Virus genome (UHGV): UHGV-0135626
DNA length: 36,007 nt
Reading direction: 5' to 3' (one strand)
From: a virus
In this document: in pieces, positions 1 through 36,007 of the stretch
How positions within the stretch are numbered: the stretch's first letter is position 1
Layout of the letters: every line of letters begins with the position of its first letter
The notes under the pieces: generated by a model
Seen by the model: only the letters and a program-made list of their open reading frames with translations
The model's database searches: none
Told to the model about the DNA's origin: nothing
Made by a program: the position numbers and the translations under genes

Positions 1-94
1 ACAGTATCCGACCTTAGTTATCAATTGAAAAGCCTACAAATATCGTTCAGCCAATCAAGAAATTTTTTCAGCCGGAGGTGTGTACTTCAAAAAA

Positions 95-136
95 TGTGAT
101 GAATGTCACATGCAGGTGCTCTCATACACCTGCATG
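95..136 (-). terminator. Tandem stem-loops downstream of the minus-strand operon; candidate terminator
   Basis: 10-bp inverted repeat CATGCAGGTG (109-118) / CACCTGCATG (127-136) a few nt after the stop of the 144-710 gene. Second palindrome TGTGA-N6-TCACA (95-110) is followed on the minus strand by a run of six U (89-94). Confidence 0.4.
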
Positions 137-143
137 TAGACTA

Positions 144-710
144 TTAATCATTCAATAATCTATATTTTCTTTTGATTAAATCTTCACCTTTTTTGGTGAA
201 CACAAAACCAAATTGCGATTTTTTGTTCAGCCTAAGGACTCTGTTATCCAACGCATCGGTTGATGGAATCAATGTTTGATCATCTATCCAATTAAGTAGC
301 GTAAGAAAGTTCAGCAGCCTCAACGTTGTTGTGCGAAGCTCTTTCGATATATTTTCAATGCTGGCAATTCGTCTTTCTTTTTTCTCAGGTGGTACAGATA
401 ATTGTTCTTGAGGTTTCGTGGGTAGATAATCAATTTCGTTTGCTGAATCGAATGATATGTGTGGCGTAATTTTGCTAAAAAAGCCTTTCGCTGACTCACT
501 TGATAATAAACCAGACCTATTCATATCGTTTGTTATTCTGTACAGGAGTGGACTGTGTTTCATTTCAGGATAACGTTGATAAAAGTTAAGCAATTCAAAA
601 GCAGCATTAGCACCAACAAGAAAATCAGAAGGATCGCTGACTTTCCAGAAAGAATGATTTTTCTTAGCGCCAGTGGTGTCAACAAATGATAATTCTTTTA
701 ACCAACTCAT
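144..710 (-). CDS. Hypothetical protein, about 188 aa, last gene of the helicase operon
   Basis: ORF track 144-743. Start moved to the internal ATG at 710 (MSWLKEL...), which has a strong SD (AAAGGAG, 6-nt spacer); the ATG at 743 has none. No recognisable motif. Confidence 0.55.
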   Translation of the reverse strand: MSWLKELSFVDTTGAKKNHSFWKVSDPSDFLVGANAAFELLNFYQRYPEMKHSPLLYRITNDMNRSGLLSSESAKGFFSKITPHISFDSANEIDYLPTKPQEQLSVPPEKKERRIASIENISKELRTTTLRLLNFLTLLNWIDDQTLIPSTDALDNRVLRLNKKSQFGFVFTKKGEDLIKRKYRLLND

Positions 711-775
711 GATGTGCTCCTTTCTAACAAGTGAGCACATCATAGAATTAGTAGATAGGGGGTAAATATGAAATG

Positions 776-1054
776 TTACGGCAACCTGCTCAGTATTTCC
801 TCTAGATCTTTTTTTGTCATATTGGAGTTCTCATAGATGCGCATGATTTTCTCACGCGTCTTAGCGGAAACCCCAACGGCAGATGTGACTTTGTCAAATT
901 CAGCCATAGTCATCGTCTCCAGAATGGCATTGATAACTTCAGCCTTAGACATCTTGATTTTTTTCTCTTTGAGTTTTATTTGAAATTTTCCAAGTTTTTC
1001 ATTGGCCTTATCAGACAATGCCACTTGGCAATAAGTTGTTTTCTTTTCGCTCAT
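776..1054 (-). CDS. Small hypothetical protein, 92 aa, possibly DNA-binding
   Basis: Complete ORF starting 2 nt after the helicase stop, same strand. Lys-rich; no clear catalytic motif. Confidence 0.55.
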   Translation of the reverse strand: MSEKKTTYCQVALSDKANEKLGKFQIKLKEKKIKMSKAEVINAILETMTMAEFDKVTSAVGVSAKTREKIMRIYENSNMTKKDLEEILSRLP

Positions 1055-1056
1055 AA

Positions 1057-2616
1057 CTAATCTCGTTTCAGAACTCCAAAATCGAATGCTCCATCAATAG
1101 GCAATACACCTTCTGCAAAGCCAGGTGTGGTGTCGATGATGTGTTTTCGCTCATAAGAGTGAGACAACAGGTATTTGTTGCTAATGTCAATGAAATCAGT
1201 GATAAAACACACGTTTGCCTGATTCTTCTTGGCTCGTAAGCCACGACCGACACGCTGTCTCATTTCAACTTCTGCTTTCCCACCACCAGCAAGAATGACC
1301 GCGCCCACACTTGGCACATCAACACCGACATCCAGAATAGTCGAGCCTATTAAAACATCTATTTCGCCAGACGCTAAACTGTTCAGCTTTGCTTGCCTTG
1401 TCGTCTGGTTAGATTCCCCATAGATGAAATCAACTCTAAGACCTGACTCCTTCATCATCTCCATCAGGATTTGCCCGTGGCGTTTAAGACGAACCAGAGT
1501 CATGCAGTTGAGTGAATGTTGCTTATAAAGCAATGCCTCGCGCACTATGGCCTCGTTACGTCCCAAATTATACACGATCCCCAACTGATAAGCCTTTTGG
1601 TAGGCGGTGCTCATACCAACTCTAAAATTGAGGTGTTTGTTGGCAAGTTCGGCCTTGATTCTGGCCTCGTCTGGCTTGTAGGCAACTTTATGATAAAGGA
1701 AGTACGGCTTTGCCAGAATGCCTCGATCAATCAGGTACTTTTCTGTGACTTTAATTTCAATTCGCCCGGCCACCGCCATCAGGCGCATGTTGGCTTCCGT
1801 CGAATCCTTCATGAACGGCGTGGCTGTAAGCGCCAGACGATAGTCTGCGTTCACACATAATCTGGCGATGTCATAGAAATTTGAGCCTGAAGACTCATGC
1901 GCCTCTTCCAGAATAAGAAGAGAGACACTTGAAAGGAAGCGTTTCACCAACTCCCGACGTTTGAGGTGGTAGCTTTTCTTATCTGGTGTTGCATCGCGTG
2001 GTGGTTCTTCGAGGAAACTTGCAAGAGTTTGAACTGTAGCGACGTTGATATGTCGTGATACCTGGAACTCACCCGAGCCAATGACTCCAACCTTTTGGTC
2101 TTTTAACCACGGTTCGCCATTTTCGGCGCGGTAGTCGATGGATCTCTGGAAGTTTTCGGCCATTTGAAACATCAGAACAGAGCGGGTTGTTAAAAATAAT
2201 GTCATTCGACCGATACGTGCAGCTGCTTTGCAGGCAACGTTAGATTTCCCACCACCAGTAGCGATCTGGGCAATCATCATTCCCTCGCGAACTAGTGTTT
2301 CCACAGCCTGATCCTGATATGCATAATCAGGATTGTATGGGAATGGGTTAACCGCCGGATTTGGCTTTCCAAGCGCCGGGGCTTTGTCTTTGCGGATATG
2401 AACACATTTGATGCCCGACTTGTTCAAGTTCGCCGCTACAGGCTTGGCAAAGCCAGCAGGGAACGAGTTTTTACTCCAGTTGAACATCGTGCTTGTGCCC
2501 TTCCAGTCGCCAGTCTCGACTTCGTAGCTCAACATTTGCTGCACCAGTTGCTTTACCTTGTCATCTGCGCCAGAAATAAGCGCATTTACTGCGTTAGATA
2601 CAATCCGAACAGTCAT
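1057..2616 (-). CDS. Superfamily 2 DEAD/DEAH-box helicase (ResIII/UvsW-like)
   Basis: 519-aa ORF with Walker A IATGGGKSN, motif II LILEEAHE, motif III LTATP, motif VI QRVGRGLR. A small gene directly downstream recalls the T4 uvsW/uvsW.1 arrangement (analogy only). Confidence 0.85.
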   Translation of the reverse strand: MTVRIVSNAVNALISGADDKVKQLVQQMLSYEVETGDWKGTSTMFNWSKNSFPAGFAKPVAANLNKSGIKCVHIRKDKAPALGKPNPAVNPFPYNPDYAYQDQAVETLVREGMMIAQIATGGGKSNVACKAAARIGRMTLFLTTRSVLMFQMAENFQRSIDYRAENGEPWLKDQKVGVIGSGEFQVSRHINVATVQTLASFLEEPPRDATPDKKSYHLKRRELVKRFLSSVSLLILEEAHESSGSNFYDIARLCVNADYRLALTATPFMKDSTEANMRLMAVAGRIEIKVTEKYLIDRGILAKPYFLYHKVAYKPDEARIKAELANKHLNFRVGMSTAYQKAYQLGIVYNLGRNEAIVREALLYKQHSLNCMTLVRLKRHGQILMEMMKESGLRVDFIYGESNQTTRQAKLNSLASGEIDVLIGSTILDVGVDVPSVGAVILAGGGKAEVEMRQRVGRGLRAKKNQANVCFITDFIDISNKYLLSHSYERKHIIDTTPGFAEGVLPIDGAFDFGVLKRD

Positions 2617-2657
2617 AAACCTCTTTCCTTAGTGCCTTTTGTATGTTATTTGGCTAT

Positions 2658-2680
2658 TATAATAAGTAAGTGATTACTTA
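2658..2680 (+). promoter_or_regulatory. Candidate promoter/operator: consensus -10 hexamer abutting a palindrome
   Basis: Perfect TATAAT at 2658-2663, then TAAGTAA-gtga-TTACTTA (7-bp arms, 2663-2680) ending at the first codon of the ParB-like operon. The -35 element is weak. Confidence 0.35.
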
Positions 2681-3379
2681 GTGTATTGTAGCAATAAAAT
2701 GGATGTAAAAATCACGATTTTGCAGGTTGATGTTGCCAACCTTCGCCCGAATACCTGGAACACCAATTCGGTTGGTGCGCAGAATTTTGAAAAACTGAAA
2801 GGTTCTATCGAAAAATTGGGCTTTTTTAAGCCAATTTTGGCTCGTGAACTTGAAGATGGATTTTTTGAAATCCTCGGCGGCGAACATCGCTGGCGTGCCG
2901 CTATTGAGCAAGGAATTTCAACGGTTCCAGTGCTTTCTGTGGGCAAAATTAGCGATGTCGTAGCTAAACAGATGTCACTGGTGGACAACGAGCGATACGG
3001 TGAAGACGACCAAATCGCATTGCAACGCTTCATTGAAGAAATTCAGTCAGAACTTGACTATCAACTGTCTGAAATCGCCCCGTATGACGACGAAATCTCG
3101 ATGGTTTTAGCAAAAGAGGCGGCAATCGACCTTGAAGCACTGGAGGCGTTGTCTCGTGGTAGTGATGAGCCTGTCGATACCGACAAACGAGAGAAAACCG
3201 AACGTGTGGGTGCGGAACATCAGACCATGCGCTTCAAAGTAACTTTCGATGCGTCAGATCGTGTTGCAGAAACCATAAAAAACATCATCAAAGAGCAGGC
3301 TATTAACACCGGTAATGAAATGGAGAACGCTGGTGAGGCTCTGGTGTGGCTGGTCGACTACTACAAGGAGCGTATGTAA
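2681..3379 (+). CDS. ParB/Srx-like nuclease-domain protein, copy 1
   Basis: ORF begins with GTG at 2681 (alternative ATG at 2699); neither has a strong SD. ParB N-terminal box FEILGGEHRWRAAIEQG; acidic C-terminal half. Stop overlaps the next start (TAATG at 3377-3381). Confidence 0.75.
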   Translation: MYCSNKMDVKITILQVDVANLRPNTWNTNSVGAQNFEKLKGSIEKLGFFKPILARELEDGFFEILGGEHRWRAAIEQGISTVPVLSVGKISDVVAKQMSLVDNERYGEDDQIALQRFIEEIQSELDYQLSEIAPYDDEISMVLAKEAAIDLEALEALSRGSDEPVDTDKREKTERVGAEHQTMRFKVTFDASDRVAETIKNIIKEQAINTGNEMENAGEALVWLVDYYKERM

Positions 3380-4047
3380 TGACCAAAAAGTTTGAAATCG
3401 TATATCGCGACCCGGCAGATCTTATTCCCTATGAGATGAATGCCAAAAAGCATGATGAACAGCAGATCAGAGATCTGGCCGCAGCCATTAAAAAGCGCGG
3501 ATTTGACCAGCCAATTACGGTCGATAAGAACGACGTAATTATTACTGGTCATGGCCGCCGTGAGGCTGCAATTTTTGCTGGACTTGAGCGCGTACCGGTT
3601 ATTGTTCGCGATGATCTCAGTGATGACGAGGTTCGTGCGAAGCGCCTTGAAGATAACCGACTTGCCAGCATTGATTACGATGCAATTAAGCTACAGAAAG
3701 AGCTTGAGTCGCTTGTTCTGGACGATATCGAGGTTTTCGGCTTTGAAGAGCGTGAGTTGAATGTTCTCGTTGGCAGTATGACAGAAGAAATGGACACCGA
3801 CTCGCTAGTTATCGATCTTGGCGAAGAAACTAAACGACAGAAGGATGAACACACCGAGATCAGTCGTGAAGTTGCAGCGGAAGAAGTACGTGTTGTCGAC
3901 GTATTGGGCTTTAAAACGCTTCCTGCTGGCTCTGCCATTGTTGTTGGTGATTTGCTTGCCCACATGGAAGAAATGACGGGAGAAAGCGGGGTAGACGCAT
4001 TTGTGGCATATGCGGAGAAGATCTCTTCCGGGGAGATGGCTGCATGA
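3379..4047 (+). CDS. ParB/Srx-like nuclease-domain protein, copy 2
   Basis: Start taken at ATG 3379 (MTKKFEIV), overlapping the upstream stop; the track ORF begins at 3346. ParB box IITGHGRREAAIFAG; acidic C-terminal region. Confidence 0.75.
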   Translation: MTKKFEIVYRDPADLIPYEMNAKKHDEQQIRDLAAAIKKRGFDQPITVDKNDVIITGHGRREAAIFAGLERVPVIVRDDLSDDEVRAKRLEDNRLASIDYDAIKLQKELESLVLDDIEVFGFEERELNVLVGSMTEEMDTDSLVIDLGEETKRQKDEHTEISREVAAEEVRVVDVLGFKTLPAGSAIVVGDLLAHMEEMTGESGVDAFVAYAEKISSGEMAA

Positions 4048-4709
4048 GCAAATACATCATCAACGTATCGTTTCAGACACGCGTAAATAAAACCACGCGC
4101 ACGTTGGAAATCGCTGAGTCGTTCGGGCTTGGTCTGGACGAAAAAGAGTGGACGCTTTACGACAATCTGGAGCTGGAAGTGAAGCAGGGCGATGTGGTGT
4201 ACATCACCGGCCAATCCGGTTCCGGCAAATCCGTTGTGCTGCGCGAGTTGCAACGACAGATGAAGGATGAAGGGTTGTCTGTAGCCTCCATCGATGATTT
4301 TACCTTCGATAATGAGGTTAACGTCATCGATCAGTTGGGCAAAACGACCAGTGATGCGCTTGGGTTGTTATCTATGGCTGGTCTGAACGATGCATATCTG
4401 TTTGTTCGCAAGCCTTCTGAAATGTCAGACGGTCAGAAATATCGTCTCAAGATTGCCAAACTGATTGAGTCAGGCGCTAAAGTGTGGGCTGCTGACGAGT
4501 TCGGTGCTGTTTTAGACCGTGTAACCGCTCAGGTTGTGGCATCTAACCTCCAGCGTGTCGCTCGAAAGGTTGGTGCGACGGTAATGGTGGCGACGACTCA
4601 CGAAGACCTGAAGAACGCGCTGCGCCCGGATATGCAGATCACCAAGCACTACAAAGAACGCGTGAAGGTGGAATATCACAATGGCAGTCATGATGAGGTC
4701 CATTCATGA
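4044..4709 (+). CDS. Stand-alone ABC-type ATPase, nucleotide-binding domain only
   Basis: 221 aa. Walker A GQSGSGKS, signature-like SDGQKYRL, Walker B VWAADEF, H-loop TTHED. SD GGGGAG 8 nt upstream; ATGA overlap with both neighbours. No membrane domain or partner. Confidence 0.8.
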   Translation: MSKYIINVSFQTRVNKTTRTLEIAESFGLGLDEKEWTLYDNLELEVKQGDVVYITGQSGSGKSVVLRELQRQMKDEGLSVASIDDFTFDNEVNVIDQLGKTTSDALGLLSMAGLNDAYLFVRKPSEMSDGQKYRLKIAKLIESGAKVWAADEFGAVLDRVTAQVVASNLQRVARKVGATVMVATTHEDLKNALRPDMQITKHYKERVKVEYHNGSHDEVHS

Positions 4710-5596
4710 CGGACATCATCATTAAACGCTACCGCCCTGAAGAGTTTCCGCGTCATCTGGACTTTCTGGAGCGAATGACTGTCACAAAGGGAACTGTAGA
4801 GGACTGGCACGCTCTTAAGTCGCTTCACTACAAAACAGACGGCAAACCTTTCGCGCCAACTTACTATCGCTGCGAACTTGATGACCGTCTGGTGGGCGTC
4901 GTGGTTATGGCTTACCCGAAACTACTGTTGGCACCTCGCCACCGCATGTTTCCTAAGTTGAAACCAACCACTAATACCACCGTGGCTAACCAGTACTGGG
5001 GTCGGTACGTGAATAACAACTTTGCGGTGATCAGTCGCTCAGTTGTGGATACTCAGTATCGTGGCGTAGGCGTCTCTTATCGAATGATTAACCTGGTTAG
5101 CAGGATGCATGACCGGCCAATCATTGAGATCCAGTCCTCGATGAGCAAATACAATCCCTTCGCCATGAAAGCAGGGTTTAAGTTCATCCGCCCTGAGCGA
5201 CCGAAGAGCTATGAAAGTGCACTGCGTGTATTCCAGCGCCATTTCCGTTCCGACCCGGGTGATAACGAGGCGATCGTCAAAGAGTTGTTCGCAATGAGCG
5301 AGTCTCGTCGTCGCCGTGCACTGCGTGATCTGGTGGCGGACTACCACAAGAACAGTTCCCTGGCAAAAGCTGGGCGGAATCGTGGCACGACGATTCAGGA
5401 CATTGCCGACAGTCTGGTGGACGAGGCCAGCATTGTGAAGCTGCTCAAGGACATTCACAACCTGAGCTTTACGTCTCCGTTGTATGGTGTGTACCGAAAC
5501 CCTGACTTTGGCCGTCGACTGCCTGACACGCTGCCACTGCTGGCATTCGACAAACAACCTTTGGATAAACCGTTAGAAATTGCTTTACCGGCATAA
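4706..5596 (+). CDS. GNAT-like acyltransferase-domain protein with a C-terminal extension of about 120 aa
   Basis: 296 aa. GNAT acyl-CoA motif QYRGVGVSYRMI and downstream NPFAMKAGFKF. SD GAGG 7 nt upstream; ATGA overlap with the ABC ATPase stop. Confidence 0.6.
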   Translation: MTDIIIKRYRPEEFPRHLDFLERMTVTKGTVEDWHALKSLHYKTDGKPFAPTYYRCELDDRLVGVVVMAYPKLLLAPRHRMFPKLKPTTNTTVANQYWGRYVNNNFAVISRSVVDTQYRGVGVSYRMINLVSRMHDRPIIEIQSSMSKYNPFAMKAGFKFIRPERPKSYESALRVFQRHFRSDPGDNEAIVKELFAMSESRRRRALRDLVADYHKNSSLAKAGRNRGTTIQDIADSLVDEASIVKLLKDIHNLSFTSPLYGVYRNPDFGRRLPDTLPLLAFDKQPLDKPLEIALPA

Positions 5597-5605
5597 GGAT
5601 TTGCC

Positions 5606-5872
5606 ATGACGTTAACCGATAAACAAAAGGACATCATCAAAACGCTCAATCTCGGTTATGAGCGAGGTCATCTACTTGACCTGGACGAATTGCTTGAAGT
5701 TTTGCCGTACAAGACAACCAAGCAAAGTATCCAGTTCTCAATTCGCGCTCTGATAAAAAAGGGGCTGGTGGAGAAAGGGCATACGCGCCAACGCAGTGAC
5801 AATCGCTATCACCGCCGAACTCTTGGGTTAACCACTTTAGGTCGAGCCAAAGCGAAGTTACTGGTGATGTAA
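5606..5872 (+). CDS. Small basic protein, putative winged-helix DNA-binding regulator
   Basis: 88 aa, SD AAGGA 5 nt upstream, 9 nt after the GNAT gene stop. Basic C-terminus (RQRSDNRYHRRTLG); the helix-turn-helix assignment is pattern-level only. Confidence 0.5.
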   Translation: MTLTDKQKDIIKTLNLGYERGHLLDLDELLEVLPYKTTKQSIQFSIRALIKKGLVEKGHTRQRSDNRYHRRTLGLTTLGRAKAKLLVM

Positions 5873-5896
5873 TCGGTCTGGGAGCTTATTTAAAGA

Positions 5897-5951
5897 CCTG
5901 CTTCTGTATATATAAATAATAAGAAACTTATTAAATATATACGGAAGCAGG
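5897..5951. repeat. Long imperfect inverted repeat with an AT-rich interior
   Basis: CCTGCTTC (5897-5904) pairs with GAAGCAGG (5944-5951); the interior also pairs imperfectly (tgtatatat...atatatacg). Confidence 0.5.
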
Positions 5952-5990
5952 CTTAATAAGACATGCCCAGACCTAATTAAACACCCCAGA

Positions 5991-6059
5991 AAACAAGTTG
6001 GTTAGCAGATGCAGTAAACAAGTTGTTTTAGAGCGCATGGACGCGCTCTGTGTGTTTTA
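5991..6059 (+). promoter_or_regulatory. Repeat cluster upstream of terS; candidate regulatory or packaging-recognition region
   Basis: AAACAAGTTG twice (5991-6000, 6016-6025), the second forming the near-palindrome AAACAAgTTGTTT (6016-6028). GTTTTAGAG twice (6023-6031, 6051-6059) flanking hairpin AGAGCGC-atggac-GCGCTCT. No clean sigma70 -35/-10 found. Confidence 0.35.
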
Positions 6060-6068
6060 GAGGGATCT

Positions 6069-6701
6069 ATGACGGTCGAAAAAGACGAGGTAAAAACTCG
6101 CCTGACACCAGCGGAGTGGGCCGAAGCTGAAGCCAAATGGACGTCAGGCGAATATACACTCTCAAAGCTGGAGGAAGAGTACGGCATTCGTCGTGAAACA
6201 CTCTCCAGACATTTCAAAAAGCGAGGATTAGAGAAAGGCGCGGACTCTGTTGGGAAGATGGTTCGTGAGTCTCTTAAATCTGACGCAGAGCTTCGCGCTA
6301 AAGCCCGTGCGGAAAAGATAGAAGAACGTCGTACACGTTATGACGGCTGGGCGTATGCGTTGGGGCAGATGGTGATGGTCGAAGTCACTACGGCCAAACG
6401 TGAGGGTAAGCCTTTAGGGGCGATTGAGGATTCTCTCAAGAGCTTACAGAGAGCAAGTAATACCCTTGCAAAATGCTTTGAAGTTTCGTCCAAAGCATTG
6501 GGCATGGATCATGCGGAAAATGACGAGGAAGAAATTCCGAACCTGGTATTTGGTGAGCTTACGCCTTCCCAGGTGGCGAAATTACGTCAGGAAGACGACG
6601 AGCCTGAAATCATCGATGACGAATTGCTTGAGACGTTGGAAGAAGAAGCTCTAAGCGAATTTGATGCGACAGATGATGGAAGTGAAGGGGAGGACGAATA
6701 A
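6069..6701 (+). CDS. terS: Terminase small subunit
   Basis: 210 aa immediately upstream of terL with TAATG overlap. N-terminal HTH-like segment (YTLSKLEEEYGIRRETLSRHFKKRG) and a very acidic C-terminus. SD AGAGGGA. Confidence 0.65.
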   Translation: MTVEKDEVKTRLTPAEWAEAEAKWTSGEYTLSKLEEEYGIRRETLSRHFKKRGLEKGADSVGKMVRESLKSDAELRAKARAEKIEERRTRYDGWAYALGQMVMVEVTTAKREGKPLGAIEDSLKSLQRASNTLAKCFEVSSKALGMDHAENDEEEIPNLVFGELTPSQVAKLRQEDDEPEIIDDELLETLEEEALSEFDATDDGSEGEDE

Positions 6702-7957
6702 TGGCAATCCCGTCCTCGCTCAGTCTTGTGCAACTGCATTCTGGACAGATGAAAGTCTTCCAGTCTCCGCATCGATTTAAAGTTGTTTGTGCTGGTCGAC
6801 GCTGGGGAAAATCCCGGTTGTCGATCTCCACTATTATTCGTGCGGCGGCAAAGGAAAAAAAGCAAAGGGTCTGGTATGTCGCTCCTACTTACCAGATGGC
6901 TCGCCAGATTTTGTGGGACGATCTACAGGAAGTTCTGCCTCGTAAGTGGGTTAGGAAAAAGAACGACACCACGATGACAATCGTGTTGAAGAACGGTTCG
7001 GAGATCGCCCTCAAAGGTGCTGATAAGCCTGACACTCTGCGCGGCGTAGCGTTGCATTTTGTAGTGCTTGATGAATTTCAGGATATGAAGGCTGACACCT
7101 GGTACAAGGTGTTACGACCTACTCTTTCATCGACACGCGGCGGTGCACTGATCATTGGTACGCCAAAAGGCTTCTCGGAATTTCACAAACTGTGGACTAT
7201 AGGCCAGAACGTAGAGCTGCAAAGAAAGGGACAGTGGAAGAGCTGGCAGTTTGTAACTGCCGATTCTCCGTTTGTACCTACGGCGGAAATTGAAGCTGCT
7301 AAGAACGATATGGACCCGAAATCGTTCGCTCAGGAGTACCTGGCGAGCTTTGAGAACATGTCCGGGCGCGTTTACTACCCGTTCGATCGTAACGTGCATG
7401 TAAAACCGCTTCAGTTCAACCCTCGGTTGCCTATATGGGTAGGGCAGGACTTCAACATTGACCCGATGTCTTCAGTAATTTTGCAACCTCAGCCAAATGG
7501 TGAGCTATGGGCAATTGATGAATTGGTGCTCTTTTCCTCTAACACGGCAGAGGTTTGTGATGAGCTTGAGAGACGCTTCTGGCGCTGGAAATCACAGATA
7601 ACGGTATTTCCAGATCCGGCAGGTGCTTATCGCCAACATGCTCGCGGGGAGTCTGACGTCGACATATTCAAAGAGAAGGGATTCTTACGTGTCGATTATT
7701 CGAAAAAGCACCCGCCAATTGCGGATCGTGTTAATGCTGTTAACCGAATGCTGATGACCGCATCTGGAGATATCCGGCTGTATATCGATCCGAAGTGCAA
7801 GCATTTGATTGATTCACTGGAAAAAGTCATCTACAAGCCTGGAACACGAGATATGGATAAGACAGGTGGCATTGAGCATAGTGCAGACGCATTGGGCTAT
7901 CCAGTACATCGTAGGTATCCAGTCAAAAACCGTGTTATTCTTGGTGGTTCTCGATAG
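6701..7957 (+). CDS. terL: Terminase large subunit (ATPase and nuclease)
   Basis: 418 aa. Walker A-like VVCAGRRWGKS, Walker B HFVVLDEFQDM, acidic residues in the C-terminal half; sits directly upstream of the portal gene. Confidence 0.8.
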   Translation: MAIPSSLSLVQLHSGQMKVFQSPHRFKVVCAGRRWGKSRLSISTIIRAAAKEKKQRVWYVAPTYQMARQILWDDLQEVLPRKWVRKKNDTTMTIVLKNGSEIALKGADKPDTLRGVALHFVVLDEFQDMKADTWYKVLRPTLSSTRGGALIIGTPKGFSEFHKLWTIGQNVELQRKGQWKSWQFVTADSPFVPTAEIEAAKNDMDPKSFAQEYLASFENMSGRVYYPFDRNVHVKPLQFNPRLPIWVGQDFNIDPMSSVILQPQPNGELWAIDELVLFSSNTAEVCDELERRFWRWKSQITVFPDPAGAYRQHARGESDVDIFKEKGFLRVDYSKKHPPIADRVNAVNRMLMTASGDIRLYIDPKCKHLIDSLEKVIYKPGTRDMDKTGGIEHSADALGYPVHRRYPVKNRVILGGSR

Positions 7958-7983
7958 GTAAGTAATTATCTAAGGTTATTCAA

Positions 7984-9558
7984 ATGGAATTGAACGACAA
8001 ACAAATTAAGGATCTGGTGGCGCGACGCCACCCGGAATACGAAAAGAAAAAAGAACATTGGGACTTCCTCGCCAGCACTTACGCTGGCGGGCGTGGTTGG
8101 TTTACAGACAATATCTTTCGTTACTTTAAAGAGGGAGATCAGGAGTTTAAGGAGCGAGTTGAACGTGCTTATCGCTTCAACCACACTCGTGAGGTGGTAA
8201 ACCTCATCAACAAATATCTCTTTAAAGAAGACATTCATAGAAATATCGAAGAGGCACCAGAGCAGATCCGCAATTTCTGGAAACGTGCGACTCGCCAGAA
8301 TGCCTCTATTGACTCATTTATGGCCGCTATTGATTTGCAGTCGTCTATTTACGGTCGCATATGGGTTGTTGTCGATAGCACGATGAGTGGTGATGTTGAG
8401 TCAGTAGCTGACGAGAAAAAGAAAGATGCTCGCGCCTACGCCTACTGGATTTCACCTCAGCAAATGCTGGATGTGGCATGGGACGACGACGGGAATATGT
8501 TGTGGGCGTTAATTGTGGAAGTCGCTCGTGATGACGCAGATCCTTTTACTTCTACAGGTCAGGAATACCAACGTTATCGTCTGTGGACACAAAACGAGTG
8601 GTATCTGTTCCGTGAGGAAGTGAAGAAGGGCGCTGGTGGAGCAGGTCGCCGTCAGGCAAAAGTTATTTTAGAGGATAGCGGTGAGCATAATCTCGGCGTA
8701 GTTCCTGTGTTTCCTGTTGATTGTATTGGAGAAAGTGAATCACCGTATTTCAGCCCATCGTTGATCGATGATATCGCTTATCTTGATCGTGCGGTTGCAA
8801 ACTATCTGTCAAACCTTGATGCCATTATTCAGGATCAGACATTTAGCCAGTTGGCTATACCGGTACAGTCGCTTTTACCTGGTGATGAAAACCACACTAA
8901 AGTGCTTGAAATGGGCACAAAGCGAGTCTTCACCTACGATTCTGAAGGTGGAAACCAGCCGTTTTATCTGTCACCAGACCCGAAACAAGCTCAGATGATC
9001 ATCACTACGATTAAGACGGTGATTAACGAAATCTACCATTCAGTTGGTGTAGCTGGTGAGCGAACGAAGCAGGACAACGCACAGGGAATCGATAATTCAT
9101 CTGGTGCCGCAAAAATGTATGACTTCCAGCGTGTAAATAGCTTGCTTGTCACAAAAGCAGAGCGTCTGGAAAGGGCTGAACGCCAAATCATGCTACTGGT
9201 TGCGAAATGGATGGGGGTAGATCTGGACGAAGACCACTCTTTAATTGCGTATCCAGAAAGTTTCGATATTCGTGGCCTTACTGATGAATTTTCTGTTGCC
9301 GAGAAACTGTCATTACTTCAGGCACCGGACTCTGTACGTCGTCACCAGATGGAAATGCTTATTGAGAAGATTTTCCCGAACATTACTGAGGCGATGAAAA
9401 AGGAATTTGATAAAGATCTCTTGAATTTTCCTCCAAAAAATGATCTAAATACCCTTGAAAATAAGTCAGTACTTACTTATGATCGTGGTGCGGCCCAAGA
9501 AAGCGGGCAAGATCAACCCCGAGGGAATGGGGACTCATCTACTCAAGAGAACGAGTGA
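7984..9558 (+). CDS. Portal protein
   Basis: 524-aa ORF directly after terL, with an acidic and Gly-rich C-terminus; assigned by size and conserved gene order. Confidence 0.75.
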   Translation: MELNDKQIKDLVARRHPEYEKKKEHWDFLASTYAGGRGWFTDNIFRYFKEGDQEFKERVERAYRFNHTREVVNLINKYLFKEDIHRNIEEAPEQIRNFWKRATRQNASIDSFMAAIDLQSSIYGRIWVVVDSTMSGDVESVADEKKKDARAYAYWISPQQMLDVAWDDDGNMLWALIVEVARDDADPFTSTGQEYQRYRLWTQNEWYLFREEVKKGAGGAGRRQAKVILEDSGEHNLGVVPVFPVDCIGESESPYFSPSLIDDIAYLDRAVANYLSNLDAIIQDQTFSQLAIPVQSLLPGDENHTKVLEMGTKRVFTYDSEGGNQPFYLSPDPKQAQMIITTIKTVINEIYHSVGVAGERTKQDNAQGIDNSSGAAKMYDFQRVNSLLVTKAERLERAERQIMLLVAKWMGVDLDEDHSLIAYPESFDIRGLTDEFSVAEKLSLLQAPDSVRRHQMEMLIEKIFPNITEAMKKEFDKDLLNFPPKNDLNTLENKSVLTYDRGAAQESGQDQPRGNGDSSTQENE

Positions 9559-9579
9559 TAAGTAACAAAAGGAATTTTT

Positions 9580-10467
9580 ATGAATCTGTGGCAAATGCTT
9601 TTGGCCCGTCGTGGTCTGATGGATGTCGCTGAAGCGCATGAGCGTGGAGGCGCTGGCGGTGTAGCTGCTGATAATGAGCAGAGTACACAAGATCCTGACA
9701 AACAGGGTGAACAAAAAGAGCAGCCGAAGGGTGATGACGAATACGCTGGCATGACTCATGAAGAGTTACTGGCCGAACTTCGCAAAACCAAGAAAGCTGG
9801 TGCTGAACTGCTGAAAGAGAACATGAAGCGCAAAGAGAAAGAGCGCACATTGGCCGATCAGCTTGCTCAGTACGGTGAAATCGACCCGGCGCGTGCTCGC
9901 CAGCTTTTAGAAGCTGAACAGGCCGCAGAAAACGCACGTCGTGAGGCGGAGCAAGCTGAACTGGAGCGTCGTGGTGAGTTCGATGCTGTTAAAAAACAGA
10001 TGATCGAAGCACACCAGGCAGAGCTGGCACAGCGTGACGAACGTTATGCAGCACTGGAAAGTGAAAACGCATCACTGAAATCTCAATTAGTCGAGATGAC
10101 CGTGGGCGCTTCCTTCAGTAACTCTCTCTTCCTACGTGACAAAGTTCTGATGACTCCGGCAAAAGCCCGCGTGATCTACGGTTCTCATTTTGAAGTGGGT
10201 GAAGACGGTAGCGTAGTGGGTTATGACAAACCGGCAGGTCACAAAGAACGAGCTGTTCTGGTTGACGGTGAAGGTAAGCCGTTGCCGTTTGAATCCGCGA
10301 TTGAACGCATTGTGCGGGCAGATCCGGAAGCTGACGCATTGATGCGTAGCGAAGCCAAGCAGGGTGTAGGCTCACATTCCAAATCGACCTACACAATATC
10401 CCAACCGAAGAACAAGTCGACTATGGATAAGTTGGCCTCCGGTCTGGGGAAAATTGGACTTAAGTAA
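9580..10467 (+). CDS. Scaffolding protein (putative)
   Basis: 295 aa between portal and capsid genes; long charged Ala/Glu/Arg/Gln-rich helical stretch. SD AAAAGGAA 5 nt upstream. No protease motif seen. Confidence 0.55.
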   Translation: MNLWQMLLARRGLMDVAEAHERGGAGGVAADNEQSTQDPDKQGEQKEQPKGDDEYAGMTHEELLAELRKTKKAGAELLKENMKRKEKERTLADQLAQYGEIDPARARQLLEAEQAAENARREAEQAELERRGEFDAVKKQMIEAHQAELAQRDERYAALESENASLKSQLVEMTVGASFSNSLFLRDKVLMTPAKARVIYGSHFEVGEDGSVVGYDKPAGHKERAVLVDGEGKPLPFESAIERIVRADPEADALMRSEAKQGVGSHSKSTYTISQPKNKSTMDKLASGLGKIGLK

Positions 10468-10492
10468 CATCTAAATCAAAGGGAATTGATAG

Positions 10493-11368
10493 ATGCCATT
10501 ACTGCGTGAAGAAGCTGAAAAGCTGTCTAACAACGAACTTGAACAGGGTGTGATCGAAACTATCATCGATCGCGATGACCTGTTTGCCATCTTGCCTTTT
10601 ATGAAAATTAATTCAAAGGCATATCTGTACAACCGTGAAAAAACGCTGAGTGAAGCTACCTTCATCGACGTTAACGACACCATCCCTGAAGGTGCAGCAA
10701 CCTTCGAAGAATGCGTTGCGAAACTGCGTATTCTGGCTGGTGACGTAGACGTTGATAAATTCCTGGCGACCACTATGGCCGACACCAACAACCAGTTGGC
10801 TATTCAGGTTCGTCAGAAAGTTAAAGGTCTGGCTCGTGCGTTCCGTCGCAACCTGATTTTGGGTGACTCCAGCTCCAACAACAAAGCGTTTGACGGCATT
10901 CCACGCCTGATGCACGCAGATCAGAAGATCGATATCGCCGGTGCATCTATGACTTTCTCTATGTTCGACGAACTGGTCGATGCGGTGAAAGATCTTGGTG
11001 CTGACTGCATCATGATGCGTTCAGAGCACCTGCGTGCTTACCGTGCGCTGCTGCGTACAGTAAACGTAGGCCCGTCTGAAATCATGATGGAGAACTTCGG
11101 TCGTCCGATGCTGTGTCATAACGGCGTTCCGTTCATCATCAACGACTTCATCCCGACCGATTCTGGCAAAGCAAGCATCTACTGCCTGCATCTGTCAGAA
11201 GAGAACGGCGTTACAGGTCTGTATGGCGGCGACAACGCAGGTATCGTTGTTGAAAACATTGGTACTGTACAGAACAAAGACGCAGTACGTACCCGTGTGA
11301 AGTGGTACTGCTCTCTGGCGAATAAGCACGATAAGGCTATCGCTGCATTGACCAATGTAAAAATTTAA
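10493..11368 (+). CDS. Major capsid protein (putative)
   Basis: 291 aa after the scaffold gene, SD AAAGGGAA, followed by a strong intrinsic terminator. Assigned by position and size. Confidence 0.65.
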   Translation: MPLLREEAEKLSNNELEQGVIETIIDRDDLFAILPFMKINSKAYLYNREKTLSEATFIDVNDTIPEGAATFEECVAKLRILAGDVDVDKFLATTMADTNNQLAIQVRQKVKGLARAFRRNLILGDSSSNNKAFDGIPRLMHADQKIDIAGASMTFSMFDELVDAVKDLGADCIMMRSEHLRAYRALLRTVNVGPSEIMMENFGRPMLCHNGVPFIINDFIPTDSGKASIYCLHLSEENGVTGLYGGDNAGIVVENIGTVQNKDAVRTRVKWYCSLANKHDKAIAALTNVKI

Positions 11369-11400
11369 TCAGTGCAGTAGATAAGTAATTATCTATGTTA

Positions 11401-11430
11401 AAGGGTGGGCTATACGCCCACCCTTTTTGT
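11401..11430 (+). terminator. Rho-independent terminator after the capsid gene
   Basis: AAGGGTGGGC-tatac-GCCCACCCTT followed by TTTTGT: 10-bp GC-rich stem plus T-tract. Confidence 0.8.
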
Positions 11431-11441
11431 AGGAGCGAGAA

Positions 11442-12362
11442 ATGCCAGAACAAAAGATGAAGATTACGGAAGAGGCATTTTCGGATTTTACGGGGCATAT
11501 GTGCCGTGCCGGATTTACCAATTCTATCTCCGATGAACCTTTAACCGAGCGACAACAAAGTCAGCTATCTGCTTGTTTGCAGGCGGTTCCCTTCTCCCAA
11601 TCCGTAAACATAACCCCGGCTTCACCGTCAGTTTTGGTTGGGAAAACTGTTCAACTTAGTGCAGGTATTACTATGGGTAAGAGTGCCAGTTCATTCACCT
11701 GGAAGTCAGCCAATGATCAAATTGCAACCGTCAACGGCACTGGATTAGTAACTGGCGTAGCACCAGGCAAAGTGAAAATTACCGCAACTGATCAGGAAAC
11801 CCAGCTTTCCGCGTCAGTGGAAGTCACCGTAAATCCGGTAGCCGTTCAATCCGTAACGGTAACGCCAGACTCAACCTCTGTTGAGAAAGGGAAATCAGTC
11901 AGTCTGAAAGCGAATGTTCAGCCGTCAAATGCGACGAATAAGGCAGTTACCTGGTCTTCCAAAAATGAAGACAAGGCAACGGTAGACCAGAGCGGGAACG
12001 TTACTGGTGTAGAAGTTGGCACTGCGACGATTGAGATCGTTTCCCAAGATGGCAGCAAAAAGGCAACTGCAACGGTGGAAGTAACTGCGCCTGTTGTGGC
12101 TGTTACTGGTGTCGAAATCGACCCAAATAGCACAACCGTTGAGGCAAACAAAACTGTTCAGCTGACCGCAAATGTCGAGCCGGCAGGAGCAACAAATAAA
12201 ACCGTTACTTGGGAATCCAAAAATACCGAGTTTGCAACGGTGGACAGCGAAACCGGTGTTGTAACTGGTGTTGCGGCTGGCACTGCCACAATCGAGGTTA
12301 CTACCCAAGATGGTAGCCACAAAGCGACAGCGACTGTAGAAGTTACTGTCGCACAGGAATAA
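11442..12362 (+). CDS. Ig-like (Big_2-type) repeat protein, probable head decoration protein
   Basis: 306 aa with three tandem Ig-like units of about 80 aa, each with a KAVTWxSKN...ATVDxxGxVTGV...GTATIE pattern. SD AGGAG 6 nt upstream. Confidence 0.7.
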   Translation: MPEQKMKITEEAFSDFTGHMCRAGFTNSISDEPLTERQQSQLSACLQAVPFSQSVNITPASPSVLVGKTVQLSAGITMGKSASSFTWKSANDQIATVNGTGLVTGVAPGKVKITATDQETQLSASVEVTVNPVAVQSVTVTPDSTSVEKGKSVSLKANVQPSNATNKAVTWSSKNEDKATVDQSGNVTGVEVGTATIEIVSQDGSKKATATVEVTAPVVAVTGVEIDPNSTTVEANKTVQLTANVEPAGATNKTVTWESKNTEFATVDSETGVVTGVAAGTATIEVTTQDGSHKATATVEVTVAQE

Positions 12363-12406
12363 CCGATATTGGGCGGCTTTCGCCGCCCATGTAGAGAGAA
12401 AGCGTT

Positions 12407-12841
12407 ATGAAACCAGCAAAAATTGTTTTATTAGAACCGCAATTTTCCGGTTATTCGGGAATGTTGTGCGGCGTTCAGTTCGAGAATGGGGTGTCCGTCG
12501 CAGAGTTGCCTTTTATCGATCAGCAGAGGATTTGTGCTTCAATGCGAGCGTCAACAGTAGAGGGCAAAAATGTTTCTCCGTCTGCCGCATACAGTGATCG
12601 TGGTGAATTGACCGCAGACCTGATTACCGAGCCAGCAGCGCCTGACATTGTGCCAATGAAACGTGGGACACCAGATGAACCGGCCAAACAGATTCAGACT
12701 TTCACACGAGAAGAGCTGGAGTCCATTGCAGACAACGAAGGTATTGCCGGTCTACGAGTTATTGGTAATCAGGTTGGTGTTAAAGCGAAAGGAATTGTCG
12801 AAATGATTGACGGCATCCTGAAAGCACAAGGCGGTGAGTAA
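12407..12841 (+). CDS. Hypothetical structural protein (head-tail region)
   Basis: 144-aa ORF; its stop overlaps the next start (TAATG at 12839-12843). Function not recognisable from sequence. Confidence 0.55.
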   Translation: MKPAKIVLLEPQFSGYSGMLCGVQFENGVSVAELPFIDQQRICASMRASTVEGKNVSPSAAYSDRGELTADLITEPAAPDIVPMKRGTPDEPAKQIQTFTREELESIADNEGIAGLRVIGNQVGVKAKGIVEMIDGILKAQGGE

Positions 12842-13674
12842 TGGCGCAGATCGACTCGTATCGTAGCGGTGAAGCTGTTTCTCTTTCATTTGCCTTCAAC
12901 GTGCTGGATATCGAATCTGCTACCTACACAGTAAAGGACAGCACCGGGGCTATTCTCGTTGATGGCGAGCCGCTAGAAATTACCAGCGGTCAAATGTCGA
13001 TTCCGGTTGTCGTGTCGGCTGAATATAACCAGCTCTCTGAGAAAGAGCGAGATCTGCGGTACGTCATTGTGAAGGCTGTTGCATCGGGTCTGACGCATGA
13101 AGAGCGGCAAATGTATGTTCTGCTGAATAGTTTTGAACTGTCGATACCAGAACAGTCGTTTGCAACTGTCGCTGATGCTCAAATGCAGGCGATCGATATG
13201 CTGAATGGGGACACTTTGCTGTCGGATGGTGAAGGCTTAATGCGCAAGCGTCTCATTGAGGCTACCAGACGAATTAAAACTTTACCGTTCTCAATCCGCA
13301 AAATTCTACGTATCGACTTTGACCGATACGATCGCCCTCAAAATATGCTGAATGTGTATGACATTCCGTGGGGAGCAGATGGAGCGTACCGGCATGATTT
13401 AGTCGATTGGGAAAAGATGACGCAGGAGAAGTTTGAAGAGTTCCCTGACTACTTCAAAGAAGCGTTGATGCTTGCCGTTGTCAACGAAGCGTGTGAGATC
13501 GCAAATGGCAATGATGTTGCCGCAGCACGAGAGGATGGCATTTTGTCAGAGTCCATCGGTGAAACAACCAACATGTACCGTACCGGTAAAGCTGCAAACG
13601 TGCATGTGGCTCGTAGTACCTGGCGCTTGCTGGTCAGTTACATCAACAACCGTATGATTGTTCGCCGTGCGTAA
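12841..13674 (+). CDS. Hypothetical structural protein
   Basis: 277-aa ORF, translationally coupled to the upstream gene, inside the structural module. No diagnostic motif. Confidence 0.55.
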   Translation: MAQIDSYRSGEAVSLSFAFNVLDIESATYTVKDSTGAILVDGEPLEITSGQMSIPVVVSAEYNQLSEKERDLRYVIVKAVASGLTHEERQMYVLLNSFELSIPEQSFATVADAQMQAIDMLNGDTLLSDGEGLMRKRLIEATRRIKTLPFSIRKILRIDFDRYDRPQNMLNVYDIPWGADGAYRHDLVDWEKMTQEKFEEFPDYFKEALMLAVVNEACEIANGNDVAAAREDGILSESIGETTNMYRTGKAANVHVARSTWRLLVSYINNRMIVRRA

Positions 13675-13753
13675 CGCCAGTCGCATTATTTACTTTTGGT
13701 CGAAAGGGTTTTTGGCCAGTAATGAGAGCGACCGACAACAACAGGGAGAGAGC

Positions 13754-14098
13754 ATGAATATTTCATGGCAAACAGAAATTGCGATCTACCGCTTTGGCGC
13801 AAAGAACGTTTACGGCGAGGCGCAATTACAATTCGTCAGGAAGACGAATGTCGGCGTGGTTAAGTTCGAACAGAGTAATGAGAAATCGTCAGTTCGTGCT
13901 GATAGCTCTGGTAGTCGTGGTAAGGCGAGTCTGGAGCTGTTTGATGCTGTGTTAGTTGTCCCTTTAGAAGCGGCTGTACAACTTGATGATGTGCTGATCC
14001 TTGAAGGTCAAAAATTAAAGGTGTCCAGTGTTCATCGCCGCTGGGGGCTACGAGGAAGACCTGGGCATCTTGAAGTGGGGGCGAATATATGGGTCTGA
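13754..14098 (+). CDS. Head-tail connector or head completion protein (putative)
   Basis: Start moved from the track ORF (13658) to ATG 13754 (MNISWQTE), which has SD GGGAGAGAG 5 nt upstream. About 114 aa, typical for connector proteins. Confidence 0.5.
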   Translation: MNISWQTEIAIYRFGAKNVYGEAQLQFVRKTNVGVVKFEQSNEKSSVRADSSGSRGKASLELFDAVLVVPLEAAVQLDDVLILEGQKLKVSSVHRRWGLRGRPGHLEVGANIWV

Positions 14099-14562
14099 AA
14101 TACGATGCGCATCAGTTCAAACGTGCGGGGAATAGACTCAATAACAGCCAGAAAGCATTTAAGCGATATCTTATTCGGGACATGGAAAAGCTGGCGCGTT
14201 TGGTTGAGCGTCTCAGCCGTGCAATGGCCCCGCTGGAAACCGGATCTCTGGAGACAGCCATCTTTGCCAGGGTGATTAAAGAAGGTTATTCAGGGCTGCG
14301 CATTGAGCTTTCTGTGTCTGGAGCAAAACCACGTCAGGGGCATCCGGGCGTAGAAGTAGGTGACTATGCTAAGTACATGGAGCTGGGTAAATACCGACTC
14401 GGTTATCTTTCTCGAATGAAGAACGTGACAAACCCACCAATTGCCGGTGTTAAACCCCGTGTTGGGCCACACTTTCTGGAAAGAGCGGTGGAAATTAGCG
14501 AGAAGCAGTTCTCAGAAGCGATTCTTGAGGCTGCCAGAAAAGCCGGATTTACGAGAGGTTAA
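14089..14562 (+). CDS. Head-tail joining or tail completion protein (HK97 gp10-like, putative)
   Basis: 157-aa ORF overlapping the upstream stop by 10 nt. Assignment by size and position only. Confidence 0.5.
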   Translation: MGLKYDAHQFKRAGNRLNNSQKAFKRYLIRDMEKLARLVERLSRAMAPLETGSLETAIFARVIKEGYSGLRIELSVSGAKPRQGHPGVEVGDYAKYMELGKYRLGYLSRMKNVTNPPIAGVKPRVGPHFLERAVEISEKQFSEAILEAARKAGFTRG

Positions 14563-14563
14563 T

Positions 14564-14947
14564 GTGTTTATTGAAGCGTTTGCAAGTTTGATGCAGAAGG
14601 CAAAGATTGGCACGGTCGGGACTGACATTTTCTGTCACTACTTGCCTGCCAATGTGAAATCTGGCGTCCTGCTTATTAACCCAAATACCGGCATCAGCAT
14701 CGATCATGAGCTACAGGGCTTTTATCACGAATCATTCACAATCATTGTGCGTGGTTCGTCAATTACTACGACGGTTGAGAAAGCCAATAAAATCATTGAG
14801 ATGTTTCCAGTAGAGGAAACGGAATCTGGTGGTGTTTATTTTCGACTTGTACGACCGATGGCGATGCCAATCATTTATCCCAAAAATGATGGGGCATTAA
14901 TAGAAGCAGGCATTCCTGTTGAATTTGCTGGCTATTTATTGAATTAA
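14564..14947 (+). CDS. Tail terminator or tail completion protein (putative)
   Basis: The track ORF (14441-14947) overlaps the upstream gene in another frame. A GTG at 14564 with SD GAGAGG 5 nt upstream, just after the upstream stop (14560-14562), gives about 127 aa. Start uncertain (alternative ATG 14591). Confidence 0.45.
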   Translation: MFIEAFASLMQKAKIGTVGTDIFCHYLPANVKSGVLLINPNTGISIDHELQGFYHESFTIIVRGSSITTTVEKANKIIEMFPVEETESGGVYFRLVRPMAMPIIYPKNDGALIEAGIPVEFAGYLLN

Positions 14948-14956
14948 CTCAATTGG

Positions 14957-14970
14957 TAAGTATATACTTA
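14957..14970. promoter_or_regulatory. Perfect 14-bp palindrome TAAGTATATACTTA upstream of the major tail gene
   Basis: Exact self-complementary 14-mer in the 74-bp gap before the major tail protein start; same TAAGTA half-site as the other intergenic palindromes. Confidence 0.4.
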
Positions 14971-15021
14971 CTATTAGCACAATGAATGCGTAGAATTAAC
15001 GGAAAAAGGAGTTTTCCATCA

Positions 15022-15768
15022 ATGTCTAATACCCATGTAAAAAACATCAAACTTGGTGCCTGTAAGGTGTCGTTTGGTGGTGTGGATTTGGGTTACACCA
15101 AAGGTGGTGTTCAGGTTGAAGTAGCCACTGAAACGCTGAAAGTCACCGTCGATCAGTTGGGGCAGACCGTAATTTCCGAATTAGTTCAGGGGCGCAACAT
15201 TACCATCACCGCGCCTCTGGCTGAGTCTGTACTCCAAAACATGGTTGACCTGATGCCTGGTTCTACTCTGAGCGAAGATGACAACTCTGTCACGATCACA
15301 TCTGCACAGGGCGTTAACCTGATTGATGTGGCGAAGGAGCTGGTTCTGACTCCGCAGGACACCACCGACTATGTGTTGACCATCCCGAAAGCGGCAACCG
15401 CGGGCAACTTCACTATGACCTACCAGTCTGATGATGTTCGTGTGTTCTCTGTTCAGTTCAGCGCATACCCGGATGATGAAGGCGTTCTGGGCAAAATGAG
15501 CGGTCCTAAACCGGTAAAAACTGTGTCGATCTCACCGGAATCTCCAACCGTAAAAGCTGGAGAAACTGTGCAACTGACAGCCGAAATCACTCCAGCTGAT
15601 GCCGCAGACAAAACCGGTGTTTGGGAATCCGAAGACCAGGAAAAGGCCACGGTAGATCAAACGGGTCTTGTGCGCGGTGTGGCGCAGGGTACTGCAAACA
15701 TCTCCTTCACCAGCAATAGCGGTTCTAAGAAGGCTACTAAGTCAGTAACGATTAACTCCGCAGATTAA
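15022..15768 (+). CDS. Major tail (tube) protein with C-terminal Ig-like (Big_2) domain
   Basis: Start taken at ATG 15022 (MSNTHVKN) with SD AAAGGAG upstream; the track ORF starts at 14986 without an SD. C-terminal 80 aa match the Big_2 pattern seen in the decoration protein, as on lambda gpV. Confidence 0.7.
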   Translation: MSNTHVKNIKLGACKVSFGGVDLGYTKGGVQVEVATETLKVTVDQLGQTVISELVQGRNITITAPLAESVLQNMVDLMPGSTLSEDDNSVTITSAQGVNLIDVAKELVLTPQDTTDYVLTIPKAATAGNFTMTYQSDDVRVFSVQFSAYPDDEGVLGKMSGPKPVKTVSISPESPTVKAGETVQLTAEITPADAADKTGVWESEDQEKATVDQTGLVRGVAQGTANISFTSNSGSKKATKSVTINSAD

Positions 15769-15782
15769 TCAGTAATTAAGCA

Positions 15783-15810
15783 GAGGCTCAGGATGAGCCT
15801 CTCTTTTAAA
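15783..15810 (+). terminator. Rho-independent terminator after the major tail gene
   Basis: AGAGGCTC-aggat-GAGCCTCT followed by CTTTTAAAA. Confidence 0.7.
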
Positions 15811-15823
15811 AGGATTTTAACCA

Positions 15824-16141
15824 ATGACCAAATTACTCGATCTCGATTCCATTCTGCCTCCGAAGAAAAGCATCAAATTTGGCGGTCAGGAATATCCCAT
15901 CGTTGAAATGACGGTAGGTCTGTTCGTTTCCATCAAGCAGATGGAAGGCAAAGATCTCATGAACATGTCTCCTGTTGAGCAAGTGACAGCTTATGCAGAT
16001 CTGGTTCGTAAGGTTATCCCTTCAGTACCTGACGAAGTTCTTGAAAAACTGACTGTTCCGCAACTCCAGCAGATCTTCACCTTCGCTATGGAAGTGATTG
16101 ATGAAGAAAACGAAAAAGCGGCTGGCGAAGGGGCAAAGTAA
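15824..16141 (+). CDS. Tail assembly chaperone (lambda gpG-like)
   Basis: 105-aa acidic ORF between the major tail protein and tape measure genes, the conserved siphovirus position. SD AAAGGA. Confidence 0.65.
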   Translation: MTKLLDLDSILPPKKSIKFGGQEYPIVEMTVGLFVSIKQMEGKDLMNMSPVEQVTAYADLVRKVIPSVPDEVLEKLTVPQLQQIFTFAMEVIDEENEKAAGEGAK

Positions 16142-16221
16142 TTTCCCGCGATGAATCCGGGACAAGGACCGTCTCAATAGATCTCGGATTCTATTTCAGT
16201 CGTGTAGTTGCTCACTACGCC

Positions 16222-16491
16222 GTGTCGCCATTAGAGCTACTGAACGTTCCTCTCACGATGTTCTGGATGCTCAGTCGCAATATAGACCGTCTGCGTGCGG
16301 AAGAGGATGTCCGCAACTTACAAGTCGCTCGTGCGTCCCAGGCGGATGGCGAGGCTGTGAAGGCGTTCATGGAGGGTTTGCAACTCAGGATTGGAAGACC
16401 AGTCGTAACAGATAAAGTCTACGATCCAAGCCAGGATAAGGCAGACCCTGACGCCAAAGAGCAACTGATGCAAATATTTGGCAGAGGATGA
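16222..16491 (+). CDS. Tail assembly chaperone extension (gpT-like), probably made only as a G-T fusion by -1 frameshift
   Basis: Frame is -1 relative to the G-like gene and open from 16105, overlapping the last 12 codons of G. The track ORF begins with GTG and has no SD. Candidate slip sites are GAAAAAG (16112-16118) and AAAG next to the G stop (16135-16141). Confidence 0.5.
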   Translation: MSPLELLNVPLTMFWMLSRNIDRLRAEEDVRNLQVARASQADGEAVKAFMEGLQLRIGRPVVTDKVYDPSQDKADPDAKEQLMQIFGRG

Positions 16492-16498
16492 CAAGGGA

Positions 16499-19400
16499 AT
16501 GTCACAAAACGTAGAGTTTATCCTGTCGCTGGAAGACAAACAGTTTACAGCGTCAATCGATCGTGCGGGGAAACTGCTTACTCGATTTGGTGAGCAGGTA
16601 ACAAAGCCTGCTCAAAAAATCCAAACCTTTGAACGCTCTTTGGGTTCGGTCGCCCGTATCATTGGCGTTCTGGAAAGCAAGCTCGATTCTACGGCAGATA
16701 AACTACAGGATGTAGCTGCCGGTTTTGAGCTTGCTTCAGATGCTACGCGTAAAATGCGTGGCAACATCACCAGCCTCAATTCTGGTCTTAAAGCCCTGAT
16801 TGAGCGCGTCGATACGACAACTTCTTCAGTAGATAAACTCACCGCGTCATTACGTAAAGTGCAATCAGAGCTAAATGATTTCTCTGATTGGGCGACCTAT
16901 GCAAGCAAAAGCGCAAGCCGCTTTGGTACGGAGGTCAAAGAAGCCTCTGCGTCCGTGAGTGGCATGAATACGCGTCTTAATACCACGACGAAGCGACTCA
17001 GTAATTGGGGTGTCACGACGAGTCAGGCTGCCGAGGGACTGAAAAAGGTTCGTGAGCAGATGGACGAAGTTATCGGACGTCAGCAACTGATTAGCAAGCC
17101 GGTACGCGTTCGTACATCTGGAAGTGGCGATGGTGGTAGCGGGCGGCGTAGCGGCGCTTCTGGCCATAGCGGTAAAAGTAACGAAGGAGGTATGTTCTCT
17201 GGCCTTCGTGGCAACATTTTCCTGCTTGGCGAGATCGGAGATGCAGCCAGAACGGTTACTGACATCATGTTTGGGTGGCAGAAGCCTATTGTTGAAGCTG
17301 CGGCCGAAATGGAACGTATGCGGGTGATGCTTCGAGGGTTGAATAAGGAGAAGTCCAACCCGGGCCAGGCTGCCGCTGATGATATGAAGTACATCGTAGA
17401 CATGGCGCAAAATGCGCCGTTCGCGATGCAGGCGTTAACAGATTCCTTCGTGAAGTTTCGTTCTGCTGGCTTAGATCCAACCGATGGTTCTCTGAAGGCG
17501 CTGGTGGACTCCGTTGCTCGTTTTGGTGGTGATAGTGAGCTGTTGAAACGTGCGGCTGTGGCCGTTCAGCAGATGTCCGGTAAGGGCGTTGTGTCAATGG
17601 AAGAACTACGTCAGCAATTAGGTGAAGCCGTTCCTAACGCGATGCAGGCAATGGCAGACGCCGCAGGCATCACTATGGGGGAACTGACTAAAGCCGTTGC
17701 CAGCGGTACGGTTGAGGCAAAACAGGCGTTGTCTCTGATGTTTGTTGGTCTGCGTGCGGAGAATGAGAACGCAGCGAAAGACATGATGCAAACCTACACA
17801 GGTGCGCTGGCGCAACTTCAGACGTCATTCACGTTATTTGCTGATCGGGTTGGTCAGGCCGGATATCTGGATTCTCTATCGAAGGGGATGAAAGAACTGG
17901 CTTCAATCATGAATAGCGCCGAAGGGATTTCGTTTGCCAATTCTTTAGGCTCGGGGTTAACGACGGCAATCGATGGGTTGCGTCAGCTTGCTCAATGGTT
18001 AGCAAAGAACCAAGAGCTGGTAATTAATCTCGGTAAGGTAGTGGCCGCGATGGTTGCGTTCAAACTGATGCGAGCAGGGATCATGGGGGTAGTTGGCGCA
18101 GGCAGCCAGATGGTTAGCACCTTTGCCACGATGGCGACCGCCATACAGACTCCATTTAACCTCGGCGCTACAGCAGTAACTCGATTCAATCGTGCGGCAC
18201 GTATGGGGCTGGCTCCGATCCCCTCTCTTATTTTCGCCATCCGTGGGGCGATTACGGGGCTTAAAGGCGCTTTTGCTGGATTAACGGCGTTCATTGCAGC
18301 AAACCCTATAGGGGCAGCATTTACAGTTGCCACTGTAGCTGTTGCTGGCCTAATCACGTACATGACCATGCTCCGCAGCGAAACTTCAAAGGTCGTTGAC
18401 GAGATTAGGAAAATACCAGAGGCGATGACGGCGGCCAAACGTGCACAGATGGCGGAGTATAAAGCGCGTCTTGAGCAACAAATCACGCAAAAGGAACAAG
18501 AGTTAAAATCTGGCGAAAAGGTGGTTTATGGGCCGGGTATGGCCGGAACTACAGTAAAGATTAATCAGGATGAACGTAAGCGTATAGAAAATGAGCTAAA
18601 TGACCTTCGTAAGAAACGCGATAAAACTACTGGGGCAATTGAACGCGGAGACATTGCTGTAGCCAAACGTCTTGCAAAAGATGCGGCAGAATCACAGATA
18701 GAGAAAATACGGGAAGAGAATAGAGACTTTGCGGCAACATTCGTGAAAGCCCGGCAAGAGGCTCTGGATAAGATCCAGAAAATCTATGATGACGGTTCAC
18801 TTTCAGATGACGAAAAGAACAAGCTATTGGCACCGTTACGTGAAACGGTAAACAAAAGCTATCTGGAGCCTGCGCAAAAACTGGTTGATTCACTTTCTTC
18901 TCGTAAGAATGCGACCGAGAAGCAAATTGCGACTCTTAATGATCAGCTTGAAAAAGCCAAAAAGGATGGAAATACCGAGCAGATCCAGAAACTGCAAGGC
19001 AGTATTCGTGGTTATCAGGAGCATTTGGAAGCCGTTGCTCAGGAGCTGACTCAGGCAGAGTTCGAGAGAGATAACGCGGCCAAAACTGGTAAGGGCGTAA
19101 TGTCAAACCAGGGGACTGTTCTTGGGTTAGGTACAACTGATAAAGCTGCTCAGAAGGCGCTGGCGCAATATATGCGAAACCAGATGGATTCTGCGACTTA
19201 TCAACGTACTTTGCCTGACGGCACTCCGATGATGGACTTCGAAGGTAAGCCGATTATTGGGCCTAAACAACTCAAGACGCAGCTTAATTTGCAGAAAGCA
19301 TCCAGTGCCAGCTCTCTGGAGAAAATGAGCGATGAAGAGCGTGCCGCAGCCATTGCCGCACTTACTAAAGCTCGTGAACAGGATGCCGCAGCCGCCGAGA

Positions 19401-21058
19401 AAGCAGCCCAACGATCAGCTAATGCCTCGCAGCGTGCGGCCAAGAAAGAACAGGCAGCGCAACAGAAACTGGCGGCCGGATATCAGAAGGCTCTGGATAA
19501 AGCCGATCAGCTTATGGGGCAAATGGGTGAAAGCTCTAAGGCTACGGTATCGTTTGATCAGTCTCTTCGCGATACAACAAAATCGCTAACTGATTTGGCT
19601 AATGCGATTCCTAACGAGTTCATCACTCAAGAGATGATCGACAAGGCGAAAAAACGTCTTGAAGACCTCAAAAATGCGACACCTGAATATCGCGAGATGT
19701 TTAATCGCCGCAATGTTGAGCAGATGATCTCCACTTGGGCACCGGAGGCGGATTCCATTATTAGTGCTGGCTATACGCCGTCTCGTGAAGAGAAAGTTGC
19801 TGATTTCGAAGACACTTACAACCGCAATCTCAAAGCGTTGATAGAACTTCGTGATAAGGCGTCTGATCCTAAAGTCGTGGCGCTTTATACAAAGAAAATC
19901 AATCAACTTATTGCTGCTGGCAATACCGCGCTTATTAAAGAGACGGGGACTGCGACGCAGAAGTTGGCACTGGAATACGAAAGCCTGGCAGAGCAGATCG
20001 AAAGCACCTGGACTGATTTGTTTAGTGGCTTAACTGATGTCCTGACTGATTTCGTTATTAACGGGAAGATGAGCTTCTCCAGCCTGTCTCAGTCCATTTT
20101 GAAAGATATCACCAATATGGTCGTGAAGTCGCAGATCACGCTGCCTCTAATGAACATGTTGGGGATGGGAACCACCGCAGCTGGTAGTTCACAGAGTGGT
20201 AATTTACTGACCGGGGTTGCTTCCGCCGTTGCCAATCAAGGGGTACGAATGGGCAACACTGTTAACGGCGACAAGTCGGTAGGAGAAGCCACGAAGGAGA
20301 CGTCCAGTTCGGTAACTGGATTGGGGCAAACAACACAGCAGACCACCAGCGCAATTGGCACAGCAACAAATGCGATTGGTAGCTGGGTATCAGGGCTATT
20401 TGATAGCACCGAAGCCAAAGATGCTGAGACAAAAGCAGTGAAAGATTCCATCTTCTCGATGCAGAACCTCAGCTCTGTTACCGGCGCGCTGTCTGCCGCG
20501 TTTGCAATGCTTGGAGCTAATGCTTCAGGCTCTGGTAATAAGTGGTTGAATTTCGGCGCGACAGTTGCATCTGGGTTGGTTTCAGTATGGGCAGGTGGTG
20601 GTTTCGACAGTGTGACATCAAGCTCTGCTAAAACCGCAACCAGCAGTGTGGCTGACGGAACTAAAGGCATTCCAGCAATCCCGAAGTTTGCAAATGGAGG
20701 AATATTCGGAAAAGACGGCGTGATCCCGCTCCGGGCATACCAGAAAGGCGGTATTGCTAACTCACCTCAATTAGCGTTGTTTGGGGAAGGTTCTATGAAT
20801 GAGGCGTATGTTCCATTGCCTGATGGTCGAACAATCCCTGTAACGCTCAGTACCGATGGTATGAGTGGAGGAGGAAATGTTCTTTCTCCGGTATCAATTG
20901 AGATCAACGTCCATAGTGACGGTAGCACAACTGAATCCGGCGATACAGAAAGCATATGGAACAATGCCGCTCAACGGATGAAAGCAATCGCGCTTGAGAC
21001 TATCGCTCAAGAGAAACGCCCTGGCGGATCACTCAACCCAAACACTCAACGTAACTAA
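16499..21058 (+). CDS. Tail tape measure protein
   Basis: About 1520 aa, long helical Ala/Gln/Lys-rich protein downstream of the G/T pair; Gly-rich hydrophobic segments in the middle. Start taken at ATG 16499 (SD AGAGGA 10 nt upstream); the track ORF starts with TTG at 16478. Confidence 0.85.
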   Translation: MSQNVEFILSLEDKQFTASIDRAGKLLTRFGEQVTKPAQKIQTFERSLGSVARIIGVLESKLDSTADKLQDVAAGFELASDATRKMRGNITSLNSGLKALIERVDTTTSSVDKLTASLRKVQSELNDFSDWATYASKSASRFGTEVKEASASVSGMNTRLNTTTKRLSNWGVTTSQAAEGLKKVREQMDEVIGRQQLISKPVRVRTSGSGDGGSGRRSGASGHSGKSNEGGMFSGLRGNIFLLGEIGDAARTVTDIMFGWQKPIVEAAAEMERMRVMLRGLNKEKSNPGQAAADDMKYIVDMAQNAPFAMQALTDSFVKFRSAGLDPTDGSLKALVDSVARFGGDSELLKRAAVAVQQMSGKGVVSMEELRQQLGEAVPNAMQAMADAAGITMGELTKAVASGTVEAKQALSLMFVGLRAENENAAKDMMQTYTGALAQLQTSFTLFADRVGQAGYLDSLSKGMKELASIMNSAEGISFANSLGSGLTTAIDGLRQLAQWLAKNQELVINLGKVVAAMVAFKLMRAGIMGVVGAGSQMVSTFATMATAIQTPFNLGATAVTRFNRAARMGLAPIPSLIFAIRGAITGLKGAFAGLTAFIAANPIGAAFTVATVAVAGLITYMTMLRSETSKVVDEIRKIPEAMTAAKRAQMAEYKARLEQQITQKEQELKSGEKVVYGPGMAGTTVKINQDERKRIENELNDLRKKRDKTTGAIERGDIAVAKRLAKDAAESQIEKIREENRDFAATFVKARQEALDKIQKIYDDGSLSDDEKNKLLAPLRETVNKSYLEPAQKLVDSLSSRKNATEKQIATLNDQLEKAKKDGNTEQIQKLQGSIRGYQEHLEAVAQELTQAEFERDNAAKTGKGVMSNQGTVLGLGTTDKAAQKALAQYMRNQMDSATYQRTLPDGTPMMDFEGKPIIGPKQLKTQLNLQKASSASSLEKMSDEERAAAIAALTKAREQDAAAAEKAAQRSANASQRAAKKEQAAQQKLAAGYQKALDKADQLMGQMGESSKATVSFDQSLRDTTKSLTDLANAIPNEFITQEMIDKAKKRLEDLKNATPEYREMFNRRNVEQMISTWAPEADSIISAGYTPSREEKVADFEDTYNRNLKALIELRDKASDPKVVALYTKKINQLIAAGNTALIKETGTATQKLALEYESLAEQIESTWTDLFSGLTDVLTDFVINGKMSFSSLSQSILKDITNMVVKSQITLPLMNMLGMGTTAAGSSQSGNLLTGVASAVANQGVRMGNTVNGDKSVGEATKETSSSVTGLGQTTQQTTSAIGTATNAIGSWVSGLFDSTEAKDAETKAVKDSIFSMQNLSSVTGALSAAFAMLGANASGSGNKWLNFGATVASGLVSVWAGGGFDSVTSSSAKTATSSVADGTKGIPAIPKFANGGIFGKDGVIPLRAYQKGGIANSPQLALFGEGSMNEAYVPLPDGRTIPVTLSTDGMSGGGNVLSPVSIEINVHSDGSTTESGDTESIWNNAAQRMKAIALETIAQEKRPGGSLNPNTQRN

Positions 21059-21100
21059 CTATCGACTGCCCCGACCGGGGCAGTCTCACAAGGATGTGAG

Positions 21101-21436
21101 ATGGAAAGACAAACGTTTAATTGGTATCCAGATTACGAATCTGAAAAGAGCGTAAAACCGAATGTAACGGTACTTAATTTTGGTGATGACTACGAGCAGC
21201 GACAGGCTCAAGGTCTTAATCGTATTAAAGAAGAATGGTCGTTAACCTTTACCAGATCATACAACGAAATTAATGCAATCGATGACTTCCTGACTGAGCG
21301 ATCAGGTGTTGAATCGTTCTATTGGGTTAATCCAAGAGGCAAGCAGATTGTAGTTGTATGTGACAGTCATACGGTCAAGCGATATCAGGGGTACTGTGTC
21401 TTAACTGCTACATTCAGACAAGTATTTGAGGCTTAA
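21101..21436 (+). CDS. Minor tail protein (lambda gpM-like)
   Basis: 111 aa, first gene after the tape measure gene, size and position matching lambda M. SD AAGGA sits in the loop of a short inverted repeat CTCACA/TGTGAG. Confidence 0.65.
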   Translation: MERQTFNWYPDYESEKSVKPNVTVLNFGDDYEQRQAQGLNRIKEEWSLTFTRSYNEINAIDDFLTERSGVESFYWVNPRGKQIVVVCDSHTVKRYQGYCVLTATFRQVFEA

Positions 21437-21518
21437 GCATCTGGATAAGTAAGTACTAATTTACTATCATTGTGGCGCTGACAGGATGTTAGCGCCTACT
21501 TATTTCAAGGATGAAACA

Positions 21519-22217
21519 ATGGGAATTAAAGCTGATATTCAGAGCTTATCTCCCTCTGCACTCATTGAGTTGTTCGTACTGGATATGTCGAACACAACTT
21601 CAGGGGGGAAGCTATTCTTCCACGCCGGAACAAACGAACTGATGCAACCGGTCGTCTGGCAAGGAGTGACATACGAGCCGTGGCCAATCAAAGCATCAGG
21701 CTTTGACAAAACTGGCCAGGGAACGTTGCCACGTCCAAAAATTCAGGTATCGAACTTTGCCGGAACCGTCTCTGCGGAAGTTCAGGCAAACGACGATCTT
21801 GTTGGCTGCCGCATTATTCGCAAGATGACGCTGGCTCGCTTCCTCGATGCCGTTAATTTTAAAGACGGCAACCCAACAGCAGATCCAAACCAACATTTCC
21901 CGGATGAAATGTGGTTTATCGAACAGAAAACTCTCGAAACTCATCAGGTTGTCGAGTTTGAATTGTCCAGTGTGTTCGATTTGATGGGGGTGCAACTGCC
22001 GTATCGTCAGATCATTAAAAACACCTGCCCGTGGAAATACCGAGGGCCAGAATGCGGCTATACCGGCCCATATTTCGACAAAAATAACCAGCAGACGTCT
22101 ATGTCTGGTGCTGATTACTGCACAAAACGTTATGACGCCTGTAATGCGCGTCGGAATTATTTTGCCGACGGTGTGATCCATTTTGGCGGATTTATTGGAG
22201 CTACGCGGTATGGGTAA
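21519..22217 (+). CDS. Minor tail protein (lambda gpL-like)
   Basis: Start taken at ATG 21519 (MGIKADIQ) with SD AAGGA, giving 232 aa; the track ORF starts at 21486. Cys-rich C-terminal region; position between the M-like and K-like genes. Confidence 0.7.
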   Translation: MGIKADIQSLSPSALIELFVLDMSNTTSGGKLFFHAGTNELMQPVVWQGVTYEPWPIKASGFDKTGQGTLPRPKIQVSNFAGTVSAEVQANDDLVGCRIIRKMTLARFLDAVNFKDGNPTADPNQHFPDEMWFIEQKTLETHQVVEFELSSVFDLMGVQLPYRQIIKNTCPWKYRGPECGYTGPYFDKNNQQTSMSGADYCTKRYDACNARRNYFADGVIHFGGFIGATRYG

Positions 22218-23007
22218 TAAAGCAATCCCTGAGCTTGGCTCTGACGTTATGCAGCAAATCTATCTCTGCGCCATAAATCGCTACCCTAATGAAGCGTGTG
22301 GCTTTCTGGTTAGAACTAATGGCGACAAATATCGCTTTATGGAAGCGCGGAATGTATCGGAGAACCCGCAGAACACTTTTGTAATGCACGTTGACGACAT
22401 TATAGCGGCAGAGGATGCAGGTGACGTAATTGCAATCTGGCATTCACATACTGATGAATCAGCAGAAGCATCTGATGCCGATCGTGCTGGCTGTGAAGCG
22501 ACGGAAGTTCCGTGGATGATTCTGGCTATTCGCAAGAATGTTGAGGGAGATGCCCCTTTCCATTTTAGCGAGATGAATGTGATCACACCTGATGGTTTCG
22601 AAATGCCATACCTGGGCAGACCGTATATATTTGGCGTATTCGATTGCTGGATGTTGTGTCGGGACTATCTGAAGCGTGAGTTTAACGTCGAGCTTAACCC
22701 GAACGCACACCTGCATATCCCATCATGGTACACCGGCGATAACGACATTCTCGACAAGAACTACCGAAACGAAGGATTGGTACGGCTTGCGCCCGGAACA
22801 GAGCCTCAACGTGGGGACGTCTTCTTTATCCAATACGGAAAAATGCCCGATCACTGCGCGGTTTATATCGGCGATGGAATGATTCTTCATCACCAAATCG
22901 ACCGTCTTAGTTGTCGTGCTTATTACGGCGGAATGTATCAGAAACATACGACGCATCACTTGCGTCACAGAGACTTGCTCAAGGGAGATGAGACGTGTCT
23001 GAGTTAG
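22210..23007 (+). CDS. Tail assembly protein (lambda gpK-like) with JAB/MPN and NlpC/P60-like regions
   Basis: JAMM metalloprotease motif HSHTDESAEASD (H-x-H-x7-S-x2-D); downstream Cys and His residues consistent with an NlpC/P60 domain. Start at ATG 22210 (SD GGAG 9 nt upstream) preferred over the track start 22183. Confidence 0.75.
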   Translation: MGNKAIPELGSDVMQQIYLCAINRYPNEACGFLVRTNGDKYRFMEARNVSENPQNTFVMHVDDIIAAEDAGDVIAIWHSHTDESAEASDADRAGCEATEVPWMILAIRKNVEGDAPFHFSEMNVITPDGFEMPYLGRPYIFGVFDCWMLCRDYLKREFNVELNPNAHLHIPSWYTGDNDILDKNYRNEGLVRLAPGTEPQRGDVFFIQYGKMPDHCAVYIGDGMILHHQIDRLSCRAYYGGMYQKHTTHHLRHRDLLKGDETCLS

Positions 23008-23588
23008 TTCATGTGCAGCTTGGTGGCCCTATGGCCAAACATTTTGGCCGCCACTGGCATCTAAAGGTGCGCAATACAAAACAGGCTCTGGATTTAATTG
23101 AGGCCAACAAGCCAGGGTTTAAAGCATGGATGAAGCGCAACATCAAAACCTATGACAGATACCACATCCAGATCACCAATAAACAGGGCCACAAGTGGTC
23201 TGTGGACGAGAGTGAATATCAGATGATGGGGCAGTCTGACAACATTGCCAAAATCCGCATTACCCCTGTTCCGCGAGGAAGCGGCGGATCTGCTTTTGGG
23301 TGGTTTCAGACGGTAGTAGGGGCCGCTTTGTTGGTTGTATCGGCGGTAATGATGCCTGCTTTAGCACCTCTCGGTTTGTCACTAATGATGGGCGGCATAT
23401 CACAAATCATATCGCCGCAAGCCACTAACGAAAGTGTGAGACAGGCAGATAACTCGAACTCTTATTATTTCGACGGCCCTCAAAATACAGAAAACCAGGG
23501 CAACCCAGTACAACTTATCTATGGCGAGGAAATTCTGGTTGGCTCACAGGTTGTGAGTTCTTCAATCACGATTGACCAGCTAATGTAA
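22995..23588 (+). CDS. Tail assembly protein (lambda gpI-like)
   Basis: 197 aa, GTG start with SD AGGGAG 7 nt upstream, overlapping the K-like stop. Hydrophobic middle segment; position between the K-like and J-like genes. Confidence 0.65.
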   Translation: MSELVHVQLGGPMAKHFGRHWHLKVRNTKQALDLIEANKPGFKAWMKRNIKTYDRYHIQITNKQGHKWSVDESEYQMMGQSDNIAKIRITPVPRGSGGSAFGWFQTVVGAALLVVSAVMMPALAPLGLSLMMGGISQIISPQATNESVRQADNSNSYYFDGPQNTENQGNPVQLIYGEEILVGSQVVSSSITIDQLM

Positions 23589-23605
23589 ACAAGGATTTTT
23601 TGAAC

Positions 23606-26600
23606 ATGGAACAGTTCAAGAAGAAAAAGCTACCGCTGTTTATTGCCGGTGCGGGTGGTAAAAAAAGCAGCAAAAGCTCCAGCCGTACACCGGTTGAAGC
23701 CGACGATACCGTAAATTCTCGTGCAATGGCCGCTATCCTCGATCTTCTTGGGGAAGGGGTAATTGGCGGTTTAGTAAATGGCGCAAGATCTATTTTTATC
23801 GACGATCTGCCGATTGTAAATGAAGACGGTTCCTCCAACTTCAGCGGAATCACATGGGATTTTCGCGACGGTTCGCAAGACCAGACTCCAATGTCTGGCT
23901 TTGATTTCGTTGAAACGCCTAAATCCGTCAATATCCAGTTAAAAAAAACACATTATGTAACGGTTTCAATCGATAACGATGAAGCTGATCGGGTTCGTGT
24001 CATCATAAAGTTTCCTTCTTTGCGAAGCATAGATAAAAAAACTGGTGACACGAACGGTACAACCGTTGAGTACAAGTTCCAGATAGCAAATGGCGACTCA
24101 ACATTTGTAGATGTGGTCGCAGAAGGTGAAAAAAGCGTTGGCATTAAGTTAACAGCAAAGAAGACAGGTGTTTATTACCGTAGCTATGAGCTGAAGCTGC
24201 CTAAGCCTGGACGCGCATACAAGGTTCGTGTAGTCCGTATTACCGATGATAACAGCAGCCAGTATCTCTATAACGATACATGGGTGGATTCAATAGGTGA
24301 GATTGTCGATACACCGATGAACTACCCAAACTCTGTGCTGGTGGGGTTGAAGGTTAATTCTGAGCAGTTCGGCAGCACTATGCCTTCTCGCTCTTATCTG
24401 GTGCGTGGCCTAAAAATTCGTGTGCCATCAAACTATAACGAATCCAGTAACACTTACGTTGGAGTATGGGACGGTACGTTTAAGCTGCTGTCTTCATCCA
24501 ATCCAGCCTGGATTCTTTTCGACCTGTTAACGAATGAACGATATGGGCTTGGCCAATTTGTATCAGAGTCCATGATTGACCTCGGCCAGCTGTACCAGAT
24601 CGGTCGATATTGTGACGAAGAGGTTGATGATGGCTTTGGTGGCAAAGAGAAACGTTTTGCAATCAATACGCAGATTACCAGTCGACAGGACGCATACCGA
24701 CTAATTCAGGATATTGCTGGAGCATTCCGCGGCATGGTGTTTTGGGCTGGTGGCATGGTTAACATCATGCAGGATAGCCCGTCAGATCCGGTAATGATGT
24801 TTACCAACTCTAACGTCAAAGATGGATTGTTTACCTATAAAGGTTCTGCGCGTAAAGATCGCCCATCCGTTGCGCTCGTAACCTACAACAACAAGGAGGA
24901 CGGTTATAAGCAAAACATCGAGTACGTTGAAGATCAGGACGCAATGCGCCGTTATGGTGAGCGTAAGACAGAAGTCGTAGCATTTGGCTGTACAAGCCGA
25001 GGCCAGGCCCACCGAGTTGGTTTATGGCTTTTGTATACAGCCAGAATGGAGTCGGATGTAATTACATTTACTGCCGGCTTAGATGCGTCATTCCTGATGC
25101 CTGGTGAAACCGTTCTGATTCAGAACAAATATCGCGCAGGCAAACGTAACTCAGGTCGAATTGTGGCGTTTACCAAAAACAGCGTCACACTCGATGCGCC
25201 TGTGTCGTTAGCCAAAGGCGGCTGCTTTATTCGAATACTGAATCAGGAAGGCAAAATCGTTGAACGCGATGTTCTTGAAACTGGCGAAAATATAACAAAA
25301 GTTACGTTTTCAAAAGCCCTGTCTTCGGCTGAAACGCCTGTTTTGAACGGCGTCTGGACTATTACAGAACCAGACCTCGAACCTATGCGCGTTCGCATTG
25401 TTAACATAGCACAGGGGGAAACGCCGGGTAGCTTTGACATCACCGCTGTTGAGAACAATCCGTCTAAATATGAGGCGATCGACAATGGTGCAACGCTTAT
25501 CCCGCAGAATACGACGGTATTGGACCCGACTTATTCCAAGCCGTCTAATTTGCAAATCACTGAAGGGACTTATCTCTCAAGCCCTGGCAACCTGTCAGTA
25601 AAACTGACTGCAACATGGGAAGGGAAATCTCCAGAGTATTGGATCAGTTGGCGACGTTCTGATGAAAACAATGTATCGAACTGGCAATCGGCGCGTGTAA
25701 CCGAAGAGCAATACGAAATCGTTAATGTTGCGGAGAATGGACGCTACGACTTCCAGCTGTATGCGGTTTCATTCAACGGTAAAAAAACAGAGATTATCAG
25801 TACCGTTTATCAGGTGCTGGGCACAATGACACCGCCAGATGCCCCAACGTCATTAACGGCCGTTGGAGACTATCGTAATGTGATACTGAATTGGGTTAAT
25901 CCAGATTCGGTAGACCTTGATCACATTAATGTTTACGCATCCCAGACCAACAATCTGGATACAGCGAAACTGATCGCAGAGTCTGCAAGCACCACCTTTA
26001 CACATGCTGGTCTTGGGGATAGCGAAACGTGGTATTACTGGGTTCGTGCGTCAAACAAGCGCGGTATGTTGAGTCCTCCGAACTCAAACTTGGGTACAGA
26101 GGCGACGACTCGCGATGTGCTGTCGTTCCTGACAGGCAAAATTACGTCTTCTGAACTTGGCCAGACTTTACTTGAGGAAATCGACTCAAAAGTATCTCAG
26201 GAGGCGGTGGATTCCATCTATCAACAGATGGAAGAAAGTCTGAAAATCCTCGATGACAAATTTACAGATGCCGATCAGCGGCTTGAAGAAGCTCAAAACA
26301 ATCTTAAAACGGAAGTTTCCGGTACTGTCAGCAAGGTGGAAGACGCGCTTAAGGAGGTTGCAAACTCTAACGCTGCCTTAATTCAGTTGCAGGAAACTGT
26401 ATCAGAGCAGGGTAAAGCTGTAGCTGGAGCTGTTGAGGCGGCAAATGCAGCACTTGACAATTCATCGGCTTTAATTGCGGAGGAGCGTGAAGCACGAGTT
26501 GAGGGTGACTTGGCAAACGCGAAAGAAATCGAGGCGATGAAGTCAACTGTAGATAGCAGTTTAGCCACCATTGAAGAAATGAAAAAAACCGTGGCTGAAG

Positions 26601-27766
26601 TTGAACGTTCTAGTGCCGAAGTTACGACAAACATTGAGGCATTGGCTAAAACAAACATCGATCTTGCTTTGCGTCAGGATGAAGATCAGCACAAGCAGAT
26701 GGTGAGTAATGCGAAGATCACCACAACTCAGAAGGCTTTTGCAGACGATATATCTGCAATGGCTACGAAAATGGAGGAAATTCGCGCTGAAATAAATGAG
26801 GATATCAGAGCTTCAATCACTGAAGAAACAACGGCTCGTGTAGATGCTGATAATGCTATTGCAAGCAGAATCACCAAACTTGAATCAAAGATTAACGATG
26901 ATATTTCTGCCGCAATTGTGAGTGAACAAGAGGCACGAGCTAGTGCCGATGAAGCACTTTCAAAAGAAATACTATCGTTACAAGCCAAAATTGAAGGCGA
27001 TATTAGTGCAGCTATATCTGAAGAAAAAATTGCCCGAGCAACTGCTGATGAATCTTTAGCACAACAGATAACCACATTGAAGAGCCAGACGGGTAAAGAT
27101 ATTAAGGCGGCTGTAGCAGAAGAGACGAAAGCCAGAACTGACGCTGATTCGGCTTTGGCTTCTAGTATCACTAATCTACAGGCGCAAACGAGCAAAGATA
27201 TTAATGCCGCGATTACGTCTGAGGCAACTGTGCGCACAAACGCCGACAATGCTCTAAGTGGACGAATTGACACCTTAAAAGCATCAGTTGATGGAAATAC
27301 AGCGACAATTCAAGAGCAGGCAACTGCTATTGCTGATACTAACAAAAAGGTTTCAACCGCGTGGACGTTGAAGATGGAAACGTCAACAAGTGGTGGGCAA
27401 AAATATGTCGCAGGTATTGCGCTTGGAATTGACACCACGGGGCTTTCCCAGTTTTTGGTGCAAGCAGATCGATTTGGTCTAGTTAACTCAGTTAACGGAA
27501 AGATCACCACACCATTTGTTATCGAAAACAGCGTTGCATACATGAATGGTGCGTATATTAAGGATGGTACTATCACAAATGCAAAGGTAGGTGACTTGCA
27601 ATCAACAAACTTCGTAAGCGGACGAGTCGGATGGCGATTTGGTAAAAATGGAACGCTTGAGATCAACGGCAATAGTGGCGGCAATGGGAGATTGGTTATA
27701 AATGGTCAGAGGATTGACGTTTATGATGACAATAATGTCCTTCGAGTGAGGATTGGTCAGCTTTGA
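23606..27766 (+). CDS. Host specificity protein / central tail fibre (lambda gpJ-like)
   Basis: About 1386 aa, the largest tail gene after the L/K/I-like genes; fibronectin-III-like segments and a C-terminal repeat region. Start at ATG 23606 (SD AAGGA); the track ORF starts with TTG at 23600. Confidence 0.85.
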   Translation: MEQFKKKKLPLFIAGAGGKKSSKSSSRTPVEADDTVNSRAMAAILDLLGEGVIGGLVNGARSIFIDDLPIVNEDGSSNFSGITWDFRDGSQDQTPMSGFDFVETPKSVNIQLKKTHYVTVSIDNDEADRVRVIIKFPSLRSIDKKTGDTNGTTVEYKFQIANGDSTFVDVVAEGEKSVGIKLTAKKTGVYYRSYELKLPKPGRAYKVRVVRITDDNSSQYLYNDTWVDSIGEIVDTPMNYPNSVLVGLKVNSEQFGSTMPSRSYLVRGLKIRVPSNYNESSNTYVGVWDGTFKLLSSSNPAWILFDLLTNERYGLGQFVSESMIDLGQLYQIGRYCDEEVDDGFGGKEKRFAINTQITSRQDAYRLIQDIAGAFRGMVFWAGGMVNIMQDSPSDPVMMFTNSNVKDGLFTYKGSARKDRPSVALVTYNNKEDGYKQNIEYVEDQDAMRRYGERKTEVVAFGCTSRGQAHRVGLWLLYTARMESDVITFTAGLDASFLMPGETVLIQNKYRAGKRNSGRIVAFTKNSVTLDAPVSLAKGGCFIRILNQEGKIVERDVLETGENITKVTFSKALSSAETPVLNGVWTITEPDLEPMRVRIVNIAQGETPGSFDITAVENNPSKYEAIDNGATLIPQNTTVLDPTYSKPSNLQITEGTYLSSPGNLSVKLTATWEGKSPEYWISWRRSDENNVSNWQSARVTEEQYEIVNVAENGRYDFQLYAVSFNGKKTEIISTVYQVLGTMTPPDAPTSLTAVGDYRNVILNWVNPDSVDLDHINVYASQTNNLDTAKLIAESASTTFTHAGLGDSETWYYWVRASNKRGMLSPPNSNLGTEATTRDVLSFLTGKITSSELGQTLLEEIDSKVSQEAVDSIYQQMEESLKILDDKFTDADQRLEEAQNNLKTEVSGTVSKVEDALKEVANSNAALIQLQETVSEQGKAVAGAVEAANAALDNSSALIAEEREARVEGDLANAKEIEAMKSTVDSSLATIEEMKKTVAEVERSSAEVTTNIEALAKTNIDLALRQDEDQHKQMVSNAKITTTQKAFADDISAMATKMEEIRAEINEDIRASITEETTARVDADNAIASRITKLESKINDDISAAIVSEQEARASADEALSKEILSLQAKIEGDISAAISEEKIARATADESLAQQITTLKSQTGKDIKAAVAEETKARTDADSALASSITNLQAQTSKDINAAITSEATVRTNADNALSGRIDTLKASVDGNTATIQEQATAIADTNKKVSTAWTLKMETSTSGGQKYVAGIALGIDTTGLSQFLVQADRFGLVNSVNGKITTPFVIENSVAYMNGAYIKDGTITNAKVGDLQSTNFVSGRVGWRFGKNGTLEINGNSGGNGRLVINGQRIDVYDDNNVLRVRIGQL
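26700..27340 (+). repeat. In-frame tandem coding repeats (about 28-aa units) within the J-like gene
   Basis: Six to seven successive units of the form D/E-I-x-A-A-I-x-x-E-x-x-A-R-x-x-A-D-x-A-L-x-x-x-I-x-x-L; the boundaries are approximate. Confidence 0.6.
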
Positions 27767-27859
27767 TTGTGGAAAAAAATAATCATTTCTGTAAAAATAG
27801 GTAGGTACTAACTTAATGGTGGGCATGGAACGCCCACCATATCTAGGAGCAAAGGATAA

Positions 27860-30205
27860 ATGTGGTACAGGGAAGGTACAATAAATCTCACTAAAGGAAA
27901 TAAAACTGTAGTGGGAACAGGCACAGCCTGGGGAGTGACGGCGAACGGCGTCCTTCCAGGTATGATATTGATTGGCCCCGATAATAAGTTATATGAAATA
28001 AAATCAATCGAGAGTGACACTTCGTTAACTCTTGTTGAAGCCTACGGTGGTAGCACCCAAACAAATGTCCCGTGCAGAATAATTACGACCTATGAAGGTG
28101 ATTTAACCCAATTTAGTGCTCGTTTTACTGCGCTTATGTCTCGCATGTCAGCCGATTCAAAAATGATGCGTAGTTGGTTGACTGCCGTGGATGAAATAAC
28201 AATTGAGCGTGAAGATGGCACGGAATTAACCGTAAAATCCCTTACGCAGATCGTTAATGAGCACAATGAGAACCTAGAATGGTATAAAGAAAATACTCCC
28301 ATAATTAACACCGCTGCACAAAAAGCTAAAGAGGCGGCAGCGAGCGCAACAGCGGCCAAAAAATCAGAAACTAACTCAAAAGCGAGTGAGACAGCTTCAA
28401 AGACTAGCGAAACTAATGCGAAAAATAGCGAGGTAGCTGCAAAATCGAGTCAGAGTGCTGCCGCAAACTCCGCTACCGCAGCAAAAAACAGCCAGGATGC
28501 AGCAGCCGAAAGCGAGAGTGCTGCAGCTGGTTCTGCGACTTCAGCAGCTGGATCAGCAACTGCTGCGGCTAACAGCCAGAAAGCTGCGAAGACGAGTGAA
28601 ACTAACGCAAAGTCCAGCCAGACGGCAGCAAAGACCAGCGAAACGAATGCCAAAGCCAGCGAAACTGCGGCGAAAAGCAGTCAGGATGCAGCAGCCGAAA
28701 GCGAGAGTGCTGCAGCCGGTTCTGCAACAGCGGCAGCTAATAGCCAAAAAGCTGCAAAAACCAGTGAAACTAACGCAAAGGCGAGCGAAACAAAAGCAGC
28801 AGCCAGCGAGACAGAAGCAACGTCAGCCGCAACAAGAGCAGAGAATGCAGCCAGGATTGCAGAAGATGCCGCTGATCCTGCTTCTGTCCCTCCGCTTCCT
28901 GATATCTGGCTACCCTTGAATGATTCTCTGGAAGCGATAACAGGGTATGCGCCGGGGTATAAAACAATAACCATCGGCAGCGATGAAATCACTGTGCCAG
29001 TTAATGGCATATGCCAATTTAGCCGGGCTTCATCTGCAACGTATATTGATAAGTCCGGGCATATTACCGTGGCAGGGAATAACGTTCCTCGTTTTGAAAA
29101 ATATGGTTTGCTGATAGAGAATCAGCGAACAAACATGTTCGTAAATAGTTTTAATCCTGATGCGTGGAATAAAAGCGGTGGTATATCTGTAACATCATCA
29201 ACAGATGAATTTGAGTTTAAATATGGACGTTTCACAGTAGGAAGCGACATAGCAGGAACGACAACAGGGAGAAATATATGCACAGTTGCTGGTAATAGAG
29301 GCATAGATGTGACTGGCGATGATCAGTACAGTAAAGGTCCGTATGTTACCGCGTCGTTCAGGGTAAGAAGTGATCTCAATGTTCGCGCACGTATCCGTTT
29401 TGAACGGTATAACTCGGAAGGATACACTTTCCTTTGTGACGCCTATTTGTCATTACAGACCCATGAACTACAAATTACGGGTGATAATGCCCAGCTATTA
29501 ACAGCAAACTTTGAAATCGATCCAGGTAGTGGATGGATATATTTTCAGGCAACCCTGAAATGTCTGCCAGAATGGGGAATGGTTGGTACGCAGTTGCAAA
29601 TTGCAGCCGACAGAGCTGTGGGGTCTTTTGCAACAGGTGACTGGATAGAAGTAACCACCCCGCAATTTGAGTATGGTGCTTGTGCAACTTCCTTTATCAT
29701 AACGACAACAGAGCCAGCTACTCGTGCATCAGATTTATGTAAATTTCCGCTGATGAAAAATATGTATACCATGCCTTTTACGTTCATGGTGGAAGTCCAT
29801 AAAAACTGGTTTATTTCTCATAATGCTGCACCGCGAGTAATTGATACAGAAAACCATCAGTCAGGTGCTCCATTTATCATGGGATTTGGCTCTTCTGGAA
29901 CTATCAGTCAGGACGGTTATCCCTATTGTGATATAGGCGGGGCTAACCGACGTGTATATGAGTCATGCGGAGTAAGAGATCTCGTTATGGGATTCAGGGT
30001 TAAGGCTGACGGCATGACATGCTCATTTGCAAATAAGCATATAAGCACAGAAACAAAAACAGTATGGAAATATATTCGTGAAGCTGCTGTGATTCGTATC
30101 GGGGGACAAACGACGACAGGATTACGACACCTTAATGGACATATAAAAAACCTCCGTTTCTGGAACAGAGCATTGTCAGATACGCAGCTTAAGGAATACG
30201 TATAA
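27860..30205 (+). CDS. Tail fibre protein with Ala/Ser/Glu/Thr-rich repeat shaft
   Basis: 781 aa: conserved N-terminus, low-complexity repeat region, then a Gly/Tyr/Trp-rich C-terminal domain with lower GC, as expected for a receptor-binding domain. Confidence 0.75.
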   Translation: MWYREGTINLTKGNKTVVGTGTAWGVTANGVLPGMILIGPDNKLYEIKSIESDTSLTLVEAYGGSTQTNVPCRIITTYEGDLTQFSARFTALMSRMSADSKMMRSWLTAVDEITIEREDGTELTVKSLTQIVNEHNENLEWYKENTPIINTAAQKAKEAAASATAAKKSETNSKASETASKTSETNAKNSEVAAKSSQSAAANSATAAKNSQDAAAESESAAAGSATSAAGSATAAANSQKAAKTSETNAKSSQTAAKTSETNAKASETAAKSSQDAAAESESAAAGSATAAANSQKAAKTSETNAKASETKAAASETEATSAATRAENAARIAEDAADPASVPPLPDIWLPLNDSLEAITGYAPGYKTITIGSDEITVPVNGICQFSRASSATYIDKSGHITVAGNNVPRFEKYGLLIENQRTNMFVNSFNPDAWNKSGGISVTSSTDEFEFKYGRFTVGSDIAGTTTGRNICTVAGNRGIDVTGDDQYSKGPYVTASFRVRSDLNVRARIRFERYNSEGYTFLCDAYLSLQTHELQITGDNAQLLTANFEIDPGSGWIYFQATLKCLPEWGMVGTQLQIAADRAVGSFATGDWIEVTTPQFEYGACATSFIITTTEPATRASDLCKFPLMKNMYTMPFTFMVEVHKNWFISHNAAPRVIDTENHQSGAPFIMGFGSSGTISQDGYPYCDIGGANRRVYESCGVRDLVMGFRVKADGMTCSFANKHISTETKTVWKYIREAAVIRIGGQTTTGLRHLNGHIKNLRFWNRALSDTQLKEYV
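28330..28870 (+). repeat. Imperfect tandem DNA repeats encoding the fibre shaft
   Basis: Near-identical segments recur about 190 bp apart, e.g. CAGGATGCAGCAGCCGAAAGCGAGAGTGCTGCAGC at 28492 and 28682, and AGTGAAACTAACGCAAAG at about 28588 and 28759. Confidence 0.7.
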
Positions 30206-30474
30206 TGCGGGATATAACATTACGATTCGATAACAGAGAACAGTTTAACGCAATTGTATATGACAGTGGCCTGTTCAGTCTTGAAGAAGAAAATGGGGTT
30301 CTTGTTGATGTTATTGGCTGCATTATTGATTACGAGGAGCCAGAAAACGAAAGATGTACAGGCATTGATCGCGGTGGTTTTTTCGTAAACATGAGGATTG
30401 TTGATAGCAGTAAAAACATATCTTCTTTAATGCCTTTCATTACGACAGATCAGCATGTAAGGACATGGGCTTAA
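30205..30474 (+). CDS. Hypothetical protein in the fibre cassette (possible fibre assembly or adaptor protein)
   Basis: 89-aa ORF with TAATG overlap with the fibre gene stop and SD AAGGAA. AT-rich; no motif recognised. Confidence 0.45.
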   Translation: MRDITLRFDNREQFNAIVYDSGLFSLEEENGVLVDVIGCIIDYEEPENERCTGIDRGGFFVNMRIVDSSKNISSLMPFITTDQHVRTWA

Positions 30475-30486
30475 TGGAGTAAGACA

Positions 30487-31527
30487 ATGGTTACAAAAAC
30501 AGTAATTCCTGATGACATCAAAACGCTAAAATCGGATGTTAGTAAATTAAAAACCGATCAAGGAAACTACGCAACAAAATCTTATGTAGACAATAAAACA
30601 ACATGGAATGGTTATTGCAATTTAATCTATGATCAAAAAACATTGCCAACAACTGGAACTATATTCAGCGGTAAGCTGCATTTGTCAAATAAGACTGGTG
30701 AAACGGAAAACGCTTATAGTGACATATATACCAGAAAAAATATTGATGGTACTAAAGATACAATGACGAGGATCGTCACACATAACGGGACAAAAGGTAT
30801 CTTTTGGGACTTTAGTGATCTTAACGGAGGAACTTTAATTTTTCCAGGCAGTGGTGGTTATCTTAAGATGGGGAACTGCCTCATGTCGTATGGTGTGCGG
30901 GGAAGTAACGCGCTTATTAAGTTTGATTACACCGACACATTACAGATCAAATATGCCAATCATGGGTCAACCATGACATTAAACACACAGGGAACCGCTT
31001 ATGCTGGTGTTACTGCTCAATTGTGGGGCAACTCCAGTCGTCCAGTTGTTTATGAAATTAGGGATGATGGCGGGCTTTTTTTGTTTTATGCACAAAGGAA
31101 CCCAGATAAAACCTATCAGCTTGAGATAAACGGGCCATGCAAGGCTACATCATTCGACCAGGTGTCGGACAGAGATCTTAAAGAAAACATTCAGGTTATT
31201 GATAATGCCACTGAGCGCATCAGATTAATGAATGGGTATACTTACCGTCTCAAGTCTAATGGTATGCCTTATGCTGGCGTTATTGCGCAAGAGGCACTTA
31301 ATGCAATCCCTGAATCAGTTGGTAGCACAATAAAGTACAAGAGCGGGGACAATGGGTCTGATGGAGAAGAGGGAGAAAGATACTATACCGTCGATTACTC
31401 AGGCGTAACGGGTTTGCTTGTTCAGGTAGCCAGAGAGTCAGACGACAGGATAACAGCACTGGAAGAAGAAAACGCAGAATTAAGACAAAGATTATCTGCA
31501 ATTGAGGCGGCGCTTGCGTCTAAATAA
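30487..31527 (+). CDS. Tail fibre protein with C-terminal intramolecular chaperone (peptidase S74-type) domain
   Basis: 346 aa, SD GGAG 7 nt upstream. Residues 227-234 SDRDLKEN match the autoproteolysis site of endosialidase/T5-type fibre chaperone domains; a terminal helical segment (EEENAELRQRLSAIEAALASK) follows. Confidence 0.75.
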   Translation: MVTKTVIPDDIKTLKSDVSKLKTDQGNYATKSYVDNKTTWNGYCNLIYDQKTLPTTGTIFSGKLHLSNKTGETENAYSDIYTRKNIDGTKDTMTRIVTHNGTKGIFWDFSDLNGGTLIFPGSGGYLKMGNCLMSYGVRGSNALIKFDYTDTLQIKYANHGSTMTLNTQGTAYAGVTAQLWGNSSRPVVYEIRDDGGLFLFYAQRNPDKTYQLEINGPCKATSFDQVSDRDLKENIQVIDNATERIRLMNGYTYRLKSNGMPYAGVIAQEALNAIPESVGSTIKYKSGDNGSDGEEGERYYTVDYSGVTGLLVQVARESDDRITALEEENAELRQRLSAIEAALASK

Positions 31528-31533
31528 TATCAA

Positions 31534-31556
31534 GGGGCCGAGCGCCCCGTTTTATT
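31534..31556 (+). terminator. Rho-independent terminator after the fibre gene
   Basis: GGGGC-cgagc-GCCCC followed by GTTTTATT. Confidence 0.65.
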
Positions 31557-31569
31557 GGGTAGGATGAAA

Positions 31570-31854
31570 ATGGATATAACACCTTTCCTTCATGCGCTTT
31601 GTGCTGTGGCTGCGCAGCTACTGATTGGTCTTTTTACCGGGAACTGGGTTTACGGGGCGATAGCCGGTTGTACGTTCTTCATTGCGCGTGAACACACCCA
31701 GGCAGAATATCGCTGGATTGAAATGTTCGGGCATGGCAAGCGTATGAATATGCCGTGGTGGGGCGGTTTTGATCCGCGCGCTTGGGATGTAGCAAGCCTG
31801 ATGGATTTTGCGATTCCACTTTTAGCGTGCACATTATTATATATTTTTATTTAA
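31570..31854 (+). CDS. Small membrane protein with two predicted transmembrane helices (holin, moron or exclusion protein)
   Basis: About 94 aa from ATG 31570 (SD AGGA 5 nt upstream); hydrophobic segments AVAAQLLIGLFTGNWVYGAIAGCTFFIA and ASLMDFAIPLLACTLLYIFI. Lies between a terminator and an AT-rich promoter region. Confidence 0.45.
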   Translation: MDITPFLHALCAVAAQLLIGLFTGNWVYGAIAGCTFFIAREHTQAEYRWIEMFGHGKRMNMPWWGGFDPRAWDVASLMDFAIPLLACTLLYIFI

Positions 31855-31946
31855 TATAAGATTAACTGAGATATAGCTTACGCAAAGAAGGTAATAAATA
31901 TAAAGAGAGATGTTCTGAGGTAATTTATTGTTGGTGTTTAAGGTTA

Positions 31947-31976
31947 TTTACAGATAGGTAAGTGCATACCTATATA
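31947..31976 (+). promoter_or_regulatory. Candidate sigma70-type promoter with an embedded operator palindrome
   Basis: -35-like TTTACA (31947-31952), 18-bp spacer, -10-like TATATA (31971-31976). The spacer holds the perfect inverted repeat ATAGGTA-agtgca-TACCTAT (31954-31973). Confidence 0.45.
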
Positions 31977-32035
31977 AAAAAGATAAAATGTGATATAAAT
32001 CCGCCATCCCGATTTGACTTTTCATGGAGGAAAAT

Positions 32036-32359
32036 ATGTCGAACGAGATGGCGGGCGTAACAACAGAGCAAGTTGAGCGCATTGCCGCGATCGTTGCTCG
32101 GGAGGTTGTCGGCAAATTAGGTAAAGAGCTACGTGAAGAAATTGGCCAGGAGGTCAACGATCAGCTGAAAACCTACTTTGGTGATATGACCCCGGCGCAA
32201 CATAGTATTCAACACTCCAACCTGGACAAACTCCTTAACCGGTTAGATTCCATCTCCAGTGGGTTCTTTGGCGGCATTGTTTCTAAAATAACGTCGTTCA
32301 TTATTACCGCACTGCTTTTGGGGTTAGCCGCGTATGGCGTGAAAAATGGACTGCAATAA
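32036..32359 (+). CDS. Small protein with one C-terminal transmembrane helix (holin or antiholin candidate)
   Basis: Start at ATG 32036 with SD GGAGG 5 nt upstream (track ORF starts 32024). C-terminal hydrophobic segment ITSFIITALLLGLAAYGV; directly upstream of the putative endolysin. Confidence 0.45.
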   Translation: MSNEMAGVTTEQVERIAAIVAREVVGKLGKELREEIGQEVNDQLKTYFGDMTPAQHSIQHSNLDKLLNRLDSISSGFFGGIVSKITSFIITALLLGLAAYGVKNGLQ

Positions 32360-32372
32360 CAGGAGATCAAGG

Positions 32373-33065
32373 ATGAAGACTCCGAGAGGCATTCGTAACA
32401 ATAACCCCGGTAATCTTGATAAAGGATCGCCGTGGCAAGGTCTGGTTGCTAATCCAGACGAACCCCGCTTTTGCACGTTTAAAGACCCTGTTTGGGGGAT
32501 TCGTGCGCTGGCGGTGACTCTAATTACCTACCACGACAAACGTCGCGCAAAAGACGGCTCAAGTATCGATACCATTCGTGAAGTTATTGAACGCTGGGCA
32601 CCGCCGAACGAAAATAACACTGACGCCTATATTAATGAGGTGTCCAAAGCAGTTGGTGTAACCGCAGACATGATTATCGATCTGCATGATTACGACATCC
32701 TTCGACCTTTAGTTGAGGCAATCATTCGCCACGAGAATGGCCGAGGCCCGCTAAAAACGCTGAACACCTGGTATGCGGCAGAAGTTATTGAGGAAGGTCT
32801 GCGTCGAGCTGGCGTCGTTAAGCCGGTGAAAACGGTGAAGGCTGTTCCTGTAACGAAAGAAACCGCAGGCGCAACTGTTACAGCAGGTATTGGTCTGGCG
32901 CAGCTTGCCGATGTTATGCCGCAGATTTCCGCTGCTATGGATAAAGCACAAGGTCATATCTCTAGCGGGGATACAGTACGCATCATCTTCGGTATTGCCA
33001 CTATTGTTGTGGCAGGATTCATTGCCTGGTCGCAGGTAAGAAAACACCAGAAAGGGATGGTCTAA
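32373..33065 (+). CDS. Putative endolysin / cell-wall hydrolase with C-terminal transmembrane anchor
   Basis: Start at ATG 32373 (MKTPRGIRNNNPGNL) with SD AGGAG 7 nt upstream. Function inferred from position directly before Rz/Rz1; C-terminal hydrophobic segment IIFGIATIVVAGFIAW. No catalytic motif confidently recognised. Confidence 0.4.
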   Translation: MKTPRGIRNNNPGNLDKGSPWQGLVANPDEPRFCTFKDPVWGIRALAVTLITYHDKRRAKDGSSIDTIREVIERWAPPNENNTDAYINEVSKAVGVTADMIIDLHDYDILRPLVEAIIRHENGRGPLKTLNTWYAAEVIEEGLRRAGVVKPVKTVKAVPVTKETAGATVTAGIGLAQLADVMPQISAAMDKAQGHISSGDTVRIIFGIATIVVAGFIAWSQVRKHQKGMV

Positions 33066-33066
33066 T

Positions 33067-33318
33067 ATGCTAGGCAGCCTGATGACAAAGCTAAAAGTTG
33101 CTTTGATTATGCTGGCTGCCGTTCTTTTCGTTCTTGTCGGCGCTTACACGATGGGCGGAAATGCGGCGCGACGAGCAATGGAAGAGAAGGCAAAACAGGA
33201 AGACAGAAAACGACTTCAAAACACAGTGAAAGTGGTGAATGAGACGAGCAGTAAAATACGTCAGAAAGATGCTTCTGCCGTTCATCGTGAGTTGTATGAT
33301 AAGTGGGTGCGTCATTAA
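33067..33318 (+). CDS. Rz: Inner-membrane spanin (Rz-like)
   Basis: 83 aa with N-terminal transmembrane segment (LKVALIMLAAVLFVLVGAY) and a charged helical periplasmic part; a lipoprotein gene is embedded in the +1 frame. Confidence 0.65.
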   Translation: MLGSLMTKLKVALIMLAAVLFVLVGAYTMGGNAARRAMEEKAKQEDRKRLQNTVKVVNETSSKIRQKDASAVHRELYDKWVRH

Positions 33319-33454
33319 ACCACAAACAGCCAGCGTGTTGTTCTGCGATGGGGCTGAGCCTATCTATATCAGCAATAATGATGTAATGACTGAAGAAACC
33401 GAACGCCAAATCCTTTTTCACAATACGATGGGAGAGAGGGTTTGTGGTTGGTGA
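33239..33454 (+). CDS. Rz1: Outer-membrane lipoprotein spanin (Rz1-like), overlapping Rz in another frame
   Basis: 71-aa ORF starting inside the Rz gene and running past its stop. Lipoprotein signal with lipobox ISGC (MRRAVKYVRKMLLPFIVSCMISG|C); short mature peptide. Confidence 0.6.
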   Translation: MRRAVKYVRKMLLPFIVSCMISGCVIKPQTASVLFCDGAEPIYISNNDVMTEETERQILFHNTMGERVCGW

Positions 33455-33461
33455 TGTCGAA

Positions 33462-33483
33462 GTTCCCCTCAAATGAGGGGAAC
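33462..33483. terminator. Stem-loop between convergent genes; candidate bidirectional terminator
   Basis: GTTCCCCTC-aaat-GAGGGGAAC, a 9-bp stem between the Rz1 stop (33454) and the minus-strand toxin stop (33487). Confidence 0.55.
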
Positions 33484-33486
33484 ACA

Positions 33487-34008
33487 TTATTCTTCGAACA
33501 ATTTTTCGATAGATTTTGTAGGATAGAACAAAGAACGCTCGTTGTTACCAACCAGCTGGATAAAGCCTAAACTTTTATAAAACGCCTTGGCTTTGTCATT
33601 TAACGCCTCAACGAAAAGTCCATGAATGCCTACAGCAAGAGATGCATTGTACACAACGCGCATTGCATGTGTTACAAGCATTGAGCCAAATCCTTGACCT
33701 TGAAGGGACTTGTCCAAAGCCAGCCTACCCAAAGTAACACTTGGAACATTCCGATAAGGAACCTTCTTTTGTTTGCTTCTTGAAGGTAAGGACTCCTTTT
33801 CAAAACAACTACCTGACAAAGTGTAATATCCTAACACTTTTGGCCTTTCTTCTTGAGTGCAAAGCACATAAGCACGAAGAATTTTTCCCTCATGCTGCCT
33901 TTTTAAGTGGTTGGCTAAAAAGGCGTTTAGTGACTCTTCGCCGCAATCAAAACCGTTTAGATCATAATCTTTCTCTCCAGAGAAAATCTCTATCGTTGTA
34001 TTGCTCAC
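33487..34008 (-). CDS. GNAT-family acetyltransferase toxin of a type II toxin-antitoxin pair (TacT/AtaT/KacT-like)
   Basis: 173 aa; GNAT motifs (QGQGFGSMLVTHAM acyl-CoA loop, AKAFYKSLGF). Immediately downstream of, and co-oriented with, a DUF1778-type antitoxin gene. Confidence 0.8.
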   Translation of the reverse strand: MSNTTIEIFSGEKDYDLNGFDCGEESLNAFLANHLKRQHEGKILRAYVLCTQEERPKVLGYYTLSGSCFEKESLPSRSKQKKVPYRNVPSVTLGRLALDKSLQGQGFGSMLVTHAMRVVYNASLAVGIHGLFVEALNDKAKAFYKSLGFIQLVGNNERSLFYPTKSIEKLFEE

Positions 34009-34015
34009 GAGTAAA

Positions 34016-34285
34016 CTACTCCATGCTTTTCAGACGATCAGCAGCTCGTTTCAGCTTGTCGTTCGGTGCCGGAGGATTGCTTATAGCGTCCATAACCAGA
34101 TTCCAGGATTCTTCATTCAGAACTAGTCTACGGTGTTGCTCTATAACTTTCACGGCACGTTCAGATGCACTGCTAACCATAAACTGAGTAATGCTCTGGT
34201 TAGACATTGCGGCAGCTTCCTCGATGATGCTTTTATCGTCATCGGTTAATCTCAAATCGATGCGCTGCTTTTTTAGTGCTGACAT
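34016..34285 (-). CDS. DUF1778-type (RHH) antitoxin, TacA/AtaR-like
   Basis: Start at ATG 34285 (MSALKKQRIDLRLTDDDKSIIEEAA), preceded by a perfect SD AGGAGG with 5-nt spacer, giving 89 aa. The track ORF extends to a TTG at 34324. Confidence 0.8.
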   Translation of the reverse strand: MSALKKQRIDLRLTDDDKSIIEEAAAMSNQSITQFMVSSASERAVKVIEQHRRLVLNEESWNLVMDAISNPPAPNDKLKRAADRLKSME

Positions 34286-34324
34286 GTATTCCTCCTGATG
34301 GCCGTGATGTAGGAAGGCCATCAA

Positions 34325-34603
34325 TCTCCTCTGTTCAAACTGAGTTTTCGACTCAAAAATTACTTTAAAAGGCTATAGCCCATTACGTGTGCATTATCAA
34401 ATTGTGTACGGCATATCACCGTACTTGTAATATAGAGGTCATTGTTACTTTTTTCAACAGACAAATACAAGCTATGATTGCCAATTGTTAACCACAACCT
34501 ACCATTTAACCTTTACACCGCAGCCGTAGGCATTTAGGCTATATCACATATAAGAAAACAAGTTGTTTCAGACGATAATTATATACGCAAAGGGAACTCT
34601 CCA
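34325..34603. promoter_or_regulatory. Divergent control region between the toxin-antitoxin operon and parA; candidate operators or centromere
   Basis: 279-bp non-coding gap holding palindrome GGCTATAGCC (34371-34380), inverted repeat GTACGG-N7-CCGTAC (34406-34424) and near-palindrome AAACAAgTTGTTT (34556-34568) about 35 bp before parA. Confidence 0.45.
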
Positions 34604-35272
34604 ATGACCAAGATCTTTGTGGTTGGCGGCACAAAGGGCGGGCCTGGCAAATCCACCGTTGCCCAGCAAATTGCCGTTTGCCTGAAAGTCAAAAAGAAGA
34701 AGAAGGTTTATATTACCGATATAGATATTCAGCGCACGACAACGAGCTGGTGTGAAGACCGTCGACAGAACGAAGACCTTGAGCTGATTCCTTTTGCATA
34801 CGTTCAGGATGACATCATTAAGCACCTAAAATCGCTTCAGGGTAGAGCTGAGTTTGTAGTGGTAGATGCTGGTGGCTTCGACTCCGAAATTCAGCGACAA
34901 GCGATGCTGATGGCTGACGTTATCATTATCCCGCTGCGTCCTAAGCGTCGTGATTTGAAATCTTTACGTGACATCGATCCTATTATCGACAATGTTCGCA
35001 ATGTAAACGATAAAGTGAAGGTCCGCGCGGTCATGAACCAGTGCCCGGCTTTGCCATCACAAGTGTCTCGCATTCTGGCGGCTAAAGAGATTGTTGAGAC
35101 GTTTGGAATCGAGTCTGCGCCAGTCAATCTATATAACCGCAACGTCTATGATGATGCGGAAGAGTCTGGTCGTTCTATCTTTGAAATGACCGGTAGCGAG
35201 CGCGACAAAAAGGCGGAAGCCGAGTTTGAAGAATTTGTAGATTATCTGTTGAGTCTGGAGGAAGAAGAATAA
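34604..35272 (+). CDS. parA: ParA-family partition ATPase (small type Ib form)
   Basis: 222 aa with deviant Walker A GGTKGGPGKST at the N-terminus and no N-terminal HTH extension. SD AAAGGGAA; TAATG overlap with the next gene. Confidence 0.85.
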   Translation: MTKIFVVGGTKGGPGKSTVAQQIAVCLKVKKKKKVYITDIDIQRTTTSWCEDRRQNEDLELIPFAYVQDDIIKHLKSLQGRAEFVVVDAGGFDSEIQRQAMLMADVIIIPLRPKRRDLKSLRDIDPIIDNVRNVNDKVKVRAVMNQCPALPSQVSRILAAKEIVETFGIESAPVNLYNRNVYDDAEESGRSIFEMTGSERDKKAEAEFEEFVDYLLSLEEEE

Positions 35273-35631
35273 TGTCCATGAAAATGGGTGACCTAGCAAA
35301 GCGCAAAGAGCCTGATGCACCGGCTAAGAACACAACTCCTTTGCGCCAACCAGTCAGACCACAAGGACGCCCGACTCGTGGCAAAGAGAAAATTAAAAGC
35401 CGCACTATGTCACTGGAAGACGAATACTTCGAGCTTCTGGAAATGATGAAGTTTATCCCTCGTTTCGAGAAGTTCACCCGCTCTGATGTGATTCGTGCTG
35501 CTATTTTCCATCTGGCAGAGAAGTCACCGCAGGAAATCGAGGACATCGTAAAGCTGAACGAGGCGATCACAGCTGCCGATGTCACGATGCGTACCGATGA
35601 AATTAAACGCGAGTTGATGAAGAAAGGTTAA
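35272..35631 (+). CDS. Small RHH-type centromere-binding partition protein (ParG-like)
   Basis: 119 aa, translationally coupled to parA. Basic, probably disordered N-terminus and a C-terminal ribbon-helix-helix-like region. Confidence 0.65.
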   Translation: MSMKMGDLAKRKEPDAPAKNTTPLRQPVRPQGRPTRGKEKIKSRTMSLEDEYFELLEMMKFIPRFEKFTRSDVIRAAIFHLAEKSPQEIEDIVKLNEAITAADVTMRTDEIKRELMKKG

Positions 35632-35632
35632 T

Positions 35633-35661
35633 AATGTGGGCTGTCTAGCCCACATTATTTT
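35633..35661 (+). terminator. Rho-independent terminator after the partition operon
   Basis: AATGTGGGCT-gtct-AGCCCACATT (10-bp stem) followed by ATTTTAATT. Confidence 0.7.
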
Positions 35662-35682
35662 AATTAAAGTGGAGTGATAATT

Positions 35683-36007
35683 ATGCATTCGTTAGTATTT
35701 GCATTTAAAAACATACTCAAGAATGTTATAAACATACTAGGGATGTTAAATATTTTTTTGTCTGTGAGGGTGAGGAGAAAAGATATAAAAGATAAATTAA
35801 AGGAACTTAACAAAGAAAAAGAACAATTAAAAAGCGAAGAAATTATTATTGATTTATACAAGAAAAAACTCGCATCTAGCAAGGGGAAAGCTAATAATAA
35901 AATCAAAGGAAAAATAATTCACTATATTATTGCTAGAGAGTTGGGGAATGATCCTGATAATGAAGATTTGCGACATAATCTTTTTACAAAGATAAAAGAA
36001 TCAGAAG
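35683..36007 (+). CDS. Partial CDS (5' end) of an AT-rich gene: N-terminal hydrophobic segment then Lys/Glu-rich helical region
   Basis: Open frame from ATG 35683 to the window end (at least 108 codons, no stop), SD GGAG 8 nt upstream. Not in the ORF track because it is truncated. GC content far below the window average. Confidence 0.5.
   Translation, partial: MHSLVFAFKNILKNVINILGMLNIFLSVRVRRKDIKDKLKELNKEKEQLKSEEIIIDLYKKKLASSKGKANNKIKGKIIHYIIARELGNDPDNEDLRHNLFTKIKESE

Follow-up and report, generated by a model that had tools for sequence, protein, structure and literature searches.

The minus-strand locus spanning positions 144–2616 of the window, the whole 36,007-nucleotide stretch of viral DNA analysed here, probably represents a conserved gene pair of an SSU5/pHCM2/pMT1-type phage-plasmid, encoding a UvsW-type helicase and a small ribbon-helix-helix (RHH)-like protein, followed by a lineage-restricted accessory gene. 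The three open reading frames are real and lie where an earlier note on this DNA, made from the letters alone, had placed them. What is directly observed is the structure of the genes, the families to which they are assigned, their synteny, the conservation of motifs and a hairpin before the third gene; biochemical activity, timing, promoter use and DNA binding by the 92-aa protein are inferred. The locus is mostly ordinary; its only surprising element is a family of short palindromes, one copy of which lies upstream of the helicase gene. The coding features are as follows:

1057–2616, minus strand: UvsW-family SF2 DNA helicase, 519 aa (Pfam, phrog and profile alignment)
2362–2616, minus strand: N-terminal UvsW_N-like domain of the helicase, about residues 1–85
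1138–2325, minus strand: helicase core, about residues 98–493
776–1054, minus strand: conserved 92-aa basic protein, phrog_1466 (phrog match E = 1e-45, positional orthologues)
144–710, minus strand: 188-aa orphan protein, phrog_13473 (phrog match E = 2e-131)

At the DNA level the window is 98% identical to Escherichia phage Cyrano, PhiR41_1 and CMS-2020a and 83% identical to SSU5, and a 108-kb Yersinia pestis contig encodes a helicase 92% identical to that of the window. Phage-plasmids of the SSU5/pHCM2/pMT1 type occur widely in Salmonella Typhi, Shigella, Klebsiella, E. coli and Y. pestis, and carry resistance and defence genes. To our knowledge hardly any study has addressed how they replicate lytically or control their genes, and in the literature searched no paper treats this helicase, the two small proteins or the palindrome for elements of the SSU5 type. 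An Rfam scan of positions 1–3000 gave no match.

The helicase gene starts at ATG 2616, preceded by a strong Shine-Dalgarno (SD) sequence (AAGGAAAGAGG), and ends in TAG. The earlier note credited its product with all SF2 core motifs, and motifs I, II (DExH-type), III, V and VI are indeed present: GGGKS (residues 121–125), EEAH (237–240), TAT (264–266) and QRxGRGLR (454–461) are invariant in a 25-sequence alignment of relatives, as is GVDVP. The protein matches ResIII, DEAD and Helicase_C in Pfam, with ResIII the top single-sequence match, and phrog_16 (“DNA helicase”, E = 1e-93). Alignment of the helicase family profile to T4 UvsW with hhalign (probability 99.6%, E = 7e-24, residues 14–488 against 14–458) reveals full-length, colinear homology that includes the N-terminal domain. 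That domain had been described as lacking any recognisable motif, which is correct for single-sequence searches, since residues 1–115 of the window protein alone match nothing in Pfam, UvsW_N (PF21241) included. It does not hold at the level of the family profile, the only level at which the domain is recognisable as UvsW_N; three relatives of about 48% identity match PF21241 directly (27.9–34.2 bits against a cut-off of 25.3). Nine residues of an N-terminal Arg/aromatic loop, present in most relatives in the alignment, are missing from the window and the enteric lineage. Given this loss, the DNA-binding specificity of the protein may differ from that of UvsW.

The resemblance to T4 UvsW (PDB code 2OCA) comprises an SF2 core with all motifs and a UvsW_N-like N-terminal domain, colinear over about 420 columns, in proteins of 519 aa here and 502 aa in T4; in both cases a small open reading frame lies directly downstream, and the same genome encodes a gp32-like single-stranded DNA-binding protein (SSB) and a RecA/UvsX-type recombinase. 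The two differ in that sequence identity is only about 23%, the Arg/aromatic loop of the enteric lineage is nine residues shorter, and the host element is a temperate phage-plasmid rather than a virulent myovirus. A sequence search of the PDB ranked archaeal XPB chains best (E = 5e-13) and UvsW fifth, and the helicase shares the XPB/UvsW-like SF2 branch with archaeal XPB/Rad25 and with T5 D10, the characterised UvsW/XPB-like branch-migration enzyme of that phage (PMC5180179). We rejected membership of the XPB/Rad25 family itself, because the family scores fall below cut-off (NCBIfam repair_heli_XPB, 52.3 against 610 bits; Pfam ERCC3_RAD25_C, 22.2 against 27) and the N-terminal domain aligns to T4 UvsW and is not the XPB damage-recognition domain; moreover, no Bax1-type nuclease partner is seen here.

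Homologues in isolated phages come from SSU5-like phages, Rhizobium phages, where they are annotated “ATP-dependent RNA-DNA and DNA-DNA helicase,” and Herelleviridae, one of them annotated “putative UvsW helicase.” That these are replication-module helicases of lytic phages argues against a reading in which the protein powers a system of restriction or anti-phage defence (type III Res-like or DndH/PbeA-like) with the two small proteins as its partners. Such a motor could explain why ResIII is the top Pfam match, why PADLOC PbeA (E = 5e-24) and NCBIfam dnd_restrict_1 (E = 7e-17) are also hit, and why the slot two genes downstream holds defence genes in relatives (GmrSD with AAA_15; MmeI). These matches reflect only the generic SF2 core, to which the PbeA match is confined, and lie far under their cut-offs (61.6 against 600 bits for dnd_restrict_1); no restriction or defence family threshold is reached. 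No nuclease, methylase or other Pbe/Dnd component occurs among the scanned neighbours, the N-terminal domain is of the UvsW type, and the helicase is a universal core gene, at a fixed position adjoining the packaging genes in 129 loci, and not variable cargo. The defence reading is therefore highly improbable and already largely refuted. By sequence comparison, the helicase is of the UvsW-type replication and recombination class and not of the restriction or defence class, in line with the earlier note.

The gene content of the element is consistent with this assignment. In Cyrano, whose annotation already names the gene “UvsW helicase,” we find a gp32-like SSB (Pfam gp32, E = 2e-66) and RecA (E = 3e-36), and the annotation also includes UvsY, SbcCD, RuvC, DnaB, primase and Pol III alpha. 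The T4-type recombination set of gp32, UvsX/RecA and UvsY accordingly co-occurs with the helicase in this 98%-identical phage, UvsY by annotation and with no confirmation from Pfam. Branch migration, fork regression and R-loop unwinding are known for T4 UvsW and T5 D10 (PMC5180179). By homology with these enzymes, the helicase would act as an SF2 motor driven by ATP, binding DNA through a UvsW-type N-terminal domain, and it most likely remodels branched DNA by regressing forks, unwinding D-loops and R-loops and migrating the branches of Holliday junctions. It would presumably act during lytic, recombination-dependent replication, together with the gp32-like SSB, RecA-type recombinase, SbcCD-like nuclease and RuvC-like resolvase of the same element. 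Because the gene always lies back to back with the ParB-like/ABC-ATPase/terminase block, the helicase may also clear branches ahead of packaging. With a UvsW-class helicase at this locus, a temperate plasmid-prophage would possess a T4-style toolkit for recombination-dependent replication.

The ATG of the 92-aa reading frame lies 2 nt past the helicase stop, and the 188-aa gene follows, as had been noted. Positional orthologues of the 92-aa protein lie directly downstream of the helicase in 102 of 122 related loci, including all 85 in which helicase identity is at least 70%, and the enteric and distant groups of the family are homologous to one another (hhalign 96%, E = 2e-9). The protein falls into two halves, an N-terminal RHH-like region (about residues 5–48) and a helical C-terminal region. 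The best-conserved part of the family is the extreme C-terminal helix, which ends in a conserved (M/L)(T/S)xE(D/Q)-hydrophobic motif.

The 92-aa protein is most likely a dimeric RHH protein predicted to bind DNA. Using reference sequences entered by hand, hhalign aligned residues 7–48 of the family to the whole strand-helix-helix unit of CopG from pMV158 (87%, E = 4e-6) and to the RHH domain of ParG from TP228 (62%), whereas Arc, Mnt and Omega references of the same origin gave no match. A Pfam ParG match (E = 1.7e-4) appears in one of 16 members, and none passes the Pfam RHH gathering score. The AlphaFold2 (AF2) monomer model, built on a shallow alignment of nine close relatives, has a pLDDT of 66, with helices at residues 15–30, 37–47 and beyond and an unstructured segment at residues 1–10. 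The predicted secondary structure fits a strand-helix-helix unit followed by three more helices, although the strand itself is absent from the monomer model, and a Foldseek search of the model against the PDB gave nothing at E below 1. The RHH assignment, probable as it is, comes from moderate profile scores and a mediocre monomer model. Mnt of P22 has a comparable extra C-terminal helical part; unlike these RHH proteins, this one is encoded beside a helicase and not beside a partition ATPase or a toxin.

The earlier note had likened the gene pair to T4 uvsW/uvsW.1. The layout is indeed shared; homology of the small proteins was rejected, as hhalign returned a probability of 0.07% and the charges are opposite, the 92-aa protein being basic (pI 9.5) and RHH-like whereas UvsW.1 is acidic (pI 4.2), helical and unrelated. 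The shared layout leaves some room for a functional analogue of UvsW.1, an accessory subunit that attaches to the helicase and modulates it but does not bind DNA, with non-homologous proteins filling that role in each lineage. In nearly all lineages a small reading frame begins between −3 and about +115 nt relative to the end of the helicase gene; in alphaproteobacterial relatives it is of another type, coiled-coil (DPIHFFN...), and its start and the stop of the helicase often overlap, and strong conservation of an extreme C-terminal helix is typical of a partner-binding peptide. Set against the lack of sequence similarity, the opposite charge and the RHH-type similarity, which points to DNA binding, these features make the analogue a possibility that we hold only tentatively. 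A DNA-binding adaptor would fit both the UvsW.1-analogue reading and the preferred one. On the preferred reading, that of an RHH-like partner, the 92-aa protein would be translated from the helicase mRNA, its conserved C-terminal helix may serve partner contact or oligomerisation, and it could regulate the operon or, as an accessory factor, target the helicase to DNA. As a conserved family, it offers a tractable candidate for either role.

The helicase operon is divergent from an operon of ParB_N genes, as previously described, and the divergent synteny with a ParB-ParB-ABC-...-terminase block is kept down to about 40% helicase identity, with the divergent arrangement retained in Morganella, Vreelandella and Methylomicrobium relatives. 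The intergenic region had been given as 64 bp, which is right only if the ParB-like gene starts at GTG 2681. This codon is out of frame in one lineage, and the conserved start at ATG 2699 (MDVKI) implies a gap of 82 bp. Three elements occupy this region:

2657–2662, plus strand: -10-like TATAAT directly beside the palindrome, putative promoter for the ParB-like operon (read from the sequence)
2663–2680, no strand assigned: 18-bp palindrome TAAGTAAGTGATTACTTA in the control region shared by the divergent helicase and ParB genes (direct reading and DNA search)
2685–2690, minus strand: -10-like TACAAT (ATTGTA on the plus strand) abutting the palindrome on its other side, putative promoter for the helicase operon

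Relatives keep TATAAT or TATAGT at the first of these positions; at the third, although it is non-coding, nearly every relative with 70% identity or more has ATTGTA or ATTATA. A promoter scan did not call the TATAAT at 2657–2662 and, near 2685–2690, reported a neighbouring weaker site (TTTACA-18-TACACT). The two boxes are candidate promoters of the divergent operons, judged by their match to consensus. The helicase and ParB-like operons would then be read from overlapping divergent promoters whose -10 boxes flank the palindrome.

The palindrome itself, TAAGTAA-gtga-TTACTTA, is conserved even in relatives whose helicases are only about 40% identical; a repeat search of the intergenic region did not report its 7-bp arms at 2663–2680. 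The earlier note had proposed it as a candidate operator. The site is real and conserved, but it is not private to this divergent region, being one copy of a genome-wide family of the approximate form TARGTAAGT-nn-TTAYYTA. The window holds at least 8 copies, and Cyrano has about 22 in intergenic positions; nearly all lie in short gaps past stop codons, mostly of unrelated genes. Matches in the window number 13 against 0.96 expected (about 13-fold over shuffles), or 10 against 0.94 in a second count, and exact copies in Cyrano number 7 against 0.1 expected. Many copies of one motif are thus enriched in intergenic gaps, as in a dispersed operator set. Furthermore, among relatives from Alpha-, Beta- and Gammaproteobacteria, with protein identity of only about 40%, the motif has hardly changed a letter, which is unusual for immunity-type operators.

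Autoregulation is common among RHH proteins, and a palindrome flanked by the -10-like boxes of both divergent operons could be a dedicated operator through which the 92-aa protein controls the helicase operon. We consider this unlikely in view of the numerous copies beside unrelated genes, the presence of the motif in relatives without an RHH-type reading frame (L125 and L127), and the predicted DNA-contacting strand residues of the RHH-like family, which differ between lineages with an identical motif. Retention of the palindrome in L125 and L127 makes the 92-aa protein an improbable binder and weakens its proposed part as autoregulator, and we disfavour it in that capacity. Because the palindrome belongs to a genome-wide set, both operons are probably under global, element-wide control.

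An RNA-hairpin reading of the palindrome family was also considered and set aside: the roughly 15 mismatched copies in Cyrano comprise about 9 G:T and 6 A:C mismatches, and the half-sites vary independently of each other, a comparison of low power that favours a symmetric site acting at the DNA level. The hairpin reading had arisen because some palindrome arms seemed to covary and three copies in the window have G:T mismatches on the plus strand. Tentatively, and with less than even confidence, we propose that the palindrome at 2663–2680 belongs, as one site, to an ancient system of control or DNA processing that spans the element and whose binder is a conserved core protein encoded beside the palindrome. 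Candidate binders are the ParB-like pair (KorB-like), an 88-aa winged-helix-like reading frame at 5606–5872, and the double-wing N-terminal domain of the helicase. If the helicase were to bind the palindrome, it would be a sequence-targeted branch-migration enzyme.

The palindrome family can be compared with the KorB OB sites of plasmid RK2 and with mycobacteriophage stoperators, in that one short motif recurs many times, preferentially close to stop codons where the gap between genes is short, in early and late blocks alike, and also once in a region of divergent promoters. Stoperators, as conceived for the repressor sites of cluster A phages (PMC9283540), are asymmetric 13-mers, whereas the palindrome is of 18 bp (or 14 bp). 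The family provides a handle on how some 100 kb of lytic genes stay under control, and would be of general interest if it turned out to work in the manner of stoperators or KorB, or to mark where the helicase is loaded.

The third reading frame had been listed as 144–743 on the minus strand (199 aa). Its real start is ATG 710, giving the 188-aa protein, because an AAGGAG SD lies 7 nt upstream, phrog_13473 covers residues 1–188 of 188, and in relatives the ATG further upstream is not in frame. The gene occupies the same position in 29 of 129 loci, Xenorhabdus and Morganella included, and only 11 representatives of the protein occur among 1.84 billion proteins. It has a G+C content of 0.37 against about 0.47 elsewhere, and relatives carry other cargo in the same slot, namely a lipoprotein and a repressor in SSU5, GmrSD with AAA_15 in Morganella and MmeI in Vreelandella. 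The 188-aa gene is hence a lineage-restricted, optional accessory gene in a variable slot; its membership of the operon is uncertain, and the view of it as a conserved operon member is not sustained. Of the two small reading frames whose conservation had been in question, only the 92-aa one is a conserved companion of the helicase.

The best-conserved motifs of the 188-aa protein lie in the C-terminal 60 or so residues (W141, P149 and TxKG at 172–175). Neither single sequences nor the profile matched Pfam, NCBIfam, PADLOC or the PDB, apart from a weak HTH_45 match (E = 0.076) in one family member. A suspected resemblance of the C-terminus to KilA-C/ANT-type domains lacked support in Pfam and was dropped. 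Structure prediction, suggested earlier for both small proteins, gave helices for the 92-aa protein and an unusable model here (pLDDT 40). The proteins of about 212–216 aa encoded downstream in Vreelandella and Methylomicrobium, and SSU5_120, proved unrelated; only the Morganella/Xenorhabdus protein is homologous. Three features lie at or beside the ends of the gene:

703–750, minus strand: RNA hairpin or DNA inverted repeat, GATGTGCTC-N13-GAGCACATC, pairing the SD and AUG of the 188-aa gene
766–761 (-35, TTTACC) and 744–739 (-10, TATGAT), minus strand: promoter-like site overlapping the hairpin at 703–750 (promoter scan match)
108–137, no strand assigned: inverted repeat with 11-bp arms ACATGCAGGTG / CACCTGCATGT (read from the sequence)

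The hairpin folds with −24.5 kcal/mol (z = −6.8), and the Morganella orthologue has a hairpin of other sequence and the same architecture (−15.6 kcal/mol, z = −6.7). Translation of this optional cargo may therefore be gated by sequestration of its SD and AUG, a kind of hairpin seen on toxic genes. Taken with the low G+C and patchy distribution of the gene, the defence cargo in the same slot of relatives, and the RHH plus C-terminal helix architecture typical of antitoxins, this could suggest that the 92-aa and 188-aa proteins form a type II toxin-antitoxin-like or abortive-infection pair, with an RHH antitoxin or repressor upstream of a tightly translation-gated toxin. Such a pair is quite unlikely: the RHH-type gene (102 of 122 loci) and the 188-aa gene (29 of 129) do not co-occur as a unit, the former existing without the latter; 65 nt and a possible separate promoter lie between them; and no toxin family matches in Pfam, PADLOC or the PDB. 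We favour the conserved helicase and RHH-like pair with an accessory gene behind it. The inverted repeat at 108–137 lies 6 nt past the stop of the 188-aa gene; it went uncalled by a terminator scan because its T-run lies 14 nt from the stem, and it is possibly a terminator between convergent genes.

The window belongs to the phage-plasmids that Pfeifer et al. (PMC7969092) described as the SSU5 supergroup. Its first 6 kb share 98% identity with the Escherichia phages Cyrano, PhiR41_1, and CMS-2020a, 83% with Salmonella phage SSU5, and ~80% with Klebsiella SSU5-like elements. The locus comprises three minus-strand ORFs, found where the earlier note had placed them:

1057–2616, minus strand: SF2 helicase, 519 aa (ORF call)
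776–1054, minus strand: 92-aa ORF (ORF call)
144–743, minus strand: third ORF, 199 aa as listed (ORF call)

The helicase start codon is preceded by a strong Shine-Dalgarno (SD) sequence, and the ATG of the 92-aa ORF does lie 2 nt past the helicase TAG stop, as the note had described. For the third ORF, ATG 710 is the credible predicted start, giving 188 aa, because an AAGGAG stands at proper spacing before it, the match to phrog_13473 covers residues 1–188 of 188, and a sister lineage has the upstream ATG out of frame. A species-level genome scan placed the helicase at 92% identity on ~100-kb contigs of Kluyvera, Buttiauxella, and Yersinia pestis, also in Xenorhabdus, Morganella, and Photobacterium, and at 39–47% identity in many Alpha-, Beta-, and Gammaproteobacteria.

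Single-sequence searches of the helicase returned only the generic SF2 core (ResIII, DEAD, Helicase_C), and the best PDB sequence match was an archaeal XPB, with T4 UvsW ranking fifth. The family contains 1941 proteins at E ≤ 1e-5 among the candidates scored, and the full set of SF2 core motifs recognized earlier is invariant across an alignment of 25 sequences. Three relatives at ~48% identity score above the Pfam gathering score for UvsW_N, and a family profile aligned with T4 UvsW with a probability of 99.6% (E 7e-24), colinearly over residues 14–488 and with the N-terminal domain included. Homologues in isolated phages are found in SSU5-like phages, in Rhizobium phages where they carry the UvsW product name, and in Herelleviridae replication modules, where one is annotated as UvsW. 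On the strength of these profile matches and phage homologues, we assign the helicase to the UvsW family, a known family to which it adds a new member. The label itself is already known, since the public annotation of the sister genome Cyrano calls the same gene “UvsW helicase” and both small ORFs hypothetical.

The ~115-aa N-terminal domain had been described as devoid of motifs, which is true of a direct Pfam search, where the window's own helicase gave no UvsW_N match as a single sequence, but not of the family profile, which aligns this domain with T4 UvsW. The window lineage lacks 9 residues of an Arg/aromatic loop kept by most relatives and retains the invariant WxG; this deletion may be the reason for the missed UvsW_N match. 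The loss maps to 2476–2520 (helicase residues ~33–47) and is seen in the enteric lineage, that is, the window, SSU5, and the Klebsiella relatives. In the UvsW_N-type domain of T4 UvsW, this Arg/aromatic-rich loop is the proposed DNA-binding element. Weighed against restriction families, an alternative raised earlier for this gene, the UvsW assignment prevailed: the restriction model dnd_restrict_1 fell an order of magnitude short (61.6 versus 600 bits), as did the XPB model (52 versus 610), and PADLOC PbeA matches were limited to the SF2 core.

Cyrano also encodes a gp32-type SSB (Pfam gp32, E 2e-66) and a RecA that contains an intein, and its annotation includes UvsY, SbcCD, RuvC, DnaB, primase, Pol III alpha, and ligase. 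UvsW and T5 D10 carry out branch migration and the unwinding of forks and junctions (PMC5180179). From the family assignment and this recombination set, the helicase would most likely process branched DNA as UvsW does, in the course of lytic, recombination-dependent replication, a role that we infer from homology and context. The intein carried by the Cyrano RecA (L137, 5065–7404) is of the LAGLIDADG type.

Because a word-index search gave close relatives only, orthologues of the 92-aa protein were gathered by synteny. In nearly every locus a same-strand ORF of 60–116 aa starts between −3 and ~+115 nt from the helicase stop. A local iterative search joins the window protein to its Xenorhabdus, Morganella, and Photobacterium orthologues, and profile-profile comparison links the enteric group to a distant group (Vreelandella, Methylomicrobium, Acinetobacter, Magnetospirillum, Sphingomonas, and others) with 96% probability (E 2e-9, 83 columns). 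Conservation of the ORF, which the earlier note had left to be checked, is extensive: a family HMM recovers it in 102 of 122 loci; among the 85 loci with helicase identity of at least 70%, it is present in every one. In some alphaproteobacterial relatives it is replaced by an unrelated small coiled-coil ORF. The likeness to the T4 uvsW/uvsW.1 layout thus stands for gene arrangement but not for the protein, whose family shows no similarity to UvsW.1 (profile probability 0.07%) and is basic, whereas T4 UvsW.1 is acidic.

Residues 7–48 of the family align instead with the whole strand-helix-helix unit of CopG (87%, E 4e-6) and with the ribbon-helix-helix (RHH) domain of ParG (62%); one family member matches Pfam ParG (E 1.7e-4). 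The AF2 monomer (pLDDT 66) has helices at 15–30 and 37–47 followed by three more, and its N-terminal strand segment is unstructured, as expected of an obligate dimer. A Foldseek search with this model gave no match in the PDB at E < 1. The profile similarity and the modeled helices suggest, with moderate confidence, an RHH fold. Conservation within the family is highest in a C-terminal helix that bears the motif (M/L)(T/S)xE(D/Q)-hydrophobic, and we read the protein as a putative DNA binder of RHH type whose C-terminal module would serve in partner binding or oligomerization; it may act either as a transcription regulator or as a helicase-targeting factor. The companion, conserved and uncharacterized, is probably of RHH type and is not a UvsW.1 homologue.

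The 188-aa protein is an orphan, with only 11 cluster representatives among 1.84 billion proteins, no match in Pfam, NCBIfam, PADLOC, or PDB, and an unusable AF2 model (pLDDT 40). In 29 of 129 loci its gene is present at this position, among them those of Xenorhabdus and Morganella, whose orthologues share ~22% identity (pairwise E 6e-11). SSU5 keeps the helicase and 92-aa genes and carries a lipoprotein and a repressor in this slot; in Morganella the slot holds GmrSD_N with an AAA_15/21 ATPase, and in Vreelandella it holds MmeI. A hairpin covers the start of the gene:

703–750, minus strand: hairpin pairing the SD and AUG of the 188-aa gene (−24.5 kcal/mol, z = −6.8)

In Morganella (locus L006, ~7025–7065) the orthologue keeps this hairpin architecture, although the sequence differs (−15.6 kcal/mol, z = −6.7). 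The window hairpin matches no Rfam family, and a promoter-like site overlaps its 5′ arm (733–741). The gene had been counted as an operon member; given its occurrence in 29 of 129 loci and its variable slot, we regard it as optional cargo with predicted gated translation, not as part of the core operon. A toxin-antitoxin pair formed by the 188-aa and RHH genes fails the co-occurrence test (29/129 versus 102/122 loci). G+C is 0.37 over 1–1000 versus ~0.47 in the rest of the window, and this low value over the gene and its flanks is consistent with recent gene acquisition.

Several further observations concern this region. An inverted repeat at 108–137, with perfect 11-bp arms and an 8-nt loop, lies 6 nt past the stop of the 188-aa gene, with convergent genes on either side, and is probably a terminator, though its T-run is displaced. 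A 108-kb contig of Y. pestis NCTC5923 (L093), the size of pMT1, carries the helicase (92% identity) and the 92-aa gene, with the SSU5-type lipoprotein-plus-repressor arrangement replacing the 188-aa gene. The cargo two genes downstream of the helicase lies at 8124–11054 in the Morganella loci L005/L006 (GmrSD_N and AAA_15/21 ATPase) and at 8417–11143 in the Vreelandella loci L007/L008 (MmeI-type enzyme).

Divergent from the helicase are two ParB_N proteins, an ABC-type ATPase, and a phrog_886 protein, which the Cyrano annotation gives as an ABC-type ATPase with a predicted acetyltransferase fused to it. For the first ParB-like gene, ATG 2699 is the most likely start, as judged from the conserved N-terminus MDVKI and from an upstream start codon that is out of frame in one lineage; with this start, the divergent region spans 82 bp, not the 64 bp reported earlier. 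It contains the following elements:

2657–2662, plus strand: TATAAT box flanking the palindrome
2663–2680: 18-bp palindrome, arms TAAGTAA and TTACTTA around gtga (TAAGTAAGTGATTACTTA)
2685–2690, minus strand: TACAAT (ATTGTA on the plus strand), on the other flank

The palindrome and both boxes are kept in relatives at 70–99% helicase identity. Recognizable AAGTA...TACTT palindromes occur in Xenorhabdus, Morganella, Vreelandella, Acinetobacter, Rhodocyclaceae, Chelativorans, and Qipengyuania, the last having an 18-mer identical to the window's at 39% helicase identity. The candidate operator of the earlier note is therefore present and conserved, but it is not private to this region, being one copy of a dispersed family.

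This dispersed, deeply conserved family is the one surprising element of the locus and deserves its own follow-up. The exact pattern recurs at 14957 in the window (0.01 expected), and with up to 2 mismatches the two spacings give 13 and 10 matches (~1 expected), which collapse to copies at 2663–2680, 7955–7972, 9462–9479, 11378–11395, 14953–14970, 21446–21463, 27798–27815, and 31955–31972, all but that at 9462 in short intergenic gaps, and nearly all of them directly behind stop codons. Cyrano has 7 exact copies (0.1 expected), all intergenic, and ~22 relaxed copies, most of them 0–15 nt past a stop codon and in replication and structural gene blocks alike. The family form is approximately TARGTAAGT-nn-TTAYYTA, of 18 or 14 bp (14-bp variant TAAGTATATACTTA), and relatives among the Alpha-, Beta-, and Gammaproteobacteria carry the same motif. 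It also holds stop codons in three frames (TAAgTAAgTGA). G+C-rich, terminator-like hairpins follow several copies.

An RNA hairpin and a symmetric DNA site were weighed on the Cyrano copies, where G:T does not clearly outnumber A:C among the arm mismatches and half-sites vary independently in what is a low-power test; this pattern makes a symmetric DNA site the more likely reading. As binder of such a site, the RHH protein appears a poor candidate, the motif being present in two loci without an RHH-type ORF (L125 and L127) and the putative DNA-contacting strand differing between lineages that share the motif. The N-terminal domain of the helicase is another candidate, and the binder could also be among the conserved neighbors: the two ParB-like proteins, the highly conserved ABC ATPase, or a further ORF:

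5606–5872, plus strand: winged-helix-like ORF, 88 aa

The KorB sites of RK2 are one of the two nearest analogies of the palindrome family. The other is the stoperators of mycobacteriophages (PMC9283540). A literature search found no paper on the motif.

The deeply conserved block at 2699–7957 (plus strand) runs from the two ParB_N genes through the ABC ATPase, the phrog_886 protein, and the 88-aa ORF to TerS and TerL, with the ABC-type ATPase as its most conserved gene (54–61% identity even in Alphaproteobacteria). Packaging-linked DNA processing and KorB-like regulation are both possibilities for the role of the block. In a Methylomicrobium element (L009), a Tad2-like (anti-Thoeris) gene is inserted within the block at 2437–2727. 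About 2 kb beyond the window's left end, the gene labeled “transcriptional regulator” in Cyrano (L001, 4305–4826) encodes an FljA-type “repressor of phase-1 flagellin” of full length (Pfam Flag1_repress, E 1e-80), which hints that the element interferes with host flagellin expression.

Follow-up and report, generated by a model that had tools for sequence, protein, structure and literature searches.

The locus at 2656-2680 raises the question of what a palindrome is doing against a consensus -10 hexamer between two divergently transcribed genes, and which protein would recognise it. The window analysed here is the whole 36,007-nucleotide stretch of the viral genome UHGV-0135626, and the features discussed below are collected in Table 1.

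A palindrome beside two candidate -10 hexamers

The initial annotation had described a perfect TATAAT running directly into a 7-bp-arm inverted repeat that would cover a transcription start, and both elements are borne out by the sequence. The palindrome has perfect arms, TAAGTAA (2663-2669) and TTACTTA (2674-2680), around a GTGA centre, and a rightward start from this -10 would be expected at about 2670, inside the repeat. The gap that contains these elements is bounded by the minus-strand helicase start at 2616 and the plus-strand ParB_N ATG at 2699; an alternative in-frame start of the first ParB_N gene (GTG 2681) abuts the palindrome, and relatives of this gene carry an in-frame ATG immediately 3' of it. 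Orthologs of the palindrome are present in PhiR41_1, Cyrano, Y. pestis pMT, S. enterica, Enterobacter, Klebsiella and Moellerella, and the SSU5 counterpart has a degenerate right half.

Perfect TATAAT hexamers are rarer than expected in the window (7 compared to 14.2). Only two lie on the plus strand in 36 kb, and two of the seven overlap at 2656-2663, one on each strand. There is no good -35 for the plus-strand hexamer at 2658-2663, sigma-70 scans of the window called no plus-strand promoter at 2658, and sigma-70-like matches in the window are not enriched (18 compared to 23 expected, and 17 compared to 27 expected). The perfect plus-strand hexamer at this position is confined to the E. coli lineage, with TATAGT, TATGGT or AATAGT in relatives, whereas the complementary strand reads TATAAT, CATAAT, TATTCT or TAGAAT across all eight lineages compared and offers a -10 equal to or better than the plus-strand one in every case. 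Because the complementary -10 is kept in all lineages, the A/T block may serve the leftward helicase promoter too, or instead, and under this interpretation the palindrome would occupy the spacer and -35 region. The helicase gene is expressed in the lysogen although its candidate -10 abuts the palindrome, which counts against a repression reading. Under the stronger and more doubtful form of the proposal given below, the element may also double as a compact divergent switch, in which the ParB-like operon is off and the helicase promoter still on.

Table 1. Coordinates of the features discussed, in positions of the window (strand given as. where the feature is unstranded; lysogen expression background, 9.8)
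Position	Strand	Feature	Remarks
1057-2616	-	DEAD/UvsW-type helicase gene, CYRAN_118 equivalent	Expression 46 in lysogen
2617-2698	.	Divergent control region between helicase and ParB_N genes	82 bp
2656-2661	-	Perfect TATAAT	Candidate -10 of leftward helicase promoter
2658-2663	+	Perfect TATAAT	Candidate -10 of rightward ParB-like operon promoter
2663-2680	.	18-bp palindrome TAAGTAAGTGATTACTTA	Putative operator copy under study; recognised from sequence and by weight matrix (24.6 bits)
2699-3379	+	First ParB_N-domain protein, box GGEHRWRAA	Detection floor in lysogen
3379-5596	+	Remaining ParB-like operon	Background level in lysogen throughout
3379-4047	+	Second ParB_N protein	
4044-4709 and 4706-5596	+	Two ABC-type ATPase-like proteins	
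5606-5872	+	88-aa protein, predicted winged helix (MarR/PadR-like)	Silent in lysogen
7955-7972	.	Family copy TAGGTAAGTAATTATCTA	Overlaps large terminase stop codon; 11 nt before portal start
9455-9483	+	Near-consensus sigma-70 promoter, TTGAAA-17-TATGAT	Best promoter match in 1-20000
9462-9479		Family copy TAAGTCAGTACTTACTTA	Fills spacer of the 9455-9483 promoter
11378-11395	.	Family copy TAGATAAGTAATTATCTA	9 nt after capsid stop, then terminator-like hairpin 11403-11419
14953-14970	.	Family copy TTGGTAAGTATATACTTA	
21446-21463	.	Family copy TAAGTAAGTACTAATTTA	9 nt after stop codon, then GC-rich hairpin 21474-21496
27798-27815	.	Family copy TAGGTAGGTACTAACTTA	Between tail-tip (J-like) and tail-fibre genes
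31955-31972	.	Family copy TAGGTAAGTGCATACCTA	Upstream of lysis genes
34604-35631		ParA operon, separate from ParB_N genes	Expressed in lysogen

A dispersed family of palindromic sites

The half-site TA[AG]GTA had been correctly recognised, as had the relatedness of two other palindromes, at 14957-14970 and 31954-31973, which are indeed family members (at 14953-14970 and 31955-31972). The suggestion that one regulator acts at many sites has gained in scope, since the family is far larger than had been noted: the window has eight copies and a genome about 20-24, and the five copies at 7955, 9462, 11378, 21446 and 27798 had not been named before. The family consensus is a-TARGTAAGT·ACTTACYTA-t, and the motif occurs well above background: the pattern TAAGTAANNNNTTACTTA, allowing up to three mismatches, has 13 matches in the window compared to 1.29 expected, a number reached in none of 100 shuffles, and a symmetric weight matrix finds eight sites of at least 16 bits compared to 0.03 in shuffles. 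Seven of these eight strong sites fall in non-coding DNA, which makes up 5.7% of the window (P = 1.5e-8).

The matrix was seeded from the window sites, but the independent pattern search, like the recovery of the family in PhiR41_1, SSU5 and Cyrano, is not circular. At the threshold of 16 bits PhiR41_1 contains 20 sites compared to 0 expected, and the complete genomes of SSU5 and Cyrano contain 22 and 24, respectively. All eight window positions are occupied in all four genomes, the positions being conserved in early and late operons alike while sequence drift stays inside the consensus; the copy at 7955, for example, has orthologs at Cyrano 2021, PhiR41_1 47640 and SSU5 2032. A distant Providencia plasmid carries its own variant palindrome, TAnGTAT..ATACnTA, in 23 copies, which was recovered by iterating the weight matrix (exact half-site counting de novo was too strict). 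Across 596 Gb of genomes, exact copies of the motif are scattered singletons and the only multi-copy contig is one 92-kb contig from Kluyvera; exact copies occur at 120 viral loci, of which 75 are SSU5-like and the other 45 mostly have one copy each. The motif is specific to the SSU5/pHCM2/pMT1-type element family.

Most family copies have no recognisable promoter and lie in short gaps directly after stop codons, typically at -7 to +31 nt from the upstream stop. The palindrome is, however, placed exactly in the 17-bp spacer of two conserved near-consensus sigma-70 promoters. That at 9455-9483, within the 3' end of the portal gene and 100 nt before the next gene, is conserved at PhiR41_1 49147, SSU5 3545 and Cyrano 3528. 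The picture of an operator lying over a start and next to a -10 fits the copy at 2663, which shares its geometry with the promoter of the candidate repressor (see below), but does not extend to the promoterless majority. Likewise, while a TATAAT is present at the edge of the palindrome, the -10-like flank (column 17) is mirror-symmetric across the family, with 2.87 bits in the plus reading compared to 3.07 in the mirror reading, and is thus part of a longer palindrome; nor is the -35 signal directional.

The two halves of the site vary independently and family copies score equally on both strands, with no strand bias. Covariation between mirrored columns is absent (p = 0.20 and 0.64), and mismatched mirror pairs in the family copies are G·T in 31 cases compared to A·C in 28. 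Because the half-sites vary independently and without strand bias, these statistics argue that the site is a double-stranded DNA target of a symmetric dimer and not an RNA hairpin.

Expression in the lysogen

In the published LF82/Cyrano lysogen transcriptome (background 9.8), the repressor gene is expressed at 95.8, CYRAN_119 to 123 are at the floor or at background, with the ParB-like operon at 5-9.5 and its two ParB_N genes at 4.99 and 9.5, and late genes range from 5 to 24. CYRAN_4, which lies downstream of the 9455-9483 promoter, is silent. Silence extends to 19 of 20 site-proximal genes, which is not significant (p = 0.12), and expression does not step more sharply at gene junctions that hold a site than at other junctions (p = 0.17); the two tests went in the expected direction or were neutral. 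The pattern of repressor on and targets off is the same as that expected under an activator model.

A candidate binder

The candidate repressor (CYRAN_45 type) is a 128-aa XRE protein with a Cro/C1-type HTH, encoded next to the integrase and outside the window. Upstream of its gene lies TTTACA-17-TAATAT followed by the core GGTAAGyACTTACC, an arrangement conserved in Cyrano, Y. pestis, S. Typhi and Klebsiella, the repressor proteins of the latter three being 56-66% identical to Cyrano's. The order of a -10, then 1-2 nt, then the core matches that at 2658-2680, although the 14-bp core at the repressor promoter is without the outer TA..TA and scores only 6-7.5 bits by the matrix.

The repressor is predicted to fold as a five-helix XRE HTH with short C-terminal helices. 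A sequence search against the PDB gave no match, but a fold search placed the model nearest to dimeric palindrome binders (C-proteins, HigA, SinR, P22 c2 and the 434 repressor), and it superposes on Cro/C1-type repressors and C-proteins with an rmsd of 1.4-1.9 Å over approximately 60 residues. The HTH segment is nearly invariant across the family, and the Providencia homolog has a changed recognition segment alongside its variant palindrome. The repressor is a core gene of the element family, and the taxon profiles of PLSDB plasmids carrying the ParB region (813) and of those carrying the XRE repressor (865) are identical. On position, co-occurrence and this one example of covariation, the XRE repressor is most likely the binder, and it appears a better candidate than the 88-aa protein considered below. 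SSU5 has no repressor module, yet retains 22 good sites; this can be explained if SSU5 is a recent deletion derivative, by analogy with D29 among L5-like phages, and it also fits a lytic-phase function of the sites.

A different protein is annotated as 'transcriptional repressor' in these elements (phrog_1444 / SSU5_121 / CYRAN_114). It belongs to the FljA family (PF03614), has no motif copy upstream and is weakly expressed, and was rejected as a candidate.

Proposed mechanism

The element is a phage-plasmid of the SSU5/pHCM2/pMT1 type, and we consider it moderately probable that its palindromes are dispersed operators through which the lysogeny repressor, most likely the XRE protein, acts as on a network. 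The analysis shows the site family with its symmetry, placement and conservation, and the expression states; which protein binds, in which direction it regulates and whether it acts as a roadblock are what we infer. A symmetric dimer of the XRE repressor would recognise the consensus given above and, in the plasmid (lysogenic) state, would occupy approximately 20 sites. Where a site overlaps a core promoter, as at 2658-2680, in the spacer of 9455-9483 and at the repressor's own promoter, initiation would be blocked, and repressor bound at 2663 would turn the rightward ParB-like operon off. Copies in the short gaps between cistrons, in early operons and late ones, would probably serve as roadblocks or insulators, and the dispersed occupancy would leave the whole lytic genome silent. 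A stronger form of this proposal, in which the sites are palindromic, orientation-independent 'stoperators' through which a small dimeric XRE repressor silences a 108-kb phage-plasmid at promoters and also by blocking elongating RNA polymerase at approximately 20 intercistronic sites of early and late operons, is conceivable, but we regard it as doubtful.

Alternative explanations

The alternative that survives best, although we think it rather unlikely, is that the sites belong to a lytic-phase regulator, either an activator like Lpa of P1 that replaces the -35 or a Cro-like late repressor, with the 88-aa protein encoded at 5606-5872 as the candidate. P1 late promoters consist of a 9-bp inverted repeat at -22 and a -10 in the arrangement AAGTnACTT-N4-TAnnnT, and resemble the sites described here in their AAGT/ACTT half-sites, in the TAnnnT a few bases downstream and in their number, with some dozen or more copies preceding late operons. 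Most sites here are without a -35, silence of site-adjacent genes in the lysogen is predicted under this reading too, and SSU5, which keeps sites without the repressor module, keeps the 88-aa protein at 89% identity. However, the sites here have the spacing AAGT·ACTT-ACY and occur in early regions too, and their flank is equally strong when mirrored, as in a symmetric site and unlike in a promoter with one fixed direction. Searches for an Lpa homolog gave none (tblastn E values of at least 0.09, and no Pfam match to PF25716), and the weak match at ORF 144-743 resembles a protein with approximately 10 homologs, all from E. coli and without PF25716. On the symmetric flanks and the lack of an Lpa homolog we reject a P1 Lpa-type late promoter. 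In addition, several genes have their Shine-Dalgarno sequence no more than 10 nt beyond the site, which means that transcription must enter the site from upstream, and the near-consensus sigma-70 promoters that hold a site in their spacer need no activator. As for the 88-aa protein, which had been proposed in the initial annotation as a possible binder, it is confidently modelled as a genuine MarR/PadR-like winged helix (pLDDT 94.8), but its gene is lysogen-silent, and the recognition helix hardly varies across a broad family (268 cluster representatives) and is unchanged in Providencia, where the motif differs.

It is far less probable that the ParB_N proteins use the palindromes as centromere-like or KorB-like sites for plasmid partition or silencing. 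Dispersed palindromes bound by ParB-family proteins are known elsewhere (the KorB OB sites of RK2 and the dispersed centromeres of N15), the 2663 copy is immediately followed by two ParB_N genes, and the first of the encoded proteins carries a GxxRxxA-type box (GGEHRWRAA). However, both genes stay at floor or background level while the element is a plasmid, which cannot be reconciled with partition or silencing in that state; the par operon that is expressed in the lysogen is the separate ParA operon, and the sites are not clustered near any par locus. Moreover, only the N-terminal domain of these proteins matches ParB, Spo0J, Noc or KorB, while their C-terminal parts, acidic in the first protein, have no match to the HTH of ParB, Spo0J or KorB. 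Lysogen silence and the absence of an HTH match together disfavour the ParB_N proteins as KorB-like binders.

Slighter still is the chance that a host transcription factor or nucleoid protein binds the motif, or that the motif is a recombination or mobile palindromic cassette dispersed between genes. It is common to elements of E. coli, Klebsiella, Salmonella and Yersinia, and copies flank variable modules such as the tail-fibre region (27798, 31955), but the scattered exact copies, the SSU5-like majority of the viral loci and the different motif in the Providencia element all speak against this, and positions conserved between genomes are not those of a mobile sequence. To our knowledge, no enterobacterial factor has a consensus that matches the motif.

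Least probable of all is an RNA-level element, a hairpin for processing, stability, termination or a translational repressor: the sites do lie in transcribed intercistronic gaps with possible stems of 5-8 bp, the element family encodes an FljA-type protein and Salmonella FljA binds mRNA, but the stems are weak (-1.5 to -6.8 kcal/mol, two no better than shuffles) and have no U-tract, and the site family combines conserved sequence and equal scores on both strands with no excess of G·U over A·C and no compensatory change, so that on pairing statistics and folding energies an RNA or single-stranded DNA hairpin is rejected and the RNA reading largely refuted.

Comparison with known systems

In its layout, the dispersed repressor network that we favour resembles that of Cluster A mycobacteriophages (L5 gp71, TipsytheTRex), in which, as here, more than 20 sites of one repressor are spread genome-wide, in promoters and short intergenic spaces of both early and late operons. 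Those sites have been proposed to stop initiation where they lie in promoters and elongation where they are intergenic, and the L5-like group contains D29, a lytic deletion derivative that offers a parallel to SSU5. The Cluster A site is, however, an asymmetric 13-mer whose orientation follows transcription and is required, whereas the site here is an 18-26-bp palindrome with no strand bias, and the Cluster A repressor is a monomer with an HTH and a second, 'stoperator' DNA-binding domain, whereas the candidate here is a small XRE-type HTH protein whose nearest folds are dimeric. Hosts and phage lineage are also unrelated.

P1 C1 offers a parallel in lifestyle, as P1 is likewise a phage-plasmid with one immunity repressor, many scattered operators at lytic promoters and autoregulation (Oref, Omat, Ossb and Olpa in the GenBank annotation NC_005856). 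Its operators are asymmetric 17-mers and its late genes are controlled indirectly via Lpa, whereas here the same palindrome also lies between structural genes; no sequence homology to P1 C1 or Lpa was found.

In predicted fold, the candidate repressor is like the Cro/C1 repressors and C-proteins (P22 c2, 434 repressor, C.AhdI, C.Esp1396I). As dimers, such proteins occupy palindromic operators of 14-20 bp that overlap core promoters, and they regulate their own synthesis. They act at few, clustered operators at one or two promoters, in contrast to the approximately 20 sites dispersed genome-wide here. The candidate repressor has no S24 peptidase domain, so SOS induction would have to work in another way.

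KorB of RK2 (IncP) acts at a dozen identical dispersed palindromes (OB), including sites far from promoters, through which one protein exerts global repression. KorB belongs to the ParB family and is made in the plasmid state, whereas the ParB_N proteins here are lysogen-silent and have no HTH match. Of the features of the temperate-phage immunity-operator class, a palindrome with sequence-conserved half-sites, a core copy at the repressor promoter, and a repressor that is on while its putative targets are silent are found here; overlap with a core promoter is seen by sequence at 9455-9483 and its orthologs and is plausible at 2658-2680.

Implications for the phage-plasmid family

Literature searches for the motif string and for palindromes of pHCM2 and pMT1 returned nothing relevant, and the searchable literature on lysogeny control in SSU5/pHCM2/pMT1-type elements holds only the annotation 'putative repressor', with no operator described. 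Both the maintenance of the plasmid state and the lytic switch of these phage-plasmids have thus been essentially undescribed so far. The family is large and of clinical relevance. Over 800 plasmids in PLSDB carry it, in Klebsiella, E. coli, Enterobacter, Y. pestis and Salmonella; pMT1 of Y. pestis, pHCM2 of S. Typhi and hundreds of plasmids from Klebsiella and E. coli are among its members. The operator reading would account for the ParB-like operon being off in lysogens, and with an operator consensus, a map of approximately 20 sites per genome and a candidate repressor that can be named, the regulon is open to direct tests. Immunity groups could become predictable, and specificity does evolve, as the Providencia variant shows. 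Prophage silencing across a whole genome by dispersed repressor sites would here have a second and mechanistically different case, after that of the mycobacteriophages, and the palindromic stoperators, if true, would be the first such system outside actinobacteriophages.

Distribution of the palindrome family

The 36-kb window comes from an SSU5-like phage-plasmid and is 96–99.6% identical to the Escherichia phages CMS-2020a, PhiR41_1 and Cyrano; identity to Salmonella phage SSU5 and Klebsiella relatives is ~80–83%. Its helicase/ParB region is carried by 813 PLSDB plasmids, those of the Y. pestis pMT and S. enterica pHCM2 types among them. The initial annotation described a TATAAT abutting an inverted repeat ahead of the ParB-like operon, both of which are borne out by the sequence (Table), and proposed that one regulator acts at several such sites. 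A search for TAAGTAANNNNTTACTTA with up to three mismatches found 13 matches in the window compared to 1.29 expected, which is above background and was reached in 0 of 100 shuffles. A symmetric weight matrix gives eight strong sites (at least 16 bits, 0.03 in shuffles), and the two further copies proposed initially, near 14957 and 31954, are true members of this family. The proposal of one regulator with many sites was thus right, its scale being understated: PhiR41_1 contains 20 strong sites (0 expected), SSU5 22 and Cyrano 24.

Non-coding DNA makes up 5.7% of the window and holds seven of its eight sites (P = 1.5e-8), and all eight positions carry a site in all four genomes, with drifting sequences remaining inside the consensus a-TARGTAAGT·ACTTACYTA-t. 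Structural and lysis operons contain copies, and so do those for replication and nucleotide metabolism; the copies lie typically no more than about 30 nt past a stop codon (some overlap it) and 2–130 nt ahead of the next start codon. Several palindromes of the late region are followed after 3–11 nt by a GC-rich hairpin (11403–11419, 21474–21496, 27816–27839), of which the one past the capsid gene has a T-tract and resembles an intrinsic terminator. The recurring order of stop codon, palindrome, hairpin and ribosome-binding site is kept in PhiR41_1 and SSU5, and is also present upstream of nrdA in both (3239 and 67776, respectively).

Table. Palindrome sites and associated features, in window coordinates
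Feature	Position	Strand	Details
TATAAT	2658–2663	+	direct sequence inspection
Inverted repeat, perfect 7-bp arms	TAAGTAA 2663–2669, TTACTTA 2674–2680		centre GTGA; sequence inspection
DEAD/UvsW-type helicase gene	1057–2616	minus	left flank of 82-bp divergent gap
ParB_N-domain gene	ATG 2699 or in-frame GTG 2681	plus	right flank of 82-bp divergent gap
Sigma-70 promoter TTGAAA-17-TATGAT	9455–9483		palindrome fills 17-bp spacer exactly; best promoter match in first 20 kb
Strong sites (starts)	2663, 7955, 9462, 11378, 14953, 21446, 27798, 31955		symmetric weight matrix

Nature of the sites

In a set of 41 distinct 18-mers, the mismatches between mirror positions comprise 31 G·T and 28 A·C. Neither of the variable mirror pairs, columns 3/16 and 4/15, covaries (p = 0.20 and 0.64), and RNA hairpins formed by the sites would be weak (-1.5 to -6.8 kcal/mol, two of them no better than shuffles). 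We therefore rejected RNA structure as an explanation: the half-sites are kept independently, as sequence, a pattern that would be expected if a symmetric dimer binds the site as double-stranded DNA.

The family also bears a superficial likeness to the late promoters of phage P1 (AAGTnACTT-N4-TAnnnT). However, TAnnnT from motif column 17 has equal strength read forward or in mirror image (2.87 vs 3.07 bits), and the -35 signal around the sites has no directionality (p = 0.16). The flanks are thus part of a longer palindrome, ..tgaTAGG..CCTAtca... In several downstream genes the Shine-Dalgarno sequence lies no more than 10 nt from the site, and therefore the site itself must be transcribed from upstream. 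No homolog of Lpa, the P1 late-promoter activator (PF25716), was found in the element; ORF 144–743 is weakly similar to Lpa, the match being to a protein with no PF25716 match and ~10 homologs, all in E. coli. On these grounds a P1-type late promoter was rejected.

The promoter at 9455–9483 has equivalents in PhiR41_1, SSU5 and Cyrano, and a second spacer-filled promoter (TTGAAA-17-TATTAT/TATCAT) is present in PhiR41_1 and SSU5. Judged by their near-consensus sequences, these sigma-70 promoters would require no activator, and a protein bound to the spacer would occlude RNA polymerase. Perfect TATAAT hexamers are depleted in the window (7 compared to 14.2 expected), as are sigma-70-like matches relative to shuffles (18 vs 23.2 and 17 vs 27.1), a deficit that would fit counter-selection of spurious promoters where transcription of the genome runs almost wholly in one direction.

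The divergent gap and lysogen expression

Two of the seven perfect TATAAT hexamers overlap on opposite strands at 2656–2663, where ATTATAAT reads as TATAAT on either strand of the divergent gap. In the adjoining site, the elements of Y. pestis, Salmonella, Enterobacter, Klebsiella and Moellerella keep the left half and centre (GTAAGTAAGTACTTAT); SSU5 and some other relatives have a degenerate right half. The perfect plus-strand hexamer is limited to the E. coli lineage, others having TATAGT, TATGGT or AATAGT. The minus-strand reading is TATAAT, CATAAT, TATTCT or TAGAAT in every lineage compared, and because of this conservation the A/T block may serve as the -10 of a leftward helicase promoter, in addition to or in place of a rightward one. 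The region resembles a compact divergent switch. Where the ParB_N gene starts (2681–2701) is ambiguous: GTG 2681 directly adjoins the palindrome, Y. pestis and Enterobacter relatives have an in-frame ATG at this position as their annotated start, and neither candidate start codon has a recognisable Shine-Dalgarno sequence.

In the published LF82(Cyrano) lysogen transcriptome (background 9.8), the ParB-like gene right of this site does not rise above the detection floor (both replicates 4.99) and the rest of its operon is at background level, while the divergent helicase (46) and the next leftward gene (114) are expressed (776–2616). Left on and right off fits a putative operator over the rightward start, making repression at 2663 plausible. 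All late genes are silent, including that 100 nt downstream of the 9455–9483 promoter. Silence of 19 of the 20 genes directly downstream of a site is not significant against a generally silent genome (p = 0.12), nor are expression steps at site-bearing junctions significantly larger than at others (p = 0.17); the expression data thus fit repression without proving it.

The unusual four-gene block at 2699–5596, ahead of the terminase genes, encodes a pair of ParB_N-only proteins and then two ABC-type ATPase-like proteins; the leading ParB_N protein has a GGEHRWRAA box, and its C-terminal half is acidic. The block is entirely silent in the lysogen and is clearly not the plasmid partition system; the expressed pair is instead ParA (34604–35272) and its partner (35272–35631). 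A long and very stable hairpin at 5873–5975, between the 88-aa and small terminase genes (RNA fold -50.6 kcal/mol, z -11.5), has arms of CCTGCTTCTGTATATA and its complement around an AT-rich loop. The database records of SSU5 and Cyrano both begin at its centre (5934/5935), and similar hairpins lie near 13449, 45596 and 75131 in PhiR41_1 and 31180, 78100 and 108358 in Cyrano. It could be a bidirectional terminator, or be tied to packaging or the genome end.

Candidate binding proteins

The favoured candidate binder is the XRE-type 'putative repressor' CYRAN_45 of Cyrano (128 aa, minus strand), which adjoins the integrase ~12 kb past the window's right end and is expressed in the lysogen (95.8). 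This repressor is present in 865 plasmids, whose taxon profile matches that of the ParB region. The repressor promoter, TTTACA-17-(TG)TAATAT, is followed after one base by the 14-bp palindrome core GGTAAGyACTTACC, placed over the expected start. This arrangement is kept in Cyrano, Y. pestis, S. Typhi and Klebsiella, the other three proteins being 56–66% identical to that of Cyrano, and 2658–2680 likewise has the core starting two bases after TATAAT. Across the family, the HTH segment GYKNxNNLSLIKSGKIPLP is almost invariant. An AlphaFold model gives a five-helix XRE domain (core pLDDT 83–89), whose nearest solved folds are the dimeric palindrome binders C.BclI, C.AhdI, HigA, SinR and the DNA-binding domains of P22 c2 and 434 repressor. 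Just upstream of the integrase-repressor module lies CYRAN_43 (Cyrano 40268–40822, minus, 'hypothetical protein'), by far the element's most abundant transcript in the lysogen (7084 normalised reads, ~720-fold over background).

A distant relative, Providencia plasmid CP096299.1 (38% GC), encodes a 39% identical homolog of the repressor and carries 23 dispersed copies of TAnGTAT....ATACnTA, compared to 0.25 expected. The inner half-site is altered, and the repressor's recognition segment is altered as well, to GYSSHNNISMLKSGKMLFP. The copy at 14293 falls within the gap upstream of the repressor homolog (ATG 14548).

The main rival is the 88-aa product of 5606–5872, the binder proposed in the initial annotation, which could possibly act in the lytic phase. 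It was a reasonable guess, being a confident MarR/PadR-like winged helix (pLDDT 94.8), but is probably the wrong protein: its gene is silent in the lysogen (7.8), its family is broad (268 cluster representatives) with a nearly invariant recognition helix, and that helix is identical in Providencia despite the different palindrome there. ParB/KorB-like binding by the ParB_N proteins is disfavoured, these being silent in the plasmid state and without an HTH match, as is a host factor, since the motif is element-specific and changes along with the element. The family's annotated 'transcriptional repressor' (PhiR41_1 37192–37710, SSU5_121, CYRAN_114), ~2 kb left of the window start, was rejected as an FljA-type protein (Pfam Flag1_repress) with no motif copy upstream. 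The FljA family represses phase-1 flagellin, which hints that these phage-plasmids may interfere with host flagellin expression. Overall, the initial interpretation is partly supported.

Relation to known systems

The network works like the operators and stoperators (dispersed repressor sites) of Cluster A mycobacteriophages, and P1's dispersed C1 operators are similarly arranged. Unlike both, its sites are symmetric and without orientation, and its candidate repressor is small, of the XRE type and dimer-forming. Homology to L5 gp71, C1 or Lpa is lacking; the network belongs to neither system, and no prior account of it or its motif was found in the searchable literature.

The repressor is missing from virion-isolated SSU5 (NC_018843), as is the whole CYRAN_41–46 module (Cyrano 39491–43038), with integrase, XRE repressor and a divergent small gene, yet 22 good palindromes remain. 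SSU5 has the appearance of a temperate phage-plasmid turned lytic by deletion, comparable to D29 among L5-like mycobacteriophages. The Providencia variant suggests that immunity specificity evolves within this superfamily.

Follow-up and report, generated by a model that had tools for sequence, protein, structure and literature searches.

A five-gene operon (g1 to g5) coding for two ParB/Srx proteins, an ABC ATPase, a GNAT-fold protein and a small winged-helix protein forms a conserved core module in SSU5-like phage-plasmids and in related phages of 100-120 kb. We analyzed it in a 36,007-nucleotide stretch (the window) of the virus genome UHGV-0135626, which shares 99.4% identity with the SSU5-like phage-plasmid Cyrano, an Escherichia phage. 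The function that we propose, at a probability of about one in two, is that of a multi-subunit, NTP-driven acyltransferase for the phage's own double-stranded DNA. The five open reading frames on which the original prediction was based are all present on the plus strand (Table 1).

Table 1. Location of the operon genes and of neighboring features in the window
Feature	Position	Strand	Size and pI	Evidence
SF2 (UvsW/DEAD-like) helicase, divergent	1057..2616	-		Pfam ResIII, DEAD, Helicase_C
Divergent intergenic region, AT-rich	2617..2698	.	82 bp	Sequence reading
g1, ParB/Srx N-domain protein 1	2699..3379	+	226 aa, pI 4.55	Pfam ParB_N E 3e-13; phrog_723 E 1.5e-79
g2, ParB/Srx N-domain protein 2	3379..4047	+	222 aa, pI 4.53	Pfam ParB_N E 1.3e-8; phrog_930 E 1e-112
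g3, stand-alone ABC nucleotide-binding domain	4044..4709	+	221 aa	Pfam ABC_tran 50.1 bits; phrog_293
g4, GNAT-fold predicted acyltransferase with helical insert	4706..5596	+	296 aa, pI 9.8	
g5, predicted winged-helix DNA-binding protein, basic	5606..5872	+	88 aa, pI 10.2	AlphaFold, Foldseek, phrog_900
Imperfect palindrome/hairpin directly 3' of the g5 stop	5875..5973	+	~100 nt	Folding, shuffles
Terminator-like GC hairpin, then T-rich tail, 18 nt 5' of the terS start	6029..6050	+		
terS-like acidic DNA-binding protein (context)	6069..6701	+		phrog_867 E 2e-100
Large terminase subunit, terL (context)	6701..7957	+		Pfam Terminase_6N 37.2 bits, above cut-off

The translational coupling claimed for these genes can be read directly from their junctions. 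The stop codon of g1 (TAA, 3377-3379) shares a base with the start of g2 (ATG, 3379-3381) in TAATG, while g2/g3 and g3/g4 overlap by ATGA (4044-4047 and 4706-4709, respectively); g4 ends at 5594-5596 and, after a 9-nt gap with an AGGA, g5 begins with the ATG at 5606. The start of g1 had been placed at the GTG at 2681, but the ATG at 2699 is likelier, following the annotation of phage Cyrano. Upstream, the helicase gene is part of the conserved context and lies outside the operon. The region between them is presumably the operon promoter region; it contains an exact TATAAT (2658-2663) and lacks a good -35 hexamer, and a consensus promoter scan of these 82 bp found no promoter. Downstream of g5 there are two hairpins. 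The longer one has a minimum free energy of -50.6 kcal/mol (z = -11.1, with no equally good fold in 200 shuffles), and a terminator, a processing site, an operator and a pac-related element are all candidate roles for it. The second one, terminator-like, is flanked by direct repeats (5987-6003 and 6012-6028). The core of the former and the whole of the latter are kept in Klebsiella phage pJN2-26. With two hairpins located between g5 and terS, the five genes may form a transcription unit apart from the terminase genes and may not be co-transcribed with the packaging genes.

Both g1 and g2 code for ParB/Srx proteins, as had been predicted, with Pfam ParB_N scores (49.9 and 35.2 bits, respectively) above the curated cut-off of 26.3; HTH_ParB was not detected in either of them by the same Pfam search. 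The GxxR motif appears as GGEHRWRAA in g1 (2876-2902) and as TGHGRREAA in g2 (3544-3570), its G and R being invariant in both paralogues across distant relatives. The two proteins are acidic (pI ~4.5), most strongly so in the segment spanning residues 81-160. In g1, the acidic middle segment is accompanied by a short C-terminal domain. The type of ParB found in g2 is fused elsewhere to phage DNA methyltransferases; it has a secondary match to phrog_498, a ParB-methyltransferase family, and also matches the PADLOC MTase_II model via its ParB domain.

The product of g3 is an ABC nucleotide-binding domain, a call borne out by the ABC_tran match and by the presence of all the catalytic motifs, i.e., Walker A (GQSGSGKS, 4209-4232), signature (SDGQ, 4425-4436), Walker B (WAADEF, 4485-4502) and H-loop (TTHE, 4593-4604), along with a family-specific N-terminal motif, ESFGLGLDE. 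Single-chain ABC-GNAT proteins have an N-terminal half that is collinear with g3 (phmmer E 1e-50 to 1e-65). The g3 domain looks like a transporter-type domain and not like the DNA-binding clades SMC, Rad50 and UvrA, and its nearest NCBIfam matches are indeed transporter domains. PHROG and GenBank go further and treat the proteins as transporter subunits (“ABC transporter,” “ABC transporter ATP-binding subunit”; moron/auxiliary-metabolic). However, every NCBIfam transporter score was far below the family cut-off, the highest 19-residue Kyte-Doolittle mean among the operon proteins was 1.46, lower than usual for a transmembrane helix, g4 is a GNAT and not an ATP-binding subunit, and the known fusion partners (see below) are DNA-handling domains. 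Since there is no permease, the assignment as a transporter is effectively refuted.

The GNAT-fold call for g4 was correct. This protein has the acyl-CoA motif RGVGVS (5060-5077) and two more invariant motifs, EIQSSMS (5126-5146) and YGVYRNPD (5483-5506), and it is strongly basic (net charge about +15). The 120-aa extension attributed to it may not be a separate C-terminal domain. Judging by the order of secondary-structure elements in the structural model, it looks like a helical insertion (ca. 165-255) with two terminal strands after it, which carry the invariant YGxYxNP motif; the segment would then be an insert and not an added domain. The top match in a viral structure library was Mom, a GNAT of Mu-like phages that acyl-modifies adenine in DNA; other matches included several long “endonuclease-like” phage proteins. 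Mom of phage Mu has the GNAT fold and acyl-modifies the N6 of adenine in DNA. Both proteins are phage encoded, with a base amine of duplex DNA as the proposed substrate and a presumed anti-restriction purpose. Mom, however, is a stand-alone enzyme, whereas throughout the g4 family the GNAT comes with an ABC ATPase, to which it is coupled or fused. Finally, g5 had been listed as a small regulator, and its predicted structure (pLDDT 83.6, topology H-H-H-beta-beta-H) is that of a winged helix, with Foldseek TM values of 0.70-0.78 against MarR, PadR and archaeal winged-helix proteins. With phmmer, it was detected 3' of the GNAT gene at 52 out of 63 diverse loci.

The location between helicase and terS, and the linkage of the genes, proved to be conserved well beyond this genome. 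The order helicase (on the opposite strand), ParB, ParB, ABC, GNAT, winged helix, terS, terL and portal is almost invariant over 80 diverse viral contigs. The divergent helicase was present at 56 of 57 diverse related loci, and terS and terL followed the split-form operon of the SSU5-like type in all the 63 related loci. We found the operon in 757 plasmids of PLSDB (Klebsiella, Escherichia, Enterobacter, Yersinia, Salmonella and others), those of Salmonella and Yersinia being presumably of the pHCM2 and pMT1 kind, and in 247 of 5,426 complete E. coli genomes, where every copy was plasmid-borne. It is also retained in lytic phages of Pseudomonas and Rhizobium (nickie and RHEph10) and appears on a contig of 3.3 Mb, presumably chromosomal. 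The near-invariant order and the retention in lytic phages indicate a core module and not cargo.

The plasmid location of all E. coli copies could suggest a role in partition, and RefSeq and phage records label g1 and g2 as “ParB/RepB/Spo0J family partition protein.” They would then be the centromere-binding proteins of the phage-plasmid, and Cyrano does have a MinD/ParA-like gene, an orphan without a ParB beside it. We consider this role highly improbable. Canonical ParB proteins of ParABS systems have a central HTH that recognizes parS and an adjacent ParA, and g1 and g2 have neither; the operon contains no ParA, and the MinD-like gene of Cyrano is located ~14 kb away. In NCBIfam, the ParB models score them far below their cut-offs (43 bits versus 58.45 for parB_part), the ParB domain occurs fused to ABC-GNAT, and copies of the operon are also found in lytic phages and on the presumed chromosomal contig.

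A carried defence system was among the options originally listed, and it is not supported, given that the operon is fixed in a whole viral lineage and has no meaningful PADLOC match: the models gave just partial matches to generic ParB/ATPase regions and none to g4. The same observations make it quite improbable that the complex is a conflict effector directed at host or competitor DNA, at nucleotides or at host immune components. Superinfection exclusion, host take-over or anti-defence would be the outcomes of such an activity, with the ParB/Srx proteins as NTPases or nickases and the GNAT inactivating the target. In conflicts, mobile elements often employ ParB/Srx domains as non-specific nickases or NTPases (PMC5512222, PMC10853773), g3 has weak PADLOC matches to the MADS components mad3 and mad8, and the ABC-GNAT junction is a hotspot of small variable genes. 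Nevertheless, a fixed core of near-invariant order, kept by lytic phages and phage-plasmids alike, does not resemble variable cargo for defence or anti-defence.

In distant viruses, the components of the operon are found fused, and these natural fusions, together with the near-invariant synteny, indicate that the genes work as one unit, as had been supposed. A profile search recovered many proteins of 450-500 aa with ABC followed by GNAT, as in g3 and g4, and triple fusions of ~670-700 aa (four cluster representatives) in which an N-terminal ParB and a Zn-ribbon precede ABC-GNAT. The ParB domain of the triple fusions aligned with the ParB family of the window with a probability of 97.9% (hhalign, E 6e-13). 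At one of these loci (L167), a gene of 158 aa, terL and portal come after the fusion, and there is a separate ParB that has both ParB_N and HTH_ParB. Two other proteins (P0201 and P0180) have a family-B DNA polymerase ahead of ABC-GNAT, one continuous open reading frame in the case of L154, a locus where terL was not detected. There were also variants with a C-terminal TFIIB repeat (one) or with an intein inside the ABC domain (one). All the identified fusion partners of ABC-GNAT are DNA-handling domains. Walker A/B, the signature, RxxGxS of the GNAT and GxxR of both ParB proteins are invariant over relatives at ~40% identity. Among the 80 distant loci with two-domain fusions, 55 have terL ≤400 bp upstream and 4 have it immediately downstream, although these loci are mutually related and thus do not count as 80 independent events. 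A ParB was detectable near just one of the 80, and ParB is not an obligatory partner of ABC-GNAT.

The close linkage to terS and terL, seen in every architecture, might be explained by a packaging or nucleoprotein accessory that leaves the bases unmodified. The ParB proteins and the ABC ATPase would organize or process concatemers for the terminase, and the GNAT would acetylate a protein or a polyamine. Terminase, portal, a host nucleoid protein, the ParB proteins themselves or a polyamine co-packaged with the DNA could be targets. The ABC domain, transporter-like and not SMC-like, is consistent with this possibility, and a passage of PMC7229854 describes ParB acetylation that regulates DNA binding in Streptomyces. 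We see this as possible but unlikely. The polymerase fusion at a locus with no detected terL is hard to fit with a packaging-only role, and no protein that could be the substrate co-varies with the module. Besides, phage methylases and dioxygenases often adjoin ParB and terminase genes, so the position of the operon does not imply mechanical packaging.

The best supported of the hypotheses first put forward is that of a Mom-like GNAT which acts on DNA. The restriction of the fusions to DNA-handling domains, the association with terL in three architectures, the invariant catalytic motifs, the strongly basic g4 and its structural match to Mom all point to DNA acylation, while the transporter-type ABC domain, the two hairpins between g5 and terS and the rarity of ParB near two-domain fusions count against it. 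The catalytic core would be formed by g3 and g4, equivalent to the single-chain ABC-GNAT enzymes found elsewhere. ATP-dependent closing of the ABC domains would engage or remodel the DNA, and the GNAT domain would move an acyl group from acyl-CoA to the exocyclic amine of a base. The HTH-less g1 and g2 (N-domain plus small C-domain) could be nucleotide-gated clamps or activators that let the enzyme reach duplex DNA, as has been shown with the ParB-dependent thymine dioxygenases of phages. The winged-helix g5 may bring the complex to DNA or autoregulate the operon. The terminase-adjacent position would couple modification to DNA destined for packaging, and virion DNA would thus be shielded from restriction in the next host. 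A broader reading, to which we give somewhat less than even odds, is that SSU5-like phage-plasmids and many environmental tailed viruses mark their DNA with an undescribed acylated base, made after replication by an ATP-driven ABC-GNAT that the ParB pair would load onto duplex DNA. Such a base might be, for example, adenine, cytosine or guanine with an N-acetyl or another N-acyl group.

For an ATP-driven GNAT, the nearest parallel in mechanism is found in TmcA, NAT10 and Kre33, RNA cytidine N4-acetyltransferases with a GNAT and a P-loop ATPase that use acetyl-CoA plus ATP hydrolysis. They also acetylate an exocyclic base amine in a structured nucleic acid. However, their ATPase is helicase-like, the substrate is tRNA or rRNA, and there is neither ParB nor a phage context; we claim homology to the operon only at the level of the GNAT superfamily.

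A literature search found no experimental work on the ParB-ABC-GNAT module, nor on modified virion DNA in its carriers. Still, the operon had been said to match no nameable module, and this does not hold. All five proteins belong to existing PHROG families, the label of g4 in phage and metagenome records echoes the old COG/IMG name [quoted passage not shown] and the module has already been predicted computationally by others. [quoted passage not shown] 2013, as cited in PMC7824862) and described “ParB-terminase” loci with predicted DNA modification during packaging (PMC4738411). As outlined there, the system of Iyer et al. comprises ParB/Srx, ABC ATPase and GNAT beside terL in phages and prophages, and here we likewise found a GNAT coupled to an ABC ATPase, ParB/Srx in the locus and terL alongside. 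Compared to that outline, ABC and GNAT are here split over two genes with translational coupling, two ParB paralogues and a winged-helix protein are present, and the carrier is a clinically widespread phage-plasmid lineage.

For g1 and g2 as helpers, ParB-activated phage DNA dioxygenases offer an experimental precedent by analogy. A phage thymine dioxygenase requires, to act on double-stranded DNA, a ParB with NTP-binding and C-terminal domains and no DNA-binding domain (PMC13229309). Judging by the described architecture, 5mYOX176/ParB176 resembles the operon in having an HTH-less phage ParB encoded beside a (here predicted) DNA-base-modifying enzyme; that enzyme is post-replicative and its loci are often near terminase genes, as here. 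The partner is an Fe(II)/2-oxoglutarate dioxygenase instead of ABC-GNAT, with one ParB instead of two. Similarly, the ParB-like ATPase DpdB supports base exchange in DNA by DpdA (PMC12839542). In DpdA/DpdB and in the ParB-methyltransferase fusions located by terminase genes, a ParB/Srx-fold NTPase accompanies a base modifier, as we propose, although the reaction is transglycosylation or methylation and not the presumed acyl transfer.

The current database labels, “partition protein” and “ABC transporter,” mislead studies of phage-plasmid maintenance and cargo. If our proposal is right, easily handled phages would carry an uncharacterized DNA modification pathway. SSU5 can be grown on rough strains of Salmonella LT2, and Cyrano and PhiR41_1 on E. 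coli K-12. An ATP-dependent acyltransferase would join the known routes to modified DNA and, on the broader reading above, natural DNA modification would gain a new chemical class and ABC ATPases a new job. The operon would also be the second experimental case of a ParB repurposed as helper of a DNA-modifying enzyme, and it would explain the tie of this module to terminase genes across very distant viruses.

Over the region compared, the window shares 99.4% identity with Escherichia phage Cyrano, 85% with Salmonella phage SSU5 and ca. 81% with Klebsiella phage-plasmids, so its source is an SSU5-like phage-plasmid. The original prediction of a five-gene operon (g1 to g5) was confirmed, and the overlapping junctions that it gave for the first four genes are those read in the window. 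The start of g1 had been placed at a GTG at 2681, while the Cyrano annotation indicates that the downstream ATG is the likely one. Among the flanking packaging genes, the portal was named by its position and by homologues in related loci. On the downstream side of the helicase there are two minus-strand genes with no assigned function, and the first 1,000 nt of the window have a GC content of 0.37 (ca. 0.47 elsewhere). The major capsid gene is followed directly by one for a 306-aa protein, probably involved in capsid decoration, in which three Big_2 Ig-like repeats were recognized (E = 2e-69). Outside the window, Cyrano carries another small, free-standing “ABC transporter ATP-binding protein” (CYRAN_75, 214 aa) within a nucleotide-metabolism cluster (ThyX, polynucleotide kinase, DHFR and exonuclease), and an orphan MinD/ParA-like ATPase (CYRAN_99) with no adjacent ParB-type gene.

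Features of the window and of related loci (L, viral or relative loci; P, representative proteins of the g4 family).
Feature	Sequence	Coordinates	Strand	Remark
Low-GC segment	Window	1-1000
phrog_13473 gene	Window	144-743	minus
phrog_1466 gene	Window	776-1054	minus
SF2 helicase	Window	1057-2616	minus	Divergent; left flank of operon
g1, ParB/Srx protein	Window	2699-3379	plus	g1/g2 junction TAATG
g2, ParB/Srx protein	Window	3379-4047	plus	g2/g3 junction ATGA
g3, ABC nucleotide-binding domain	Window	4044-4709	plus	g3/g4 junction ATGA
ABC/GNAT junction	Window	4706-4709		No inserted gene
g4, GNAT-fold protein	Window	4706-5596	plus	g4/g5 junction: 9-nt spacer containing AGGA
g5, wHTH protein	Window	5606-5872	plus
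Imperfect palindrome	Window	5875-5973
Stretch with direct repeats and GC hairpin	Window	5987-6062
GC hairpin	Window	6029-6050
terS-like gene, terL, presumed portal	Window			Right flank of operon
Big_2 protein	Window	11442-12362
ABC/GNAT junction insert	L255	2176-2430
ABC/GNAT junction insert	L256	3277-3828
ABC/GNAT junction insert	L002	7705-7995
ABC/GNAT junction insert	L003	6961-7999
ABC/GNAT junction insert	L173	5161-5496
Polymerase-ABC-GNAT (P0201)	L154	5580-9362		One continuous ORF
880-900 aa fusion	L170	8001-10637
CYRAN_75	Cyrano OV696614	74621-75265
CYRAN_99	Cyrano OV696614	89738-90838

Both g1 and g2 exceed the Pfam cut-off for the ParB/Srx N-terminal domain, and the same search gave no HTH_ParB domain in either. 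As predicted, they are paralogues (23% identity), and distant relatives have a separate set of orthologues for each; the GxxR pocket motif keeps its G and R without exception in both. With a pI of 4.5 the two proteins are acidic, the middle segment strongly so. The stand-alone ABC domain of g3 is minimal yet indeed complete, with Walker A, signature, Walker B and H-loop all present, and by NCBIfam comparison it is of the transporter-like type. A role of the operon in ABC transport was rejected and has a negligible probability, since any membrane partner is absent; no membrane-spanning segment was found in any of the five proteins. The match of g4 to GNAT is generic. Its best match in a viral structure library was a Mom protein, but in the PDB Mom is not specifically close, and a phmmer search against PDB sequences gave no significant match. 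The last protein, g5, is a winged helix-turn-helix protein. PADLOC and NCBIfam scans of the operon proteins yielded generic sub-threshold matches only.

The gene order is kept in relatives at ca. 45% identity, including a 3.3-Mb contig, an Ectothiorhodospira assembly and a marine contig. A first viral-contig scan gave only near-identical relatives, and distant loci were collected by scans seeded with distant members. Among 80 diverse IMG/VR loci, each count being limited to those with enough flanking sequence, we found upstream ParB2 in 57 of 57, ParB1 and ABC in 54 of 57 each, and the divergent helicase in 56 of 57, and downstream both terS and terL in 63 of 63 and the small wHTH gene in 52 of 63. 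The commonest order (39 loci) was divergent helicase, ParB1, ParB2, ABC, GNAT, small gene, terS, terL and portal. Cultured carriers include the lytic Pseudomonas phage nickie, Rhizobium phage RHEph10, and Stenotrophomonas and Xanthomonas phages. This conserved linkage, together with the cultured carriers, indicates that the operon is a core module of a large siphovirus lineage (100 to 120 kb) and not cargo such as the carried defence system that had been proposed. An effector of biological conflict is likewise an improbable reading, as the operon behaves as a core gene set. In complete E. coli genomes it was present in 247 of 5,426, always on a plasmid, and 757 PLSDB plasmids carry it. The single variable spot is the ABC/GNAT junction, where relatives hold one to three small unrelated genes. 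This insertion hotspot is seen in SSU5, Klebsiella, Pseudomonas, Rhizobium and environmental relatives, with inserts that include Phage_gp49_66, RyR-domain and DUF2829 proteins.

A profile search of 1.8 billion representatives recovered 911 relatives of the g4 family, many of which are single chains of 450 to 500 aa with the ABC domain first and GNAT second. Many fused genes sit within ca. 1 kb of contig ends. Four representatives of ca. 670 to 700 aa have an extra N-terminal ParB domain and a Zn-ribbon before ABC-GNAT, and their ParB part aligns with the ParB family of the window (hhalign probability 97.9%, E = 6e-13); in one locus (L167), this triple fusion is followed directly by a gene encoding 158 aa, then terL and portal. 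In two others (P0201 and P0180) a family-B DNA polymerase is fused to ABC-GNAT, P0201 spanning 1260 aa. Fusions of 880 to 900 aa (P0193, P0204 and P0240) carry a ca. 400-aa N-terminal region that looks like a P-loop NTPase (weak Pox_A32 match, E = 0.016), followed by a PD-(D/E)xK-like motif recognized by eye; this region had no PDB profile match and might be a terminase-like ATPase-nuclease module. Of two further variants (P0164 and P0155), one has an intein inside the ABC domain and the other a C-terminal TFIIB repeat, which suggests archaeal viruses as carriers. A terL homologue was located <400 bp upstream of the two-domain fusion in 55 of 80 viral contigs and immediately downstream in 4, and ParB was nearby in one, although these 80 loci are mutually related and not independent observations, the three architectures being more nearly so. 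One such locus, annotated with Pfam and PHROGs, reads tail genes, a 150-aa gene, terL and ABC-GNAT. By these architectures and neighbor counts, ABC plus GNAT is the invariant core, usually beside terL, with ParB frequent but not universal. A plasmid partition role for g1 and g2 was rejected as very unlikely: they lack an HTH and an adjacent ParA, the operon is present in lytic phages, and the ParB domain is fused to ABC-GNAT elsewhere.

Immediately after the g5 stop there is an imperfect palindrome of ca. 100 nt (-50.6 kcal/mol, z = -11.1); Klebsiella phage pJN2-26 has conserved the core of this element, CCTGCTTCTGTATATA...TATATACGGAAGCAGG. Possible roles are those of a terminator, of a site for RNA processing, of an operator bound by the wHTH protein, or of an element connected with the packaging site. 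A terminator-like GC hairpin, also kept in pJN2-26, is separated from the terS start by only 18 nt and belongs to a stretch containing direct repeats CAGAAAACAAGTTGGTT and CAGTAAACAAGTTGTTT and two copies of TGTTTTAGAG. Repeats and hairpin before terS suggest that expression of the terminase genes is controlled, by regulated read-through or at the level of translation, and given the two conserved hairpins, g1 to g5 may form a transcription unit apart from the packaging genes.

DNA modification, as originally proposed, is still the best reading of the operon. Beyond the domains, their intact motifs, the fusions with DNA-handling domains and the synteny, which are observed directly, we infer a substrate, an acyl donor, a role for ParB and a timing. 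Together, g3 and g4 would form an ATP-driven acyltransferase targeting a base amine in phage dsDNA, with g1 and g2 as nucleotide-gated clamps or activators and g5 serving in targeting or regulation, and the proximity of the terminase genes would tie acyl transfer to DNA destined for packaging. The closest mechanistic analogy is TmcA/NAT10, an ATPase-coupled GNAT that acts on a nucleic-acid base, and the closest phage precedent is Mom, a GNAT acting on DNA. The operon may instead serve packaging in an accessory role, its substrate being a protein or polyamine, but this is rather unlikely.

The module had been thought to match nothing nameable, a view that did not hold, as PHROG families cover all five proteins (723, 930, 293, 886 and 900) and a system of this kind was already predicted computationally (Iyer et al., NAR 2013, as cited in PMC7824862 and PMC4738411). 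Activation of a thymine dioxygenase on dsDNA by a phage ParB-like protein, one with an NTP-binding and a C-terminal domain and no DNA-binding domain, has been demonstrated experimentally (O'Toole et al., PNAS 2026, PMC13229309), and the preprint of that work lists ParBs (27%) and terminases (19%) among the most frequent neighbors of enzymes of this type. No experimental study of ABC-GNAT was found in the literature searched, nor any paper on COG2401. The operon is a member of a kind predicted by computation and experimentally uncharacterized. It is widespread, and its presence in tractable phages makes the question of acyl modification directly testable.

Follow-up and report, generated by a model that had tools for sequence, protein, structure and literature searches.

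The lambda-type cos region (cosQ-cosN-cosB) lies in about 200 bp of non-coding DNA just upstream of terS, and combines partial two-fold symmetry with short boxes on the terS side. In the plasmid prophage P1, many operators for the C1 repressor, asymmetric in sequence, are scattered over the genome, at or just past the promoters of units that are mostly silent in the lysogen. Stem-loops situated just past a stop codon or within a short late leader are typical of intrinsic and late-leader terminators, such as lambda PR'-tR' with its Q read-through. In T4-type phages, the PeSL cassettes are repeated intergenic 'promoter-early plus stem-loop' units at module borders, beside variable genes.

The DNA analysed here, hereafter the window, is a stretch of 36,007 nt from a virus (UHGV-0135626). 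Based on its gene order and on DNA matches of 98-100% to SSU5-like plasmids and to phage Cyrano, the window was identified as an SSU5-like phage-plasmid, with Cyrano/pLF82, pHCM2 and pMT1 as relatives. A literature search found no published description of the packaging site, the late control or the repressor network of SSU5-like phage-plasmids.

The gap upstream of the terS-like gene shares features with each of the above systems. Its size, position, partial symmetry and terS-side boxes are like those of a cos region, and the deposited linear genome of SSU5 starts inside the gap palindrome. Unlike a cos region, however, this palindrome measures 55-99 nt, is AT-rich and occurs three times per genome with the same boxes, and the repeats on the terS side are genome-wide. 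The operator-like site AAACAAnTTGTTT parallels the P1 operator in being one short site that recurs in a plasmid prophage, here about 20 times, at or just past promoter-like sequences of mostly lysogen-silent units, but it is a symmetric 13-nt palindrome of unrelated sequence, some of its carrier genes are expressed and its binder is only a candidate. The stem-loops are placed as in intrinsic and late-leader terminators; here, however, the palindrome at terS is not followed by a T-run, the GC stem has its T-run displaced by 5 nt, this run having been lost in one lineage, and the palindrome arms are conserved in sequence. The repeated, conserved combination of an intergenic stem-loop and a promoter-like sequence at module borders, with variable genes beside it, recalls the PeSL cassettes, whereas the phage group and the sequence differ and the palindrome stem-loop is much longer, occurs in three copies and is separate from the operator family.

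Setting and conservation of the gap upstream of terS

The gene order across the region was ParB-ParB-ABC ATPase-PHROG 886-PHROG 900, followed by the gap and then by terS-like-terL-portal (Table 1). DNA searches across the gap region returned 99-100% identity to E. coli plasmids and to phage Cyrano (pLF82), approximately 83% to Salmonella, Yersinia pMT1 and Enterobacter plasmids, and approximately 77% to Klebsiella plasmids. The gap sequence itself was identical to that of plasmid pXH988_2, with the rest of the window being about 95-98% similar. Sites were counted genome-wide in the complete sequences of pXH988_2 and SSU5.

The stop codon of the terS-like gene overlaps the start of terL, and the gene is annotated as 'Terminase small subunit' in Cyrano; its product gave no Pfam match and no PDB sequence match. 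For the 88-aa protein encoded on the other side of the gap, sequence searches of PDB and Pfam also gave no significant match. Its AlphaFold model consists of three helices with a long basic wing (pLDDT 72.5), and the best Foldseek matches were to the DNA-binding domains of LexA, BlaI/MecI and DtxR (probability up to 0.99, E = 0.14 or worse). From this model the protein is predicted to be a winged-helix DNA-binding protein, and may bind sites in the gap. No Rfam covariance model matched anywhere in the window at gathering thresholds.

An earlier note, made from the sequence alone, had described a 196-bp gap before terS containing a long hairpin and two pairs of direct repeats, and had named comparison with relatives as a check. 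The gap was present as described, and its features were found to be conserved in relatives from Escherichia, Salmonella, Yersinia, Klebsiella and Buttiauxella and in IMG/VR contigs. It is made up of three conserved modules: a long palindrome, two operator-like palindromes and a GC stem-loop.

Table 1. Features of the gap upstream of terS and of the flanking genes (window coordinates; n/a, strand not applicable)
Feature	Position	Strand	Description
88-aa gene (PHROG 900)	5606..5872	+	Directly upstream of the gap; PHROG match E = 1.9e-45
Intergenic gap	5873-6068		196 bp between the 88-aa ORF and the terS-like ORF
Extended imperfect palindrome, copy A ('boundary element')	5875..5973	n/a	99 nt
Outer inverted boxes of copy A	5875-5884 and 5966-5973		GGTCTGGGAG and CCCAGACC; partly complementary spacers, then the core hairpin, lie inside
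Core hairpin of copy A	5897..5951	n/a	55 nt; GC clamp CCTGCTTCTG / CGGAAGCAGG
-10-like hexamer CTAATT / TAATTA	5973..5979	+	Inferred from the alignment of 20 sites; TATAAT match 4/6
O1 operator-like palindrome	5988..6003	n/a	AGA-AAACAAGTTGGTT, 1 mismatch to AAACAAnTTGTTT
O2 operator-like palindrome	6016..6028	n/a	AAACAAGTTGTTT, perfect copy
Leader stem-loop	6029..6058	+	Stem 6029-6036 / 6043-6050, loop ATGGAC, then TGTGTTTT; terminator scan match
Shine-Dalgarno AGAGGG (6059-6064) and terS-like start codon (6069)	6059..6071	+	
terS-like gene	6069..6701	+	210 aa; PHROG 867 'DNA binding domain'; named terS by position
Large terminase (terL)	6701-7957	+	

Operator-like palindromes and a promoter-like sequence

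The first direct repeat of the earlier note, AAACAAGTTG, was found as two 17-nt copies (5987-6003 and 6012-6028) that are 88% identical and 25 nt apart, each copy being itself palindromic (AAACAA-n-TTGTTT). With one mismatch allowed, AAACAAnTTGTTT sites occurred 20 times in pXH988_2 against 0.72 expected, and 20 times in SSU5 as well; the window held three, against 0.29 expected. All of the sites were intergenic. Fifteen lay approximately 10-40 nt before a start codon and 11-14 nt past a -10-like hexamer, often with a -35-like hexamer at 15-nt spacing. The remaining sites came after a terminator hairpin and overlapped the -35 position, and one promoter region had a site on each side. Matches to TATAAT of at least 5/6 accompanied 40% of the AAACAAnTTGTTT sites compared to 4% of random windows. 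As a repeat peculiar to the vicinity of terS the AAACAAGTTG pair did not stand, since it belongs to a genome-wide palindrome with 20 sites per genome and the main Klebsiella lineage has a single operator-like site in this gap. The single Klebsiella site indicates that the second copy reflects a lineage-specific 25-nt duplication or loss.

The -10-like hexamer at terS was the weakest among the operator sites, and its placement with respect to the first operator matched that of the others. It has no -35 hexamer, the place of one being taken up by the right arm of the palindrome. A strict sigma-70 scan found no promoter between 5000 and 7000 and no enrichment at the other AAACAAnTTGTTT sites, and no pairing of -35 and -10 with a 16-18 nt spacer was found in the gap. 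The promoter calls are therefore based on the alignment of -10-like hexamers, with spacers of 15 nt.

A short palindrome repeated at the promoters of co-regulated genes is what a repressor operator should look like, and this pattern was found at the sequence level. The simplest reading suggested by it is that AAACAAnTTGTTT is a dispersed operator for a dimeric repressor. Since it guards about 20 other transcription units, the site most likely binds a dimeric repressor that silences the lytic genes in the plasmid state, for which the putative repressor CYRAN_45 and the 88-aa winged-helix protein are the candidates. A late-promoter layout of the P1 Lpa type, with the palindromes upstream of the -10, was ruled out, because several sites are located approximately 19 nt from a start codon with no -10 downstream.

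Leader stem-loop and ribosome-binding site

The second repeat, TGTTTTAGAG, had been described as flanking a GC hairpin. Exact copies were found at 6024-6033 and 6053-6062, and the stem-loop between them (6029-6050) was also returned by the terminator scan. Among 14 distinct leaders, double-sided changes affect three pairs of the stem, and pairing holds in 87.8% of cells compared to 18-55% when the partners are slid. The stem is thus kept by way of different sequences (GAGCGC/GCGCTC, GAGCAYA/TGTGCTC and CGGCGC/GCGCCG), and in the divergent Klebsiella lineage it is present in a shifted register (GGCGTC/GATGCC) without the T-run. An AGGA core is kept in the loop. In the window, a TTTT run begins 5 nt past the stem, and this displacement makes the stem-loop marginal as a terminator. 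Further downstream, TAGAGGGAnCTATG was constant in 46/46 distinct sequences except for one variable position between GGGA and CTATG.

The first GTTTTAGAG copy consists of the end of operator O2 and the foot of the stem, and the second of the T-run and the Shine-Dalgarno; in relatives, the first copy reads GTTTAGGAG or GTTTAAGAG. As the parts belong to other features, the direct repeat is considered a by-product, and the GTTTTAGAG pair is better described as the flank of the conserved stem together with the Shine-Dalgarno region than as an element of its own.

The long palindrome and its copies

The imperfect hairpin of about 55 bp reported in the earlier note was recovered as the core of the 99-nt palindrome (copy A). 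Its 17-nt outer arms contain one mismatch, with 0.03 such matches expected by chance, and its centre is AT-rich and roughly palindromic, with the dyad at approximately 5925. Folded as DNA, the 99-nt palindrome gave -27.4 kcal/mol (z = -10.4), a value reached by 0/200 shuffles. The palindrome begins 2 nt, and the core 24 nt, past the stop codon of the 88-aa gene. Conservation is seen in the GC-clamped outer arms (CCTGYnTCYGTATAT / ATATACRGAAGCAGG) and the outer inverted boxes (GGTCTGGGAG ... CTCCCAGACC), and the same layout of outer boxes was seen around the two other copies (B and C) and in relatives. Five of the 12 CCCAGAC heptamers in pXH988_2 are located within about 100 nt of hairpins A and C.

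In 20 distinct variants of the terS-side (type-A) hairpin, the outer 14 pairs were almost invariant. Pair 9 alternates between C-G, T-G and T-A, and pair 6 changes on the distal arm without compensation. The terS-proximal arm varies less, with a summed non-consensus of 1.3 compared to 3.05 for the distal arm. Two A.A mismatches are themselves conserved, and the AT-rich centre differs between copies. In these alignments the palindrome is therefore characterized by strong sequence conservation with little covariation, and conservation of this strength suggests that a protein also recognizes the element. In the divergent Klebsiella lineage and in Moellerella, the position is taken by an AT-rich stretch with short GC inverted repeats, and the long hairpin was not significant there (z = -1.1 to -1.3).

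Three copies of the palindrome were found in pXH988_2 and three in SSU5, all of them intergenic. In pXH988_2, copy B precedes the helicase-primase module and copy C follows the adenine methylase gene. All three copies in SSU5 follow a + strand gene, starting 22-27 nt past its stop codon, and the gaps that they head measure 196-203 nt. In IMG/VR, a pattern search located the hairpin at 96 loci, in the same three contexts plus a few extra. Among 5426 complete E. coli genomes, 260 carried the palindrome, at 1031 places on plasmids and 2 on chromosomes; being almost wholly plasmid-borne, it is specific to the SSU5-like family rather than a general enterobacterial repeat. Plasmids of 62-66 kb also carry it, the match to the query being the hairpin part only and the neighbouring genes shown not being packaging genes. 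In one relative, an extra copy sits beside an inserted toxin-antitoxin pair.

On these distributions, it is most improbable that the palindromes are selfish or left-over repeats (MITE- or ERIC-like), with only the operators and the ribosome site mattering. In favour of such an origin, the palindrome is a dispersed intergenic repeat with terminal inverted boxes, and one relative has the extra copy by the toxin-antitoxin pair. Orthologous copies, however, have stayed at the three positions in lineages of Escherichia, Salmonella and Klebsiella that share only about 76% identity in their coding DNA, and the arms are nearly invariant. An ERIC- or MITE-like chromosomal repeat in particular was ruled out, with only 2 of the 1033 E. 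coli genome places being chromosomal.

In keeping with a terminator, the hairpins follow closely upon stop codons and transcript levels drop across copies A and B, the latter in gene-level data that are supportive. Directly after copies B and C come TCTTTT or CTGTTTT, giving 4-6 T within 9 nt. The 9 nt past copy A contain only 2-4 T and, without a good T-run, copy A is not a canonical intrinsic terminator. The right arm was also considered as the binding site of a class-II activator, centred near -42 of a terS promoter. Copy A has the geometry for this, but the idea was rejected as a general explanation because no -10 is found at an equal distance from copies B and C.

The palindromes could instead be DNA sites for proteins, serving as lytic origins for the element's own replisome or as loading or nicking sites for the ParB-like or winged-helix proteins, a reading that we judge unlikely. 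It would account for the conservation of the 15-nt inverted arms beyond the needs of pairing, for the retention of the two A.A mismatches and for the clustering of two-fold symmetric outer boxes at the elements. The layout, with its easily melted AT-rich centre, recalls that of some origins, which consist of inverted initiator sites around an AT-rich palindrome. In addition, copy B is directly upstream of the helicase-primase module, and two ParB N-domain genes and the winged-helix gene adjoin copy A. The binder of the palindrome is still only a candidate, however, and the fixed short distance past the stop codons of rightward genes, together with the T-runs of two copies, fits elements of RNA 3' ends better. 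The tolerance of the distal arm for uncompensated changes and the lack of a significant long hairpin in the most distant relatives (z as above) also weigh against it.

Expression in the Cyrano lysogen

The Cyrano RNA-seq data provided gene-level values. In lysogens, terS and terL were at background (7-8 fpkm), as were most of the genes carrying AAACAAnTTGTTT; parA and the S24-peptidase gene carry AAACAAnTTGTTT, yet were expressed. Expression fell approximately 10-fold across copy B, from 50-90 fpkm (parA to CYRAN_30) to 6 fpkm (CYRAN_31). Under stress, the 88-aa gene was the sole gene of the neighbourhood with raised RNA (about 45-90 fpkm compared to about 7 for the gene before it), whilst terS reached approximately 10-33 fpkm and terL 6-12 fpkm; from CYRAN_123 to terS, across copy A, the drop was about 3- to 5-fold. 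These values suggest a separate promoter for the 88-aa gene and a partial barrier between this gene and terS. A transcript of the 88-aa gene would run into copy A.

The interpretation of the palindrome as a terminator-like boundary is based on its fixed position past stop codons, on the T-runs that follow copies B and C and on the drop in expression across copy B.

Genome ends and a possible packaging site

It is possible, if somewhat doubtful, that the palindrome is or contains the terminase cut site (cos-type or fixed-end), with the nearby boxes as terS binding sites. Virion DNA would then begin approximately 9 nt right of the dyad and be packaged rightward, terS first. The SSU5 record (JQ965645) ends ...CTTATTA and starts AATATATACGGAAGCAGG, corresponding to a circular permutation opened in the right arm of copy A at window position 5934. 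The chance of a random record start falling in the 55-nt element is about 5e-4, and the same record runs through copies B and C without interruption. As the start is improbable by chance, it should mark either a genuine end of the DNA or a break in the assembly at the palindrome. The site is also in the classic place of a cos, in the gap just upstream of terS; the terS-proximal arm of the palindrome is the better conserved, and Moellerella and the divergent Klebsiella lineage keep there an AT-rich stretch bracketed by short GC inverted repeats.

Several observations point the other way. A cleavage site should be unique, but the palindrome and similar flanking boxes occur three times per genome in both pXH988_2 and SSU5. 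The site does adjoin the terminase genes, and its nearby repeats are either shared with the other copies (CCCAGAC) or members of the 20-member family. The 62-66 kb plasmids carry the hairpin away from packaging genes, as far as their displayed neighbours go. The would-be cohesive-end region is almost pure A+T, which known cos sites are not, and at the SSU5 junction no base is missing or duplicated relative to the plasmid forms. Other phage records of the group start elsewhere. The Cyrano record starts at window position 5935, one base past the SSU5 start, and is probably not independent of it, being the re-annotated plasmid pLF82 that was compared with SSU5. Among 76 IMG/VR contigs with terS, there was no pile-up of contig ends approximately 134 nt upstream of terS; contig ends near the hairpins are uninformative, given that assemblies break at a three-copy repeat in any case. 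An assembly break at copy A is plausible, as no other palindrome in SSU5 is as perfect.

The best solved relatives of TerL were P74-26 TerL and T4 gp17, and its phage relatives at about 25% identity included T5-like, Jersey-like and actinophage terminases. These terminases differ in packaging strategy, and the packaging mode of this phage-plasmid is therefore not decided by TerL. The literature search returned nothing on the genome ends or packaging (cos, headful) of SSU5, and no end mapping is given in the Cyrano paper.

A further proposal, which we rate as improbable, is that the palindromes are a new kind of structured DNA site, extruded as cruciforms and cut or nicked by terminase or by the ParB-like nucleases encoded beside copy A, with copy A making the virion ends in a hairpin-dependent manner and the other copies being nick or replication-initiation sites. 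If true, cruciform cutting would be an unrecognized way of making the ends of a phage-plasmid genome of about 100 kb.

The earlier note had put forward the gap as a candidate packaging-site or late-promoter region, and the outcome was mixed for both parts. In favour of a packaging site, the SSU5 and Cyrano records begin in the right arm of the hairpin; against it, the hairpin is not specific to terS, with two more copies in each related genome examined. For the region as a whole, its conservation, its place at the head of the packaging and late operon and its regulatory-type elements agree with the proposal, but no consensus sigma-70 promoter was found in the gap.

Discussion

The explanation that we favour, at about even confidence, is that the gap forms the head of a silent late operon (packaging, head, tail and lysis), comprising a hairpin at the boundary, a weak promoter guarded by operators and a stem-loop in the leader. 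The palindrome would form a very stable hairpin in rightward transcripts, its most likely role being to end or insulate the upstream unit. A weak promoter, -10-like and with no -35, would lie downstream of the palindrome, and the two AAACAAnTTGTTT copies would overlap the region just past its presumed start. A dimeric repressor bound to AAACAAnTTGTTT would keep the lytic genes off in the plasmid state, with the late operon receiving a double dose. Between the operators and the terS ribosome site, the GC stem-loop would be a leaky attenuator or else a structural feature of the mRNA leader; in this lineage a T-run follows the stem, and it may therefore act as the former.

This explanation builds on the observed anatomy of the gap, on the copy numbers, positions and conservation of its elements, on the covariation of the small stem and on the silence of the operon in the lysogen. 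From these we infer promoter activity, repressor binding, termination and the probable identity of the binding protein. The operators and the leader stem are well supported as conserved functional elements, and repression and attenuation are their presumed molecular roles.

Among the three modules, the palindrome has the least certain role. Paralogues and genera share conserved arm sequences, and uncompensated changes are confined to one arm; a plain terminator needs neither, and this speaks against the late-operon explanation. Under that explanation, moreover, the start of the SSU5 record inside the palindrome has to be an assembly break. For copy A, a boundary, a cut site and a protein-bound site are not mutually exclusive.

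The kinds of element described here are ordinary, and no new kind of system is proposed; it is this instance that is undescribed for the SSU5-like family. SSU5-like phage-plasmids are common, and include pHCM2 of S. Typhi, pMT1 of Y. pestis and many E. coli and Klebsiella plasmids, some with resistance genes. The analysis provides a testable map for them, comprising a 13-nt operator whose approximately 20 sites are a likely lysogeny regulon, three boundary palindromes and a precise candidate for the virion DNA end. Knowledge of the packaging signal and of the late switch would help to predict the induction of SSU5-like elements and transduction by them, and would also help in their engineering. 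The value of the work therefore lies not in a new principle but in the annotation and understanding of a neglected family that is widespread and medically relevant.

Operator-like palindromes outside the gap upstream of terS

The 13-nt putative operator palindrome AAACAA-n-TTGTTT, two copies of which precede terS, has a third perfect site in the window (AAACAAGTTGTTT), 36 nt 5' of a parA-like gene. In Cyrano, the phage re-annotated from plasmid pLF82, parA carries an operator-like site yet is expressed in the lysogen. The related complete E. coli plasmid pXH988_2 has recurring cassettes that open with a GC hairpin, AAGGCCAC...GTGGCCTT or a similar sequence, followed directly by the operator palindrome and a conserved TTTTCTACCTTTT...GAAAATAA. 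These look like terminator, operator and promoter units between small early genes.

Coordinates of features in the window and related genomes (record positions in brackets)
Feature	Sequence	Coordinates
Operator palindrome, third perfect site	Window	34556-34568
parA-like gene	Window	34604-35272
Hairpin-operator cassettes	pXH988_2, extracted locus	20900-20950 (62918); 23576-23620 (65598); 31927-32010 (73987)
Second palindrome family	Window	2659-2680; 7953-7972; 9462-9483 (- strand); 11376-11395; 21444-21463; 31953-31972
ParB/ATPase cassette	Window	2681-5596
88-aa PHROG 900 gene	Window	5606-5872
recA-like gene	pXH988_2, a different extracted locus	26167-28506
recA-like gene	SSU5	54580-55656
Imperfect direct repeats	Window	28389-28833; 12000-12348
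ORF, tail-fibre region	Window	27860-30205

A second family of dispersed palindromes

A second palindrome, (G)ATA[AG]GTAAGT-n3-4-TAyCTAtc, was also dispersed in the window; pXH988_2 has 16 such sites and phage SSU5 has 17. Most sites occupied short gaps immediately 5' of start codons, including those ahead of the ParB cassette, at the terL/portal junction and ahead of the gene 3' of copy B, one of the three paralogous boundary palindromes. The family may serve as another operator, or its sites may be where RNA is processed. The core of the palindrome, AAGTAAGTGA/ACT...GGTGAGC, is presumably similar to the ERIC2 primer sequence.

Genes upstream of terS

Immediately upstream of the packaging genes lay a conserved four-gene cassette encoding two ParB N-domain proteins, an ABC-type ATPase and a PHROG 886 protein, the last annotated in Cyrano as an 'ABC-type ATPase fused to acetyltransferase domain'. 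In the lysogen of Cyrano the counterpart of this cassette was not expressed. The cassette could function in DNA modification or as an accessory to packaging. For the 88-aa PHROG 900 protein, the predicted fold is a winged helix whose wing is long and basic. RNA-seq data for Cyrano showed its RNA rising under stress while the flanking genes remained at background. The protein is a candidate for a late regulator or an accessory factor in packaging.

The 55-nt hairpin on other plasmids

Three plasmids, E. albertii p3RM15112 (62 kb), an S. sonnei plasmid (66.5 kb) and an E. coli IncF plasmid, matched the hairpin part of the query only, the flanking 88-aa and terS-like genes being unmatched. The 55-nt hairpin copies were present with their flanking boxes; one adjoined a RelE/ParE toxin-antitoxin pair that had been inserted there, and a further copy lay between IS elements.

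Repeats and insertions in coding regions

Long imperfect direct repeats were found within structural genes. The ORF of the tail-fibre region contained direct-repeat units of 126-161 nt, and the Ig-like domain gene carried an 88-nt unit twice. The recA-like gene spans 2340 nt in pXH988_2 and Cyrano compared to 1077 nt in SSU5, and its pXH988_2 annotation is LAGLIDADG homing endonuclease, which together suggest that the E. coli lineage acquired an insertion here, either an intein or a homing endonuclease.

What the first reader, a model, noticed from the sequence alone, without database searches (positions are those of the whole stretch)
6016..6028. 13-bp near-palindrome AAACAAgTTGTTT present upstream of both terS and parA
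The identical 13-mer occurs at 6016-6028, about 40 bp before terS, and at 34556-34568, about 35 bp before parA, with a degenerate copy at 5991-6003. Identical palindromes in the control regions of the packaging operon and the partition operon suggest a shared DNA-binding factor linking virion production with plasmid maintenance.
Basis: seen in the sequence. Interest (0 to 1): 0.55.

Follow-up and report, generated by a model that had tools for sequence, protein, structure and literature searches.

The report
Dispersed operator palindrome of a phage-plasmid
The 13-base palindrome seen before the packaging and partition genes is real, but it is only two of about twenty copies of a regulatory site placed in front of many silent operons of an SSU5-like phage-plasmid, which most likely lets one element-encoded protein switch much of the phage programme off.

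Summary
AAACAAGTTGTTT is exact at 6016-6028 and 34556-34568, with a one-mismatch copy at 5991-6003; none is expected by chance.

The window is part of an SSU5-like phage-plasmid, 99.5% identical to E. coli phage-plasmids such as Cyrano/pLF82.

In whole genomes of this clade, AAACAA-N-TTGTTT occurs 17-20 times (0.3-0.5 expected). Nearly all copies are intergenic and sit at two fixed positions in promoter cassettes:
- about +7 to +19, between a GATAAT-type -10 and the ribosome site;
- over the -35 region.

Every gene behind a copy except the parA operon is at background in published lysogen RNA-seq.

More distant relatives lack this sequence. In one of them (Moellerella), terS and parA again share a different identical 13-mer.

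The motif is therefore a lineage-specific operator of an element-encoded global silencer, not a private terS-parA link.

The binder is not identified. The best candidate is ParA's small partner protein (35272-35631). The rival is an FljA-like tandem-Hfq protein acting on the mRNA leaders. The 88-aa protein is unlikely.

No description of the motif was found in the literature searched.

The parts
5991..6003 (+). Motif copy terS-O1 (AAACAAGTTGGTT, one mismatch). It is preceded by AGA and by a -10-like TAATTA.
   Evidence: Conserved in 42 distinct IMG/VR loci while the spacer to O2 varies freely; absent from the Klebsiella clade.
6016..6028 (+). Motif copy terS-O2 (exact AAACAAGTTGTTT), directly abutting the leader hairpin.
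   Evidence: The orthologous copy is present in SSU5, pJN2-26, pMT1 and pKSB1_9A_3.
34556..34568 (+). Motif copy at parA (exact). It lies 10 nt after a -10-like TATATC (34540-34545) and 35 nt before the parA ATG.
   Evidence: It is kept (at most 1 mismatch) in relatives whose parA upstream region is otherwise unalignable.
5974..5979 (+). TAATTA, the putative -10 element of the terS (late operon) promoter, at the same offset from the motif as in the other class A cassettes.
   Evidence: Alignment of 32 class A sites; consensus TAAT.A.ACCAA.AAGA-AAACAAnTTGTTT. This is an inference: no transcription start has been mapped, and the simple sigma-70 scan found no full promoter here.
6029..6059 (+). 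Terminator-like hairpin (GAGCGC-loop-GCGCTC) plus a T-rich tail in the terS leader, between the motif and the terS ribosome site.
   Evidence: Compensatory changes (cgc/gcg to cac/gtg) are seen among relatives. The fold is -27.5 kcal/mol with the two motif copies pairing.
34604..35272 (+). parA, a small Walker-type partition ATPase and the first gene of the operon behind the motif.
   Evidence: Pfam MipZ/AAA_31/CbiA/ParA. It is the only motif-preceded operon above background in lysogens (50/89/55 against a median of 9.8).
35272..35631 (+). 119-aa partner protein of ParA (RHH-like by sequence pattern only). Best candidate for the DNA binder.
   Evidence: The putative strand IKSRTMS and helix FTRSDVIRAAI are invariant down to 48% identity. 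The strand is IKSRTVS in the motif-less lineages. The protein is expressed in the lysogen. The fold is not confirmed.
6069..6701 (+). terS, the first gene of the ~28 kb late operon controlled from the motif-bearing leader.
   Evidence: Annotated in Cyrano and SSU5; phrog_867; at background in the lysogen.
5606..5872 (+). Judged unlikely.
   Evidence: No Pfam or PDB match. Silent in the lysogen (7.8). Conserved at 56-60% in Pectobacterium, Morganella and Xenorhabdus elements that lack the motif.

Best explanation
The 13-mer is the core of a dispersed, element-specific operator. About 18-20 copies of AAACAA-N-TTGTTT per ~108 kb genome sit at two fixed places in repeated promoter cassettes.
- Class A lies 10-13 nt downstream of a GATAAT/TAATTA -10, inferred to be about +7 to +19, and 11-35 nt before the start codon.
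- Class B lies exactly 19 nt upstream of the -10, over the -35 region.

A dimeric, element-encoded protein binds these sites. It keeps the promoters or leaders of early, middle and late (terS) operons off in the plasmid state, and it throttles the parA operon by feedback.

Shown: copy number, placement, conservation, lineage specificity and silence of the downstream genes in lysogens.

Inferred: repression, transcription start positions and the identity of the binder.

The most likely binder is ParA's 119-aa partner (35272-35631), at about 0.35. That would make the partition protein a global silencer, as omega is in pSM19035 or KorB in IncP plasmids (comparison from memory). An FljA-like protein (about 0.2) or an unidentified repressor (about 0.25) are the alternatives.
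For: Counts. Perfect copies number 9, 11, 11 and 13 in Cyrano, SSU5, pJN2-26 and pKSB1_9A_3, against 0 in simulations (run for the first three). At up to 1 mismatch the counts are 18, 20, 17 and 19, against 0.3-0.5 expected.

Central base. It carries no information (15 A, 11 C, 15 G, 14 T), and the two arms tolerate variants symmetrically, as expected for a two-fold symmetric DNA site.

Placement. The cassettes have fixed architecture, and B+A pairs 51 bp apart flank single promoters. Several -10 elements are of the extended type (TGnGATAAT), which should not need an activator.

Expression. All downstream genes except parA are at background in lysogen RNA-seq (PMC9928086 S1 Table).

Footprints. 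At terS both copies are conserved while the spacer varies. At parA the motif survives in otherwise unalignable upstream regions.

Lineage specificity. Pectobacterium, Morganella, Xenorhabdus and Providencia relatives (terL 80-82% identical for the first three; terS 61% for Providencia) lack the motif. This argues against a host factor.

For the ParA partner as binder:
- Its own operon carries the site and is the only one partly on.
- Moellerella terS and parA share a different identical 13-mer, ATTAGTAATTAAT (P = 0.004).
- Xenorhabdus has ATTGGTAATTAAT before terS.
- The putative DNA-reading strand differs M to V between lineages.
Against: - No binding data and no mapped transcription starts exist.
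- The RHH fold of the 119-aa protein is not supported by Pfam, PDB sequence or profile search, hhalign against a ParG sequence recalled from memory, or a low-confidence AlphaFold model.
- There is no repeat array near parA of the kind type Ib centromeres normally have.
- Yersinia pMT1 lacks this ParA/partner pair yet keeps 6 intact sites; it is evolutionarily young, so this is weak evidence.
- SSU5 is described as virulent although it encodes the partner and all sites.
- In Providencia, terS and parA share no such element.
- The putative strand is nearly identical in motif-less lineages.
- Class A sites lie in the 5'UTR next to the ribosome site, which fits an RNA-level operator equally well.
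Confidence: 0.7

Rival explanations
1. RNA operator. The motif acts in the mRNA leaders and is bound by the element's FljA-like protein (CYRAN_114 in Cyrano, encoded outside this window). Binding blocks ribosome access and triggers decay, as FljA does on fliC mRNA.
For: - The protein matches PF03614 at 1e-80 and is about 40% identical to a protein annotated as a phase-1 flagellin repressor (FljA-type).
- A confident model (pLDDT 84) shows two tandem Sm/Hfq domains; Hfq hits have probability 1.0 and rmsd 1.2-1.4 A.
- It is present in every motif-bearing genome, including pMT1, and absent from Pectobacterium and from the Morganella and Xenorhabdus terS-region loci examined. None of its 831 plasmid tblastn hits is listed under Moellerella, Providencia or Pectobacterium.
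- It is kept in 341 Klebsiella and 62 Yersinia plasmids, whose hosts are classically non-motile (my own knowledge), so its target should lie in the element.
- Class A sites end 11-35 nt before the ATG, in unstructured leaders.
- The Salmonella fliC leader carries CAAGTTGT 19 nt before the ATG, inside a 10-nt segment that the fljB leader lacks (primers in PMC3410353).
Against: - Exact reverse-complement symmetry with a free centre is a signature of double-stranded DNA. Single-stranded RNA recognition gives no reason for it.
- The RNA hairpin is marginal, and variant sites show no compensatory pairing.
- Class B copies lie upstream of promoters at a rigid 19-nt spacing.
- pKSB1_9A_3 keeps the unchanged motif although its FljA-like protein is only 36% identical.
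- Many other genes share the same clade distribution.
- The 8-nt fliC match is post hoc (about 0.003 by chance).
Confidence: 0.2
2. Operator of another, unidentified element-encoded DNA-binding repressor. This would be an immunity-type repressor in the manner of P1 C1 or mycobacteriophage L5 gp71 'stoperators', with the parA copy being just one regulated promoter.
For: The same anatomy and expression evidence as the main explanation applies. Several small clade-restricted proteins have no assigned function: CYRAN_37, the Cra-like CYRAN_62, CYRAN_113 and CYRAN_117.
Against: - The recognisable HTH repressor CYRAN_45 has different repeats (GGTAAG..CTTACC) in its own control region and no copy of this motif.
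- CYRAN_45 is missing from SSU5, which keeps all sites.
- No other lysogen-expressed protein has a DNA-binding signature.
Confidence: 0.2
3. Dispersed centromere sites only. The palindromes would be partition sites for the ParA system scattered over the genome, as in the linear phage-plasmid N15, with no role in transcription.
For: N15 uses four single palindromic centromere sites (IR1-4) rather than a tandem array like F sopC (PMC7205306). That they are dispersed over the genome is from memory. One copy lies at parA, and there is no local repeat array.
Against: - Copies occupy rigid positions relative to -10 elements and ribosome sites, with flank asymmetry following gene direction.
- Copies are clustered, with 8 in 5.5 kb of small early genes.
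- Centromere function alone explains none of this placement.
Confidence: 0.05
4. Packaging signal. The two copies before terS would be small-terminase binding sites, like the lambda cosB R sites, next to a cos/pac site in the AT-rich palindrome 5897-5951.
For: The layout is palindrome, then two repeats, then terS. The SSU5 and Cyrano linear records start at window ~5934, in the centre of the palindrome.
Against: About 16 further copies lie far from any packaging function. The Klebsiella clade has one copy only. The record start may be a convention.
Confidence: 0.03

Closest known systems
Omega (pSM19035) and ParG (TP228): RHH centromere-binding partners of small ParA ATPases that also repress promoters (from memory)
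   Same: A small protein is encoded directly after a small Walker ParA. Its site overlaps the par promoter (autoregulation). For omega, the same sites occur at several promoters and coordinate maintenance functions.
   Different: Omega and ParG bind arrays of short direct or inverted repeats. Here there are single 13-bp palindromes, about 20 of them, in front of phage lytic operons. Neither the RHH fold nor binding has been shown for this protein.
KorB O_B operators of IncP plasmids (from memory)
   Same: 13-bp 6-N-6 palindromes, about a dozen per replicon, lie at or near promoters. They are bound by the partition protein, which acts as a global repressor.
   Different: KorB is a ParB-family HTH protein. 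The two ParB_N proteins of this element (2681-4047) are silent in lysogens and are not linked to parA.
Mycobacteriophage L5 gp71 'stoperators' and phage P1 C1 operators (from memory)
   Same: Tens of 13-17 bp repressor sites are scattered through a temperate phage genome (P1 is also a phage-plasmid). They lie in short intergenic regions, oriented with transcription, and silence lytic genes in the prophage.
   Different: Those sites are asymmetric and bound by the immunity repressor. Here the core is a perfect palindrome, and the recognisable HTH repressor appears to use other sites.
FljA-fliC mRNA operator of Salmonella (PMC4122451; PMC2652032)
   Same: An FljA-family protein is encoded by the element. 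The site lies in the 5'UTR just upstream of the ribosome site. There is an 8-nt identical core, CAAGTTGT.
   Different: FljA has one known target, whereas here there would be about 20. The palindromic symmetry and the class B copies upstream of promoters have no counterpart in fliC.
N15 SopB dispersed centromeres (PMC7205306; their effect on late gene expression is recalled from Ravin et al. 2008, not read here)
   Same: A phage-plasmid whose partition sites are single palindromes scattered among phage genes. It offers a link between partition and late expression.
   Different: There are four sites, not twenty; the system is a type Ia SopB HTH system; and the sites are not at fixed promoter positions.

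Membership tests
Type Ib partition operator/centromere (ParG/omega type) | Small Walker-type ParA followed by a small partner gene | tested here: met
   ParA has Pfam MipZ/AAA_31/CbiA/ParA hits. The 119-aa ORF overlaps the parA stop, and the synteny is kept in all relatives.
Type Ib partition operator/centromere (ParG/omega type) | Partner has a ribbon-helix-helix fold | tested here: inconclusive
   There is no Pfam hit, no PDB sequence or profile hit, and hhalign against a recalled ParG sequence gives probability 0.1. The AF2 monomer has pLDDT 63 and no fold match. Only the pattern of tail, short conserved strand and two helices fits.
Type Ib partition operator/centromere (ParG/omega type) | Array of several repeats next to the par operon | tested here: not met
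   There is a single palindrome and no repeat family in 34200-34620.
Type Ib partition operator/centromere (ParG/omega type) | Partner binds the site and represses parA | not testable with these tools
   This needs EMSA, footprinting or reporter assays.
Dispersed prophage repressor operators (L5 stoperators, P1 C1 operators) | Many copies, intergenic, oriented with transcription | tested here: met
   17-20 copies against 0.3-0.5 expected. At least 15 of 18 are intergenic in Cyrano. The AGA/TCT flank faces the promoter core.
Dispersed prophage repressor operators (L5 stoperators, P1 C1 operators) | Downstream genes silent in the lysogen | tested here: met
   Values are 5-25 against a median of 9.8 for all motif-preceded genes except parA.
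Dispersed prophage repressor operators (L5 stoperators, P1 C1 operators) | Bound by the immunity repressor | tested here: inconclusive
   The control region of the HTH candidate CYRAN_45 lacks the motif, and SSU5 lacks that gene but keeps the sites.
FljA-type mRNA operator | FljA-family (PF03614) protein encoded by the element | tested here: met
   PF03614 at 1e-80 and a tandem Sm fold. The gene lies outside this window (Cyrano 100780-101301).
FljA-type mRNA operator | Site in the 5'UTR adjacent to the ribosome site and similar to the fliC operator | tested here: inconclusive
   Class A sites end 11-35 nt before the ATG and share the 8-nt CAAGTTGT core with fliC. Class B copies and the palindromic symmetry do not fit.
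Lambda-type cosB / small-terminase sites | Sites confined to the packaging region | tested here: not met
   About 16 copies lie elsewhere.
Host nucleoid-protein site (IHF, WATCAANNNNTTR) | Asymmetric consensus, the same in all enterobacterial hosts | tested here: not met
   The core is a symmetric palindrome. The sequence is replaced in Morganellaceae and Pectobacterium relatives.
Known RNA family / stable RNA structure | Rfam match or a stable conserved fold of the motif | tested here: not met
   There are no Rfam hits in the window. Single-copy leaders fold no better than shuffles (z +0.7 to +1.5).

The most novel reading that the evidence does not exclude
A plasmid-maintenance protein is the master silencer of the phage programme. 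ParA's small partner would bind about 20 identical palindromes, so that the level of the partition operon directly sets whether replication, early and virion genes are off. Plasmid segregation and the lysis-lysogeny state would then be read from one protein. In the alternative novel reading, a tandem-Hfq FljA-like protein silences about 20 phage mRNAs post-transcriptionally, which would be a prophage 'immunity' exerted on RNA.
Probability: 0.4. Interest if true: 0.8.

Novelty: new variant of a known kind. Interest (0 to 1): 0.6.

Why it matters
SSU5-like phage-plasmids are common in E. coli, Klebsiella, Salmonella, Enterobacter and Yersinia: more than 800 records in the plasmid collection, including pHCM2 and pMT1. 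Some carry resistance genes. How they stay silent as plasmids and switch to virion production is essentially unknown.

A single 13-bp site that marks about 20 promoters gives three things:
- a ready map of the regulon;
- a simple handle for finding the regulator by pull-down, EMSA or ChIP;
- a way to predict immunity groups, because the sequence is lineage-specific.

If the binder is the partition protein or the FljA/Hfq-like protein, it would be an unusual kind of prophage repressor.

Tried and rejected
Ideas rejected
- Chance: rejected by shuffles.
- P1-type late promoter with the palindrome at -22: rejected. There is no -10 at a fixed distance downstream, and in many copies the Shine-Dalgarno sequence follows the motif directly.
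- Host factor (IHF and other E. coli regulators recalled from memory): no match, and the motif is lineage-specific.
- CYRAN_45 HTH repressor as binder: its own region has other repeats, and SSU5 lacks it.
- 88-aa protein as binder: silent in lysogens and conserved in motif-less relatives.
- Small proteins behind motif copies: no DNA-binding domain found.

Tests that did not discriminate
- Covariation using divergent homologues of the partner (48-64% identity) and of the FljA-like protein (36%): the motif is unchanged in all of them.
- pMT1, which lacks the partner but keeps the sites: too young to be decisive.
- The Pectobacterium variant AAATAAnTTATTT is not enriched genome-wide (6 against 3.4 expected).
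- The Providencia element shows no terS-parA sharing.
- Scanning IMG/VR for the extended motif returned mainly SSU5-like contigs (~100 kb, many already fetched via terS) and some short or unrelated ones.

Searches that found nothing
- Fold confirmation of the 119-aa protein failed.
- The enriched k-mer TGGCGGCAT in Pectobacterium turned out to be coding.
- The primary FljA papers (Yamamoto 2006; Aldridge 2006) are not held in the library.
- The literature search found no description of the motif.

Full report
**1. Observation**

The 13-mer AAACAAGTTGTTT occurs exactly at 6016-6028 and 34556-34568, and nowhere else in the window. None of 100 dinucleotide shuffles contained it. The copy at 5991-6003 differs at one base, AAACAAGTTGGTT. 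The motif ends 40 nt before the terS ATG (6069) and 35 nt before the parA ATG (34604). It is a 6-N-6 palindrome. Two upstream regions of this size and composition share a 13-mer in 5 of 3000 Markov shuffles.

**2. What the window is**

The window is 98.5-99.7% identical to the E. coli phage-plasmids CMS-2020a, PhiR41_1 and Cyrano (pLF82). It is about 80% identical to Salmonella phage SSU5 and about 79% to Klebsiella phage-plasmids. More than 800 plasmid records share the backbone. I fetched whole genomes of the following:
- Cyrano
- SSU5
- Klebsiella pJN2-26
- Yersinia pMT1
- Pectobacterium Drgb1
- Klebsiella pKSB1_9A_3

**3. The motif is genome-wide**

| Genome | Perfect AAACAA-N-TTGTTT | Up to 1 mismatch |
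|---|---|---|
| Cyrano | 9 | 18 |
| SSU5 | 11 | 20 |
| pJN2-26 | 11 | 17 |
| pKSB1_9A_3 | 13 | 19 |
| Second-order Markov simulations (Cyrano, SSU5, pJN2-26 only) | 0 | 0.3-0.5 |

- The central base carries no information (15 A, 11 C, 15 G, 14 T). The two arms vary to the same small extent at mirror positions.
- The copies lie at orthologous places. These are before terS (two copies; one in the Klebsiella clade), parA, the replicative helicase, cobT, RNR-beta, tciA and other genes, plus a cluster of small early genes at Cyrano 93-98.5 kb.
- At least 15 of the 18 Cyrano copies are intergenic.

The window holds only three copies of a roughly twenty-copy system. A position-weight scan of the window adds nothing convincing: there is one weak site inside a coding region at 1025-1045 on the minus strand.

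**4. Anatomy**

Aligning the sites shows two classes.

- **Class A (32 sites in three genomes).** The layout is a -10-like element (GATAAT, TAATTA or TATTAT, several preceded by TGn), then AAC-ACCAAcAAGA, then the palindrome, then often the Shine-Dalgarno sequence directly. The motif ends 11-35 nt before the start codon. No transcription start can lie downstream of it in those cases. The palindrome must therefore sit at about +7 to +19 of the transcript, roughly where lacO1 sits (an inference; no start site has been mapped).
- **Class B (14 sites).** The palindrome is followed by TCTgCCTTtT and, exactly 19 nt later, by the -10, so it covers the -35 region.

B+A pairs 51 bp apart bracket single promoters. 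Examples are Cyrano 93114/93165, SSU5 88319/88370 and 93662/93713, and pJN2-26 28539/28590. The extra AGA (class A) or TCT (class B) always faces the promoter core.

At terS the order is:
1. TAATTA (5974-5979)
2. copy 1 (5991-6003)
3. copy 2 (6016-6028)
4. a GC hairpin with a T-rich tail (6029-6059)
5. the ribosome site

At parA the order is TATATC (34540-34545), ten bases, then the motif.

**5. Conservation**

In 42 distinct IMG/VR versions of the terS upstream region, both copies are kept while the 12-nt spacer between them changes freely. The hairpin shows compensatory changes. In relatives whose ParA partner is only 48-64% identical, the parA upstream region is unalignable except for cATAAGA-AAACAnnTTGTTT. 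These are phylogenetic footprints.

**6. Expression**

Published RNA-seq of the Cyrano lysogen (Misson et al. 2023, PMC9928086, S1 Table) gives 5-25 normalised reads for every gene that follows a motif copy, against a prophage median of 9.8. The exception is the parA operon, at 50, 89 and 55. Promoters with good, partly extended -10 elements that are nevertheless silent call for a repressor. The palindrome is the only other element these promoters share.

**7. Lineage specificity**

More distant SSU5-like elements (terL 80-82% identical) in Pectobacterium, Morganella and Xenorhabdus, and a Providencia element (terS 61% identical), have no copies of the motif, including at terS and parA. Their hosts share the usual enterobacterial nucleoid proteins, so the binder should be encoded by the element.

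In Moellerella, the terS and parA upstream regions again share an identical 13-mer near-palindrome with a different sequence, ATTAGTAATTAAT (P = 0.004). Other lineages give weaker or negative results:
- Xenorhabdus has ATTGGTAATTAAT at the same place before terS.
- Pectobacterium has AAATAAATTATTA before parA and AAATTAGTTATTT before terS, but that variant is not enriched genome-wide.
- Providencia shows no sharing.

The spread to about 20 promoters is a feature of the Enterobacteriaceae clade.

**8. Who binds?**

*(a) The 88-aa protein (5606-5872).* It has no family or structure match. It is silent in the lysogen and conserved at 56-60% in motif-less relatives. It is unlikely to be the binder.

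*(b) CYRAN_45, the recognisable HTH repressor next to the integrase.* Its divergent control region has GGTAAG..CTTACC repeats and no copy of this motif. SSU5 lacks the gene yet keeps all sites. It probably serves a second palindrome family (see section 10).

*(c) ParA's 119-aa partner (35272-35631).*
- For: it is expressed in the lysogen, and its own operon carries the site and is the only one partly on, which is the behaviour of an autoregulated repressor.
- For: its putative strand IKSRTMS and helix FTRSDVIRAAI are invariant down to 48% identity, in step with the invariant motif. The motif-less lineages have IKSRTVS.
- For: a compact palindrome with a free centre suits a single two-fold symmetric dimer.
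- Against: the RHH fold could not be confirmed by any tool.
- Against: there is no repeat array at parA.
- Against: pMT1 lacks the protein but keeps six sites, and SSU5 is reported as virulent despite having it.

*(d) The FljA-like protein (Cyrano 100780-101301, outside the window).*
- For: it matches PF03614 at 1e-80 and models confidently as two tandem Hfq-like domains.
- For: it is present in all motif-bearing genomes and absent from the motif-less ones.
- For: it is retained in hundreds of Klebsiella and Yersinia plasmids, whose hosts are classically non-motile (my own knowledge), which suggests a target within the element.
- For: FljA binds an operator in the fliC mRNA leader (PMC4122451). 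The Salmonella fliC leader, verified from a published primer, carries CAAGTTGT 19 nt before the ATG, inside a 10-nt segment that the fljB leader lacks. This resembles a class A site.
- Against: reverse-complement symmetry is not expected for single-stranded RNA recognition.
- Against: the hairpin is marginal and variant sites show no compensatory pairing.
- Against: class B sites lie upstream of promoters.
- Against: a 36%-identical FljA-like protein coexists with the unchanged motif.

**9. Verdict**

The finding is real and is the visible tip of a dispersed, lineage-specific operator system. That it is an operator of an element-encoded global regulator I hold at about 0.7-0.8.

| Candidate binder | Probability |
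|---|---|
| ParA partner (35272-35631) | about 0.35 |
| Another, unidentified repressor | about 0.25 |
| FljA-like protein acting on RNA | about 0.2 |

I found no description of the motif in the literature available here. In kind it resembles P1 C1 operators, L5 stoperators and the omega/KorB global partition-repressor circuits. These comparisons are from memory, apart from the N15 centromere sites, which are cited from PMC7205306.

**10. Side observations**

- **A second palindrome family.** TAAGTA-N2-6-TACTTA occurs at window 2663-2680, 9462-9479, 14957-14970 and 21446-21459, and about 15 times in Cyrano. It resembles the repeats at the CYRAN_45 control region. Pectobacterium, whose CYRAN_45 homologue is 39% identical, has a variant, GTATGTA..TACATAC.
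- **The 55-bp AT-rich palindrome at 5897-5951.** It is where the SSU5 and Cyrano linear records begin, and it has sister copies elsewhere in the genome.
- **Known RNA families.** No Rfam family matches anywhere in the window.

Noticed in passing
window 6029-6059: A terminator-like GC hairpin plus T-rich tail lies in the terS leader, directly after the motif. Relatives show compensatory stem changes. TGTTTTAGAG is repeated on both sides of the hairpin (6024-6033 and 6053-6062). The late operon may need antitermination or attenuation control in addition to the operator.
   Followed up: partly
window 5897-5951 (also Cyrano 31160-31215 and 78130-78190): A 55-bp AT-rich palindrome is flanked by CCTGCTTC...GAAGCAGG. 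The SSU5 and Cyrano linear GenBank records begin at its centre (window ~5934). It could be a cos/pac site, a bidirectional terminator or another binding site. Similar copies occur after CYRAN_30 and near 78 kb.
   Followed up: partly
window 2663-2680, 9462-9479, 14957-14970, 21446-21459 (about 15 copies in Cyrano): A second dispersed palindrome family, TAAGTA-N2-6-TACTTA (GATAAGTA..TACTTATC), lies before the ParB-like operon, inside the late operon and before many middle genes. It resembles the GGTAAGTGCTTACC repeats in the CYRAN_45/46 control region. Pectobacterium has a variant, GTATGTA..TACATAC, together with a 39%-identical CYRAN_45 homologue. This may be a second regulon belonging to the HTH repressor.
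   Followed up: partly
Cyrano L003:780-1301 (minus strand), outside the window: The 'transcriptional regulator' is an FljA-family protein (PF03614). Its confident model is two tandem Hfq/Sm domains. It is a core gene of the Enterobacteriaceae SSU5-like clade, found even in Klebsiella and Yersinia pestis plasmids.
   Followed up: yes
window 35272-35631: This ORF is annotated in Cyrano as 'RelE/ParE putative toxin' (CYRAN_29). Position, synteny and sequence pattern indicate that it is ParA's partner protein instead, so the annotation looks wrong.
   Followed up: partly
window 2681-5872: An operon of two ParB_N-domain proteins, two ABC-type ATPases (one fused to an acetyltransferase-like domain) and the 88-aa protein lies directly upstream of terS. 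It is conserved across all lineages examined and silent in lysogens. Its function is unknown.
   Followed up: no
SSU5 L004 about 41776-42761, compared with Cyrano 39-43 kb: SSU5 lacks the block CYRAN_43-46 (a very highly expressed unknown gene, the integrase, the HTH repressor and its divergent partner). This may explain why SSU5 is described as virulent (PMC5427195).
   Followed up: partly
L218 9300-9375, L219 9300-9375, L234 18190-18247, L240 2340-2397: In Morganella, Xenorhabdus, Pectobacterium and Moellerella the terS leader is a conserved block, TATGGGAGCACGGC...ACACTGCGGAAAAAGGAATTTTCGAGTG. A similar block lies before Pectobacterium gene 99703. In the Enterobacteriaceae clade this block is replaced by the operator plus hairpin.
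   Followed up: no
Pectobacterium L234/L235 (upstream of 51730, 71909, 77254, 65406): Leaders in the motif-less Pectobacterium element often carry only the left half next to the ribosome site (AAACAAATTAAGGA). The A-rich half may be an older leader feature from which the palindrome evolved.
   Followed up: no
window 1025-1045 (minus strand): A motif-like sequence, AAGAAAACAACTTATTG, lies inside the first codons of the 92-aa ORF 776-1054 (CYRAN_117, expressed in lysogens). It is probably chance.
   Followed up: no

Follow-up and report, generated by a model that had tools for sequence, protein, structure and literature searches.

Dispersed 18-bp near-palindromes of an SSU5-like phage-plasmid are predicted operators of a phage-encoded regulator

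Introduction

Proteins of the MarR family bind as dimers to dyad sites of 16–20 bp that overlap the −35 and −10 elements of promoters. The KorB–OB sites of plasmid RK2 are short dispersed palindromes that are read by one protein and serve global silencing and partition. T4-type phages carry intercistronic hairpins with C(UUCG)G stability as well as PeSL cassettes, in which a stem-loop is followed by an early promoter. In phage P1, the C1 repressor binds 22 operators dispersed over the genome and silences lytic functions (PMC8546580), and N15 has four dispersed IR centromere sites that are bound by SopB (PMC7205306). Some phage-plasmids carry antibiotic-resistance genes (PMC9600943). Phage-plasmids of the SSU5-like type are common in Escherichia coli, Salmonella and Klebsiella, including clinical Enterobacteriaceae, and a literature search found no paper on the motif described below or on the regulation or lytic silencing of SSU5-like elements.

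The window analysed here, a stretch of 36,007 nt of the virus genome UHGV-0135626, is part of an SSU5-like phage-plasmid. It carries members of a family of 18-bp sites whose common form is TARGTA-N6-TACYTA and which are dispersed about 20 times per genome, mostly in intergenic DNA. By analogy, the P1 C1 system appears to be the closest functional analogue: both elements are phage-plasmids of about 100 kb, the copy number is similar (about 18–25 here), and many copies here overlap promoters. However, the P1 operators are asymmetric 17-mers (ATTGCTCTAATAAATTT), whereas the present site is an 18-bp dyad of unrelated sequence with a candidate reader, and copies are found inside the structural-gene cluster and beside terminators, an arrangement not known for P1. 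The copies inside the portal gene, upstream of the major tail gene and in a divergent region fit the dyad-over-promoter anatomy of MarR operators, although the candidate reader is an 88-aa protein without the canonical N- and C-terminal dimerisation helices and the approximately 20 sites per genome are far above the typical MarR regulon locus. With KorB/OB and N15 SopB/IR the family shares short palindromes dispersed over a plasmid or prophage-plasmid, but the readers there are full ParB proteins with a helix-turn-helix, whereas the ParB_N proteins encoded here have no detected DNA-binding domain and the site is unrelated. ParB-bound palindromes would therefore be the weaker analogy. Like the T4-type hairpins and PeSL, the family consists of repeated short sequences that can form stem-loops at gene boundaries and are sometimes coupled to promoters; unlike them, it has weak hairpins, conserved arms and a fixed spacing, and pairing is not selected. 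The element appears not to have been described before, yet it is of a conventional kind, a putative dispersed dyad operator family of a phage-plasmid.

Results

A shared 14-mer lies within an 18-bp near-palindrome at two gene junctions

A sequence-only reading of the window had reported that one 14-mer, TAAGTAATTATCTA, occurs at two structural-gene junctions, between terL and the portal gene and between the capsid gene and its terminator. Exact matches on the plus strand were found at 7959–7972 and 11382–11395, well above the shuffle expectation: with up to two mismatches, three occurrences were observed against 0.18 expected, a number reached by 0 of 100 shuffles. The gene context, which was taken from the open reading frames and from the annotated genome of Escherichia phage Cyrano (99.4% identity), agreed with that reading. 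The flanks, which it had called AG-rich, are not notably so, the likeness outside the 14-mer being the palindrome arm TAGR on the 5′ side. Each focal copy is longer than the 14-mer and fits an 18-bp near-palindrome, TAGRTAAGTAATTATCTA, at 7955–7972 and 11378–11395.

Focal copy 1 (7955–7972; TAGGTA AGTAAT TATCTA, 11/12 positions of TARGTA-N6-TACYTA) lies between the terL open reading frame (6701–7957) and the portal open reading frame (7984–9558). The TAG stop of terL is the first triplet of the copy, and its TAG, TAA and TAA are stops in frames 0, +1 and +2. The portal ATG (7984) is found 11 nt past its end, so that a transcription start at this copy would leave no room for a Shine–Dalgarno sequence. 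Focal copy 2 (11378–11395; TAGATA AGTAAT TATCTA, 10/12 with two mismatches) lies 10 nt past the major capsid open reading frame (10493–11368) and 4–6 nt ahead of a strong Rho-independent terminator on the plus strand (11400–11427; AAAGGGTGGGC tatac GCCCACCCTTT and a T run), for which the 60-nt fold has an energy of −27.1 kcal/mol and a z-score of −5.65. A weak −10-like hexamer, TATGTT (11394–11399), overlaps the 3′ end of this copy. A promoter scan of the window listed none at 7955 or 11378, and the best promoters read by eye, TTCTCG-17-TAAGGT at focal copy 1 and AGTGCA-17-TATGTT at focal copy 2, reached only 6–7/12. Because there is no convincing promoter at either, the roles considered for the focal copies (roadblock, auxiliary operator or weak restart promoter) are drawn by analogy from other members of the family.

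The site is dispersed over the genome

In the window, six matches to TARGTANNNNNNTACYTA with at most one mismatch were found, starting at 2663, 7955, 9462, 14953, 27798 and 31955, against 0.10 expected, and the number was reached by 0 of 100 shuffles. The complete Cyrano genome holds nine perfect and nine one-off matches (0.00 and 0.28 expected from Markov shuffles), the perfect copies all being intergenic or overlapping a stop codon only. Sites scoring at least 11/12 number 19 in SSU5 and 16 in a Klebsiella relative; they are mostly orthologous in position to those of Cyrano, with the outer hexamers kept and the central 6 bp variable. TAAGTA is the most intergenic-enriched hexamer of the Cyrano genome (31 intergenic vs 13 coding occurrences, about 15-fold), and ATAAGTAA occurs there 13 times in intergenic and once in coding DNA. 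A scan of IMG/VR for the site returned 44 stretches, many of them on SSU5-like contigs already in our collection of relatives. The element is not specific to structural-gene junctions: about 20 copies are spread over early and late regions. Inspection of Cyrano revealed no copy beside repA, parA, the toxin–antitoxin modules, the integrase/repressor pair or the S24-peptidase gene, an absence that would fit a lytic regulon.

Across 53 sites from Cyrano, SSU5 and the Klebsiella phage, information content was confined to positions −4 to +21, with the consensus (a/t)(a/t)RA TARGTA AGTACT TACYTA TyAT and the core (A)TARGTA-AGTACT-TACYTA(T). The half-site spacing is fixed at N6 in the window and in all three genomes; a variable spacing (N2 vs N6) was considered and rejected, because the arms have a 4-nt periodicity that mimics it and the orthologues fit N6. 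On the coding strand, conservation is slightly higher in the left half-site than in the right, a directionality not expected of a pure DNA palindrome.

Two further copies in the window lie near gene ends or starts. The member at 27798–27815 (TAGGTA GGTACT AACTTA, 11/12) is found 32 nt past the stop of the tail-protein J gene, with a GC-rich hairpin without a U tract directly on its 3′ side (27816–27840), and a perfect member at 31955–31972 (TAGGTA AGTGCA TACCTA) lies about 50 nt upstream of a holin-like gene (32024).

Many copies overlap sigma70-like promoters

Of the 53 sites, 20 overlap a gene-strand promoter of the sigma70-like kind that scores at least 9/12, compared to 3/53 on the opposite strand and 1.6% of random positions; the strand asymmetry could be partly compositional. 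The −35 element starts at several different offsets relative to the site, as is commoner among repressor operators than among activator sites. In the window, the copies at 2663, 9462, 14953 and 21446 overlap promoter elements.

The perfect member at 2663–2680 (TAAGTA AGTGAT TACTTA) lies in the divergent region between a UvsW-like operon (minus strand) and a ParB_N/ABC/winged-helix operon (plus strand). It is flanked by TATAAT (2658–2663, plus strand) and by TTTACA-18-TACACT (2709–2680, minus strand), which places it at both putative starts of the two operons. The start of the first ParB_N gene is GTG 2681, directly 3′ of the site, in the mechanical list of open reading frames and ATG 2699 in the Cyrano annotation.

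Within the last 100 nt of the portal coding sequence, a near-consensus sigma70-like promoter TTGAAA-17-TATGAT (9455–9483, plus strand) has its 17-bp spacer filled by a family site (9462–9479; TAAGTC AGTACT TACTTA). This promoter would drive the scaffold and capsid genes. The 29-nt block 9455–9483 is nearly invariant in 56 distinct relatives while the adjoining codons vary, and its −10 element switches between TATGAT and TATCAT among relatives. As this switch changes Asp to His, the nucleotide constraint on the block exceeds the protein constraint. Read by eye, the TAAGTC of this copy, in place of TAAGTA, keeps an in-frame TAA out of the portal gene.

Upstream of the major tail gene, a family site at 14953–14970 (TTGGTA AGTATA TACTTA) overlaps the −10 element of a promoter-like TTGAAT-18-TATACT (14939–14968, plus strand), and its orthologues in SSU5 and Klebsiella match at 12/12. 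A promoter-like TGGATA-17-TATCAT (21442–21470, plus strand) encloses a degenerate member at 21446–21463 (TAAGTA AGTACT AATTTA), the Klebsiella orthologue of which scores 11/12. On the 3′ side of that site there is a GC-rich 10-bp hairpin (21474–21496; GGCGCTGAC agg ATGTTAGCGCC), whose loop and 3′ arm contain the Shine–Dalgarno sequence and start codon (ATG 21486) of minor tail gene L; the hairpin was listed by the terminator scan although it overlaps this start codon.

A layout in which the site has a −10-like hexamer starting at its 3′ end and a terminator or GC-rich hairpin 1–7 nt later is shared by focal copy 2, the capsid copies of Massilia and Paraburkholderia relatives, a RuvC/RNR copy in Cyrano and copy 21446. 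With the hairpin so close to the −10-like hexamer, the transcription start would fall inside its stem. Judged from their arrangement, these copies may be repressible restart promoters, roadblocks or auxiliary operators.

The late promoter proposed by the sequence-only reading holds only loosely: many members of the family overlap sigma70-like promoters as embedded dyads, but the two focal copies themselves reach only 6–7/12. A T4-late-promoter-like ATAAGTA, a MotA box, a Fur box and an IHF site were also considered and set aside, as their sequences or spacings do not fit.

Positions are conserved while the sequence changes in concert between lineages

The relatives were sampled as 88 loci around portal homologues, which gave 53 distinct sequences of the terL/portal junction and 27 of the post-capsid junction. 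The site was present in nearly all of them, with a variable centre at terL/portal, and the comparison of homologous junctions in dozens of relatives thus bears out the suggestion of a conserved junction element. More distant lineages have palindromes of their own at these positions: TAGGTGGTT/AACTACCTA in the L075 group (portal identity about 80%), TAGGTATTT/AAATACCTA in Morganella (69%), AAGTCACC/GGTGACTT in Massilia (55%) and ATAGTCAaaacTGACTAT, that is ATAGTCA and TGACTRT around aaac, in Paraburkholderia (53%). In the L075 group and Morganella, the portal-internal promoter spacer also holds the palindrome of the respective lineage, which costs the protein three amino-acid changes. The Massilia and Paraburkholderia relatives have four copies of their palindrome within 11.5 kb: ahead of terS, between terL and the portal gene, and on either side of the capsid gene, the downstream one lying directly ahead of the terminator. 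These palindromes abut or fill near-consensus TTGACA-17-TAnnnT promoters. That all sites of a genome share the altered sequence while remaining at the same places points to a sequence-specific trans-acting reader.

Recognition as DNA is favoured over an RNA element

As an alternative, the copies may act in RNA, as a short hairpin rich in A and U, which at the focal copies has 7 bp and a GUAA loop, and which stabilises mRNA 3′ ends, marks processing sites or is the target of a phage RNA-binding protein or endoribonuclease punctuating polycistronic transcripts. We regard this explanation as unlikely, although it survives better than the others considered below. Most copies lie 0–40 nt past a stop codon, several are just upstream of a terminator or hairpin, and the left arm is the better conserved one on the coding strand; operators are not usually placed just ahead of a terminator or GC-rich hairpin, a place more in keeping with an RNA element. 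The two focal copies form the predicted fold (z-scores of −2.2 and −3.0), and the flanks sometimes extend the pairing, as in a 28-bp perfect palindrome in Klebsiella and an A–T to G–C double change in L055. However, the hairpins of family members have energies of only −1.5 to −6.8 kcal/mol, and two members barely fold: the values are −4.4 and −6.6 kcal/mol for the focal copies and −2.7 and −1.5 kcal/mol for the copies at 9462 and 27798. The possibility that the focal palindromes are themselves intrinsic terminators was likewise rejected, as the stems are AU-rich and weak and lack a T run, and the true terminator at 11400–11427 is separate.

Covariation gave no support to pairing. Among 50 distinct sites, the R/Y pair of the half-sites is Watson–Crick in 28, G.T in 10 and A.C in 10, so that A.C is as frequent as the G.U pair expected of an RNA helix, and over all arm pairs 63 G.T compare with 47 A.C. 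Fisher tests of the R/Y association in each of the three genomes gave p = 0.64, 0.025 and 0.31, the nominal 0.025 being that of SSU5. In 35 distinct terL/portal orthologues, 93.1% of the helix cells are paired compared to 91.7% after shuffling; double changes account for five cells only, and one helix pair is lost to A.C in 10 sequences, with compensation in a single one. The apparently compensated centres at this junction are lineage-wide changes present in all copies of a genome. An RNA hairpin under compensatory evolution was therefore rejected, there being no covariation beyond column composition over the 50 sites and 35 junction orthologues.

An Rfam search of the whole window gave 0 matches; with this result and with covariation equal to that of shuffles, a structured RNA family or processing site was also discarded, and the processing site offered by the sequence-only reading, given the weak hairpins as well, did not hold. 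Furthermore, the same arms are found at all copies with a fixed spacing even where the centre cannot pair, and a transcript would hold no more than part of any copy that lies in a promoter spacer or spans a transcription start. Independent half-sites, the lack of covariation, the weak hairpins, the absence of an Rfam family and the portal-internal copy together favour recognition of the site as double-stranded DNA rather than RNA. From these sequence features we consider it probable that the 18-bp sites act as protein-binding DNA operators.

A small predicted winged-helix protein is a candidate reader

The operon headed by the 2663–2680 site encodes five products, namely two ParB_N proteins, two ABC-type ATPases and an 88-aa protein. 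The gene for the 88-aa protein (5606–5872, plus strand) is the last of the operon, and its product is a predicted MarR-like winged helix-turn-helix protein. It has no Pfam match and belongs to phrog_900, listed as unknown function in PHROGs. Its AlphaFold model (pLDDT 82) is a winged helix that matches MepR, MarR, ZitR and AdcR with query TM scores of about 0.7–0.77. The protein is conserved in every lineage examined, with 44–45% identity in Massilia and Paraburkholderia, where its gene lies upstream of and near the operator–promoter before terS. An argument from co-evolution of this reader with its site was abandoned, as the putative recognition helix is almost invariant across lineages that differ in the inner half-site; this invariance would fit binding of the shared outer ATARGT element. 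We infer that the 88-aa protein is a candidate for the reader of the sites.

The same operon raises a second explanation, in which the sites are ParB-family loading or centromere-like sites of the KorB/OB or SopB/IR type, at which the ParB_N proteins (2699–4047) would load and silence or organise the plasmid-prophage. Two ParB_N genes belong to the operon headed by a perfect site, and one of their products carries a GGEHRWRA motif, which we take to resemble the ParB CTP-binding box. The dispersed palindromes of 16–18 bp resemble parS and OB, and N15 likewise has four IR sites (PMC7205306). However, both ParB_N proteins are only about 225 aa long, and Pfam and PHROGs detected no helix-turn-helix or other DNA-binding domain past the ParB_N domain. 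In addition, Cyrano has a separate ParA operon with its own large palindrome elsewhere. Loading by the ParB_N proteins is accordingly judged improbable.

Stop codons and gene boundaries

The sequence-only reading had allowed that the repeat might be merely tandem-stop context at highly expressed genes. In a stronger form, TAG-G-TAA-G-TAA would stop all three frames, on both strands as a palindrome, and so end frame-shifted or read-through translation, or the resemblance would be due to chance. Focal copy 1 has its three stops in three frames, TAAGTA outnumbers TACTTA on the coding strand (31 vs 17 occurrences in intergenic DNA), and a TAAGTAA does lie directly 3′ of the portal TGA (9559–9565, plus strand), as had been noted. 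This last string is an orphan that matches the left half-site only: TGATAAGTAA is followed by no right half 6 nt downstream, and it is conserved in SSU5 and Klebsiella. The second TAAGTAA of that reading, at the scaffold stop, does overlap the stop, but at 10461–10467 rather than 10463–10469, and it is not conserved, the SSU5 and Klebsiella relatives reading CAAGTAA. Against punctuation, copies lie up to 160 nt from any stop, one copy is in a divergent promoter region without an upstream gene end, the right half-site TACYTA is also conserved (the left only slightly better on the coding strand), and a stop-free variant is found inside the portal gene. A three-frame stop cluster was therefore rejected as the conserved property, being true at 7955 and false for the portal-internal copy and for the palindromes of Massilia and Paraburkholderia. 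These data make translational punctuation or chance very improbable and suggest that tandem-stop context is a by-product of TAG and TAA triplets in several frames of the consensus. With such triplets in its consensus, an operator is confined to non-coding DNA or has to be recoded within a gene; the stop codons in the motif are hence a consequence and not a purpose, which accounts for the apparent marking of gene ends.

The gene after the capsid terminator (11442–12362 in the window) codes for a Big_2 Ig-domain protein of 306 aa in the window and in SSU5, but the Klebsiella phage has a gene for a 142-aa protein there (6973–7401 of its locus, L005). As this gene differs between lineages, a mosaic boundary coincides with the operator and terminator. 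That the sites are recombination linkers, short repeated homologies at gene boundaries promoting module exchange between related phage-plasmids as has been proposed for the PeSL cassettes of T4-type phages, is the least probable explanation. The post-capsid site and terminator do mark such a boundary (Ig-domain gene in E. coli and Salmonella types, a different gene in Klebsiella types) and the phage encodes its own T4-like recombination genes, but 18 bp is short for homologous exchange and the dyad symmetry, fixed spacing, promoter overlap and coding-embedded copy would be left unexplained.

Discussion

The sites are most likely dispersed operators of a phage-encoded dimeric regulator, as predicted from their symmetry, positions and concerted change; protein binding and a repressive effect are both inferred. 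Such a regulator would bind the sites and repress transcription of the lytic cycle. The bound protein would occlude RNA polymerase wherever a site falls on the −35 element, the −10 element or the spacer of a sigma70-type promoter, as may be the case at the portal-internal promoter, at the tail promoter and in the divergent region between UvsW and ParB. Copies that lack a clear promoter, including both focal copies, could be roadblocks to read-through, auxiliary (looping) operators or operators of weak restart promoters beside terminators. In an operator/−10/terminator cassette, upstream transcription would stop and a repressible restart promoter would fire from within the terminator stem.

A broader proposal is that most of the lytic programme of the approximately 100-kb SSU5-like element forms one regulon, governed by the 88-aa MarR-like protein through about 20 operators of 18 bp, including the portal-embedded copy and the operator/−10/terminator cassettes. 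We regard this as conceivable but doubtful. A single, easily recognised operator motif would provide a map of likely regulated transcription units and a short list of candidate regulators in SSU5-like phage-plasmids.

Several other repeats were observed in the window and in Cyrano. A palindrome of about 57 bp (window 5897–5953; CCTGCTTCTGTATATATAAATAATAAG aaa CTTATTAAATATATACGGAAGCAGG) lies between the gene of the 88-aa protein and terS, and the GenBank records of Cyrano and SSU5 both begin close to the middle of it. Its arms recur in a second copy downstream of the ParA operon (Cyrano approximately 31160–31210, SSU5 approximately 33450–33500). The 5897–5953 palindrome could be a cos/pac site or a centromere. 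Beside the integrase gene of Cyrano there is an inverted repeat with 15-bp arms (40959–40991), which may be a lox-like resolution site; it differs from the family palindrome, and a lox-like or integrase site was accordingly rejected as an identity for the latter. Six repeats of the CTACAGTGGATA type, located in Cyrano at 60360–60620, outside the window, downstream of the end of the repA gene (minus strand), may be replication iterons. A LexA-box-like palindrome (ATACTGTAT gtgt ATACAGTAT; Cyrano 89274–89295) lies 16 nt upstream of the gene for an S24 LexA-like peptidase and may link the element to the SOS response. Finally, AACACATG is strongly enriched at gene starts in Cyrano (10 intergenic occurrences and one coding, for example at 57498 and 33600), which suggests a preferred ACAC spacer between the Shine–Dalgarno sequence and the ATG in this phage.
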